Shown: positions 1-64,000, numbered from the stretch's first letter. The stretch is 64,000 nucleotides of DNA from Callorhinchus milii (GCF_018977255.1 NW_024704742.1:47370001-47434000), one strand, 5' to 3'. Translations and numbers: made by a program. Notes: generated from the sequence alone by a model not told the origin.

Positions 1-1752
1 CTTGTGCTAAATCATCATCTTGGGTTTTTGTATCTCCATCCCATTTTAGTAATCCAGCACACATCCAGAAAGTTATTTCCAATTTTTTTTAAAAAAATGC
101 CATTGTTGTCAAAAACTAAATCTCAGAATATTTCAGTTAATGATGGTATTCAGAACCATTACGGAATAGTTCAATGTCATTGGCAAACCATGATGTAAGA
201 TATACAGAAAGAAGCTTTTTGAGCCCAATCCACATTATGGCACAGAGACTTGGAGACTTCATATCAAAATACTTGAACTTCTTTCTTATGGTTTTAGACC
301 TAAGCAAAATTATTTTACTTGTGCATTTTTTAGCCATTGTACACATACCTCATATTTTAACATTCGGAGAGGAATTTCATTCTAGGGATGTATATTGGCC
401 AAGCATTGTAAAAGAGTACAGGAAACCAAGGCATAATTCCTTAGAGATTTACCTGAAAGGGTTGTTAATTTGTGGGTTGTGTTAATTAACTCCATGTAAA
501 CGCATGAGAATTGCATTTAATTATGTAGTTGATGCATTGAGAGCTGTTTACAAAATCACCTATAATCCTTTTCATTGGTTAATTATGGTTGTTTCATTTG
601 CTCTTTACATGTGGTTTTGCACATAGTTCAGACAACATGCAAATTAGATCCCAGAAAAGGGAATGAAGCCTCGGGAAAGGGAGCAATATCAGGTATTCTC
701 CCCATGTTTCCTATAATTAAGTACAAAATGTTATCAAAATGCTGGTCTGAATCCTAGTGGTAGAGATTTCAGATAAATGTACACCCCAATAAGGATAAGA
801 TGATTAACTGTGTTTTATTAGCCATTGGGATTGAAGTGCCTACTGATGATCAATATGGCCCGCACTGTTAAGTGCAAGGCGGAGCCCATAATACTGTAAT
901 TCAAACAAGCAACATATTTTGGCCCAAAATATTAAAAACCTGTTAAAATGCGATTGTTATGGAATTGATGCCAATTAAAGTGGAAGATAATGGAAAACAA
1001 TAGTTTGCAACCCTACTTAATTCGGTCTGTTCAGCAGTTTAATGTGGGTAATACAATTAAGGCATCACCTCTACTGGTTCCAGTATTTATTTTATTCTTA
1101 GTGCTGCTTAGCCAAAGTTGTGATGCAACATAGAAGCTTCACATAATACTTCCTGATCAGAGGTCAAGTTGGGGAATGATGTTTTCAGTCTATTGATTGA
1201 AGTAGCACTCTTCTGAATGTATTATAACTAATAAAATTGTCTTTGTTAAAAAGGTACAGAAGTCTTCTTGTCCACATGGTATACTGGTATACTTTTAGTT
1301 TAGCAAAACATTTTAAAATGATTACTATTGAAACCTGACCAGAGACTGAATGTACATACTTTGTTAAAAATGAAAGGATAAATACGTAGTGAGCAGGTCT
1401 GAGAAGGTGCTAGATAGATAAATAAGTGTTTTCAAAATTGAGGCCCAGAGATACAAAAAATATAAGGCACCATTTGCATTCACCTAAACAGGCCCGCTCC
1501 AACTAACTGGTAATGTAACTCATTGTTTGATGTGCTTTGATGTGAACACGAGTGTGATAGTGTAGTGAATTCTTTTGTGCACCCTTCATTGCAACTTTAG
1601 TGCATCAATTCCAGTGTTGCGCAGAGCAGGAGCAAGCCATGCTGTATAGTTCTTGGCTAGTGACACACATTCAACATGTTCCCACAAAGCTCTGACAGTT
1701 TGAATCAGTTCATTGCGCATTGCATTTTATTATATTTAATTATTCACTAAAA

Positions 1753-2820
1753 TAGAGTAGGGATAAACAGATCCTTCTCAGATTGGTGGGATGTGACTAG
1801 TGGAGTGCCACAAGGATCAGTGCTTGAGCCTCAACTATTTACAATCTATATCAATGATCTAGACAAGGACATAGAACTTAAAATATCTAAATTTGCGGAT
1901 GATACTAAGCTAGGTGGGAGAGTAAACTCTGAGGATGACACAAAAAGATTGCAAAGGGATATAGATAGACTAGGTGAATGGGCAAGAAGGTGGCAGATAG
2001 AATATAATGTGGGGAAGTGTGAAATTATTCACCTGGGTAGTAAAAATAGAAAAGCAGATTATTTTCTAGAAGAGGAGAGACTAGATAGTATTAGTGTTCA
2101 GAAGGATTTGGATGTCCTTGTACACCAGTCACAAAAAGTTAGTATGTAGGTACAACAAGCAACTAGGAAGGCTAATCGCATGTTGCCATTTATTGCAAAA
2201 GGGTTAGAATTCAAGAGTAGGGAAGTCTTGCTGCAGTTGCATAAGGCCTTGGTGAGACCGCACCTAGAATATTGTGTGCAGTTTTGGTCTCCTTATTTAA
2301 GAAAGGACATAAACGCCTTAGGGGGGGGGCGGCGTACATTCACTAGGTTGGTTCCTGGGATGAAGGGGTTGACCTATGAGGAGAGATTGAGTAAACTAGG
2401 CCTATATTCTCTAGAATATAGAAGAATTAGCGGTGATCTTTTAGAAATATATAAGATTCTTATGGGGCTTGACAGAGTAGACAGTGTGAGATTGTTTCCC
2501 CTGATAGGAGAAACTAGAACTAGGGGTCACAGTCTTAAGATTAAGGGACAGCCCATTCGAACAGAGTTAAGGAAACACCTCTTCACTCAGAGGGTAATGA
2601 ATTCATGGAATTCTCTACCCCAGAAAGCTGTAGATGCTCAGTCCTTGAACATATCCAAGACTGAGATTGATGGATTTCTAAAGGATAGAGGGATTAAGGG
2701 ATATGGGGATAAGGCGGGCAGATGTAGTTAGGTTACAAGATCAACCATGATCTTATTGAATGGCGGGGCAGGCTCGAGGGGCCGAATGGCCTACTCCTGC
2801 TCCTAATTCCTATGTTCCTA
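1753..2820 (+). mobile_element. CR1 LINE, 5'-truncated (RT domain C-terminal half + 3' UTR), broken by a stop codon
   Basis: ORFs 1793-2149 and 2180-2731 contain [32 protein letters not shown] and TRGHSLK, all CR1 ORF2 motifs. TAG at 2147-2149 interrupts the frame. Ends with GGCCGAATGGCCTACTCCTGCTCCTA and an (TTCCTATG)-type tail. Confidence 0.95.
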
Positions 2821-3809
2821 ATGTGAAGAATTGCAATTGTTTAGTGACTCAATGGGTTTCTGCTTCATTAGCACATAAGCAATCACCAAAATGTGAGATT
2901 CATCTCTTTCTGAAATGGAATCAGGAGCTGTGTGATATTTAAACAATTAGTGGCAGGTTACACGGATGGGTAACAGGACTCAATGTTAAAATCAAATGTT
3001 GCAGCTGTAAGCCTGGTTCGAGAACGTACCTGTACTAGGTACTGCATTGAATTTCACTGCTGAATCCATGCCGCCATATTCAACTTACACTGTCCTGTCA
3101 TGGGCAAGTGTTTCATTTTAAAACTATTTGAGTTACAGTAAACCAGAGTTTAAGTTAGTGAATGATATTTTTATAAATCTCTGTCGTGAGGCCATTTGCC
3201 AAGGTTCTTTTCGGTTGCAAGATAACATCTTGAATTGCCTCGTAATGGACTAGTGTTTATAAATGAATAACTGGTCCTAAGCTTAATGGCATTAAACCCT
3301 GGGTATATGAATGGTGAGAAAAATATTTGGAAGTTAAAACAATATGACTGTGTCCTTTACTTTCAGAAATTCAAGAGTAGGATGCAGAAAAGCACCTGTC
3401 TAAGTGCACAACCACAGTAACACATTTCTTAAATCGAAAGTTTAATGAATAAATTGAATTTGACTCACTGTTTACAAAAAAAGCTCTTGCAGATTTTCTT
3501 TGCCTCCACTAGTATATTCATTATGAGATTGAAATTGTCAGATTCACTGCCAAACATCCTTTTTTAAAAAAAGATTATTAAAACAAATTGCAATCCCCGA
3601 AACCATTTTGTGCTGGCACTGTATTTTGTTGGACTTTGGGCCCTTTTCTTAGCTATGAAAAAAGCCCAAAAGCAAAACATTCATCACTATCAGGATCTCA
3701 GTTTGCGAATACCACCTTTCGACCACAATAACTTTCCCAGCTCCACATATTTCACATAATCTATTTGTCCAAACACCTTACCCACTTATTGTTCCATTTC
3801 TCTTTCTTT

Positions 3810-4175
3810 ACAGTGTCTTGGAATCACATGGTATAAGATGAAACTCCAATGCAATCCTGGGGCTGTGTTGCATTGTCGGACGTGTCGTCCTTCAGATGAT
3901 ACATTAAACCGAAGTCCTGTCTGCCTGTTCAGGTACATGTTGAAGAACCCATGGCACTATTCGAAAAGAGCAAGGAATTTCTCACAGTATAATGGCCAAC
4001 AATCCCCCAAATAAAATTGGGCACTCAATCTACGAACATTTGTGGGGCACTGATGTTCCGCATAAAGAGTGCTATATACATAAAAATTATTGTTGTGTGT
4101 GCAATTGACTACCACAATTCTCCCATAAAATACACAGCCAATCCTCTTTACAATATACTCTGAAAAGTACTTTGT
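3810..4175 (+). mobile_element. Old DeuSINE-like (SacSINE1-like) SINE, degenerate
   Basis: Contains CAGATGATACATTAAACCGAAGTCCTGTCTGCCTGTTCAGGT...CCCATGGCACTATTCGAAAAGA, which recurs many times in the window. Family name is from recalled consensus. Confidence 0.7.
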
Positions 4176-4629
4176 AGAGGGCACAAGAATCTCAGGGCAG
4201 GAAGGCTCGAGGGGGGGTGGAGCCTGTGCCTTAAGGAGGTGATGACTCACTCTCTCTCCCCCCCACCTTCTTGGTGCTGGACTGAGAAGGGCGGAGACCC
4301 TGACGCAGGGCAAGGGAGCGTGAAGCCTGGGCCACGTGGCTGGATAATGGTTAGAGCGGGAGGTGGATTGCAAGTGCGTAGCTCTGTAATAAAGGAGGTA
4401 GGCATCAACCACAAGCCCAAGTGCCTGCGCCTCTCCCTGGTTGTTGTGCTGTTCCCCCCACCCACCGAGATCGGATCTGGGTTTCAGTGAGAGTCTCCCT
4501 ATGCGTCTGTATCTGCTGGGTTTGGGGGTCTTTGTCACAGTATTAAACCAATCTGCTCACTCTAGATTTCCCCATAATTTGTTGCCTACCCCTCTCAAAT
4601 GTTATTATTCATTGGATGAAAGATATAAT

Positions 4630-5250
4630 AAATAATCCTTGCATTTGATATAGCGACTTTCATGTCAAGGGGAAGGTCTCAAAGTGCTACCCAGGTTATA
4701 CTGTAATGTGTAGTGACTATTTATTTGTATGTGAACGTGTGAACTAATTTGTGCACAACAATGTCCCACAAATTGAATGACCGGTTTTATTTGGAGGATT
4801 GTTGGCCAGGACACTCGCTTCTCTTTTTGAGCAATGCCAAGGGATCTTTTACGGTGGAGTCCTGTAGCTCAGTGGTTAGAGCACTCGCCTTGCAAGCGAG
4901 ACACCTGGATTCAATTCCCTGCAGGGCGAAACCTTGGGCAAGTTTCCTTACTCCACACGCCTAATAATAATCCCTCCAAAACCAAAAACAATAATAAATT
5001 GGTCATTTTCAATCTACGACTGTTTGTGGGACATTGCTGTGCGCAATTGGCTGCCGCGTTCGCCCACAAATATACAGTCAATTCACTTTACAGTGTGTTC
5101 TGTGAAGCGCTTTGGGACGTCCTCCCGATGTGAAAAGCACTATATCAAATGCAAGGATTATTATTACGTCCACTTGAACAGGCAGACGGGACTTGTTTTA
5201 ATGTCTCATCCAAAGGTCTATACCTACAACAATGCAACACAACCTTAACA
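4630..5250 (-). mobile_element. Old DeuSINE-like SINE, interrupted by the young SINE at 4854-5166
   Basis: Antisense tail AATAATCCTTGCATTTGATATAGC at 4631. The body GGGATCTTTTAC resumes as GTCCACTTGAACAGGCAGACGGG after 5166. Confidence 0.75.
4854..5166 (+). mobile_element. Young tRNA-derived SINE, short variant, with L2-like 3' tail
   Basis: Head GGAGTCCTGTAGCTCAGTGGTTAGAGCACTCGCCTTGCAAG with A/B-box-like motifs. Tail GCGCTTTGGGACGTCCTCCCGATGTGAAAAGC...GCAAGG(ATT)n. TTACG lies at both junctions. Confidence 0.92.
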
Positions 5251-5485
5251 ATCCACTAAAGTTTGAGGCAGGTCGGGGGGTTGAGGGGGAAGATGACCAG
5301 CCTTCATTTTTTTAAATGTAGGAAAGTTGGTTGTAATCTTGAAGTACAGTAAAACGTCAATGGTTCCTCAGTGGTCAGTGAATCAGCATTAAGTTCCACA
5401 CACATACACCCAGAGACGTACTGTTCTCCCCAGCCCTGTGCAAGAATTATTCAGATAGGCCAATGAACTCTGTTTTTTCCCATTT

Positions 5486-5818
5486 GTGGAGTCCTGTAGC
5501 TCAGTGGTTAGAGCACTCGCTTTGCAAGTGAGAGACCTGAGTTCAATTCCAGGCAGGGAGAAACCTTGGGCAAGTTTCCTTACTCCACACACAGCCTAAT
5601 AATAATCCCTCCAAAAAACCAAAAACAATAATTAAATTGGTCATTTTCAATCTACGACTGTTTGTGGGATATTGCTGTGCACAATTGGCTGCCGTGTTCG
5701 CCCACAAATATACAGTCAATTCACTTTACAGTGTGTTCTGTGAAGCGCTTTGGGACGTCCTCCTGACGTGAAAAGCGCTATATCAAATGCAAGGATTATT
5801 ATTATAAGGATTATTATT
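5486..5818 (+). mobile_element. Young tRNA-derived SINE, short variant
   Basis: Near-identical to 4854-5166, with a duplicated AAGGATTATTATT tail. Confidence 0.92.
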
Positions 5819-6644
5819 AAATCACTCTACAGGTTGAAGCAGCGTCAGTGCTTTTCTAGTATAAAAAGGGCATAAGTGACTGACTGGGCTGTTAATCTAT
5901 AATGTTCCTACGTTTTTGGACCTGTTCCAGGCATTAATATTCCTGAAGTAAACCAATTGAAAAGCTTCTCCAGATTACAAGTAGTTATTTGATACAGGTT
6001 GTATGGAGTTCATCGCAAATGATGTACCAATGAGGGCAAGTTACGAGGATGATGGGAGGTGGAGAAATTTTCCTGATATTAGTTTCACATAAAACCTAAA
6101 ACCTGTTATTGACCATAAACTGCTAAAGTTGTATTGACTTACATAGCCTAAAATGCAATGTGTTGCTTACAATATCCAGTTGCTCTCTTTTGTGAGCTAA
6201 ATGATTTACAGCCCACACAAGTAGCCTGATACTCTGCTTTGGTGATTCAACACATGATTGCAGAGTTACCACCACACCTGCAAAACAGGGAGAGAAACTT
6301 CCTCATGATACCTGGTTTCCATATTCTTACTGTTTCATTGTTTTGTAACTGCTTTTTGGTGTTTTTATGACACGATGGCACTTCCCAGCAGAAAAGTGGA
6401 ACTTATTCATATTGGACGAGACCTCAGTGTACGAGTGCATATTCCATTCAAATAAATATCTCAGGAATTTTCATGTGTAGGGTGGAATGCATGGAACTCT
6501 TATTTGGTTTGGCTACTCATAAGCATGGTGAACTGTTTCTGCATGTGTCAAACACCCGGCTGATCTCAGTGTACTAATACATGGATTTTTAAAGCAGGGC
6601 GTGCGGGTGGAAAACCACAAAACATTTAAGTTTTATTTATTTAG

Positions 6645-6830
6645 TATATATAAATAGGAATTGAAATTAAAGAGTAAGGAAGTAATGTTAACTTTGTATA
6701 AGGTTAGCTGCAGTTGAGGGTTTTATGTCCAGATTTTAGCATTGTTATAGCTATGGAGAGAATACAGTGGAGATTCATAAGGATGATACCAGGGATGAGA
6801 GATTAGTTAGGTGGAAAGGGTGAAAATATC
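6645..6830 (+). mobile_element. Degenerate CR1 fragment
   Basis: GGAATTGAAATTAAAGAGTAAGGAAGTAATGTTAACTTTGTATAAG...AGATTCATAAGGATGATACCAGGGATGAGA parallels 2200-2370. Confidence 0.6.
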
Positions 6831-6860
6831 AGACTGTTACCAATGAAAATAAGATAATAC

Positions 6861-7228
6861 AATAATAATAATCCTTGCATTTGATGTAGCGCTTTTCACG
6901 TCTTTTGACGTCTCAAAGCGCTTCACAGAATAATAATAATAATAATCCTTGCATTTAATATAGCGCTTTTCACGTCGGAAGGACATCCCAAAGCGCTTCA
7001 CAGAACACACTGTAAAGTGAATTGACTGTATTTTGTAGGTGAAATGTGGCAGTCAATTGCGCACAGCAATGTCCCACAAACAGTCGTGGATTGAAAATGA
7101 CCAATTTATTATTGTTTTGATTTGGAGGGAGTAAGGAAACTTGCCCAAGGTTTCGCCCTGCCTGGAATTGAACCCAGGTGTCTCGCTTGCAAGGCGAGTG
7201 CTCTAACCACTGAGCTACAGGACTCCAC
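6861..7228 (-). mobile_element. Young tRNA SINE (6929-7228) plus a second SINE 3' tail fragment in tandem (6861-6930)
   Basis: Reverse complement of the SINE head ends at 7228 (CTGAGCTACAGGACTCCAC). Two successive AATAATAATCCTTGCATTT tails are present. Confidence 0.9.
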
Positions 7229-7679
7229 TAAATACTTATGAAGCAAAATAATGTCAAGAATATGGAGACATGCACGGAATAGATTAAGAGCAAATAGCAC
7301 CAGGACGGGATTTTGGATCAGCTCTGCACTTGATGGGCTGTATAGCCAACTGTGCTGTAAATGTTTCATAATTGTATATGTTCCATCTGATGGTCAGTGA
7401 AATTGTTGCAAAAGAAGTGCAGGGCAATCGTAAAGAGATCGAGGTTTATGTTGGGATTCATCCTATTCCAAGGTGTAAAATTGATCTGGATCTTCAGGCT
7501 TTGCGCATGGTAGCTAAGCTTGTAGAAGTAGCTTGTCTCTACTTTGGGGGGAGCAGCATATTGCAAAGAAAGCTTGGAAAAAATAGATCTCCAAGGGAAT
7601 CTTATGGAAATTCAAAAAAAAAATACCAGATAGCTAACAGTTTCAGATAAACAAGAAGTTACTGATTCAGGGTTCTAGA

Positions 7680-7822
7680 TAACACTTTAGATAGGTATTT
7701 GTTAGGTCAGGTATTAAGGGATATGGGGCAACTGGACTTGAGGTACAGATCAGCCACGATCTTATAAAATGGCGGAACAGGTTTGAGAGGCTGAATAGCC
7801 TACTCTATTTCTATGGTTCTAA
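7680..7822 (+). mobile_element. CR1 3' end fragment
   Basis: GATCAGCCACGATCTTATAAAATGGCGGAACAGG...GGCTGAATAGCCTACTC matches the CR1 3' UTR at 2740-2820. Confidence 0.8.
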
Positions 7823-7855
7823 CATGTTTTGGACAGACACTAGGAACTTTTAAAA

Positions 7856-8245
7856 ACAAAAACAGAAGTCGCTGGGAACACTCAGCAGGTCAGGCAACAT
7901 CTATGGAGAAAGGAAAGTGAGTCAACATTTCGGGTCCACGACCTTTCCTCAGAAGTGGGGAGGAAGAGACTTTTAAGCACTAACAGAGAGGGGGGAGGCA
8001 GGAAAGACAAAGGAGAAAATGAGGTAAAGGACAGGGGATGATGGGTTAAAGAGGTGTTAATGATGCAAAACAAAGGAGGGATTGCAACAAAACAGGGGAA
8101 AGAGGTACTAATAATGCAAAACAAAGTGGGAGGTGGAAATTGCAACCAAACAGGCAGACTAGAGAGAGAAAAGATGTGTGGGACCCAGATGATGTGGTAA
8201 TGGTCACAGAGGAGGGGGAAAGTGAGCTGTTATGTTCTGAAATTA
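7856..8245 (-). mobile_element. Penelope-like element terminal repeat fragment with hammerhead-like core
   Basis: Minus strand reads CTGAGGA-aaGGTCgtgGACCc-GAAA-TGTTGACTC, followed by ...CCTGACCTGCTGAGTGTTCCCAGC. Homologous to 8727-9530. Penelope assignment is from recalled fish/shark PLE ends. Confidence 0.7.
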
Positions 8246-8608
8246 TTTAAATTAATTTCAATACTAGGAATTATTCCTTTGCATAGCTGGACAAGCAGTA
8301 AGAAGCTTGCAGATAGTATTTTCAATGGCAAAGTGATCGCGATGTGAAAGGCACTTGTAATTTGTAATTTGTTGCTGTTGCTTTTAGCTGGTTAAACTCA
8401 AGCAGTACCCCCAACAAATGCTCTGGTGTCCCCAGGTTTGGGCTTTTGCCAACCTACGCCTAATGCACTCCAAGATTATGTATCCCCCCAGATAACGAGT
8501 GTACCTTTCCATTCCAAACATTAAAAATTTCTATATGTAGATGGCATGCAGGAAGCTCTGTCTGGTTTGGATACTCTGAAGCATGGCAATAATTATTCTA
8601 CATACTTG

Positions 8609-8665
8609 GGAGTCCTGTAGCTCAGTGGTTAGAGCACTCGCCTCACAAGCAAGAGACCTGGATTT
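8609..8665 (+). mobile_element. Isolated tRNA-like SINE head
   Basis: GGAGTCCTGTAGCTCAGTGGTTAGAGCACTCGCCTCACAAGCAAGAGACCTGG with no SINE body following. Confidence 0.8.
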
Positions 8666-8726
8666 GCATCTAATTAATTGGCCAGTAGACATCAAAGACT
8701 TACTGCACAGTGGATTAGAGATACTG

Positions 8727-9530
8727 AAACAAAAATAAAAGTTGCTGGTAATACTCAGCAGGTCAGGCAGCATTTATGGAGAAAAGAAAGTGAGTCAATG
8801 TTTCGGGTCCATGACCCTTCATCAGAAGTGGGGCGTGTTGGGATGGAGAGGCTCTGGAACTCCATCCCCCAGTGCCTTCGCCTTGCTTCCTCCCTCTCCT
8901 CCTTCAAGGCCGGTCTCAAAACCTTTCTCTTTGACCGAACCTTCAGCTCCCCTCTCGACTCTCTTCCCCCTTCTCGCTCCCTCCCATCCCTCCCCTCACC
9001 CTGACCATTTCCCCCCTGCTCGGGTCATGACCCAACTGTGCAGCGCCTTGGGACGTCCTCCTGACGTGAAAGGTGCTTTATAAATGGAATCTTGTTGTTG
9101 TTGTTGTTGTTGGTGTTGTTTTAGGGACTAACAGAGAGGGGGGAGACAGGGCAAGGAAGACAAAGGAGAAAATGGGGTCGAGGACAGGGGGTGATGGGTT
9201 AAAGAGGTGTTAATGATGTAAAACCACATCATCTGGGTCTCAGACACACCTTTTCTCTCTCTGGTCTTCTGGTATTGTTGCAATTCCCCTACCCCTTTGT
9301 TTTGCATTATTACCACCTCTTTTCCTTTGTTTTGTTGCAATCCCCCATTTTGGTAACCCTTAAAAACTTCTCCCCCCCCAACATGCGCCAGTTCTGACAA
9401 AGGGTTATGGACCCAAAACATTGACTCATTTTCCTTTCTCCATAGATGCTGCCTGACCTGCTGAGTGTTCCCAGGAACTTCTGTTTTTGTTTCAGATTTC
9501 TAACATCTGCAATATTTTGCGTTTTGGGTT
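8727..9530. mobile_element. Penelope-like element with inverted terminal arms, interrupted by an L2 3' fragment
   Basis: Minus arm is 8727-8847 plus 9125-9223; plus arm is 9224-9530. Both align by eye to 7856-8245. Confidence 0.7.
8848..9121 (+). mobile_element. L2 LINE 3' end fragment
   Basis: Translates LWNSIPQCLRLASSLSSFKAGLKTFLF. Its 3' UTR and (TTG)n tail are nearly identical to 53463-53720. Confidence 0.92.
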
Positions 9531-10585
9531 AGAAATACTAATAGTTTGCTGAAGGTTTTACCAATAGCGATTCAGTGTCACTAACATGGAAGCTAACCAC
9601 TATCCAGCCTTAACATCACAGCCCAGCCCCAAAACATTCGGAAGTAAATCATAGAATTTCCGCAAATTGTACAGCAGGTTATAGGCAAGATTCTCCATTA
9701 GCGTTGCTACAAGGATTTACCTGCAAAATATCACTTTACTGCACAACAAACCCTGTGGGGCATTTTGAGACATCTCCTATTGTTAAAAGGCTCGAATTAA
9801 AATGCCAGGATTATTTATTTATTACTATGATATCCTACTGTGAACTGCTGCTCACACCCACCCCCCACCCCATATCATTTTCATCTTTGGTTTGTAAGTA
9901 CAGTCCATTTGTCATTATACCAAAATGCTAGAGAGCTCCAGGTTGCACAAACAGCAGAAAAATAGGAGCAAAGTAAGTAAGTCAGACCCTTGTATTCTAC
10001 TACCAACATAGAACTAAAGAGTATTCCCAACACAAGAGGCCTGCACACAGTTGCTTTAAGCTCCTCCCATTCCATGATCAGGAAAGGCGATCAGACAGAA
10101 CTCACCAAGATATGGCCCTACTCCAGTTTTTTTGTTTTTATTATATCATATAGATGCTGGAGATCAGTTTCCAAGAAAACGTAGTTGCAGTTATACAAAG
10201 TACGATAGCATTTATGGCATGCAACATAGGTAAAACAATTAGATTTAAAAAACGACTATTCCTTTTAACAGGGTGTGACAATGCAATTCCACCCAGAATC
10301 ATCTCACTGCCTTGTAATCTATTCTCAGAATCACGATCATCATCTGCCCCCACCACCTCCACCATTCCCACAGGTGAAGTTAGCCAACCTCGTTGTGGGG
10401 AGGCAAGTTTCTTTAACAATATCAGTAATGTTATTATTAATACTACTAGTAGTATATTATTATTATAGTGTGTGTATGTACGCTACAAATGCTGGTGGGC
10501 AATATTTCTGCTCCACATGACTGAGATCTCACAAACGTTCATTGGGTGTGTTCAAAACTGTGGTAAATTTGAGAAGGCCTGGGAG

Positions 10586-10820
10586 ATTACATAGAATTAC
10601 AGCACAAAAACAGCCTATCTGGCCAATGTTCATGAGCCTCCACCCCTTCTAATTCCCTCTATTCCCTTCTCCCGCGTTTATGGATCAAGTTTCTCTTAAA
10701 TATATTGATGCTTTTTGCTTCAACCGCAGTTTTGGGCAATGAATTCCATATTCTCACCACCCTCTGCATAAACAAGTTCCTCTTAAACTCCCTTTTAGAT
10801 CAGCGAGTGACTATTATATT
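10586..10820 (-). mobile_element. Degenerate CR1 3' fragment
   Basis: ATAGAATTACAGCACAAAAACAG tail and GAATTCCATATTCTCACCACCCTCTGC (antisense of the QRVV..WNS region). Confidence 0.6.
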
Positions 10821-11834
10821 TATACCCCTTTGTTTGGATTCTTGGACACAGGATCTTAACTTGTACTTGGCAGCAGTTTCAAAGTGAGGCTGTTGAACAG
10901 TGAGAAACTGAGAGCAACTCCCTACCATCGGGTACAAACTGACGATCTCTGTTTCATTGTAATTTCTGTACACATTTCTGTGCCAGCATGTCACACTTAG
11001 AAAAAGGGGGAAATTGGTCCCCACAGTTCTTCATTGTGACAGAGGAACAACGATATGTAAACTATACAAAGCCAGACTTCAGAATAACATTTCTACAACA
11101 TTAGTTATCTGCTTCTTAGGAGTCCACCTTTTTGAAGTCATAACAGAATAGATTCGACATAGCACTCAGGCAAACATTTATACCAGTAAGGAATCATTCA
11201 CCAGAAGGTTGATCATGCAAACCAAATCACGTAACTCAGTGTGCAAATCTTCCCAATGTGAAAGGTGTTTTGAAATGTAAGGATTATTATTATTTTTCCA
11301 TACACCAAATCGAAAATAGTATTTCAGATCTGAAATTCACAGCACGCCATATTTTGAGTGTGTGGTTTTATAAAGACACAGTCTTGGATCACAATCAAAA
11401 GTAAAATGAAAACAGCTCTACTGTAGCACATAATCTCAATGAAACCATACTCACACTTAACACCCCTATGTGTTGGATAAATGAGTATGTGCACAACCAT
11501 TCTCAGTAAAAAAAACATTATGTTCATGACATCACCTGGAATTGGAAAGAACTATACAAAATTTCCCCCAAAAACCTTATTGAACAGTTTCCTTCAATTC
11601 AAGGACTTCCTTTTTAAAAAAAAGATGTACACAATGAGTTTTAGTGCCAGTTTATCAATGTACAGTACTTCCAATTGTGACCACATGGCCAAAATGTGAG
11701 CAAAAATAGCAATTATACAAAGCACAATAATATTGTAAAATATGCTACAATTTCCATATGCATTAACAAAACTGTAAATAATAAATTTAAACTCCAGAAT
11801 AAGAGTGGCATATTCTGTTAATATTGCAACATTG

Positions 11835-12186
11835 TCAGCCTGGCTTAGTTGTCATACTCGCTCTTTTGAGTCAGAAGGTTGACTCTCGACTCTCTACCCC
11901 CTCCTCGCTCCCTCCCTTCCCTCTCCTCACCCTGACCACTTTCCCCCTGCTCAGGTCCCAATCCAACTGTCCAGCGTCTTGGGACGTCCTCCCGACGTGA
12001 AAGGCGCTCTATAAATACAATCTTGTTGTTGTTGTGGGTTCAAATCCTATATTGTCACTTTAAACCCAGAATCTAGTCTGACACACCTGGGAGTGATGCA
12101 TTGTCAGTGGTGCCATTCTTCGGATGAGATGCTAAACCAAGGACCTATTTGCCTGTTTGTTCAGATGATGTTAAAGATCCAAAGGT
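11835..12186 (+). mobile_element. Old DeuSINE-like SINE with a nested L2 3' UTR fragment (11881-12035)
   Basis: GAGTCAGAAGGTTG|L2 3' UTR...(TTG)n|TGGGTTCAAATCC: the SINE head is split exactly by the L2 tail. Confidence 0.8.
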
Positions 12187-14022
12187 ATTCTTTCTGGTCA
12201 AACAAAAGTGTGTGAATCTCCTGGAAGGGGAGGAGAGATAAAACCAGATAGGCAGTCCACCTTAACAGAGGTTGACCAAATGTTCATTCTTTGTATGCAT
12301 CATTGTAGTTACCACCACCAGCCTACATTGGACTTCATCACCCTCCTACCCCCACCCTCCCTGCCCTCCAGCCCTCCTGATCCTAATCTGCGTGGAGGGC
12401 ATTATATAAGTGCATTGTTGTTGTTAATACATAATTAATATGCCCACCTACAAACAACAACAAAATTACATTTAGATAGCGCCTTTCACATCGGGAGGAC
12501 ATCCCAAGACACTGCACGTCCCAAAACGCACAGTTACTGAATTTTACAATAAATCTTGTGAAGCACTTTGGGGTGTTCTCAGGTCATGAAGGCATTATAC
12601 CAAATGTAAGGATTATTGTTATTAATTTTTCAGATACACAGCCAGGATCATGTTGATGCAGCTAGTTTTAAACCACGAGTTAACTTCTCCCTGCTTTTGT
12701 TCCGAACTTCGTTTCTGTGCTTTATTTCTTTTTTATATGGGCAATTTTGTTAAAAATAAATGATTCCCCTTTTTAATGCACTTCTACCCACATCTCAAGT
12801 GAAGCAACCAGCATCCAGACATCTGCATCTGTCACCTTTGGCCAACCTCTGTTAAGGCTGGACTGCCTATCTGGTTTTATCTCTCCTCCCCTTCTAGGAG
12901 ATTCCACACTTTTGTTTGATCAGAAAGAATTAGGTTCCCTTTCACAATCTTTGACAAGAGGGGACAGGAGATGTGTAAGCCACCCCAAAATGACTAAATC
13001 TCAGGAAGTTCCTCTTATTATTAATACAATGAAATACTTAAACTTTCATTGTTGAATGTCACATTGATTTAGATAGACTGTGAAATTCAGATCAACCGAT
13101 TTCCATCAAAAGGTTATTGAAGGACTTAATTTGTTTGGACACTTCTGGGGATGAACCTATTGATTCTTACCTGCTCTTTTGTAATACAAATACTACACTC
13201 AACTAGTTCTTCTCTTCCAACCCCTTCCCCAAGGGCACATTGTGTGTCCTAATAAAGTTCCCATTAAACTTTGAACTTCTAAGAACTGATTGATGGGGAT
13301 TAAATGATAAGATATCCTTGAACTGGGAAGTTTATTAAGTTTGTCTTTATAACTGACAATTATGATTTCCTTGCCTTTAGCGAAGGATCCAAAATGCTTT
13401 GAACTGGAGTTGCATGAAAAAGGGAGTGGCTTGTTCATAAATAATATCTGATGAAGTTACTTCTGGTAATAAATCATTATGTCTCCTGATCATAGTTTGT
13501 GAAATGTATATAAGGTTTCTGTACTCTGGATTGGTTTATTTCTTGAATGACTTGAAATTTTCTTCCCAAATCAAAGAATGTTTTGAGATATATTAAGGCA
13601 CAATGAGAGAGTACTGTGAATAGCCAAAAATATAATTCTGTTATACAAAAACAAACAATGTTATACAAAAAAAGAACAAAAAATATTTCTGTTCGTCTTT
13701 TCAATCACTTATTTGACCTTCTGTGACCTTCTTTACCTGATACAGTAGTGTTTAGTTTGAGTACAACATTACAGCAATAGCAACAAATAAATGTTGCTTT
13801 GCAGTGACTTAAAGCATAAGTTTTAACATTTATCGGGTACAGGATACAACTAACTTGCAAAATTGTCACTGAAGAAATGTCTAATATAAATGATTATACA
13901 TGTTAAATGTCTCATTAAATTGTTGCAGTAATGATCCACTATTTCGACAATATTTTAAACACCATTCTCTTCCACAATTAAAATATTATGTTACTGTTAA
14001 TTAAGCAATTGAGAAATATTGT

Positions 14023-14278
14023 GGCCTGAGTTCAATTCCAGGCAGGGCGAAACCTTGGGCAAGTTTCCTTACTCCACACGCCTAATAATAATCCCTCCAA
14101 AAAACAAAAACAATAATAAATTGGTCATTTTCAATCTACGACTGTTTGTGGGACATTGCTGTGCGCAATTGGCTGCCGCGTTCGCCCACAAATATACAGT
14201 CAATTCACTTTACAGTCTATTCTGTGAAGCGCTTTGGGACGTCCTCCCGACGTGAAAAGCGCTATATCAAATGCAAGG

Positions 14279-14309
<31 letters not shown>
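14023..14309 (+). mobile_element. Young tRNA SINE, short variant, 5'-truncated, long (ATT)n tail
   Basis: Near-identical to 4905-5166. Confidence 0.92.
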
Positions 14310-14311
<2 letters not shown>

Positions 14312-14579
14312 TGCTAATGATTAGTTTTGCAAAATAAATTATTGAATGGAATTTGTAGAACAGCACACATAGTTAGTTGTCTGAGTGCCAACATAATTAG
14401 AATATCAACTATCTCTGTGATTTTTCAGCTATTAACAAGACAATGGGCATAATGTTATATAAGTCCTATGAGAACCAGCAATCCAAGTTAACACAACACG
14501 TAGATTGCCAGACTGCNAAAAAAGGCAGGAAAATGTAGATTCAGATGTCTGTGGAGAAGCCTTGGCATACCACATTTTC

Positions 14580-15100
14580 TTTTGGACAGTCAGATGACTG
14601 ACATGCTTAAAAGTATCCAAACCAAACCACCTAGAGCTTCACATACAGATGAAAATTCAATTTATCTGGTATGGGTTGCACTCTCTTTCCAGAGGCTGCA
14701 ACCTGCTCATTAAATCCCAGACATCTTAAGTGCAGATAACAATAACCAAGGCTCGGGCCCCCAGAGTGTACATTGGGGAGGTACTGCTGGAGTTGAACAG
14801 ACTAAAACTACACAGCTTGTCATTGCGAACATTGTCTGCCAAACTTTTCATTGCTTGTCCTACTAGGTCCATGAGGGCTTTGAGTTGCAGGGTTAACAGG
14901 AGCCAAAAAAAAAAATCCCAATCCTGTAACTGGTCTGCTCCTGCATGTCCTGCTAACAGTGCTGGCTCGGGGATCTTTTGGGTACTGTGGACCCATTTGA
15001 CTCAGGAACTGGACTGGGAAGTTCACCACAGAGTATTGACTTCATTTAAATATTCCACTGCCAGGCATGTCACCTTGGGGCCAACCCAGCCCCCAAAAGA
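14580..15100 (-). repeat. Unclassified dispersed repeat, long copy
   Basis: Homologous to 36440-36958(+) and to partial copies near 6470, 8300, 19570, 19780, 21540, 30545, 32830, 34570, 35415, 41620 and 42580. Confidence 0.75.
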
Positions 15101-15632
15101 CCCAGCTTAATCCCCCCACCCCTTCCAAAAGCAGGATAGTTATTAGTTGGTCAATAGATATCTGACAAGAACATGATTTAATATAGTGACTTTTTTTACT
15201 TGTTTATAACAAGATTTTCCACATGTGTTTGAGATGATATATTAGTGCAGCTTATTTATTATCCAAATAGAATAGAATGTGTATTGTTTGATAAATAACT
15301 CACTACAGTAATCAATAATAAACAGGTTCATTGATAATTAATGTATAAATCACATTATGTGAAAGGCACTTACATAAATGCAATTTGTTGTGTATGCATC
15401 TCCACCCAAATATGGTGACGCCCAAATCTACATTAAGCATCTAAGCTATCATTTATTTTATGTCGCAATAAAAAAAACGTGCTTACATTTTATCGTTCAA
15501 TGAACAGGTATTACCAGGTGTTTTTTTAAACATAGTCTGCACATTTATATTCTTACAAGAATGTGTGTATATTGTGTGCTCCTTAGTTACCTCCTCTATG
15601 CCTCTGTTGGTGCATGTTGTAGATTAGTTAGC

Positions 15633-15925
15633 TAGCGCTTTGGGACGTCCTCCCGACGTGAAAGGCGCTTTATAAATGTAATTTTGTTGTTGGTGTTGTA
15701 CTGATTTAGATTTCACCTGTGTGCTCAAGTCAAGAGATCAGCTTAAATTCGTCAGTCTGAAACAGATAATAATAATAATGATAATAATAATAATAATAAT
15801 AATCGTTGCATTTGATGTAGAAATCCTTGCCCTAACATATCATTGAGACGTCTCCAAGCACTTCACGCAATCTACTGTAAAGTTAAGTGACTGTATTTTG
15901 TGGGTGAAATGCGGCAGCCATTTAT
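15633..15925. mobile_element. L2 tail (+, 15633-15698) and SINE 3' end (-, 15766-15925) with an (AAT)n tract
   Basis: GCGCTTTGGGACGTCCTCCCGACGTGAAAGGCGC...(TTG), then an antisense SINE tail. Confidence 0.8.
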
Positions 15926-17069
15926 AATCAATTGCCTAATTTATGTCACTAAGTTAACTGTTCCATTTCTCTTAACCGTGTAAAAGAAGCTTACTCTGGT
16001 TGATAAGGGTTTCAACCATTATTTCTCACCTGTGAACTATTTTAGCTCATAGTTTGGTCTCTATTACTTAGAACCACAGAACCATAGAAATGTACAGCAC
16101 AGAAGAAGGCCATTTAGCCTATCATGTTTGTAGAACATTGTTGTGAGCTAATTAATTGACTGTCACATTTGCCTACAAATTCGCTATACTTTGAAGTGAA
16201 TCTTATGAAACATTTTAGGTCGTCCTTCCAACATGAAAAACGCTATGTAAAATGAAAGTAAGGGTTAGGCTTATTTTTGTTCCTTTATGAACCATTTTAA
16301 TTTATGGTTTGGTCTCCGTTACGTGGAACCATAAAATATTACAACACAGAAAACGGCTGTAAAGAAGAAGGTTTCAATTCCGCATTGAAGGCCATTAAAA
16401 GCAATCCTAGTTATTTATTAACCTTGGGAGAGGCAGGACTGAAGAATGCAATAGGAGTACAATAGTCACTTGGCTGAGTATGAGCTATGAAGCAATTACC
16501 CACTGGAGAGATTTGGAAACATCTTCCAATGTTTTCCACTGAAATTCACAATAAAAATCATCAGAAGATATTTCCAAATCTCTCCATCAATGTTAACTGC
16601 TTGATAGCTTGTGTTTGACCAAGTGACTGTTGCGCTAGTATCAGGAAAGGTGAGGATTACATTCAGGCAGGTCATTTACAGCTCTTTAATGCTGTGCACC
16701 AAGTTTATTCTATAAAACTAAATTGTGGTGCATTTATTCTGAAAGAATTAAAGGGAATTTACATTAAAAGAGTGAAAATGTTCTGGTAAGAATGATAATG
16801 CCGATTATTGATCATTATAGGATCGGATTTGATGATGATGACAATAATATCGCCACAACAAGGTGATTATTGGAATGTGTCCAGGATACATTAGTGATGA
16901 TTTATAATGGAAAAACATGGCAAAAAGTGAGAGAAAAGACGTTGCTTCTGCAGCAGAAGAGGGGCCGATGACCTGAAACAGTCTCTACAATGAGGTGGCT
17001 CCAATCGTATTGGAAGAGGGTATCATTTTAGGGCAGCTTGGCTAGTAAACCGGGAGGAATGGGAAGAAA

Positions 17070-17450
17070 TAGCCTGGCTCAGTTGGAAGCACTCTCGCCT
17101 CTGAGTCATAAGGTTGTGGCTTCAAGCCTGAGTTCGGGACTTAGTGCTAAAGTCCAGGCTAACAGTGCAGTCCTTGGGGAGTGCTGCTTTGCCAGAGGTG
17201 CCATCTTTCAGATGAGACATTAAAAGAAGGTCCCATTTGCCTGTTCAAGTATGCTTTAAAAGATGCTGTGAAAGCATTTGAAAAGAGAAGGGAGTTTCTC
17301 CCAGATAAGATTAGTCATTCTCACCACATGGCTGTTTGTGGTACATTAGTGTGTGCCACATTTGCCTATTATAAACTTCCCATTGTGGGAGATTGAACCC
17401 ACAATCTTTTAACCCAGACACAGAGAATGCTACTAACTGACTCAGAGTGA
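17070..17450. mobile_element. Old DeuSINE-like SINE (+) joined to an antisense SINE head (17385-17450)
   Basis: AGCCTGGCTCAGTTGGAAGCACTCTCGCCTCTGAGTCA head. GAACCCACAATC...TGCTACTAACTGA is the antisense head. Confidence 0.7.
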
Positions 17451-18234
17451 TAGCGAACATGCTAAACAAATGCTATTCAGTTCACTGGTATCGTCATCTC
17501 TGCCAAATGTTTCTGAAGGGATAGGTGTATTGCTTCTGGGCAATGCATTTATTATTCAAGGCTGCAGATATTGATCTTATCTACCATTGTTTGCCTCGCA
17601 ACCAGACAACTGTATAATTGTATCTCATTGATTAAAATCCAATTAAATTAATACGGAGATGAATCAGAGGCAAAGCTTATGTAAGGTACCAAAACAAGCT
17701 CACTTTTTCCCCAACAATTCAGAATGTGGTCCATTGTGCATTTGGCCCAAACAATCTGTGTGTCACAACAGCACACAACCACCAAAAAAGAGCGTTCGAT
17801 GGAAAAAAAAAACTCCAGATGGTTGGTACAGTATTCATACTACTGGGTTTGCTGTTGTTATAAGGGGCATGTTGAAGGTGAAGTGCTTTTAGTTGTACAG
17901 TTGTTCATGTAGAATACTCAACTCTATTTTTGACACCACTTTCTGCAGCTGCAAATACAACAACATGAATCATGCCTGGCTTGGTGTCTCTTTGGAAGTG
18001 AACTTGGAAGTATTGCATTTAATTAAAAATGCGCTTTGAGACATTACGCTGTATCAAAGTTGTTAAATCAAGTTGTTGTTGTTGTTGTTGTGGTATTTCA
18101 TCAAATGTTATCTCCATGCTTGAAATCCTCTCAGTTCCATACCCATTTGCTTCCTACTTTCTCTGATTTCTACTTTCTTGTTCTATAGCTGTTTGAAAAC
18201 ACTTTGCTTCACAAACACACTCTTTACTATTTCC

Positions 18235-18675
18235 TACACTCCACGACCCTATCACCCCCATCTTCGCCTGACTCCACTGGCTTCCCATCACACAGTTCAA
18301 GAACCTAGTCCTCACCTTCAAAGCCCTCCATGGTCTTGCTCCCCTCTACCTCTGTGACCTCCATTCAGCGGGCTCCGACCTGCTTCACATCGCCCGCCTC
18401 ACTCGCCCCATTATTGTCGGTCGAGCCCTCTGCCCCATTCTCTGGAACTCCATCCCGCAGTCCCTCCACCTCGGCCCCTCCCTTGTCACCTTCAAGGCCC
18501 ATCTCAAGAACCTCCTCTTCAACCGTGCTTTCAGTTTCCCTGCTTCCCCCCTGCCCTCCACCCTCCCCGACCCTGACCCCTGCTTGGGTCCGAAACTCTG
18601 TCTGTCCAGCGCTTTGGGACATCCTCCTGACGTGAAAGGTGCTATACAAATCTAATTTTATTGTTGTTGTTGTTT
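18235..18675 (+). mobile_element. L2 LINE 3' fragment, degenerate
   Basis: ATCACCCCCATCTTCGCCTGACTCCACTGGCTTCCC (ITP.L..LHWLP motif) through the stem-loop tail and (TTG)n. Confidence 0.88.
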
Positions 18676-19569
18676 CACTGTCACTGGATCACCCTCTCTG
18701 GTTTGCTATTCAGAGGAAAAATGTGAGAGGTGATAGGTTATCCTCATTACCAGTGAAAGGAACAGACTGATTTCAATGATGTTGATTGCTTTAATTCCCT
18801 GTGAAGAGAATTGTAACCCATCATGGAGTTACAGGGAGCATTAAGTGACAAATTGATCTGGAAATCATTGGTGATTCTTGTGGCTATAAGATGAGGGGTG
18901 GGAGTATAGAAAAACGGATCACTGATCAGCACTTTACACCCGATGTCCAAATCCACTCTTAACACAGAGCAGACATATCTTCTCCTACAGGAACTAATGT
19001 GCAATATTTTCAAAAGGGGTGGGAAAGTGTTATTCTGGGCATCCTTGGACAGCCTGAGAAGTTGGAATGGGGTCAGCAATTTCCAACAGATGTCAAATGT
19101 AAGAAATGGGAATGGTGTTTGGCTTCAAACATTTTTTGCCATTTGACCCATTCAGAATCAGGGTTAATGCTTGTCCTAGCTGCAGCCTGGTTTAGAGAGA
19201 GTTAGAGGATTCCTAACCATACTCAGCTAGGACAATTATTAAAGATAATAATAGGGTTCCTTTATCCATGAGCTGAGGGTGTGCTGCAATCTTTCTTTAA
19301 CATTTAGTTGAAACTTGGTTCAGTTCATAAATAAAATTCTGAGGCCAACTTCTCTCTTTAAAGGGAGTATGCCTTCTTGAGATAAATGTGTGTCATTTTT
19401 GCTGCAGTAGTTTTTGGTTCTTTTCCTGGAAACAATTGAAACTTGAATGTGCACATCATGTGCCTGAGGCAAGATGCATTTTCAGTGCAACTACTTTATT
19501 AGCATGTGAAGAAATGAAAGCAGAAAATTTGAGTTAACTGACTAATGTTTGAGAGAAAATAGTTTTGAA

Positions 19570-20148
19570 ATGCCAGACTGCTCTCAATGATAAGTTGTGC
19601 AGTTTTAGCTGGTTAAATTCCAGAAGTACCCCAACGCATACACTGGGGTCCTCAAGTCTTGGCTCTTGCCAACCTGCTTCAGGGTTGTGGAGAACAGGTT
19701 TAGAATAGACGCTGGGAATTATTCCTTTGCTTTTGAACGATGAGATAAAACACAGGGGGCAGGGATTCTTCCCACTCAACTCCTGTTAACTGCAAGACAG
19801 AGCCCTAACTGGCGGGTGGTCCAAGCTGGATGAGCAGCAGGAAGCTTGCAGACAGTGCTTTCAATGGTTAGCTGTATGGTTTGGGCTGGATAAACTTCAA
19901 CAGTACCCCAACGCGCATTCTGGGGCCCCCAGGTCTTGGCTCTTGGCAACCTGTGCCTAATACTTTCAGGGATTAGTTAAGCAGTGTAAATTCCTCCACT
20001 ACAGTGTGCTTTCCACTCCAGACCAATTGAAAAATGTCCATGTGTAAGTGGCATATATACTGTATGTGGAACTCTCAGTCTGGTTTAGATACTCTTAAGC
20101 ATGGTGGTGGGTTTCTGCATGTGTCAGACACCCGGGTGACCAAAACAA
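19570..20148 (+). repeat. Unclassified dispersed repeat, two partial tandem copies
   Basis: TTTTAGCTGGTTAAATTCCAGAAGTACCCCAACGCA...TCTTGGCTCTTG occurs twice. Ends GTCAGACACCCGGGTGACCAAAA. Confidence 0.7.
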
Positions 20149-20404
20149 TGTAGAGAATACAGGCATTGATTCATAGCTGGTCCAGCCAAGAATATCCTGG
20201 CCACGAGAGCACTGGCTTACAGGACTAGCAGCAAAGGAAGAATCCAAGCCCCCAGTGGAATTTGCACCCCCGCAAGTTCTGTTCAGGAGCCAAGCAGTCT
20301 GCTCAATCATTAAACTTGTTCTGAAGTGCAGAACTGCTTGGCTCAGATATCAGATCACTAAATAAGTGGTATTTCCTTGGAGTTGCACTGGCTCTAAGGT
20401 GGTA

Positions 20405-21362
20405 ATCATCCTCTTTCTGTCTCCCTCCCCTGTCCTTTGTTGTCTCTAATGGCTTCTCCTCCAGTCCCTGCACTGTCACATCTGGTGTCCCCCAGGGCTC
20501 TGTCCTTGGCCCTCTCCTCTTTAATATCTACATGCTCCCCCTTGGTGACATCATCCGCAGACATGGGGTCAACTTCCATATGTATGCGGATGACACACAA
20601 CTCTTATCTTTCTGCCTCCACCCTCAACTCCAGGACCACTGCTGTCCTGACAGACTGCCTGTCAGACATCAAGTCCTGGATGAGGGCAAATTTCCTACAG
20701 TTGAATGTGAACAAGACTGAGGCCCTCCTGATTCACTCGCGCCAACGCCTCAGCACCTCAGGCTCTGACAGCATCAACCTCCAACCTCACACTACAACTC
20801 ACCAAGCCAGTCAGGAACCTAGGTGTCTTGTTCTTCCCTCAACTGTCTTTTCTTCCCCACATCCAAGCCTTGACCCGCTCTGCCTTTCCTCAAGTCTGAC
20901 CCCATCACTCCCACCCTCGCCCGACTCCACTGGCTCCCCATCCTTCAGAGGATCGAATTCAAGATTCTCGTCGTCATTTTCAAGGCCATCCATGGCCTTG
21001 CCCCCTCCTATCTCTCTGACCTGCTGACTCCTTACTAACCTGCCCACTCCCTCCGTTCAGCTGGCTCCGGTTTGCTCCATGTCTCCCGCCCGACCCGCCC
21101 TACCATCGGTGGCCCGGCTTTCAGCCTCTCTGCCGCCACACTCTGGAACTCCATCCCACAGTCCCTTCGCCTCACTTCCTCCCTTGCCTCCTTCAAGGCC
21201 GGTCTCAACACCCTCCTCTTCGATCATGCCTTCAGTCGCCCTCCCATCTCTCTGCTTTCCCTCACCCCTACCCCACCCTTCCCCCATGCTCGGGTCTTGA
21301 CCCCTGACTGTCCAGCGCCTTGGGACATTCTCCCGACGTGAAATGTAATTTTGTTGTTGTTG
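20405..21362 (+). mobile_element. L2 LINE 3' fragment with internal deletion
   Basis: [24 protein letters not shown] and TDCLSDIKSWMRANFLQLNVNKTEALL, then a 3' tail with (TTG)n. Confidence 0.92.
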
Positions 21363-21539
21363 TAGTAATGGAAGGTCAGAACCGAGTCAATCCTTTGTAG
21401 CAGTCTCAGTTCTCTGATTACTGAACCAGGTCGGTTTGCAATACTTCAGGGTACTATTGATGACAGCCCAGCCAGCCTGGCTCATCAGCAGATCTTGACC
21501 GTCAGTCCCTTCACCGGGTACATGGATTCTTCTCACTCA

Positions 21540-21870
21540 GCTCTTGTTACCCCTGCAAATGAAAGCTCTAATGGCGAACCTACCTGGAAAAGTTACGGGA
21601 AGATTGCTAAACAATTCTCTTAAAATATGCCATTTTAGTTGGTTAAACTCCAGCAATACCTCGATGCATACTCTGGGGAATCCAACACTTGGCTCTTGGC
21701 AAGCTGCATCTAATACTCTCAAAATTAGGTTGGCAGGATGTGTCCCTCCAGGGAGAGAGTGTGCATTCCATTCCAGACTCCAGAATTTCCAATGTGTAGG
21801 TGGGATGTATGGAACTCTGTCTGGTTTGGTGGGTTTCCACATGTGTCAAATACCCGGCCAACCAATAAAA
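21540..21870 (+). repeat. Unclassified dispersed repeat
   Basis: Same family as 14580-15100 and 36440-36958. Confidence 0.7.
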
Positions 21871-21970
21871 TGTTACCACAGTAAGTTATCTCCGATCTGC
21901 TCCATCATTAGTAGAGGAGTCACTACAGAATAGGAAGGAGCAAAGTCAGACCTCAAACAGATGACAATTT

Positions 21971-22315
21971 GGAGTCCTGTAGCTCAGTGGTTAGAGCACT
22001 CACCTCACAAGCAAGAGGACCTGGATTTGATTCCTAGACAGGATGAAACGTTGGGCAGGTTTTACTTATTCCACACGCCTCTGTTTACCTAGCAGTAAGT
22101 AGGAACCCAGTGGTTAGTCGATTTGCAGATCGCTTTTCCAGGGGTAATAATCCCTCCAAAAAAAAATAATAATTTGGTCACGACTGTTTGTGGGACAACA
22201 CTGCTGTGCCCAAATGGCTGCTGTGTTTCTCCCACAAAATTTACAGTCAATTCACTTTTGTGACATCTCAAAGACATGATAAGGTGCTTTATCAAATGCA
22301 AGGTTTATTAATTAT
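21971..22315 (+). mobile_element. tRNA SINE, long variant
   Basis: Same head and tail as the short variant, plus an internal CTGTTTACCTAGCAGTAAGTAGGAACCC...GATCGCTTTTCC segment. Confidence 0.88.
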
Positions 22316-22730
22316 TTTTCTTATTATTAATTATCTCTTCCCCCCTCACCACCACCAAAAGGAAAATCACAAATTTATTATCAAAAACTGATAATGTAAA
22401 AGATCCAAAACCTTCATGTTCTTAAAGATGCTTCTCTTACCTCTTTACAGTGGTCCAGCTCCAGTAAATCCCATTAACCACAAGCAACAGCAAAATGACT
22501 GTATAATATATCAAATTGATGCTTTTGAATTGAACCATTAAAATGGAGGTAATAGTACAAATTAAAGGAATCAACACATACAATTGTGCAGGTTAATGGG
22601 AGTGAGTAAGATACAGCTGGGGCCATTTCAAGTGTTTACATTGTCAGTCATTAACTAAATGACATTTTTCTCTTTGTTATGTATTGAAGGTACTTCCTGA
22701 AACTTTAAATTTGTGTTAATTTAACTATTC

Positions 22731-23108
22731 AGAGTCCCGTAGTGTTGTGGTTAGTGCACTTGCCTCATAAATGAGTGAGTCCAGGTTCAATTCCTGGCTG
22801 GGGCGAAACCTTAGGCAACTTTCCACACACCTCTGTTTGCTAGGAAGTAAGTAGAAACCGGGTTGTTAGTGATTGGCGGATCGCTTTCCGGAGAGAAAAA
22901 AAAACAGGTAAGCCGGATTTGTTTTTCAAAAAAAACAATTAGGTTGCTCAATCCACGACTGTTTGTGGACACTGTGGTAGACTGCCACATTTTGCCCACA
23001 AAATACAGTCAATTCACTTTACACTATATTCTGTGAAGCACTTTGAGGCATCTCAATGTGATAAGGCACTATGTCAAGTGCAAGGATTATTTTTACAGAA
23101 TTATTATT
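22731..23108 (+). mobile_element. tRNA SINE, long variant, diverged
   Basis: Homologous to 21971-22315. Confidence 0.82.
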
Positions 23109-23149
23109 AATGAAACCAACTGTTCCATTTAAAAAAAGATTTTCTGGTT

Positions 23150-23350
23150 TCTTTGGCTCCATCATTGTTAAGTGTCCTGCCCTCTGTCACCTTTCCTGGC
23201 AACTTGTTCCAGTTGTTGTTTACCCTCTGTGTAAAGACAAACTTCCTGAAATTGCCCTTTACAATTCTCAACCTGCATCCTATTTTTCTACTGCCTTGTT
23301 GTATCCGAAAATATTGATCTAGGTTTACTTTTTCAATACCATTTAAATCC
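23150..23350 (-). mobile_element. Degenerate CR1 fragment
   Basis: Minus-strand ORF contains RKFVFTQRVNNNWNKLPGKV, the CR1 ORF2 C-terminal motif. Confidence 0.7.
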
Positions 23351-24112
23351 CATCCCCTAGCCCCAGCTATGAACATTGATAAAGCATTGACAATTATTAT
23401 CTACCTTATGCACTTCAGGAGTAGAGTATTTTAAATAGCACCAGTTAGGTGGGTCCTGAGTAACTGTTTAATGCATTTACTGAAGTATCAGGCTAGACTG
23501 TTAGCTCAAATCCCGACATGGGGTTTGAACCCACAATTATCTGATCCAGAGATGAAAGTGCTACTGACTGAGCTAAGATGAGAAGGGCTCAAATATTTTG
23601 AGAGAGGTGTACATTTTCCCTAAAACATGACAGCAGGTGGTGAAGTGGCACAACCAATAGCAGTGTGGCATGTATGGGGCTTTCAGACTCCGTAGTTAGT
23701 GAGATTTACAAGTTCTCATCACCTAGCAGCACCCGAAAGCTGGAGGACACAGTCATTCAACCTGACCAGTGACTACTGGAACCTAGGTATGCTCTATTGC
23801 CTTCAGAAGGCAGGGTCGCTGTCTATGTCTCCTTTATCCTGTGTCTTGTGTCATGACAACATACCGGCTGGTCAATCTTCTGCACTGTAGCCCTGAACAG
23901 ATCAAGATGCTTCAAAAGACTTGAACGTGGATCATGAAGTCAATTTATCTTTGTTCAACTTTCAACCACAGTAATGATCTTTAAAAGCATAGTTTCAGCT
24001 AATGGAATTGGTGAAAAATACACAACAAAAACAACAACAACTTGCACTTATATAGCACCCTCCACGCAGGGTAGCATCTCAGAGCGCTTAACAGTGGGGC
24101 AGCCTGACTCCC

Positions 24113-24487
24113 AAGTCCTGTAGCTCAGTGGTTAGAGCACTTGCCACACAAGCGAAAGACCTGGGTTCGATTCCTGGCAGGGCGAAATGTTGGACAAAGT
24201 TTCCTTACTCCACACAGCTCTGTTTACCTAGCAGGAAGTAGGAACCCGTTTGTTAGTCGATTGTCGGATTGCTTTTCCGGGATAACAATTCCTTCAAAAA
24301 AATAATAATAATAAATCGGTCACTTCAACCCATGACTGTTTGTGGGACACTGCTGTACGTAATTGGCTGCCGTGTTTCGCCCACAAATATACAATCAATT
24401 CACTTTACAGTATATTCTGTGAAGCGCCTTGAGACGTCTCGAAGACGTGATAAGGTGGAAAATCACTTGCAAGGATTATTGTTATTA
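24113..24487 (+). mobile_element. tRNA SINE, long variant
   Basis: Head with B-box GGTTCGATTCC, internal CTGTTTACCTAGCAG segment, L2-like tail. Confidence 0.9.
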
Positions 24488-25079
24488 AAGACAAATGTTA
24501 GCTGATAGTTAGAACTTGCATGCATAAACATCATATAAAATATAAATATCAGTGAAAATCAGAGTGGCCAGGGCTCAGGAGCAAGAGAATCTGTCTGCTC
24601 TTTTACTCTTTTCAAATGTTCCACATTTCTCAGTCCAGAGGGAACTTCATGTTAACATGTCAACTTTGTCCATAATCATATTTTATTTAAAACAAAATAA
24701 TTCACTATATTCAAGGAGGAGTGCATTCTTCACAAAATTTACATTTTATTTTCAAGGATCAAAAAAAACTATGATACTGTCTTACTGACATAACATATGC
24801 CAAGTGAAAATGGAAGTATTTATTCAGTGAAATATTCAATTGCAAAAGAAGCTAAATCAGGATGTTTTCAGCTTGCATGAGAATAACAGAAACTGGGCAG
24901 GCTGATCCTCAGTTACAAAGAAAATATTTCTTAAAGATTATTGTGAGATATGTGATAACAATGTAAGGTACCACAGGAATTTTGTTTACAAAGGGGCCCA
25001 TGCTGAGTCGCTTTAACATGAGCTCAATAGTTTCTTATTTTCTCTGCCCCATCATAAAGAGAGATCTGGATGAAGAAGA

Positions 25080-25412
25080 TCTCCCCATGGTTGGAGAATC
25101 TAAAACTAGGAGTCATAGTCTCCAGATTAAGGGTCAGCCTTTTCGAACTGAGTTGAAGAAACATTTCTTCACTCAGAGGGTAGTGAATTTGTGGAATTCT
25201 CTATCCCAGAAGGTGGTGGATGCTCAGTCCTTGAACATATTTAGGACTGAGGTTGATAGATTTCTAAAGGATAGAGGGATTAAGGGATTTGGGGACAGGA
25301 CAGGTAAATGGAATTAGGTTAGAAGATCAGCCATGATCTTATTAAATGGCGGGGCAGGCTCGAGGGGCCGAATGGCCTACTCCTGCTCCTACTTCTTATG
25401 GTCTTATGGTCT
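25080..25412 (+). mobile_element. CR1 3' fragment
   Basis: KTRSHSLQIKGQPFRTELKKHFFTQRVVNLWNSL, with a (TCTTATGG)n tail. Same subfamily as 1753-2820. Confidence 0.92.
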
Positions 25413-25964
25413 AAGGTCCTTCAAGTAATTCAATCTCATTATTCTGAAATCCCCTCCCAGCATCTTCCCATTGCAGCTCAAGCTGTTTCTTAAATGTTTC
25501 TACAGTCTCCTGGCCTGTACCATCCTTCCTGCTAATCTGTTCCAGTTGTTGATTCCAGTTGTTGGCTCCCACCCCTAGCTTGGGTGCCCATCTGGCACTG
25601 TAAAAGGCTTTGAGACGTCCTTCCAATATGAAAGGCGCCATATAACTGTAAATTGTGTTGTATTGCATTGATTATCCTCTGCAAAGAGTATAACTCAGGT
25701 CAGTGGGACTTACATGAAGAAGACTTTTTTTATTTCCTGCAGAAGACTCTTTTTATATCCCAAAACATGATTTTCAGCATCAAAATGTCATTTACACTGC
25801 TATTTTCCCAACAAACATTTTTTCAACCCCAATTGTTTCTCCTACAATATTTTCACAGCTGATTCCATAAGCAGATTTTCTCATTTCTTGCCATCTGGAC
25901 TGCAGTTTCACCTCTGTCCTCCGGTATATGATCCTGGGTAAATGCTATAATTAATAAATAATAA

Positions 25965-26090
25965 ATAAAAACAGAAGTCACAGAGAACACTCAGCAAGTT
26001 AGTCAGCATCTATGGAGAGAGGAAAGTAAGTTAACATTTCAGGTCGATTTTTTAAAAGATTTCCAGCATCTGCAGTATTTGCCTTTTGTT
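25965..26090. mobile_element. Short Penelope-like inverted end fragment
   Basis: Antisense ACTCAGCAAGTTAGTCAGCATCTATGGAGAG...TTTCAGGTC followed by sense AGATTTCCAGCATCTGCAGTATTT. Confidence 0.6.
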
Positions 26091-26094
26091 TATT

Positions 26095-26460
26095 ATAATA
26101 AATAATCCTTGCATTTGATAAGAGTGCCTTTCACATCAGTAGAACTTCTCAAAATGTTTTACTGGATTTACTGTAAAGTAGAGCCAATATATACTTTGTA
26201 GGCAAACATAGCAACCAATTTGCACACAACAATGTCTCACAAACAATTATGAAAGTATATGATCACTTTTGGGGATTGTTGACCAGGACACCAGGAGAAA
26301 CTACCTTTTCTTTGCAAATAATACTTTGGGATCTTTAATGTCTACCTTAACAGGCAAATGATCCTTGATTTCGTGTCTCGTCCAAAGGATGGCACCTCCA
26401 ACAATACAGTCTGGATTGTGAGTTCAAAATCCCGACATGGGGCGTGAATCCACAAACTTC
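26095..26460 (-). mobile_element. Old DeuSINE-like SINE
   Basis: Antisense tail and body (GGGATCTTTAATGTCTACC...GTCTCGTCCAAAGGATGGCACCTCC). Confidence 0.72.
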
Positions 26461-26542
26461 CTACGGGTTTGTTCCACCCCCCCACACCCCCAGACACCCA
26501 CCCAGCGCTCCAAACTCGGTTGCTAAATCCCTTGTGAGGAGA

Positions 26543-27024
26543 GGAGATTTACAAGAATGGTACCAGGATTGAGGGACCTTGGTTATGAGGAAAGGCTAGA
26601 GAGGACAGGATTATTCTCATTGGAGCAGAGAAGGTTACGAGGAGACCTAATAGAGATCTTCAAAATCATGAGGGGATTTGATAGGTTAGAAAGGAAAAAA
26701 CTGTTTCCACTGGTGGGTGTGTCGGTGACTCGAGGTCACAGATTCAAAATAGTCTCTAAAAGAAGCAGAGGGGAGGTGAGAAGAAATTTTTTCACGCAGA
26801 GTTGTTCGAATCTGGAACGCATTGCCTGAAAGGATGGACGAGGCTGATTCGATAACTACTTTTAAAAACGCGGTGGACGGATATTTGAGGAGGATGGGTT
26901 TGCAGGGTTATGGGGAAAGAGCTGGGAGTGGGATTGACATTAATTGCTCTATTCAAAGAGTCGGCACAAACTCGTTGGGCCGAATGGCCTCTTTTTGTGC
27001 TGTACGATTCTATGATTCTATGAA
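26543..27024 (+). mobile_element. CR1 3' fragment, second subfamily
   Basis: YEERLERTGLFSLEQRRLRGDLIEIFKIM...TRGHRFK, with a (GATTCTAT)n tail. Confidence 0.93.
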
Positions 27025-27759
27025 GGAAGTGCTTTCTTTTCCCCAACCATTGCATAGTGCTTCGATTAAATGTGCACTTCCCCCAATAACCAGGAACTGC
27101 TGGCCACTTTCAATAATGACATTCCACAACAAGATCAACAGGCTGTGGAGGGAGATTTCAACCAGCATGCAGGAACCACTGTGCTTTTGGCCCCGGTTTG
27201 CAGAAACAAACCTTTCCATTGTCTTAAAATGCAAGCTACAATCTGAAGCTGATCGAGAGATAAACTACAAGACTTATGTCTGTGTTCTTAACTACTGATT
27301 CTGAGTCTTCAGTGATGAACTCATTCACAAATCACAGGTATAACATTGGAGAGGCGCTTGAATGTAAGTTGTTCACTGTTTTGTAAATGTACAACACCTA
27401 AAAGATCATCCCTCAGTTCTTGCACATGAAGATGAAACGCCACCTTCAAGGAAGTGCCTCAAATTCACTACCTATTATATATTTACTGGTTTGTGGCTGC
27501 TGGTTGTCTTATGGTTACTTCTTTATATTCTCCTTCTTTAAATGTTTGTGGTCATTTTTTGGAGTGTGTTTACATTGATGTTTATTTGTTTAACATGTAC
27601 ACAATTGGCTATGCTTTGTAAGTGATGGTGGCTGCAATGATATTAATGGCATGATTTATTTGTTACTTTTACACACATATTTTACCTGATTCAGTAGCAC
27701 TCTCATCTCTGAGTCAAAAGGTTGTGGGTTTAAGGAGTACATTGGGACTTTGAACTCAA

Positions 27760-28093
27760 GAGGTTCACAAAGTCCTCTTATGCCCTGTTACAAAACAGCG
27801 ATATGAGACTACGGAGGAGCTGAAACAAGCTGTTAGAGATGCATTTCGCCTCCTCACTCCATCATGTTGTGGAAGATGTCACACCAAACATGGTGACAGA
27901 TCATTTTCTGCCATGAAAGCGATGGCGCTCACACTGATCCTCTGGATGTCTAAATACAATTAAACACTTGTACTGAATACAATTCAGTACCCTCTAAATA
28001 CAAATATCATCATTCTTCCACATGTTTCAGTTGTTGGTCAGTGCACTGTAGAAACAAAATATGGAGGTAACGGGTCTTTATGGACACCCTGTA
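27760..28093 (+). mobile_element. Tc1/mariner-type DNA transposon, right-end fragment (transposase C-terminus + terminal repeat + TA)
   Basis: Manual translation from 27793 gives KQRYETTEELKQAVRDAFRLLTP/MLWKMSHQTW*QIIFCHESDGAHTDPLDV* (one frameshift, stop at 27951-27953). The fragment ends ATGGACACCCTG-TA. It is nested in an old SINE (27690-28305). Confidence 0.75.
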
Positions 28094-28304
28094 GTCCAGA
28101 CTGATACTCCAATATAGTGCCAGGGAGAGCTTCATTTTTCAGATAAGTCCAGACTTCAGATGAGACATTAAATCAAGGTCTTCTCTGCCCATTAAGGTTG
28201 ACATTAAAGATCCAATAGCACTTTCTGAAAAAAGGGAAGAGTTTCAGTTGTTCTGATCAATAATCCCCATGTAAAATGGGTCATTCACTTCATGACTGTT
28301 TTTA

Positions 28305-28735
28305 TAATAATCCTTTACATTTGACTTAGCACCTTATCATGTCGCGAAATGTCTCAAAGTGCTTCAAAGGATATACTGTAAAGTGGAGTGACTGTATTTT
28401 GTGGTGAAATCGGCAGCCAGTTTGCGCACAGCAACATCCCACAAACAGATATGGAGTGAGTGACTGATTTTATTTGGGGGATTTGTTGGGCAGGACACCG
28501 GGAAAAGCTCCCTTCTTTTTTCGAATAATGGCATGGGATCCTTGATGTCCGCCCTGAACAGGGCACAGAAGAGGAGCACGGTTTATAGTCTCATCCAAAG
28601 AACGGCACCTCTTACGTTGCAATGCACCCCAAATACTGCATTGGAGTGTCAGCTTAGATGGTGTGATTCCAAGTCCTGATGTGGGGCTTGAATCCACAGC
28701 CTCTGACTCAAGGGTGAGAGTGCTACCACTGATTT
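28305..28735 (-). mobile_element. DeuSINE-like SINE, near full length
   Basis: Antisense head (CTCTGACTCAAGGGTGAGAGTGCTACCACTGA), body and L2-like tail. Confidence 0.85.
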
Positions 28736-29683
28736 TAGGAGGCAAACTGTCTGTTACATTCACCTACAAGATGCTTTGGTACTAAACCTATTTCTTCAAA
28801 TCAGATATACAAGATAGCATTACCCAGTTTACAACAAAAATCTGCCCTGTTGAAGGCGGCAAACAAGTTCCTCTTGTCCATTTTAGTATCCCTATAATAT
28901 CAGCTATGTTTGTTTTGTCCTCCATTCTCTTTAAGGATACATAGCATCTTTCAGAGCTGAATTTAGCTGCAGCCTTTTTAACCCTCCAAACCTTACAAAG
29001 TGTAATATTCTTCTCCTCCTGATGTTCTATGACCCTGTTCTATGCATCATCTAAGGTGTAAAGGAGAATATATGGAGGCAAACAATAACCAAATGAAAAC
29101 TATGCAGAGCGGTTGAATAAACAGTGTCAAAGGTGATGTGAATTTTGGCAAAATAAACTCAAACATTATCATCATGTAAGTATAGTACTGTATTTTAATT
29201 TCTCTGCCGATAACAGAAGCAGGTCCATTTCTCAGTTCAGGATGAACTTTATGTGCCTAATGCATTTCTTGGTTTAATTATAAGGAAGGCATTATAAAAT
29301 GTTGCAAAAATCGCCCCACAGTTCTGAATCACCAGTTAATTAAATACATCAAGACAATAAGAAGCTTGTTCATAAGATCGGTTTGTATGAAAATGGTCAT
29401 TTGCCCATCTGATCTCATTCGCCTACAAAATACATTCTGCAGTTTCTGATATATTAGGATTACTATAAAGTATAGTGACCATGCATTGTAGGCAAACACA
29501 GAAGCAATTTGCACAGAACAATGACTTACAAACAGCCATGACGTAAATGACCTATTTTATTCTTGGCGAAGACCTGTCTGTCTGTTCGTCTGAACCTCTC
29601 TTGTGATCTTGCAGCTGCTCTCTCCAACATTAGGTAGCAGAGTACATCACTCTGAGGAGAGAGTGTGCACTTCATACACAGTT

Positions 29684-30499
29684 TCAAAGGGACTTAGATC
29701 GATTAAGTGAGTGGGCAAAACTGTGGCAGATGGAGTTCAATGTAGGGAAGTGCAAGTTCATACACTATGGATTGAAAAAAAATAAAGCAGAATATTTTTT
29801 TAATTGGGAGAGACTAAGAACTGTGAAGATGCAAAGGGATTTAGGTGTCCATGTCCACAAATCACTAAAAACTAGTTCCCAGTTGCAAAAAGTAATCAAA
29901 AAGGCTAATGTAATCTTGGCCTTTATCTCAAGGGACCTGGAATACAAGGGGGAGGAAATGATGTTTTAGCTGTAGAGAGCGTTGGTCAGACCCCATCTGG
30001 AGTATTGCGTTCAGTTTTGGGCACCACACCTCAGGAAAGATATATTGACCCTGAAGCGTGTGCAGTGCAAGTTCACCAGAATGTTACCAGGCTTTAAAGG
30101 GTTAAGTTACAAGGAAAGGCTGCATAAACACCTCAATGATCTCATTGAGGTGCTTAAGATGATAAATAGGGTAGATACAGAGAAGCTATTTCCTCTGGTG
30201 AGGAAATCCAAAACAAGGGGCACAGCTTTAAAATTAGAACCAGGCCGTTTAAGAGTGAAATCCGGAAGCAGTTTTTCCACTCAAAGGGTGGTAGAAATCT
30301 GGAACTCTTTCCTCAAAAAGTCTGTGGATGCTGGATCCATCCACATCTTCAAGAGTGAGGTTAGGGTATCAAGGGATATGGGGAAAAAGCAGGAAATTGG
30401 AATTGACAAGATTAGTTGAGGTACAGATCAGCCATGATCTAATTGAATGCGGAACTGGCTAAAAGGGCTGAATGGCCTATTCCTGTTCCTATGTTCCTA
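29684..30499 (+). mobile_element. CR1 3' fragment, decayed
   Basis: WQMEFNVGKC and VRPHLEYCVQFWAPHLRKDI, with a CCTGTTCCTATGTTCCTAT tail. Confidence 0.92.
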
Positions 30500-31276
30500 T
30501 ACCAGAAAGATTGAGATTTCTTTGCATTTATTGGATTTTCAGTAGTTTGGTTTCAATATGGTGATGGGTTTTCACATGTATCAGACACCAGGCTGACTGA
30601 AACAAACTTTTGGAATAGGTTCTGATCAGAAATGCTTTAATGTCTTCCTCTTTCGTGTGTTTTATTTAACATTTGAACAAGACAGAAAAGTTTAATTTTG
30701 AAAATTCTAAATATATCATGATATTTACTCTCAGAGGTATTAAGGAACATGCAAAATTGTCTGTCATGTGGTCTGTGACTATGGTACATAATCTGGTACA
30801 CGATACATGACCATTACATTATAAACGTTATAGGTTTTTTAATTCCTTTTAGTGCAACTAACATAAAATTCTAATTAAAAGTGCAAGTCAATACTTACAC
30901 CAACAAGATTTTGATAACATTTCATAATATATTGTCCACATTCCCATAGAAACATGTTATATTTTCTAAGTGTTTCCTTGACTCACTTTTTGAAATCAAG
31001 CCAATAATTCTGTGGTAGTGTCTTCAAATATCTTGTCAGTACTTCCACAAAGAGCTCTTTAACAGACTGCCAATATTTCCATACAGGTGTTACAAGTAAG
31101 CATATTGTTTCAGTTAAATTGAAACTAAATTCATGTAGTCATTAGTCATTATATTATTCACTTTATCTCCACTTGTTTCTGCCATATTTTGCTTACTGTT
31201 TATCATTCCAATGGCTGGAGCATTCTATGACAAACATCCTATTGATATATTCTGCATGGGTATGATATCTTTGTTG

Positions 31277-32110
31277 TCAGTCTGGCTCAGTTGATAGTAT
31301 TCTGAGTCAAAAGGTTATAGGTTCAAGCCCATGTTAGGACTTTATAACAAATAATTAATGTATTTGATATAGATCTTAATACATTGTCGAGATGTGTCAA
31401 AACACTTCACAGGATATATTGTAAAGGATGTTACTGTGCATTTTGGAGGTGAACGTAAGAGCTAAATTGCTCACAGTAAAATTTCATAAACAGACATCAA
31501 ATGAGCGACCAATTTTATTTGGAGGATTGTTGGCCAGGGCACTGGGATAAACTCACTTCTTTTTTCAAATAGTGCCGTAGGATCTTTAACATCCACCTGA
31601 ATGGACAGAAAGGACCTTGGTTTATCTTTTCATCTGAAGAATGATATCTCCAACAAAGAAGCACACCTCTAGCACTGCATTGGAGTGTCAACATAAATAA
31701 AGGATATCAAGTCCTAAAGTGGGGTTTAAACCTACACCCTCCTGACTTAGAGATTAGAGTACTACCAAATGAGCCAGGCTGACAACTGAACAAACAGTCT
31801 CGTCTGACACCCCAATGCAATGCACGGGGTATGATGCATTGTTGGAGATGCTATTGAGCCATTAGAATAAGGTCTCGTCTGCCTGTTCAGGTTAATGCTC
31901 TACCTCCGACACAACATTTGAAAGTCAACCTGAACTATGAGCTCAAGTCACCCAAAAATACACAGTCAGACCCTTGTTCAGCATCTCATTCAAATGACAG
32001 AACCTCCAACAATGCAGGATTCCTCCTAGCATTTCACTGGGAGAGTCAGCCGAGACGATGAACTAAGGATCAACCTTCTGATCCAAGGGTGGGAATGCTA
32101 TCAACTAAAG
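31277..32110. mobile_element. Cluster of old DeuSINE-like copies and fragments in both orientations
   Basis: Sense head at 31277, near-complete antisense copy ~31355-31785, further fragments 31800-32110. Confidence 0.7.
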
Positions 32111-33434
32111 CAAATGTTTAAAACAAAGATTCCTGCTGTTGCTTAACTATTGAATGGTACGCTGAGTTCTTCATTTATATTCTTTTTGCATACCTGTGGA
32201 ATTCATAATGCCAGGATGACATGAAGTAAAGTTTTTTTAACTGTAATGCATGTAAACACTTGCAGTATATTACAGTGTGTGGAGGAGTATTTTCAGCAAT
32301 TTGAGAAGCCAAATTAACATTCCTCCTCACTCTTTAGAATGTTTGTTGATATATTTTGGCGAGCCGGGTGTCTTTTACACGTAGCAACCTATTACCATGC
32401 TTTAGAGTTTTCAAATCACATTACTGAGAGTTCTACATATGGATGGAAATTTCTATTTGTCTGCTCATCAGCCAAATGTGCATGCTTTCTCCATGAAGGA
32501 ACAGACTCTGTGTACCTCATTACGGAGAGTTTAGGTACAGGTTGGCAAAAAAAAATTACTATGAGATTTTCCATTTTAAACTTATGCTCTCCCTTATAAT
32601 CAAAGTCAAATAATGTGTTTACAGGTGGATTGAAAAATTATCAACAGAAAAACAGCAGAAAGGATTATGCTTTATTCCAAAAATATATTATAATTCCAAG
32701 ATTTCAAACTTTAAATTGAAGAAAGAGGCTTGTAGAGTTGTTCTGATTTAAAAAAAAACATGATTCAGGGCTTTAAAAAGAACTGAGAAGCATTAGTTGA
32801 GATGTTGGTTCCATTCCAATACATATCTCAATAATTTCCAGGTGCAGGTAGCATTCATGGAACTTTGGCTTAAGAATGACGATGGGCTTCCACATGAGTC
32901 TGACACTGACCTGGCTGACCAAAACAAAAAGCCCATTCGCTGTGTTAAATAGCACAGGAACCACAAATATGACCCAAATATTTGATATTTGATGTGTCTA
33001 AGGGTAAAATAATGAAATGTATTTTTTGGTTTGGATGAAATGCCCTTGAGATGTACGAGATAAACTTTGTTGACGGAAACTTCACGACCGGAAACCTTCG
33101 GTAAATGTTGAATAATCGCATCTAAATCTTAGAGGCAGGTTGACGCTTGGGTGTTATCCTTCACCACAAAATGAGTCTGTTGTCTAAAAGGCATGGCGGA
33201 TTACCTGATCAAATCCCAGTTGAATTCTTTTTCAGTATATTACATAACAACCAATTTCTACTTGCATAAACAGTAGAAGCTCAATGAATTGGCAAGACAG
33301 TCTGTTGCGTTGCAGTTTTGTTTTGAGACATATATTGTATAGCATCCAGTAGTAACCAACATAATAGTCCATTGAAAGCTTTAATAATGCTACTTAATCT
33401 AATCCAATAATCCTTTCTCATTTGTTTTGGAACA

Positions 33435-33785
33435 AGCCTGGTGCAGTGGAAACCCTCTTGCCTCTGTGTCAAAACGTTGAGGGTCCAAGCCGCATGTCGG
33501 GACTTGGAATCACATAGTCTAAGATAACACTCCAATGCAGTGCTGGGAGGGTGTTGTATTGTCGGAAGTGGGAGTTTCTCCCAGTGTCCTGGCCAGCAAT
33601 CCCCCAAATAAAATTGGTGATTCACTCCATTGTTCTTTGTGGGACATTGCTGGGCGTAATTGGCTGTCGCATTTCACCCACAAAGTATAGTCAATCCATT
33701 TTACAGTATATCCCGTGAAACCGTTTGAGATGCCTCAATGATGTGGTAAGGCCCTATATCAAACGCAAGAATTATTATGATTATT
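33435..33785 (+). mobile_element. Old DeuSINE-like SINE with internal deletion
   Basis: ACACTCCAATGCAGTGCTGGGAGGGTGTTGTATTGTCGGA|GGGAGTTTCTCCCAGTGTCCTGGCC...tail. Confidence 0.75.
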
Positions 33786-34809
33786 TCTGTAACCATCCTT
33801 ATACTATCTCTCTGCAGTATGTCTGATTAATTTTGATTTTCTTTATTGTATCTGTCCTTAGTTAATTATTTTAAGAATTTCCCCTGCCGCTTAACCCTAT
33901 TACAAGAGCTCCTCCTTACCATAATGTTCTTTGAAGCAGGGTAAAATCTAATAATATATTGATTATATATGATTTCATATCAATAGAGAGCACATAATTA
34001 AATATTTTCTATTTTAATGTTTTATTCAAAGAACAGAACTTCCAAACAGTGGAGCCCTCCTCAATACTGCACTGGAATATGAGCTCAAATCTTGGGATGA
34101 GAATCAAATTCACAACCTTAAAATCCAGAATCAGTCTCAATGCACGCAGCAAGGTTGAATAGCACCACAAGAATAATAGTTCTTTGTAGATGGTATTAGA
34201 TTTATCAGACCACCAAATCAATTTTCCAACAGTGATGATGAGTCAGGATTCTTGTGAAATCTCCGTTAGGCAATGGACTTTGGTTTTGTTTGCATGAAAG
34301 AAACATGTAGACAAGAATATCTATTGTGTGTAATTTGGTTTCACTGTAGACATTGCATCATATTTTGAAACTAAATAATAATTATCATTGATCATATCTT
34401 TTACCATAACCTGGCTGTAAAGATGCTGCTATGTGCTAATTTAATGCCGTTTACTAGTTTGTGTATCATTTGAGAATTTTAACATATCTTCAGCAGATAG
34501 AGTTGATATCTTAATGTAATTAAAGTTAATGTTACTTTACTCTTCAGTTCATTCTTCTTGTTTTTCTTTGGTCAGCCATGGGCTATCCATCACAATACTT
34601 AAGGGTATCCAATGTTTAAGGAGAGTTCCACATATGTATGCCACTTATACATGGAAATTTCCCTGTACCTGGACTATTCTTCCTTATTAATAGAATAGAA
34701 TGTGGAGGGGAAGAGAATTTCATTGCTTGTCTCTGTGGTTTCAAGGGAGTTGTATAGTAATTGACTGCGTAAACTCCAGTGTATAGAGTATTTGGTGCAA
34801 GTACTACGG

Positions 34810-35258
34810 GTGGAGCCCCATAGCATAGTGGTTAGAGCACACCCCTGATAAGCAAGAAAAACAAGTTCAATTCCTGTGTGGGACAAAACCCTAGGCAATT
34901 TTCCTTACTCCACATGCCTCTGTTTACCAAACAGTAAATAGGAACCCGGTTGCTAAGTTTTCATTTTACCTAGCAGTTAAATTGTTGGCGGATTGCTTTC
35001 CAGGGATAATAATTCCTTCAATAAATAAGTAAATAAAATAATCATTTTACTCTTCCAAAATAGCCCCAAAATAAATCCTTCAAATAAAATTGGTCACTCA
35101 ATCCACGACTGTTTGTAGGACACTGCTGTGCGCAATTGGCTACCGTGCTTCGCCCACAAAATTTATAATCAATTCATTTTACAATATATTCTGTGAAGTG
35201 CTTTGAGACATCTCAACAATGTGATAAGTCGTTATTTCAAACACAATGATTATTATTA
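34810..35258 (+). mobile_element. tRNA SINE, long variant with small internal duplications
   Basis: Head at 34810, TTTACC(A/T)A(A/G)CAGT repeated, tail ending 35258. Confidence 0.82.
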
Positions 35259-36439
35259 AATACGTTACTAATCCCAAGGGCACTCACTCAGCAAGCTATA
35301 AATTCCACTTGGCAGCGAATGAGGCAGCCAATTTGTGCACGGCAAAGTCCCAGAAGCAGCGACGAAGTGAATGACCAATTTATTTAAGGGACTTGTTTTG
35401 GGGTTATTTTTGGTCAGATGGGTACCTGACCTATTCAGAAACCCATAACATGCTTATGAATATCCAAACCGGACTGAGTTCCATGTATGTCCCTATAAAT
35501 GGAAATTCCCTTATTTGAAATAGAATGCCACTCTCTCCCCAGTTTTTCTTTGTTATTTATTTAATTCCTTATTGCTTGTCCAGGTAGGACAACCCTCCCT
35601 TTTGAGGGTTAATGGGAGCTGAGCGGGAAGAATCCTTGATACAGAAAACGATCTGCCCCTTCAAGTCCTCCTGGTGTGCCAGGTTGGATGGTCTATCATC
35701 AGGAGTGCCCTGGAATATTCCAGACCTGCCTAGCTCAGGAACTAGACTACCAAGGTATTCACAGAGGATTGATTAGATTCTGACATTCCATTCTTAAGCA
35801 AGTATTAGTATTATTATAAGTCACCTAGTAATTCAGCTCCAAGGATTTTTACCCCAAAGTTTAATTTTGACACGTTTGCCCTTTTAAGTGCAGTTTCAAA
35901 AAACATCACATTTCACTGGCTTCTTACAAATACCATGGAGAATGTCAGACTGATTAGGACTGCGCCAATTTGAAAAACTACCTGAGGAATCTGGTTACAG
36001 TCATTCTAAATCAACTTATAGTATCAGAGAAGGAAGTTATGCACTTCATTGTACAGAAGGAAAACTTTCTTATGGGAGAGGATTTCAACTATGCTGCATA
36101 ATGAAATGCAAACATACTAATATGAAGAATATCCACTGAAATATACAATGAAGTGCATAACTACAAGTGTGTATTTACTAATGTAGCATGTATACTAAGA
36201 TCATTGTAACATGACAAAGCTGGAAGTGGTAAAGAGGGCATTGCCACTCCCCCACCCCACCCAAGTTCATCTATTGAAACACATGATCGTACACGTCAGG
36301 GTAGCTGCAATAAACAAAGAGAACAGCAACCAGATTATACCCGTCCTCACATCTAAATTCTTAGAAAAGTACTTCTGATTAGGATTTACACCTCTCTTAT
36401 TACAGACGTGCCGTTTACTTCGGCAAAGTAAGCGGGGTC

Positions 36440-36958
36440 TCCTTGGAGTTGAACTGGCTCCAAAGTTGCGTGTCTGGCAACGGAATATTGAAATCGAGCC
36501 AGCTCTCTGTGGTGATCTTGCTGGTCCAGTTCCTCAGTCAGGTCGGTCCGCAGTATTTCAGGCCATTGCTGATGACAGCACAGTCAGCCTGGCTCAGCTG
36601 GAGGATTTGGAGGGGCATAACAGTCACTGGGGGCAGGAAATCAGTACTTGTTAACCCTGCAAGCCGAAGGGTAGTCCCAGCTGGACAAGCAGCAGTAAAG
36701 CTTGTGAAACCGTGCTATTAATGGCAAGCTGTGTGGTTTTAGACACTGGCAATAGTCCCCACACACACTCTGGGGTTTCCAAGCCTTGGCTCCTGCTAAC
36801 CTACGCTTCCCTCCAGGGAGAGAGTGCACATTCCATTCCAACAATCTATCTCTGGGATTTCCAAGTGTAGGTGACATGCATGGAAATCTTGGCTTGGAGA
36901 CTCTTAAGCACGGTGAAGGTATTCTGTGTGTGTCAGACACCTGACTGACCCAAAAACA
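36440..36958 (+). repeat. Unclassified dispersed repeat, long copy
   Basis: Colinear with 14580-15100(-). Ends GTCAGACACCTGACTGACCCAAAAA. Confidence 0.75.
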
Positions 36959-37462
36959 TATATTATGGCAAAAGTTATTACAAATAGGCACAGATATATA
37001 TTTTCAAAATAATCCCAGATTATTTGTTAGAAAATGGACTTGAAAAATACTTATTACATTGCAAGCTATAAATTCCTCAGGGAAGACAAGCCCTCTTCAA
37101 CAATGGAATAATTTCTGAAAATACAATGATGGCACATTGCATACATTGCCTTTGAGTCACTGCCTGCTCACCTTCTGCCTGAGAAATGCCCCTCCCTAAA
37201 TGGCCATTGCTTTATTTTGTTACACAGGTTGCATGAATTTGTGTAATGTGCCTTAAAGCTATGTGTGCTGTATAAAGAATTGGGGGTCAGAAAAAGTGTC
37301 TCAGGACACAAAGTTTATCTGCTCCAGACATACCCATGGATATCATGCCAACTCACAAGATCTTCCCTCCAACCCCAAAATTTCAGGATTCGGACTGATT
37401 CCCCGCAGGAGATGTACTTCACGTGTCGCGAACTTCATTGTCTGGCGTAACTGTCTAGCATT

Positions 37463-37761
37463 GTGAAGTCCTGTAGCTCAGTGGTTAGAGCACTCGCCTT
37501 GCAAGCAAGATACCTGGGTTCAATTCCAGGAAGGGTGAAACCTTGGGCAAGTTTCCTTACTCTACACGCCTAATAATAATCCCTCAAAAAAACAATAATA
37601 AATTGTTCATTTTCAATTCACGACTGTTTGTGGGACACTGCTGTGCGCAATTGGCTGCCGCATTTCACCCACACATATACAGTCAATTCACTTTACAGTT
37701 TATTCTGTGAAGCGTCTAGAAGACGTGAAAAGCGCTATATCAAATGCAAGGATTATTATTA
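37463..37761 (+). mobile_element. Young tRNA SINE, short variant
   Basis: Homologous to 4854-5166. Confidence 0.9.
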
Positions 37762-38744
37762 ATAGTCATTGCTAATGTTGCCATTTTCTCACTGAGTAAA
37801 TCCTAGTATCACGGAAGTAAAACCAAATATTGTGTCCACCCTAACCTTGCCCCAGTAAAATTCTTATTACTGTACATAGAACGTCAACTTGTCCATGTTT
37901 CTGTAAGCCATTTTTTCAAATAATACACACCTCCTATAGAAACTAAGAGAACCATTTGGAGATTAGGATCAAATTGGCACAAACTACTAAGAACCGGGAT
38001 TAGCAAAACAGGAGCTTTACTTTGTGATGTTGTAATTGGTGATGCCACTGCTTAGAGTGAAACTTTAATAAGCACTCCAGTAAGTGTGAGGTGGATCTCT
38101 GGCTTGCCTTAACTGATATCTGCTAAAGCAGCAGTTGGCTTTGACCACGATGGAAAAAATCAGCTACGTTTCCTCATCCATTAGCCAAATATGCCCAGGT
38201 GTGAGCGTTACATGTCAGTGGCTTGATACCTTATATTACTGAGTTTAATCACACATAACAGGAAAGCTGTTTACGTTAACAGAGTTGTCATTCTTGTCAA
38301 GCAATAGATCATATGATTTCCAGAAGTCATTGGAACATGTATTGGCAGTCCGAAATTCACAGGTTTTTTTTGTCTCACTGTTTTAAAATTTAGGATCCTA
38401 TGGAATTTTGGAGCAGACTTGAATTCAGTCTTAATTTCGAAACCAGATTCCAAATTTTAGAATTTTCCAAAATTCTTCACAACCTTAAATAAGTGCTTTT
38501 AGAGAACCATTGGCCAGTTGGGACTTGAGTTCTCAACAGCAGAAACTCTATCTGATTTCCTCGTCTCTAGCCCAGGAGCACTGAGCCTAATTGTACTAAC
38601 TTCTGCGGTCAAATAGCTACGCATAGACTGCAATTTGAACCCGTCAATTTATATAGTCCAGTGCTGCAATACTTTACCCACTGAACGAGCAGGGCACTCC
38701 CAATACCAAATATGTAATTTTATACTTATTTTTACATTAAGAAG

Positions 38745-39420
38745 ACAGCCTGGCTTAGTTGGTAGCACTCTCACCTTGGAGTCGAAAGGCTGCGAGTTCT
38801 AAGTCCCACATTGAATTTCACCAGAATGATATCAGGGCTTAAAGGGTTAAATTATCGTTTGCATAAACGTGGCCTCTATTCCCTTGAGTTTAGAAGGTTG
38901 ATGGGTGATCTAGTTGAGGTTTTTAAAATAATAAAGAGATTCAATAGGGTAGATACAGAGAAACAATTTTCTCTGGTGGGGAAAATCCGGAAGGAGGGGG
39001 CATGATCTTAAAATTAGAGCTAGGCCATTTAGGAGTGAAATCAGGAGGCAGTCTTTCACCCAAAGGGTAGTGGAACGCTCTCCCCCAAAAGGCTGTGGGA
39101 GCTGGATCCATTTAAATTTTCAAGACTGAGGTGGATAGATAGTTGTTAGGTCAGGGTATCAAGGAATATGGGGCAAGAGCAGGTAATTGGAGTTGAGGTA
39201 CAGATCAGCCATGATCATATAAAGTGGCAGAACAGGTTCGAGGAGCTGAATGGCCTCCTCCTTTTCCTATTTTCCTACATTGAGATTCTGATTTTATAGT
39301 TTCGGACGAAACTTGCAGTGCAGTGCTTTGAGTGTGCTGTATTGTCAGAGATACCGTCTTTCAGATGAGATGTTAAACCAAGGTCCTGTCTGCTTGTTCA
39401 GATGGATGTTAAAGATCCCA
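38745..39420 (+). mobile_element. Old DeuSINE-like SINE interrupted by a CR1 3' fragment (38811-39278)
   Basis: SINE head to AAGTCCCACATTG, then CR1 FTRMISGLKGL...GLYSLEFRRLMGDL, then the SINE resumes at CATTGAGA...CAGATGAGATGTTAAACC. Confidence 0.85.
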
Positions 39421-39502
39421 TATTAAAGCAACCACCTCTATTGCTTTAATAGGGTTGACTGTAGTCAACCCTATTAAAGCAATAGAGGTGGTTGCTTTAA
39501 TA
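39421..39502. repeat. Perfect palindrome, 40-bp arms with 2-nt spacer
   Basis: TATTAAAGCAACCACCTCTATTGCTTTAATAGGGTTGACT-gt-AGTCAACCCTATTAAAGCAATAGAGGTGGTTGCTTTAATA. Confidence 0.97.
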
Positions 39503-39549
39503 GATTTGATACCTGTTAAACAGGAAACAAACTTTGAACAAGTTTATTA

Positions 39550-39972
39550 CCTAGAGCAACTACTGAGATCATATCTACCCTCACATCTAAATTCTTGGAA
39601 AAATGATTCTAAGATTCTAATTGGCTAAACAGTATAGATCATGACAGGCTGTTCTAACTTGTCCAGAATTGTAAAACCAGAGGACACGACTTGCGATTGA
39701 AGGGGGTAAATTCAGAAGCTATGCAAACACTATTTCAGTGAGTAAATAGTGAACCTGTGGAACAGGCTCCCTAGGGAGACAGTTGAAGAAGGAAATGTTG
39801 ATTCCTTCAAACACAGATTAGATACTTTTCTTTTAGGAAATAACATTATGGGATATAGTACATAGGTAGTTCGGGACATATGTGCATGTGACGCCCAGGA
39901 AGATGGAAGGCGAACTAGATGGATCTTGGTCTTTTTTTCGTCTAGCATTTCTTATGTTCTTATGTTCTTATT
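39550..39972 (+). mobile_element. Old CR1 3' fragment
   Basis: KTRGHDLRLKG motif and GTGAACCTGTGGAACAGGCTCCC, with a (TTCTTATG)n tail. Confidence 0.8.
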
Positions 39973-41952
39973 CGGCAACCAGTGACCAGTCTGAACAGCC
40001 CATATGTTGCCCACAGCTTCTCACCTCACCAGTGAAGTGCGTTAGTGAAAGTGCTAGGAGTCTAACGGGAGCTTGCAGAAATTTTTAGAACATTTTTTCA
40101 GGCCCAGCCAATGAATCAACGAACCCTTACTCAAACGCCAACGTTACACAAAGATCACTTTGGTTCAGTCCCTTGGGTAGTTGCTAAAAACAAGTTTAAA
40201 AAGAGGAAGTTGTTTTTCTTGACTTCCTGGCTAGCAATCTCCCAAATAAAATTAATCATTCCCTTCATGGCTGTTTGTGGGACATTGCTTGGTGCAATTT
40301 GGCTGCTGCATTCACCTACAAATACCCAGACAATGCCCTTTGTAGAAAAATCCTGTGAATTGCTTTGGAAAGTTTTAATGGCAAAAAAAGCCGTTATATC
40401 ACATTCTGGGATTATTATTAAGTGAAGCCAGTGTTTTATGTGGAAAGTTTAAAAGAAAGGAACAAATCCTTTCTTGACACCTTTTCTTTAAAAAAAATTC
40501 AAGCAATGATTTAGCAGATACATAAATCACAAGTGTAAATCACTATTTGACATGCCAAACACTGTGTACAAATTATTAAATTGCCAGACTTTTATTCATT
40601 TCTACAGTTTATTTTGTTACACACTATAAACTAACTTTTACCACAATATGGTAAATCAGGTGAGAACCACATATTGTACAGTATAAAAGAAATGGTTAAT
40701 GATTTACTGATAGACACTATGGTACAAACACCCAGGGACTTTGTTCAACAGTCACACATCCTGAAGTAGCACTGTCTGGCCAATGATTAAGAGGAATATT
40801 TTTTAAATTTATTATTCTGCTAGTCATTTCAGAAGCCAAATCACTGTTGCTTCAAAGGTAGTCTTCTATAACATAGCATGTTCTCTCCAACTGCAAACAC
40901 TTTGGGTCTGCATTGTAAATACACAGCCCAGGATCTTGCCAGTACACGTTCATAATAGGTTTTGCCAGGTGTTGCTCCAAGTGTAGAAAGATGGTGATAC
41001 CCTACAACCTAAGCCAGTAAAGCACCTGTCACCTGCACTGCCCTGCCCTCTTAATCATTTTGCGCACAGACAAGTAAAACTGTGCCTCCAGGCAATATTT
41101 TATTTGCATTGTCTTCTATTCCTCATTCGAGTTTTCTCTGAACCAGTCTTGAATTCTGCATATCCATCAAACACTTAATCTCCCGCCATTATCAAAAGGT
41201 ATATGTAAAGCACTGCAAATATTTCCGAAAGAACTTTTACATTTCTTTATAGCAAACAAACTTGCACTTTGTATCACTTATAACATTGAAATGTCTCAAA
41301 GTTACATGTACTGATTGTTTTTTTGTAGTCAAACGCAGCAGCCATTCTCTGAATAGCAAAATCGCACCAACAGACATGAAAGGGGAGAAACAGAAACAAG
41401 TTTCAACTCATCCTGAGACTTCAAAGAAGTACAGAGCTTGAGAGACCATCTCGGCAAAGAAAACTACTAATTGGCCTGTCCTAACAAGCAGGAAACGAGA
41501 GACAGGAGTGGGAAGGGAAGGAAGGAAATGCAAGGTCAACCCTATTCTCAAGGCTATAATGCTTCCGAACCCAGCATTATACCATTGGAGTTTATATATT
41601 TAACTGAAAGTGAAAAAATTTTTTGGTCAGATGGGTGTCTGCAACATGCGGAAATCCCTCATCATGCTTAAGACTATCCAAACCCAGCTGAGATTTCCAC
41701 ACATCCTGCCTACACAGTTATCGTGAGCTGACATGGATGAGTCCCTGCCCCCAGTGACTGGAATGCCCTTCCAAGTCTAAGTAACAAGCATTGACTTTAA
41801 TTTACAGCTGGAAACAAGAGCTGTCTTTTAATTATTAAGGATGAAAAGTGTCTCCATGTTCTACAATTAATGCATCAATATAATGTATGATTAATTGGCA
41901 CCCTTACATTTACATTGTAAAATATTTCAAAGGTGATTTTTCTTATTTAGGT

Positions 41953-42350
41953 GACAGTATGGCTCAGTGTGCAACACTCTTGCAGCTAACTCTGCAGGTC
42001 GTGGGTTTAAGCCCCAAATCGGGACTTTGAACTCATATGGTGAACTCCAGTCCAGAGCTAGGGCTGTGCTATATTGTCCGAGGTGCCGTCCTTTGGATGA
42101 AATGTTAAATCGAGGTCTTGTCTGCCTGTTCAGGTGGACATTAAAGATCTCATCACACTATTTGAAAAGAGAAGGGAGTTTCTCTTCTGGCCAACACTAC
42201 CGTGGATAAAATTGATTATTCAATTCAAACATGTTTGTGGGACACTGTTGTGCACAAATCAGCTGGTTCATTGGACTATAAATTCACAGTTAATACATCT
42301 TACAGTATATTCTGTGAAGCATTTCTGTAAACCACATTATAAAATATAAG
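41953..42350 (+). mobile_element. Old DeuSINE-like SINE
   Basis: GAGGTGCCGTCCTTTGGATGAAATGTTAAATCGAGGTCTTGTCTGCCTGTTCAGGTGGAC body. Confidence 0.75.
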
Positions 42351-45300
42351 GTTTATTTGTTAATGTTTTATCCAATTGAGGGATGTCAGGTTTGCAGAAG
42401 AAAAATATAATAATCCTTGCATTTGGTATAGTAGTATATTCTGCAAAGTGTTTTGAGACATCTATTAGACATGATATATTAAATGCAAGGATTATTATTA
42501 TTATTTTACAGCAATTATCAGTGAAGAGCTTGAAATGCTTTCACATGTCTTGCTATTAAAATGCAAGTTTTCCTAGAAAATGGTTTGGATAGTTTTAAGC
42601 ATGGTGATGGGTTTCCACAACTGTCAGACACTCGGCTAATCAAAAAAATAGAAAATATACAATCATTAAACATTACAGTGAAATCCTGTGAAGCACTTTG
42701 AGACATCCTCCGGATGTGAAAGGCGCAATATCAAGGATCATTCTTATAATTTTTAGTTCTTTCATATTTATTTTCATAAAGGCACGACTACTGCAGAAAT
42801 GTAATATTCTTCATTTTCAACAGCAGCAATTGCCTTGAGTGAGATTGACAGCCTGTGCAAAGCTGCAGGATAGTTGTGTGGTGAGCCTGTGACTACTGGG
42901 AACTATAAGCTGATAAACAACACTTTCTAAATTTAAACCTAATTACAGAGGTGAAGGGATTGTACTGTAACTCACTACACCACCCATTCATCAAAATCAA
43001 AACACGTAAAAAGTTACAAACCATAAGGATTCACGATCGATTTCTGCATCGTTGCTGACGGATTTTCCAATTTGCTGCGTGAGCTTATTTACTTCCTCCC
43101 CAACCCCATTCTACCATACCCAACATTGCACCATAATAATTGATCTATTTTAGTAGCTGAATCTAGTTCCCATACATGTTTGAGTCAGCCTAACTTGGCT
43201 TGGATCACTTCAAGCCAAGTTTATCCTTCAAATAAGATGCCTTTTGCAGAACACAGCAGTTCCTCTTTCCATATTGAGGGGTGAAATTTGGGACATTTCG
43301 TAACAAATTGATCATTTGTTTCATGGCTGTTCATGGGGCATTGCTAGGTGCAATTTGGCTGTCGCATTCACCAACAAGTACCCAGTCAATGCCAGACACA
43401 AAGAGGCTATGGCAGCAAGATGATCGACCTACCATCAAGATATCACAGCTAAGCTCAATGTGCTGTTTGACAGGCTCACTCTCCAGCAAGGGGTTTCTGA
43501 ACAGTGATCAGAAGTGGGAACCCTGGCTGTTTTTTCACCTTGCCAACTCAACGGGTGCTGAGGCCAATTTTAGGGCCTCACTCTTGCCCTCTCTGTGAGC
43601 AGGTAGCTCAGTACAGACCACTGGCAATCAAACCTGCAACTTTCTGGTTCATATGATGTAATGCACAATCTTTAGCCTCTGGACCAACAGAATCAGCACC
43701 AAGGAGATCTTTTAGGACTAGATCATGTAAAAAGCATATTAGTGGAGATGAATAGAGGAGCTTAACTCTGCATCACTCCACACTACAGCATGTGTGACTT
43801 GAAAGTGCTTGACACTGACACTGAGCGCTTAAGGTGGAAAGGTGCTCAAATTTAACGTCCCTTATCTCATTAGCAGAAAATTACTGCTAAAACTTAAATG
43901 TAGAACTGAAACCTCCAATGCTATGCTGGCCGATAGGGATAACGTATATAGCGCATAAGCATACATTTCCATGTTTGGTGTTTCAATTTCTTTCCTGTTT
44001 CCTCTGAGGTGAGACTTGTGCTAGGTGTAATTGTGTGTGTGTGGGAGGGGGGTGGGGGCAACAACACTCTATATACTTTATCCAGAAGGTAAAATGCATA
44101 TGATAGATTGCAGTGGGAGGTAACTTACAACAATTTGCTACAATATTCAGAGGATGTTCCCCACTGTATCCACACAATCCTGTTCTCACCCTAATGCCCA
44201 TTAACTTGCAAGAAGAAACAGAATCCGTAGCTGATTTCAACCCGCAAGCCAGAGGCACATTTCATTTTGTCAGCAATTTCAAGGTAATTCTCTTGGGTAA
44301 TAACCATGGGTAATAACTACAATTAAATGGCTTTCAAATTCTGCATTACAAAGTAATCTGTGATATTCCGCACCCTTGTGATTTGCAGTGACCTGCACTG
44401 TGTGTGTTTTGAATCCTTGTTATCAGTAGCTGTTTCCAACATTGGTTGATTTGCACAAGCCAAACCTAAGCACAGTATTAGAACGATGGTGCAATAAAAT
44501 GCTTGAATAATGTAAACTGTTTTATGGTCACAATAAACTCCAGAGTATATTCTGTGCTTGGTCCTCTTCACAAGGCGATCCCGACATTCCGAATTTGTGC
44601 TTCTCCTCTGGAGAATGAAGACAGCCGACACAGCTGCCAGATATTGAATAGTTCTATTAGGAGTGTCTCACATCACTAATCCAGTAATGTAGCCTCGTAC
44701 CCAATTAAATTAATTTAATTAAAATGCAGCACAAATGAATCACAACCTTTGAAGTAACAGTGAGTCTTTATAAAAGTGAGTTTCTCCAAACAGCTTACTT
44801 CCCAACCCACTACCCATTGGCTCCAGTCTCCTGCTTGTCCTTTGTGCCCTACGTTCCACCATCACTACACCCTGAAACTCTGAAATACTCTCCCTCAATC
44901 TATCCACATTGCCCCCTCCTTCATTATCTTCAGGTCGCGTCTGATGACCTTCCAATGGTCTTTCAACCCCGCCAATGGTCACCTCCTCCCAGCTTGGCGT
45001 TGTGGAATGCTTCCCTGCATGAGGGACACTATATAAATGTTGTTGCTGCTATAAATCCAACACAAATTTATGATTCCATTTTATGTAACCATCAACCCTG
45101 ATCCAAGTACAGTATATTTTTTCTGGCAAATGGGATTCTTTTATAAGGCGGGTTTACTTATAAGACAGAACTATAGTCAGCTTTGCGTGCAAACAGAGGC
45201 CAGGCTAAACGATGTGTGGCTTCCAGGCCATCAGGTCACTGTCATCAGGTTAGTGTTCACTGCATGAAGATGCTCTTGGCACTATTCAGTTTCTCCCAGT

Positions 45301-47302
45301 GTCGTAGCCAACAATCCCTAAAATAAATTTGGGCATTCACTTTGTGGCTGTGCACAAATTGGCTGGTGCTATATCAAATGCAAGAATTAGTATTATATTA
45401 TCCCCAGTGGATTGACTTAAAGATCCACTTCTTCATTTTCAAATGTTTCTATGGCCTTACCCTTTGCAATCTCTTGGGATCCTATTTCCCCTCCCACCCA
45501 TCTCGTTCGTTCCCCAACTCTGGCCTTTATCATTTCCCCTGCCCACTTTGCCCCACCATTGGTGGACAAATTTTCAGACACTTTACTCCCACTCTCTGGA
45601 ATTCTCTTCTAACATGAACAAAGATTCATCCTGAGCTAAAGATCAACTAGTGTTGGTCACTCTTTGGTATCTCACCCAGAGGCTATTCCTAATGTGTGAG
45701 ACTAGATAGGGATGATCGTCTGTCGATTTGACTAAAGGGAGGATCATAATCAAATCTGATCAACTCTTCAACAAAGTTATAGTAGACCAAATGAATATCA
45801 ATAAGTCTAGAATCAGAGATGCATAGAGATTTATGACCCATTAAGCCTGCCCTGGAATTTAATATGTAGTTTAATCACCGACAAAATAGCACCTGAGAAA
45901 TCATTGTTCGTATACGCAATAGTACCACTCAAGTTGAGATCTTTATTTGTCAATTGAAGACTTTTACATGAGGACACAGGTCCAGGGTTATGAAGGGCAA
46001 GTTTAAGTCAGACATCAGGAAATATTTCTTTACAAAGAGTATGGGTAACAGCTAGAATGGGTTACCAGGAAGGGTGGTGAGGACAGTACCTTGGCATTGT
46101 GTAAGAAAAAGTTTGACTCTGTAATTGTAAAATGATAGGGTGATATTCTCTATAGAGATTATCTTAAATAAGCCAAATCTGTCCTGTGACCTTGTGACCC
46201 ACACCAAAAACCTCAAAACAGGTTTTATGTGAGACACATAAAATAATAGAAGCAGTACATAGCAGAGAGGATTGCCAAAAAATGCATATTAAGAAACATT
46301 TTCAAGGAAATAAAACATCAACTAGCTCTTAAATAGCACAGTTTATGTCAACAAGAAACAACATATACCACTGCACAAAATATAATTAATAAGAAATAAT
46401 GTAAATGTTGACATACTGTTCAATAGTACTATTAAAAATAGTAAGATGCAAAACAACTAGGAATACAAATAGGTAACTTTGCACATTACTTGTCCAGCTA
46501 TCTTTTAGGACTTTGGTTAGGGAATGAAGCATCTATACTTCTCATTGATGAATCTTGGATTATTGCGGTCCCATCTGGCTTTGCAAGGAACCTGTTCACA
46601 AAGACAGTTCAGCCCCAAGAGATCTACTTACTTATGAAATAAAGTAAGTGCTAAATGTTAAAAGGTGATAGAACAGAGATGAATCTTTGGTGATATAGAG
46701 TTATCCAAACAGTATGGGTATCTGAGATTGTATCAGAGGTACTCAACAGACCGGTTCTTATCCAGTCTGTCCAAACATCTGTTATACATTCCTGACAAAC
46801 TGCTTCCATAGATGATATCATGTATCATATTCTAAATGTTAATGATGAGAATCCAAGATAAAATCAACACAGTTGATGGACTTGAAGAATATCAAGTAAA
46901 TGAGGCATGGATAATCCCACTGCTTGCTGGTTTTTAATAATGAATCCCACTCACCTCCACATTGGTGCATTTTACTAATATCACTGATAGTGATAGCTTG
47001 CATATTACAGGCTGATCCTGTTCTAATACAATGGTTTTTGGCCACAGACCAGGATCCTGCATTAAGACCTAAAATGGCCACTTGTCAGCGCTTCTTGATC
47101 GTCGGGTTATGTTGACATCATTTCCTGCACAAAGTGACATCAACAGTGCTTCCAGTGCATATTGAGCATGTACTGTACTTCTGGTATACTGCAGGTCCAT
47201 GTTGTGACTGTACTATTAGCCGGCCTGTGCTATACTAAAGCATGTTACAACAAGTCAGCCTGTATGATATACAAACGATTGCTCGCAGGTGTTAGAGCAA
47301 TG

Positions 47303-47565
47303 TCAGCCCGGCTCAGTTGGTAGCACCTTCGTCTCATGGACAAAGATTGTGAATTCAAACCCCTCATCTGGACTTGACCTCCTAATCTAGGCTGATGCCA
47401 TGAAGAAGTGCTCAGAGATTTAGGTAGATCTTATTTTTTGGGTAAAACTTAGGTCCCATTTGCCTGTTTTGAGGGCACAGATGGGCCTTAAAGATCCCAT
47501 AACATTATTGTAAAAGAGAAGGGAGTTACTTCCTCTTAATGTCATTGCCAGAATTCCCCTAGAAA
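47303..47565 (+). mobile_element. Old DeuSINE-like SINE, 3'-truncated
   Basis: GTCAGCCCGGCTCAGTTGGTAGCACC head and AAAGATCCCAT...AAAAGAGAAGGGAGTT. Confidence 0.65.
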
Positions 47566-47891
47566 TGAATTGTAGTTGCTTTAGCTTGACCTGCTCATTT
47601 CTTTAGAAAAGAGATTAATATAATTTCTGTGTCGTGCCATATGTTTCAGATCCTGATAATTAGGTGACATTTATGATAACATTTTGTGATATTGAATTTT
47701 TTTTTCTCTTCCTCTCCAATTTTCTCTCCTGATAATACAGACACACACTATGAGACAGAAGTGCTTGATACTGACATTGGGGACTTAAGTATTATAAAGC
47801 ACGAGGCGGCAGGGAGTTCAGCCACACGGAGAGCGGCGGCAGGACAGCGCGGGGAGGAGCCTGGGCCCACCTTCTCAGGTAGTATAAAGCA

Positions 47892-50276
47892 CGGCCTTGA
47901 AGGAGGAAAGGTAGGAAGCGGCGAAGGCACTGGGGGATAGAGTTCCAGAGCCTCGGGGCTGAGAGGCTGAAGGCCCGGCCACCGATGGTAGGGCGGTTGG
48001 GGCGGGGGATGTGGAGCAGACCGGAGCCAGAGGAATGGAGGGTACGGGCAGGTAGGTAGGGGGATAGTAGGTCAGAGAGGTAGGAGGGAGCAAGGCCGTG
48101 AATGGCCTTGTAGGTGAGGATGAGGATCTTGAATTCGATCCTCTGGGGGATGGGGAGCCAGTGGAGGCGAGCGAGGGTGGGAGTGATGTGGTCCCGAAGC
48201 CTGGTGCGGGACAGTACACGAGCTGCAGAGTTCTGAATGACCTGCAGCTTGTGGAGGGAGGTGCCGGGAAGGCCGGCGAGGAGAGAGTTCCCATAGTCCA
48301 GCCTTGAGGTGATAAAGGCGTGGACCAGAGTTTCAGCAGCGTGAGGGGTGAGGTAGTGCCGTAGTCTGGCGATATTCCGGAGGTGATGGAAGGCGGTGCC
48401 AGTTGTGGCGCGGAAATGAGGAAGAAAGGACAGCTCAGGGTCGAACAGAATCCCGAGGTTCCTGACGGCTTTGAGAGGTGGAGAGTGCAGCCTTGGATGC
48501 TGATGCTGTCAGCGCCTGAGGTGCGGAGGCGCTGACGTGAGCCAATCAGGAGGGCCTCAGTTTTGCGCACGTTGAGCTGAAGAAAGTTATCTCTCGTCCA
48601 GGACTCGATGTCGGACAGGCAGCTGTCAGGACATCGGTGGTCGTGGAGTTGAGGGTAGAGGAGGAAAGGTAGAGTTGGGTGTCATCCGCATACATGTGGA
48701 AGTTAACCCCATGTCTGCGGATGATGTCACCAAGGGGGAGCATATAGAGGGTGAAGAGGAGGGGACCGAGGACAGAGCCCTGAGGGACACCGCACGAGAC
48801 AGTGCGGGGGCCGGAGGAAAAACCATTTGTGGAGACAAAGTGGAGACGTTGGGAGAGGTACGACCTAAACCACTCAAGGACAGTGCCTTGAAGGTTGAGA
48901 TGGGAGGACAGGCGATGGAGGAGGATAGTGTGGTCGACCGTATCGAATGCTGCCGATAGGTCGAGGAGGACGAGGAGGCAGAGGGAGCCCTGGTCACAGA
49001 TGGTCAGGATGTCATTGGTGACCTTGACCAGGGCGGTTTCTGTGCTATGGGCAGCACGGAAACCTGACTGAAGGGGTTCGAATAGTGAATGGTTGGAGAG
49101 GAAAGAGCGCAGCTGGGAGGCGACAACTCCTTCCAGAACCTTGGTCAGGAAGGGGAGGTTGGAGATGGGCCGGTAGCTTGATAGCTGCGACGCATCAAGG
49201 GAGGGTTTTTTTAAGGTGGGAGTGATGGTGGCAGTTTTTAAGGGAATGGGAATAGAGCCAGAGGAGAGGGACAGGTTGACGATGTCTGTGATATGTGGGG
49301 CAAGGAGGTGGAGCTGAGAGATAAGGAGTGGAGTGGGGATGGGGTCAAGGGAGCAGGTGGTGGGTTTAAGGGATAGGATGAGTTTGGTGACAGAGGGTGG
49401 GGAAACGGGTACGAAGGTGTGTAGGGGAGGATGGGTAGGAGTCGGAGTGTGGGAGGGAAGGGGTGGGTGGTGGGTGGATGTTGGAGGGGAAGTGACCGCG
49501 GAGCGAATTCCCTTGATCTTGGATTCAAGGAAATCCAGCATCTCCTCGCAGTGAAGGTTGGAGGAGATGACCTGCGTGGGGTGGCGGGGGGGACGGAGGA
49601 GTTGGGATGTGGTAGAGAACAGTAGCCTGGGGTTGTCCTTCGCCTCCAGGATTATCCTGGAGTAGAAGGACGATTTGGCCGAGGCTAGAGTGGAGTGGTA
49701 GATTTTGAGGAGGTCCAGCCAGATTTGTCTGTGGACTGTTAGGCCAGATTTGACCCAGGTGTGTTCAACGGCCCACACCTGGGTCTTCAGTGAGCGGAGG
49801 TGGGTAGTGAACCAGGGGGAGGAGCGAGAGTAGGAGACAGTACGGGAGGTGATAGGGGCAAGAGTGTCAAGTGTGGAGGAGAGGGTGTTGTGGAGGAGGG
49901 TGAGAGCAGAAGAGGGGTCAGTGAGGGTTGAGGGCCAGCGGGAGAGGAGTTTAGAGGACTCCAAGGCAGAGGTTAGGGACTGAGGGGGTAACTTCTTCCA
50001 GGGGCGGTAGAAGATGGTGGTGGTTCTGGTGGAGGTGGGGAGTGGAGGTGGTGAAGGAGATGAAGTGGTGATCGGAGACGGCCTTGTCGGTGATGGTGAC
50101 ATCCGAGACACTGAGGCCCCGGGTGATCACCAAATCGAGTGGGTGGCCGTGAATGTGAGTGGGGGAGTTGATGTGGAGGGAGAGGTTGAGCGAGGAGAGG
50201 AGGGAGGAGAAGTCCGAGGAGATGGAGCAGGAGGGGGTGAAGTGCAGGTTAAAGTCACCCAGGATGATGAGGCGAT
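47892..50276 (-). mobile_element. L2 LINE internal ORF2 segment, truncated at both ends (no 3' UTR or tail)
   Basis: ORF 48546-50111 has [48 protein letters not shown] and YADD. Aligns to 51136-53526 as an inverted copy. Confidence 0.95.
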
Positions 50277-53200
50277 TTAGCTCGGTGGGTGGGGCTGTGG
50301 GTGTGTGTGGGGGCAGAGCGGGGGAACTGCTGACGTCATAGTTTAGTTTCAGGAGTGTGCGCGCGCAAAAAAAAAAAAAACCTCTGCGCCCCCCCCCCAG
50401 CCCCCGGGGCTCGCATCAGGGACCACCATGGTCCTGTTGGGTTGGCTGCCCCAGCCCCAGCCTATGGGCTAATGCCATCCACCTGACGCTCGCTCCCTGT
50501 CCCCGCGTGAGCATTATGGCTGCCACTCTGACCCTCGTCCCCTCTCCACCTCCCTCCCTCCCCCTTCCTCTCTGTCCAGCAGCAGCCACACCGACTGCCC
50601 CATTCCCCACCACACTCGCCACCCACCCCGGACACAGACCCGGGGAGCCAACCTCTCCTCCCTCATCCCCATTCCCCGCACCCCTGCCTCACAACCTGGA
50701 CACCCCTCCCTCCCCACACACCTTCTGTCAACCGTTCCCTCCACATCGGACTACAAAACGTCCGCTCCCTCTGTAACAAGGCCCTGGTCATCAACAATCT
50801 CATCCTTGATGAGAGCATTGACATTATGGCCTTAACGGAAACCTGGCTCACCCCAGGCGACACCTTCCCCCTCACGGAGGCCACAACACCCGGCTACACC
50901 TCTCACCACATCCCTCGCCCCAACCACCGTGGAGGTGGTGTAGCCCTTATCTCAAGGACACCACTTGCCCTATCTCCCTACTCCTCTGGCTCTTTCCCCT
51001 CTTTTGAGCACCTCACCCTCTCCCACCCCTCCTTCCTCTCACTCAAAATCCTCCTCCTCTACCGGCCCCCTAAAACCTCTCCCACCTTCATCTCCGATAT
51101 TTCCACCCTACTTACTTCCCTCTGCCTCTGCTCTGATCGCCTCATCATCCTGGGCGACTTCAACCTGCACTTCACCCCCTCCTGCTCCATCTCCTCGGAC
51201 TTCTCCTCCCTGCTCTCCTCGCTCAACCTCTCCCTCCACATCAACTCCGCCACTCACAGTCACGGCCACCCACTCGATTTGGTGATCACCCGGGGCCTCA
51301 GTGTCTCTGATGTCACCATTACCAAGAAGTCCGTCTCCGATCACCACTTCATCTCCTTCACCACCTCCACCCCTCTACCCACCTCCACCAGACCCACCAC
51401 CATCTTCTACCGCCCTTGGAAGAAGTTACCGCCACAATCCCTAACCGCTGCCTTGGAGTCCTCTGAACTCCTCTCCCTCTGGCCTTCAACCCTCACTGAC
51501 CCCTCTTCTGCTCTCACCCTCCTCCACAACACCCTCTTCTCCACACTCGACACTCTTGCCCCCATCACCTCCCGTACTGTCTCCTACTCTCGCTCCTCCC
51601 CCTGGTTCACTACCCACCTCCGCTCACTGAAGAGCCAGGTGCGGGCCGCTGAACGCACCTACGTCAAATCTGGCCTACCGGTCCACAGACAAATCTGGCT
51701 GGACCTCCTCAAAATCTACCGCTCCACTCTAGCCTCGGCCAAGTCGTCCTTCTACTCCAGGATAATCCTGGAGGCGAAGAACAACCCCAGGCTTCTGTTT
51801 TCTACCACATCCCGACTCCTCCGTCCCCCCGCCACCCCGCGCAGGTCATCTCCTCCAACCTTCATTGCGAGGAGATGCTGGATTTCCTTGAATTCAAAAT
51901 CAAGGAAATCCGCTCCGCGGTCACTCCCCCTCCAACTTCCACCCACCCCCCCACCGCTTGCCTCCCACACTCTGACTCCTACCCATCCTCCCCTACACAC
52001 CTTCGTACCCGTTTCCCCACCCTCTGTCACCAAACTCATCCTGTCCCTGAAACCCACCACCTGCTCCCTTGACCCCATCCCCACTCCAATCCTTATTTCT
52101 CAGCTCCACTTCCTTGCCCCACTTATCACAGACATCATCAACCTGTCCGTCTCCTCTGGCTCTGTTCCCATTCCCCTAAAAACTGCCATCATCACTCCCA
52201 CTTTGAAAAAATCCTCCCTTGATGCGTCGCAGCTATCAAGCTACCGGCCCATCTCCAACCTCCCCTTCCTGTCCAAAGTCCTTGAACAAGTTGTCGCCTC
52301 CCAGCTGTGCTCTTTCCTCTCCACCCATTCATTATTCGAACCCCTTCAGTCGGGTTTCCGTGCTGCCCATAGCACAGAAACCGCCCTGGTCAAGGTCACC
52401 AATGACATCTTAACCATCTGTGACCAGGGCTCCCTCTGCCTCCTCGTCCTCCTCTACCTATCGGCAGCATTCGATACGGTCGACCACACTATCCTCCTCC
52501 ACCGCTTGTCCTCCCACCTCAACCTTCAAGGCCCTGTCCTTGAGTGGTTCAGGTCGTACCTCTCCCACCGTCTTCATTTTGTTTCCACAAGCAGCTTTTC
52601 CTCCACCCCCGCACTGTATCGTGCGGTGTCCCTCAGGGCTCTGACCTCGGTCCCCTCCTCTTCACCCTCTATATGCTCCCCCTTCGTGACATCATCCGCA
52701 GACATGGGGTTAACTTTCACATGTACGTGGATGACACCCAACTCTACCTTTCCTCCTCTGCCCTCAACTCCACGACCACCGATGTCCTGACAGCTGCCTG
52801 TCCGACATCGAGTCCTGGATGAGAGATAACTTTCTTCAGCTCAATGTGCGCAAAACCGAGGCCCTCCTGATTGGCTCACGTCAGCGCCTCCGCACCTCAG
52901 GCGCTGACAGCATCAGCATCCAAGGCTGCACTCTCCACCTCTCAAAGTCAGTCAGGAACCTCGGAGTTCTGTTCGACCCTGAGCTGTCTATTCTTCCTCA
53001 TATCCGCGCCACAACTGGCACCGCCTTCCATCACCTCCGAAACATCGCCAGACTACGGCACTACCTCACCCCTCACACTGCTGAAACTCTGGTCCACGCC
53101 TTTATCACCTCAAGGCTGGACTATGGGAACTCTCTCCTCGCCGGCCTTCCCGCCACCTCCCTCCACAAGCTGCAGGTCATTCAGAACTCTGCAGCTCGTG

Positions 53201-53720
53201 TACTGTCCCGCACCAGGCTTCGGGACCACATCACTCCCACCCTCGCTCGGCTCCACTGGCTCCCCATCCCCCAGAGGATCAAATTCAAGATCCTCATCCT
53301 CACCTATAAGGCCATCCACGGCCTCGCTCCCTCCTACCTCTCTGACCTACTATCCCCCTACCTACCTGCCCGTACCCTCCGTTCCTCTGGCTCCGGTCTG
53401 CTCCACATCCCCCGCCCCAATCGCCCTACCATCGGTGGCCGGGCTTTCAGCGTCTCAGCCCCGAGGCTCTGGAACTCCATCCCCCAGTACCTTCGCCGCC
53501 TCCTCCCTCTCCTCCTTCAAGGCCGGTCTCAAAACCTTTCTCTTTGACCGTGCCTTCAGCTCCCCTCTCGACTCTCTTCCCCCTCCTCGCTCCCTCCCTT
53601 CCCTCCCCTCACCCTGACCATTTCCCCAATGCTCGGGTCCTGACCCAACTGTGCAGCGCCTTGGGACGTCCTCCTGACGTGAAAGGCGCTTTATAAATGG
53701 AATCTTGTTGTTGTTGTTGT
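50277..53720 (+). mobile_element. Near-full-length L2 LINE (APE endonuclease + RT, apparently single ORF), frameshifted pseudocopy
   Basis: QNVRSL, ALTETWL, GGGVA, GDFN, LDL and SDH endonuclease motifs. RT motifs are mutated (LYLSAAFD, YVDD). Frameshifts near 51830, 51950, 52610, 52792 and 53497. 3' stem-loop and (TTG)n tail end at ~53720. Confidence 0.95.
50331..50338. promoter_or_regulatory. Perfect CRE palindrome (TGACGTCA) in the putative L2 5' UTR
   Basis: Exact motif in a GC-rich stretch upstream of L2 ORF2. Function not shown. Confidence 0.3.
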
Positions 53721-53909
53721 TTTGTATCTGTAGGCAAATACAGTAGCTAATTTGCACACAGCAAGATCTACAAACAACCATGAAGTAATTGATCAATTTA
53801 TCAGGAGAATTGCTGGGGAAGAGTCTTTTTTTCAAATTACATCAAGCGATCTGTAACATTCACCAAAAGACAGGCAGATGTGGCCTTGTTTAAGATTACA
53901 TCCGAAAGA

Positions 53910-54835
53910 CAACAACAACAACAAAATTACATTCATAGAGCGCCTTTCACGTCGGGAGGACGTCCCAAGGCACTGGACAGTCAGGGGTCAGGATCCGAGC
54001 AAGGGGTCGAGAGGTGGGGTAGGGGTGAGGGAAGGTGGGAGGGCGACTGAAGGCACGACTGAAGAGGAGGGTCTTGAGATCGACCTTGAAGGATGCGAGG
54101 GAGGAAGCGAGGCAAAGGGACTGTGGGATGGAGTTCCAGAGTGTGGGGCCAGAGATGCTGAAAGCCCGGCCACCGATGGTAGGGCGGTCAGGCGGGAGAC
54201 ATGGAGCAGGCCAGAGCCCGATGAACGGAGAAAGAGGGCAGGTTGGTAGGGAGTCAGCAGGTCGGAGAGGTAGGAGGGGGTAAGGCCATGGATGGCCTTG
54301 AAAGTGAGGACGAGGAACTTGAATTCGATCCTCTGAGGGATGGGGAGCCAGTGGAGTCGGGCGAGGGTGGGAGTGATGGAGTCACGGAGCCTGGTCGCTA
54401 GAGTACACGAGCTGCAGAGTTTTGGATGATCTGCAGCTTGTGAATTTGCCGCAGTGATATGATGCCAATAATCAATTCTGTCACAAGAAAACTTCCTGTT
54501 CCGCGATTAGTGAAAGAATGAAATGTAGAATGCGTTACAATCCATGTGCCCGGTTTAGCTTTCCTTTTTTAATGACCTGCTTTTCAATTTCCGATCAGTT
54601 TAACACATTCTGTAAATTCAAACCGAATCAACAAAAACAACAACAAACTTACATTTATAGGCGCTCTATAAATGTAATTTTGTCGTTGTTGTTGAAGGGA
54701 AGAGTTGGGAAGACCGATTAGGAGGGAGTTTCCATAATCGAGCCTTGATTTGACGAATGCGTGGGGAAGGGTTTCAGCAGCCTGAGGGGTGAGGCACTGG
54801 CAGAGTCTGGCAATGTTGCAATAAGTTGGAAAGAC
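53910..54835 (-). mobile_element. L2 3' fragment split by a ~250 bp insertion (54443-54693)
   Basis: (CAA)n tail at 53910. The L2 sequence breaks at GCAGCTTGTG and resumes GAAGGGAAGAGTTGGGAAG; compare the uninterrupted 56660-56690. Confidence 0.9.
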
Positions 54836-55074
54836 AGTGCTTCCAGCAGCACAGGATTCCTCGAATGTGACTGGAGTGTCAGCCTGAACCATGAGCTCAA
54901 ATCATAACTTGAGACTTGAACTAACAATCTTCTCAAGATCCAGATGCAACAGTGCTACTGACTGAGCGATGCTCCCAATGGTCCCATTTAGAGCCAAGTT
55001 CCATAATATTGATTATAATGTGCAGATCTGTAATATTAACTACATACAAATTCAGATTTCAACTTCTATACTAA

Positions 55075-55355
55075 TATAATCCTTGTGATTGATATGCGAT
55101 TATCACATCTTTAAAATATCTCAAAGTGCTTCGCAAGAATTACTACAAAGTGTAGTGACTGTATTTGTACGAGAAACTTGGCAGTCAGTTTGTACACAGC
55201 ACCCTCCCACAAACAGCCATGAAGTGAATGATCAATTTTCATCTTAGGGATTATTGACCAGGGGATCTATACCTTGAACAGGCAGACCGGATGTGGATTA
55301 ATGTCTCATCCGAAGGACAGCACCTCAGACATCACGGCTCACCCCCAGCACTGCA
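55075..55355 (-). mobile_element. Old DeuSINE-like SINE fragment
   Basis: CCCACAAACAGCCATGAAGTGAATGATC and GTCTCATCCGAAGGACAGCACCTC. Confidence 0.7.
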
Positions 55356-56129
55356 CGAAACTTCCAAACCCAACCTGCAAAACAATTGTTTATCCCTCAT
55401 GTTCGAAATGTGGGTAGAGATGAATAGATTTAATTTGTTATGTTTTCCCAATAAATGCTGTGCATGGCATCCTGCCAACTGAATGAAGAAATAGCTGAGA
55501 TCATTGCCGTTTCTAATTTGTATTTTACTTATCTCCATATCTATAGTTCCGCTTCGACAGAAAAACATCAACTTGGGCAAAAGACAGCACCAAATGTCCA
55601 ACAAAGAAGGAGGCTAGATTCTGCGCAAATAACAAAACATTTTAATTACAACAGAAAATCATGCCCACACACCAAAGCCCTTGCAGATTGCTAAGGAAAG
55701 TGGGAGCCTTTCTGGACTGTAAACTTTGTCACTAAGGCGATTTGAAATGCCTTAGCAAGTTTCAACTCAGCTGGGAGAGTTTAGCTTGAGGGTGTTACCA
55801 GAGTTAAACATTGTTGAGAGCAGGTGCAGAGTGCAGAGGGTGGAGTGCAGGGTGTGGAAGAGTGAAAGCCAAAAAAATAAGCATCTAACTGCAAGGCAGC
55901 AGGCAGAACTAATCAAAAAGAGAGTCGAGAAAAATCCCAGGTTCCTCGTGAATTTGCTGCGCTGATATGATGCCAATAAGCAATTCTGTCATAAGAAAAC
56001 TTCCTGTTCCGCGATTAGTGAAAGAACGAAATGTAGAATGCGTTACAATCCATGTGCCCGGTTTAGCTTTTCTTTTTTAACGACCTGCTTTTATCAGTTT
56101 AATGCATTCTGTAAATTCAAACCGAATCA

Positions 56130-57350
56130 ATAAAAACAACAACAAAATTACATTTATAGAGCGCCTTTCACGTTGAGAGGAGGTCCCAAGGCGGTGGACA
56201 GTCAGGGATCAGGACCCGAGCATGGGATAGGGGTGGTGGAGGGGTGAGGGAAGACAGAGAGGTGGGAGAGCGATCGAAGGCTTGATTGAAGAGGAAGGTC
56301 TTGAGACCGGCCTTGAAGGAGGCAAGGGAGGAAGTGAGGTGAAGGGAGTGTGGGATGGAGTTCCAGAGTGTGGGGGCAAAGAGGCTGAAAGCCCGACCAC
56401 CGATGGTAGGGCGGGTCGGGTGGGAGACGTGGAGCAGGCCAGAGCCCACTGAACGGAGGGAGCGGGCAGGTTGGTAGGGAGTCAGTAGGTCAAAGAGGTA
56501 GGAGGGGACAAGGCCATCGATGGTCTTGAAAGTGAGGACGAGGATCTTGAATCGATCCTCTGGTGGATGGGGAGCCAGTGGAGTCGGGCGAGGGTGGGAG
56601 TGATGGGGTTGCGGAGCCTGGTGCGTGAGAGTACACGAGCTGCAGAGTTTTGGATGATCTGCAGCTTGTGGAGGGAAGAGTTGGGAAGGCCGATGAGGAG
56701 GGAATTTCCATAATCGAGCCTTGATGTGATGAATGCATGGTAAGGGTTTCGGCAGCCTGAGGGGTGAGGCAGTGCGTGGAGTCTGGCAATGTTGTGGAGG
56801 TGGTGGTAGGCAGTTCTAGTCATGGTGTGGATGTGGAGGAGAAAGGACATTTCAGAGTCAAACAAGATGCCCAGGTTCCTGACTGGCTTAGTGAGGTTGA
56901 GTGTGCAGTCGTGGAGGCTGATGCTGCCAGCGCCTGAGGCGCTGGCGCGAGCCAATCAGGAGGGCCTCGGTCTTGCTGACGTTCAGCTGGAGAAAGTTGT
57001 CCCTCATCCGGGACTTGATGTTGGACAGGTAGTCGGTTAGGATGCCAGTAGTCCTGGAGTTGAGGGTGGAGGCAGAGAGTTAGAGTTGGTGTCATCTGCA
57101 TACATGTGGAAATCTACCCCATGTCTGGGGATGATATCACCAAGGGGGAGCATGTAGAGGGTGAACCGAGGACAGAGCCCTGAGTAACGCAGCACGAAAC
57201 AGTGCAGGGGTTGGAGGAGAAGCCATTAGCTGAGACGAAGTGGAGGGAATGTGAAAGGGAGGATCTGAACCAGTCAAGGACAGAACCTTGGAGGTTGAGG
57301 TGGGAGGAGAGGCGGTGGAGGAGGATTGAATGATCCACAGTGTCAAAAGT
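56130..57350 (-). mobile_element. L2 LINE 3' ~1.2 kb, decayed
   Basis: [32 protein letters not shown] and LHWLPI motifs, with a (CAA)n tail at 56135. Confidence 0.93.
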
Positions 57351-57424
57351 GACGAATTCATCTGGAGGATCATTAGTCAGGATGCTGAGAAAAGGTTCTC
57401 TAGTGCCATGAGAATACTAATACC

Positions 57425-58720
57425 TACAACAACAACTTGTGTTTATGTAGTGCACTTTACATAGAGTAATGTCGCACAGAGCTTCACAGATGTGGTGCTG
57501 GGAGCCTAGCAGAGGAAACGAAGGAGGTGACCAAAGGCATGGTAGAAGAGGTGGGTTTTTAGGTAGCTTTTGAGGACGGACGGACGGATGGATGGACGGA
57601 CGGAGGGCAGGCGTGATTTGTGAGAAAGAGTTACAGAGGTTGAGTGATAGTGGTCAAAAGCTCAAATGCTGCCAGTGGAGGGGGGGGGACACAGCATGTG
57701 GAGGTGGTGTGTAGCCTATCATCTTCATTCTTGCCCGACGGCCAGGTGGGCAGGATGGGGTACATGAAGCAGGTGTGGTTTGCAGAGCAAAAGCACAGTT
57801 GGGTTGGTAAGGTCACAGAGTTAGAGTGAGGTGAGATCTTGGGAGGGTGTTGAAGGAGAGAACATGAATCCCCTGGGGAATGGAAAGCCATTGAAGCTGA
57901 GCAAGGATGAGTGCGATAGCCTTGCAGAGCATTGTGTGGGAGAGGACATGGGCTGCCAAGTTTTGGATGGTCTGCAGCTTGTGTTGGGAAGGGCTGGGGA
58001 ATCCAGTAAGCTGAGTGTTGGTATAGTCAAGTCTGAACATGATAAAGATGTGGATGAGAGTCTCGGAGGCCCAAGGAGAAAATGAGTAGCAGAGGTGGAC
58101 AATGTTTTGGAGGTGAGGAAAGCTGAATGGTTCAGAGCATGGATGTAGGGTTTGAAGGACAATTGGGAGTCAAACAAAATACCAAGATTCCACTCCGGCT
58201 CCATGAAATGGAGAGTGCCTCCCTGCGGGTTGATGCTGTCAGCGGCTGAGCTGATAGGAAGCTGCTGGCAGGAGCCAAGCAGGAGAGCGTCTATTTTGTG
58301 AACATTCAATTGGAGAGAGTTAGAGTTCATTCTGTAGTTGATGTCTGACAAGAATGTCAGAACAACAGTAGTCCTGAAATCAAGGGTAGAGACAGAGAGG
58401 TGGAGTTGGGTGACATGTGGAATAAAACCCATGTCTGTGGATTATGTTGCAAAGTGGGAGCATATATATATAGTAAAAAGGAGAGGAGCCCTGAGGAACA
58501 CTGCATGTGACTGCACAGCGGAGTTAGGAGAAGTTATTAGAAAAAAACAAACTACAAACTCTGAGATATGTAAGAGTGAAACCAGGGTAGGACAGAACAT
58601 GAAGGTGGAGCAGAGAGGAGGTGGAGAAAAATAGAGTGGTCAATAGTATCAAAGGTGGCAGAGAGATCAAGGAGAATAGCAAATAAACACAAGGTACTAC
58701 ATGTAGGAAGCAAGAATAAG
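57425..58720 (-). mobile_element. Older L2 subfamily copy, highly decayed
   Basis: LLDLSATFDTIDH, LQLNVHKIDALL, NLGILFDSQLSF and RLDYTN..KLQTIQNLAA motifs. Contains a (GGAC/GGAT)n microsatellite at 57575-57604. Confidence 0.8.
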
Positions 58721-59319
58721 AGGCATATGTACTCCATAGACTGGATAAATCATAACACGTGCCAAAAGAGAAACTGAAAAAGATCTTGGGGTGTCAGTTG
58801 AAGGAGAAGATCAAATGAGCCAAAGGGCTGTCTTCATCCAACCTTCCTCCTGCGCTCCGAGATGCTACCCTGCATGAAGAGCACTATTTAAATGCAAATT
58901 GTTGTTGTTGATTGTGTTTACAATTTTTCATGACATCTTCTATTTTATAAATATTGGCTTTCTTTTTTTCTGAAAGTTAACATTGGCTTGTTTAGTTAGA
59001 TCAATTATCAAGCGCTCTGGGTCGCTACTTGTGTGAGGGGTGCAAGTTGTTGTTTTTGTATCAAACTATGTCCTGATTCCTTCTTGTTTTGATTTACCAT
59101 TTACAATAAATAAATATGAAGAAAGGTGCATAAAATTCACCTCAAATAGCCCCTTATTGCCCTAAAACACAATTGCTCTCTTTAAATTATAACAGTGACA
59201 TTCAAATAAGCTGTGACATAGTTTAAAACCCATTTACTGTAGAAATAACAATAATAATCCTTGCATTTGACATAGCACCTTTCACGTCACAAGGACAAAA
59301 ACAGGAGCTTACTGATGGA

Positions 59320-59720
59320 AGCGTAAAGGGAGGAAGTTGCAGAGGTTAGGCGAATAATAACTGAAGGCTCGGCCACCAATGGTGGTGCGAAGCAGAGAAG
59401 TGGGGGAGAAGATCAGAGAGATAGGTGGATGCTAAGAAATGCAGGAATTTATAAGTGAGGTTGAGATCCTTGAAATTCATTCATTGGGAGACAGGAAGAT
59501 AGTGGAGTCTGGCGAGGATTGAGGTAATGGTCATGCAGAGTTTGGGTGAGGATGTGTGCAATGAAGTTTTAGATTAGTTGGAGTTTATGGATTGTGGAAC
59601 TCAGAAGACCAGTGAGTTGCATACATTGATTTGAAAAGTCTAGGGATGAGGTGAACAAGAGCATGACGTTTTGGTGGCATTTGATGTGAAATAGGGTAGC
59701 GAGTCAGGCAGTGCAGCAGA
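59320..59720 (-). mobile_element. Very old L2 fragment
   Basis: GAAGGCTCGGCCACCAATGGTGG and AGTGGAGTCTGGCGAGGATTGAGGTAATG parallel the L2 3' ORF2 region. Confidence 0.6.
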
Positions 59721-61957
59721 GGTGAGGAAAGTTATCTTGGACAGAGATCGAACATGAGGAAGGAAGGGGATTGAAACAAATGCAGAGTGACCCCTTCTGG
59801 AAGTACCTATATGTTAACATTAGATGATAACAAAATTGGTCTTGGCTGTGAAAGTTTCCTTCAGTCAAGTAGTACATTGATTCTCACTCTCAAGTTTTAA
59901 GGATGGTGCTTTGAAGAGATACAATCAAATACAACTTGATGTAGCTGTAGTTCAGCTTAAAGTACTCTGGAACTCTACCCGTGTGAGGGGCGCTTTGTAT
60001 GTCCTCCCGTCCTCCCGACGTGAAAGGTGCTCCATAAATTTTTGCTGTTGTTGTATGCAAGTTGTTGTTGTGGTTGTTGTGCACCTTCAGAAGATCAAGG
60101 GGAGCACATCTTGAATGACAATTGAAGGATTAGATAATAGTGTTGATTATCACAACTGAAAAGGATGAAAAGCCCTGCTGTTTGTTTTCAGAATCTTTCT
60201 GGTATCTTGCCCAAGTGGTCAGCCTAGGGAATGTGTGTTAACAGGTTATTTTACTGCAACAGTCATCACGCCTATTCCGTTCTCACCCAGTATGGGCCTA
60301 CATATGTGCATTTTGGCGTCAGGTCCACTGGATTGAAGAATTAACGTGCATAGAGAAACAGAATTGTTGGCCTGAATGACAAGCATTAATTATTGTATAT
60401 CCTCATTGTTCTTACCTTAACAATAAACAATCCATGACATTGTTTCACGGTTGCTGTTTATTAGATGGCAAAATACCAGTGTTAAGTGTTTTGGTATTTA
60501 TACATTCGCACGAGGTATGATGTGTCAGGTTTTCCAAGGAAGTGACTAATGAGCCAGCACAAATAAAATTCAGGTGAGCAGTAAACTCTGTGCATCGCAG
60601 AGCTCATTTTTCATGTTTTGGGTTATAAAATTAGTCAATCTCGAAAATGCGATGTTGAAAAGGCATCTCTACTGTGGCTCCCAACTCTGTATCCTGCTAG
60701 AGGCTGCTATTTCAATCTGCTAGTTCTTTGGGTGTGTGTGCAGCTTTGTCAGGGTCGTGTGGTGGGCCAGGACCTTTGCCAAGAACCACATTCAGACAAT
60801 CAGTGAACACTGACAGTTACTTTGCAGTTTATCGATTTATTGCTGAAGGCGTCAGATTAAGAACAGGGAGGGGGACAGCCCATGAATCACCAGGGAGTCT
60901 GTCAAATTATGATAATCCTGTAACTATAGAGTGTAACTAGCAGTTGTATCATTATTCAAATTCAGATTTTCTGGATAAATTGCTACAGCAAATAAAGCCA
61001 TTTTCTTTCATTCCGAATGTCTTAAACAACCAATAAGATTAATTTTTTAAGTTATGGTCACACTTCACTGAACAAACTAACCTATTATTAATGATTATAA
61101 ACCATAACAGAAAGGTTGCCCTTTTTAGTGAGCAGCGTAAAACAGACCCCGACTCATTAACGGCCTTCAGGTGAGACGTTAAACTAAGCTCTGCCTGCTT
61201 GTTCAGGTGAGCGTTAACAATCCCATGGCACTATTTGCAAAGAGAAGGGAGTTTCTCCCGAGGTCCTGGCCAACAACACCACAGTTAAAATTGGTCCTTC
61301 ACTTCATCTGTTAGTCGGGCACCAACATGTGCGTTTGCCTACAAGTCCTCAGTCACTAAACTTTACAGAAATTCCTTCTGAAGCTCTTTGAAATGTTTTG
61401 ATATTATATTAGCAGTTATAAATATATTATACATATTATAAATGCAAGGATCATTTCATTATAATTTGAAACTGACTTAGCTCAAATTGGATAATACTTT
61501 TGGTTCTGCAATCACAAGAGACAAACATCTGGAAAACTACAAAGGAATACGAAACAAATCATTTGGGCATCGTTCAAAAATACTCAAATTTACTTAACCT
61601 AGTCCATTTGTACCTTCAAGTTGTTTTTAAATATTGTGTATTTTTAGTGGATGTTTTAAACATTATCTTGGGAAATGAAACATTGTGTCTCTCAGCAACA
61701 GCCTCACACGCACAGCCCCAGGTCGGGTGTGGCGTACCCTAAGTAGGGTTACACCCAATTAACTGGTCACACCCAAAACTCCCTTTCAGTTGCTGATCGA
61801 CTTGCTGCTTATTCCCTGCATTTTCTTTTTTTTTATTTCAGATTTGCAGCATTCTCGGTATTTTCTTTTTAACTCAGCCAGGAGCAGACAAATACTCCTC
61901 GCGCACTTCCTGAGAATATGCATAAACTCAACTCACAGGATTTTACTGTGAAGTGTT

Positions 61958-62272
61958 GTGGAGTCCTGTAGCTCAGTGATTAGAGCACTTGCCTTGCAAG
62001 TGAGACACCTGGGTTCAATTCCAGGAAGGGCGAAACCTTGGGCAAGTTTGCTTACTCCACACGCCTAATAATAATCCCTCCAAAAAACAAAACAATAATA
62101 AATTGGTCATTTTCAATCCACGATTGTTTGTGGGACACTGATGTGCACAATTGGCTGCCGCTTTTCGCTCACAAATATACGGTCAATTCACTTTACAGTA
62201 TATTCTGTGAAGCACTTTGAGACGTCTAGAAGACATGAAAAGCGCTATATCAAATGCAAGGATTTTATTATT
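61958..62272 (+). mobile_element. Young tRNA SINE, short variant
   Basis: Homologous to 4854-5166. Followed by an old antisense DeuSINE-like copy (62277-62570). Confidence 0.9.
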
Positions 62273-63268
62273 AAAAAGTAGTGACTGTATTTGTGGGCAA
62301 ACAGGGCAGACAGTATGTACACAGGCATACGAGTGAATAACCAATTTTATCTTGGGAGCTGTTGACCTGGATCCCAGGAGATACTCCCTTCTCTTTTTGA
62401 ATAGTGCTGTGGGATCTTCAATGTCCACCTGAACAAGCAGATGGGACTTCAGTTTAATATCTTATCCGAAGTACAGCATCTCCAACATTGCAGCACTTCA
62501 TCACTACTGAATCGGAGTGTCAGTCTATCTGTGAATTCAAAGTCCCTTAGTGTGGTGGGTCTCACACCCAATGAGACCTGGGTTGAAAATGTTCAAACTC
62601 ACTTCCTTATATCAGTAAAATCACCTCACTTTACAGCCTGAGCAATGTGGGTATTAAAATACAGAGATATTCAATTTAGACTCTTCCCTGTAAAACAACA
62701 AGAATCATTCTCCGGTAGAAAGTTTTAAAAGACATATAGCAAATCTATTTTATAATAATATTCCTTGCATTTGATACAGCCCCTTCAAATTGGGAGGGTG
62801 TTGCAAAGTACTTCACAGGATATACTGGAAAGCCTAGTGACTGTGTATTTTGTACACAAGCTATTCATTTATTTGAGAGAGAATCTTTCAGCATGTACAA
62901 CCCAACACAATCATTAAAGAAAAGGTACATTAATCAGTCATTAACACATTAAATGTGTTTATTTATTTGTTTATGTGTTGCTAACAAAACAATCCTCAAA
63001 TAGCAAACCTGCACATCTCTGCTCTTTGCCTGTGCACACGGCTCTCAAGAGAAATTGCAGTGTAGGAGAAAGCCATTCAGACCATTGAGCCTAAATTGGT
63101 GCTGGCTGATCCATTGGAGATAAATACTTGAATCCCAATTTGCTGCTCTTTCCCCATATTTTGTGCTCTTATCACATATTCTCTTTCTTTGAAATTCCAT
63201 TTTTTTCCTTGTCTGTATTACGTGTGCGCCTGCATTCACAACAAGAAACTAGGTCCCATAAATACAAA

Positions 63269-63575
63269 TAATAATAATAATCCTTGCATTCTTATCACAT
63301 CGAGATGTCTCAAAGCGCTCCACAGAATATACTGTAAAGTGAATTGATTGTGTATTTGGGGGCGAAACACAGCAGCCAATTGCGCACAGCACTGTCCCAC
63401 AAACAGTCATGGATTGAATGACCAAATTATTATCATTTTTTTCTGATGGGATTATTATCCCCGGAAAAGCCAATCGACTAGCACCCAGGTTCCTACTTAC
63501 TGCTAGGTAAACAGAGGCGTGTGGTTTAAGTAAAACGTTTTGCGCCCCCTCCCCCAGGAATCAAACGCAGGTCCT
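63269..63575 (-). mobile_element. tRNA SINE, long variant, head degraded
   Basis: GGTTCCTACTTACTGCTAGGTAAACAGAGGCGTGTGG antisense internal segment, with an (AAT)n tail. Confidence 0.85.
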
Positions 63576-63629
63576 CTCGAATGATCATGTATGATCCATA
63601 TATTGTATGATTTAATATTAAAATATTAA

Positions 63630-63936
63630 GTAGCTCAGTGGTTAGTGCACTCGCCTTGCAAGCGAGAGACCTGGGTTGGATTCCCGGCATGGCGAAACTT
63701 TGGGCAAGTTTCCTTACTCCATGCACCTGATAATAATCCCTCAAGAAAAAAAACAATAAAATTGGTCACTTCAATCCACGACTGTTTGTGGGACATTGCT
63801 GTGCGCAATTGGCTGCCGCGTTTCACCCACAAAATATACAGTCAATTCACTTTACAGTATATTCTGTGAAGCGCTTTGAGACATCGAGAAGACGTGAAGA
63901 AGTGCGATATCAAATGCAAGGACTATTATTATTATT
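63630..63936 (+). mobile_element. tRNA SINE, short variant
   Basis: GTAGCTCAGTGGTTAGTGCACTCGCCTTGCAAGCGAGAGACC head and L2-like tail. Confidence 0.9.
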
Positions 63937-64000
63937 AAAATGTGTTTTGTTGAATCTTACATTTCTTGACCATAATTGACGATGACAGTACTTTCCGAAC

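Follow-up and report, generated by a model that had tools for sequence, protein, structure and literature searches.

The 2.4-kb head-to-head inverted repeat described here is very probably best explained by nesting: a fragment of one L2-type LINE was inserted, independently and in reverse orientation, into another L2 copy. The two frameshifting indels common to both arms occur throughout the lineage, and the lineage itself would have been copied in trans. The window, that is, the whole 64,000-nucleotide stretch of Callorhinchus milii DNA that was analysed (GCF_018977255.1 NW_024704742.1:47370001-47434000), is rich in L2, and transposon nesting in such a region commonly gives rise to loci like this one, which is nothing out of the ordinary.

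Anatomy of the locus

A repeat search of the window places the arms at 47892-50276 on the minus strand and 51136-53526 on the plus strand, with 859 nt between them; the repeat is made up of seven segments in collinear order (among them I1-I5 and I7), with complementarity of 93-97%. BLAST of the arms returns a single HSP (2392 nt, 94.44%, 9 gap positions), and in a global alignment 2259 of the 2393 columns match (94.40%), the remainder reflecting 124 mismatches and 6 indel events. This alignment includes 26 perfect runs of at least 30 nt, the longest of 96 nt. An initial reading of the sequence alone, without database searches (hereafter, the sequence-only reading), had described an inverted repeat with about 95% identity and a spacer of about 860 bp. 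The repeat is indeed found at its coordinates, with 94.4% identity, and the similarity of the arms is far above chance, both being homologous copies of a transposon. The arms of that layout stand, but its spacer does not, being the 5' UTR and the endonuclease-coding part of the plus-strand element itself (Table 1).

Table 1 Features of the nested L2 locus. Positions are counted from the first nucleotide of the window.
Feature	Position	Strand	Basis
First ~105 nt of the plus L2 5' UTR	47789..47893	+	Homology to extreme 5' UTR of full-length copies
Inverted L2 fragment (minus arm)	47892..50276	-	Alignments to 51136-53526(+); lineage placement
Rest of the plus L2 5' UTR and leader	50277..50756	+	Matches to other copies
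Apurinic-type endonuclease domain of the plus L2	50757..51344	+	Pfam Exo_endo_phos, E 3e-13
Plus arm, mirrored by the inverted fragment	51136..53526	+	Alignments; RVT_1
Site 1, ACAG-CTGCCTG, one-base loss	52790..52800; mirror 48616-48626(-)	+	Pattern match
Site 2, CTTCGCCGC, two-base loss	53491..53499; mirror 47918-47926(-)	+	Pattern match
3' tail of the plus L2: stem-loop, then (TTG)n	53645..53722	+	Sequence, fold

The host is an older, full-length and already defective L2-type LINE on the plus strand, made up of 47789-47893 and 50277-53722. The first of these pieces comprises about 1.2 copies of a UTR monomer of ~84 nt and is separated from the remaining element by the inverted fragment. An ORF at 50532-52787 encompasses the endonuclease domain (Exo_endo_phos, residues 76-271) and RVT_1 (E 1.6e-11, residues 562-680), and the plus arm carries private frame shifts at 51824 (-1) and 51946 (+1). 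Compared with most full-length copies, the host lacks ~150 nt at 50571/50572: other copies match 50279-50573 and 50572-50900 with ~140-152 extra bases separating the two matches, and contigs of other copies have loose ends just upstream of 50572. The plus copy extends past its arm on either side and ends at ~53722, the stem-loop of its tail (53645-53700) having a predicted MFE of -25.5 kcal/mol (z -2.14; 2 of 200 shuffles equally stable). The same tail is borne by SINE-like short elements in the window, for example, at 5738-5792. A search of 47300-54600 against Rfam, with E values up to 1, matched no family; the tail model of eel UnaL2 is present in Rfam. The element displays the features of the stringent type of LINE, namely, an ORF in which the endonuclease precedes the reverse transcriptase and a stem-loop tail that ends in a short tandem repeat, not poly(A). 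The label L2, which we retain from the sequence-only reading, appears compatible with these ORF domains and this tail.

The minus arm contains RVT_1 (E 5.5e-30) in an ORF at 48549-50126. Its 5' cut falls in the endonuclease-coding part, and at the other side it ends at the equivalent of 53525/6, ~197 nt before the 3' end of the element; the plus copy and other copies continue over these ~197 nt to the (TTG)n tail at ~53722. The absence of a 3' tail from this arm had been noticed from the sequence alone, and nothing in the arm matches 53645..53722. By itself, the missing tail is not diagnostic because 8 of the 59 sampled copies likewise end before the 3' end.

On both sides of the fragment, the flanking sequences (47795-47893 and 50279-50573) match the 5' UTR of full-length copies and are contiguous in a copy in contig C25. 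Ten copies match both the left and the right UTR probes, and in all ten the UTR is unbroken across the insertion point. In nine of these copies, the left homology stops at 47893, and in the tenth it stops at 47882; homology on the right restarts at 50276-50309. Because 47789-47893 and the supposed spacer are parts of one element, the minus arm is a doubly cut fragment located within the 5' UTR of the plus L2. Judging the pre-insertion state from paralogous copies, ~16 nt of the host UTR are gone at the insertion point, and comparison of the junctions with paralogous full-length copies revealed no target-site duplication flanking the insert. Microhomology at the left junction amounts to 2 nt (CG, 47892-47893), which fit both partners and are compatible in length with chance; at the right junction, it ranges from 0 to 3 nt depending on the guide copy chosen, too short to tell from chance. 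Each junction 34-mer is found once in the 991.5-Mb assembly, with up to 3 mismatches tolerated.

Route of integration

We infer that, at some later time, a 2,385-nt piece of an L2 of a younger sublineage entered the host 5' UTR backwards, ~105 nt from the start of the element. The integration would resemble end-joining more than standard target-primed reverse transcription, given that the piece came without its 5' part and tail, and that the site shows the ~16-nt loss, no duplication and the 2-nt left homology. Among the routes of independent insertion, the one that we tentatively place first, at a little short of an even chance, is the capture, in one step, of an L2 fragment or cDNA where the DNA was broken, in analogy to endonuclease-independent L1 insertion. 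A considerable but lesser possibility is that the piece was inserted in the ordinary way and then lost its tail through a deletion of ~200 nt; repair of a break with another L2 copy of the genome as template is rather unlikely.

The second of these routes is a variant of independent insertion that differs in route alone: a 5'-truncated, tailed L2 would have been inserted by target priming, and the subsequent deletion would have removed the tail, the duplication and a few UTR bases. Taken against the full range of explanations, it is somewhat unlikely, yet by far the most serious alternative. LINE insertions are as a rule truncated at the 5' end and have short homology at the junction, and the 3' ends missing from 8 of the 59 other copies indicate that secondary loss or interruption is not rare; nevertheless, this route requires two events where one suffices, and no remnant of either tail or duplication is present at the locus. 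The L2-clade LINEs are described as 'stringent', with an enzyme that recognizes the 3' tail stem-loop (PMC4176376), and such recognition favours a start at the tail. Internal priming on a tail-less RNA is then less expected than it is for L1, which gives more weight to insertion followed by deletion and to DNA-templated repair.

Two indels as marks of a dispersed lineage

Both arms carry ACAGCTGCCTG at site 1 (52790 on the plus strand and 48616 on the minus strand) and CTTCGCCGC at site 2 (53491 and 47918, respectively). The comparison forms are ACAGACTGC at 20650 and CTTCGCCTTGC at 8876, and a diverged copy near 57030 retains the extra base at site 1, all in agreement with the strings given in the sequence-only reading. 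The loss at site 1 lies ~15 codons past the YxDD motif of the reverse transcriptase, and the loss at site 2 alters the ORF over its final few dozen residues.

In the genome, the exact 32-mer with the site 1 deletion occurs 1,514 times, both strands included, and the form longer by one base has 1,510 exact matches. By exact-pattern count, the frameshifted L2 lineage, whose members are near full-length, equals its intact sister in number. At site 2, the deleted 18-mer is present 6,808 times and the TT form 3,888 times. Both indels were detected in 17 of the 25 sampled copies with the site 1 deletion. Among the 35 places with this deletion listed for C1 between 8.55 and 12.66 Mb, the site-2-deleted 18-mer follows on the same strand, ~690-700 nt downstream, in 22; the TT form is present in 6, and the remaining 7 match neither pattern exactly. 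It had been proposed that many genomic copies with both indels would point to a subfamily, and a pair confined to this locus to a local event; the 17 sampled copies argue for the subfamily. Both states being widespread in the family, it is unremarkable that the two arms share the indels. On sequence grounds, the indels are diagnostic marks of a defective lineage of at least 1,500 dispersed copies and were not made at this locus.

Coverage is near full for 12 of the site-1-deleted copies, and in none of these does an open frame exceed 550 aa; in 8 of the 14 insC/TT copies, the frame is open across the whole 744-749 aa. The 3' tail is common to 22 of the 25 site-1-deleted copies and all 34 undeleted ones. 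We infer that the defective lineage was copied by an enzyme acting in trans, most likely that of a co-resident intact L2 with the same tail stem-loop. Mobilization in trans of a defective L2 subfamily, one of the origins considered in the sequence-only reading, is supported by the abundance of the site-1-deleted 32-mer together with an intact lineage that has the same tail.

Kinship of the two arms

The copies used for comparison are a non-random sample: L002-L030 are the best matches to a 401-nt query from the plus arm, and L031-L060 are the 30 places with an exact 33-mer that come first along the genome. The phylogenetic tree includes the 28 of the 59 sampled copies that cover enough of the arm. 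The minus arm shares 97.9% identity with one of these copies (L012), as against 94.7% with the plus arm, over ~2,240 columns. Fifteen of the 28 other copies are nearer to the minus arm than the plus arm is, and 13 of the 28 are nearer to the plus arm than the minus arm is. Genome-wide, the best 39 non-self matches over 1.2 kb show 97-98% identity for the minus arm and 92-96% for the plus arm, and neither arm is among the best 39 of its partner. In the tree, the arms belong to different clades, with 100% ultrafast bootstrap at the separating nodes. The AU test rejects the arms as sisters (delta lnL 86.4, p-AU 9.8e-5); it was run when the free tree was already known, on a grouping named by the earlier reading.

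The two arms differ at 129 columns, and at 70 of these, the 28 other copies segregate for both states. Private changes among the 129 columns number 44 in the plus arm and 15 in the minus arm, a ratio that agrees with the insert being younger than its host, as it must be in nesting. Compared with the 28 copies, two sites (plus-arm positions 476 and 552) are common to the arms alone. By its phylogenetic placement, then, the minus arm belongs to a younger sublineage than the host.

Highly improbable in the light of these data is an inverted duplication of the body of the plus copy into its own 5' UTR, whether through fold-back or template switching in replication or repair, or through snap-back or twin priming during the insertion of the plus copy itself. 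Such an origin would account for an inverted piece located near its would-be template, for junction homology that is short or lacking, and for the presence of both indels in both arms; however, it predicts sister arms, a prediction contradicted by the tree, the AU test and the identities. The 70 differences at positions polymorphic among unrelated copies, the lineage-wide spread of the indels and the 44 versus 15 private changes, which indicate arms of different age, also speak against it, and twin priming is further at odds with the 2.4 kb being present twice and with the first 105 nt of the element lying upstream of the inverted piece. The local fold-back duplication envisaged in the sequence-only reading, as well as the gene conversion considered there, are rejected because the arms are not each other's kin, both having closer relatives elsewhere.

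A chimeric or fold-back join introduced by the assembler is comparably improbable. Short-read contigs from four runs stop at 47822, within the repeat, and confirm neither junction, and repeats are where assemblies fail, but fold-back artefacts have near-identical arms, and those seen here, 5.6% apart, are of different sublineages. Furthermore, non-homologous sequence is joined at both junctions, and the two in combination leave the UTR continuous but for ~16 nt, which would not result from two independent misjoins. Least credible of all is gene conversion that would maintain the likeness of the arms and would have spread both indels: inverted repeats at such a distance are able to convert, and the arms are concordant at both indel sites, but they are less alike (94.4-94.7%) than each is to many unlinked copies, differences at 507, 520 and 527 lie between the arm-only shared sites, no conversion tract is visible as the longest perfect run of 96 nt is about that expected at 5.6% divergence, and with both states common in the family, no transfer of indels between the arms is needed. 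Nested insertion of an independent L2 copy thus removes a false lead, in that a 2.4-kb inverted repeat with 'shared' frameshifts is no evidence of local rearrangement or concerted evolution.

Hairpin potential

In the predicted fold, 2,304 of the 2,489 base pairs join the two arms (MFE -5,306.7 kcal/mol), so that a hairpin RNA from the locus, as proposed in the sequence-only reading, would be physically plausible. We consider it improbable that the split 5' UTR of the host still fires and that the transcript spans the fragment and the body, forming a 2.3-kb duplex that gives rise to small RNAs or editing against intact L2. If this were the case, an accidental nesting would have become a standing silencing trigger against an intact, apparently recently active L2 lineage.

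Comparison with known systems

Endonuclease-independent L1 insertions are typically 3'-truncated, with the tail lost, and the minus arm, which lacks both the 3' tail and the 5' part, resembles them in this trait. Insertions of this kind at DNA breaks were reportedly described for LINE-1 by Morrish and colleagues in 2002. To our knowledge, LINE insertions of the break-repair type are documented mainly for L1, and the minus arm, with a junction signature suggestive of break repair, not target-primed insertion, is of modest value in this respect. In Sen et al. 2007 (PMC1920257), endonuclease-independent L1 insertions are characterized by the lack of endonuclease hallmarks, by target deletions and by junction microhomology; the minus arm is similar in having no target-site duplication and a small target loss, and has a short left homology that could be due to chance. 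It differs from these insertions in that the element is an L2-type stringent LINE and the target is a copy of the same family. Its membership in this class, judged against paralogous copies, is by resemblance.

The locus is also reminiscent of the 5' inversions produced by L1 twin priming, where a LINE segment in inverted orientation faces a direct one head-to-head. Canonical twin priming yields an inverted and a direct part that adjoin without overlap and derive from one RNA, within one target-site duplication; here, the overlap is 2.4 kb, the parts belong to different sublineages, and the host has its first 105 nt upstream of the inverted part. Inverted pairs of LINEs or SINEs, nested or adjacent, form hairpin RNAs that are substrates for editing or small-RNA production, and the present locus is like them in possessing two inverted homologous arms within one potential transcript.

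For stringent L2-clade LINEs, work on UnaL2 and ZfL2 describes the copying of non-autonomous derivatives in trans by way of a common 3' tail stem-loop, in the manner of SINEs (PMC4176376, PMC1636434). The defective lineage appears similar to such trans-copied derivatives in that it keeps the tail stem-loop of the intact lineage. Unlike the SINE passengers, it consists of near full-length LINEs in which the reverse transcriptase is frameshifted by one base, and it would represent a natural case, of modest value, of trans-mobilization in a stringent-type LINE.

A nested pair of L2 elements

The inverted repeat described in a sequence-only reading of this locus is borne out by a repeat search, which recovers collinear inverted segments spanning 47892-50276 and 51136-53526 with 93–97% complementarity; when the window is searched by BLAST with the + region, a single minus-strand HSP of 2,392 nt at 94.44% results. 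The innermost ends of the arms lie 859 nt apart, and the global alignment of the two arms spans 2,393 columns, with 2,259 matches, 124 mismatches (85 transitions and 39 transversions) and 6 indel events. The arms have coding capacity for a reverse transcriptase and for an endonuclease of the apurinic type. As also observed in that reading, the minus arm lacks a 3′ tail, ending at the equivalent of 53525/6, about 197 nt before the tail end of the + copy.

The + copy extends past its arm on either side. At its 3′ end, about 197 nt more take it through a stem-loop and then a (TTG)n tail, whose end near 53722 is shared by several other L2 copies in the window. The apparent spacer between the arms is the leader and endonuclease-coding part of the + element itself: 50572-50900 is 96–97% identical to dozens of copies, 50279-50573 matches their 5′ UTRs at 74–89%, and 47795-47893, to the left of the minus arm, matches the extreme start of the same 5′ UTRs. 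In a full-length copy on another contig (C25), all three pieces are contiguous and in a single orientation, and in all 10 full-length copies that match both the left and the right probes, the UTR is unbroken across the minus-arm insertion point. Because the interrupted UTR pieces are contiguous in other copies, the host element can be delineated as two segments (see the table), and the pair is nested rather than a repeat with a neutral spacer.

Coordinates of the nested L2 pair and of related features in the window
Feature	Position	Strand	Basis or remark
Host L2	47789-47893 plus 50277-53722	+	Homology to full-length copies
Minus arm	47892-50276	-	L2 fragment of 2,385 nt, truncated at either end, backwards within host 5′ UTR
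+ arm	51136-53526	+	Part of host L2
5′ UTR monomer boundary, TATAAAGCAC	47789-47803, 47873-47888		Near reverse complement of the 3′ tail motif
3′ tail motif, GCGCTTTATA	53688-53700		
Second small inverted repeat	53648-53723 vs 53906-53981		76 nt, 89%, 182 nt apart
Older L2 remnant	53906-54442	-	About 79% to + copy
Reverse-transcriptase fragment	1751-2149	+	RVT_1, E 5.4e-12
Tail-only short elements	5100-5154, 5738-5792, 12453-12517(-), 14222-14276, 15634-15699, 42686-42734, 60008-60054		80–92% identical to 53650-53720; probably SINEs sharing the L2 tail

Homology to the left piece stops at 47893 in 9 of these 10 copies and at 47882 in the remaining one, and homology to the right piece restarts at 50276-50309; about 16 nt of UTR are missing at the insertion point compared with a full-length copy. 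At the left junction, two bases (47892-47893) fit both partners and, at the right junction, 0–3 bases are ambiguous; no duplicated sequence is present at the minus-arm junctions. Neither junction 34-mer has a second occurrence in the 991.5-Mb assembly, even with up to 3 mismatches allowed, so that the composite has never itself been copied.

Several further features of the + element were observed. At 50571-50572, it lacks the approximately 140–152 nt that most full-length copies carry between the UTR and the coding start; a copy on contig C2 matches straight over this point at 88%. No target-site duplication flanking the whole + element is evident by eye, an observation that carries no conclusion. 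Given the near-complementarity of the UTR monomer boundary and the tail motif, the 5′ and 3′ ends of the L2 RNA could pair; the inverted fragment integrated exactly at the monomer-boundary motif. The tail of the + L2 faces that of the older minus-strand remnant, in a tail-to-tail arrangement that includes the second small inverted repeat.

Assembly and surroundings

In each of the four short-read runs, the contig carrying the unique flank (single-copy sequence left of the + L2 start) ends at 47822, inside a UTR monomer, and among the contig pieces listed for these runs, none bridges 47892 or 50276; the joints that do appear, for example, 47822 to 50316 and 47974 to 50411, have only 28–30 letters on the shorter side and could come from other L2 copies. 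On sequence grounds, an artefact is disfavoured: the arms have diverged from each other and come from different sublineages, and the two non-homologous junctions jointly make the UTR continuous again except for about 16 nt. In the unique flank, all four runs differ from the assembly by one base absent at 47697 and by TTCTCTCC added behind 47721, likely reflecting individual variation or a short repeat that was misassembled. Among the 23 further window ORFs of at least 110 aa, Pfam identifies just one more reverse-transcriptase fragment, which has no BLAST match to the L2 studied here and probably belongs to a different retroelement. Rfam gives no match in 47300-54600 at E up to 1.

Shared indels mark an L2 lineage

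Both arms contain the noted one-base loss in the reverse-transcriptase part (site 1; ACAGCTGCCTG at 52790(+) and 48616(-)) and two-base loss near the ORF end (site 2; CTTCGCCGC at 53491(+) and 47918(-)). The longer, undeleted forms are located at 20650 and 8876, and an old copy near 57030 retains the extra base at site 1. The possibility that these indels are local events is refuted by their copy number. Genome-wide, the exact site-1-deleted 32-mer occurs 1,514 times (760 forward and 754 reverse; 0 for the reversed control) and the 33-mer that carries a single additional base of any kind, mostly C, 1,510 times; the corresponding site-2 counts are 6,808 for the deleted 18-mer and 3,888 for the TT form. 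Among 59 other L2 copies fetched from the genome, 25 are deleted at site 1, and of these, 17 carry the site-2 deletion, 5 carry TT and 3 are unscorable. Similarly, of the 35 site-1-deleted copies listed for contig C1 (8.55–12.66 Mb), 22 are followed on the same strand, about 690–700 nt downstream, by the site-2-deleted pattern; 6 show TT and 7 neither exact pattern. The high counts and the co-occurrence indicate that both indels are lineage marks. A systematic consensus error behind the site-1 deletion is unlikely because the run at this site is just two bases long and because, on the tree, the deletion is accompanied by other substitutions.

As read from the aligned copies, the indels break the reading frame: among copies with near-full coverage, none of the 12 with the site-1 deletion has an open frame longer than 550 aa, the distance to site 1, and the full 744–749 aa compared are open in 8 of the 14 C/TT copies. 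The stem-loop of the 3′ tail is found by BLAST, at 89–100% identity, in 22 of the 25 deleted and all 34 undeleted copies; L2-clade, stringent-type LINE enzymes are described in PMC4176376 as recognizing such a 3′ tail. The lineage-wide indels, the broken frames and the shared tail support the third suggestion of the sequence-only reading, a defective L2 subfamily mobilised in trans; the mobilisation itself we infer.

The site-1 state does not define a single clade in the 30-row tree: undeleted copies L015, L027, L042 and L043 are placed among deleted clades, which suggests recurrent loss or regain of the base or mosaics produced by template switching between lineages. Copies L032-L058, undeleted at both sites, form a tight clade of near-identical sequences with terminal branches of 0–0.003; together with the open frames in the C/TT copies, this suggests very recent activity of the undeleted lineage in this genome.

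Independent descent of the arms

Identities and columns were compared using the 28 of the 59 fetched copies that cover nearly the whole arm. Copies L002-L030 are the top hits of a 401-nt query taken from the + arm, so that any resulting bias favours the + arm, and L031-L060 come from the 30 exact 33-mer sites that are earliest in genome order. L012 matches the minus arm at 97.9% identity and six other copies match it at 96.9–97.8%, compared with 94.7% for the + arm. Relative to this identity between the arms, 15 of the 28 copies are more similar to the minus arm, and 13 of the 28 are more similar to the + arm. In genome-wide searches with homologous 1.2-kb stretches, in which 40 of about 7,700 candidates were scored per arm, the best 39 non-self matches are 97–98% identical for the minus arm and 92–96% for the + arm, and neither arm is among the best 39 of the other. 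At 70 of the 129 columns that differ between the arms, both states segregate in the other 28 copies, in many cases at intermediate frequency. A further 44 of the 129 columns are private to the + arm and 15 to the minus arm; by this 44:15 ratio, the host predates its insert, which is what nesting entails.

In the maximum-likelihood tree (30 rows), the + arm groups with L007, L023, L005 and L026 and the minus arm with L004, L027, L012, L016, L030, L019 and L021, with nodes of 100% ultrafast bootstrap between them. Constraining the arms to group together lowers the log-likelihood by 86.4 units (AU test, p-AU 9.8e-5; run after the free tree had been seen, for the grouping raised by the sequence-only reading). 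The closer relatives elsewhere, the separate clades and the AU test contradict a local fold-back duplication. Gene conversion between the arms fares no better: only two positions are exclusive to both arms relative to the 28 copies, arm differences fall between them, and the longest perfect run is 96 nt, about as expected from 134 scattered differences. Twin priming or snap-back synthesis from one RNA during insertion of the host is likewise contradicted because the arms differ in sublineage and age.

Hairpin potential

The arms share 26 perfect runs of at least 30 nt, and in the predicted fold of a single RNA over 47892-53526, 2,304 of the 2,489 base pairs form between the arms (MFE -5,306.7 kcal/mol). 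If transcribed, such a hairpin could plausibly be diced or edited.

Route of integration

At its junctions, the insert shows no duplicated sequence, a slight loss of target DNA and minimal homology, and it is truncated at both ends. We tentatively favour a route in which an L2 cDNA or fragment was captured in one step at a DNA break within the host 5′ UTR. Endonuclease-independent L1 insertions are typically 3′-truncated. An ordinary insertion followed by a deletion of about 200 nt is a somewhat weaker candidate, and break repair templated by another genomic L2 copy appears improbable. Both are kept in consideration because internal priming, given the stringent recognition of the tail, would come less naturally to L2 than to L1 and because 8 of the 59 other copies also fail to reach the 3′ end. 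Sequence comparison identifies the locus as a nested, inverted L2 pair that would have arisen by independent, non-canonical integration. The junction profile of the minus arm, for which we prefer one-step capture, resembles that of endonuclease-independent L1 insertions at DNA breaks, which, according to Sen et al. 2007 (PMC1920257), lack endonuclease hallmarks and show target deletions and junction microhomology.
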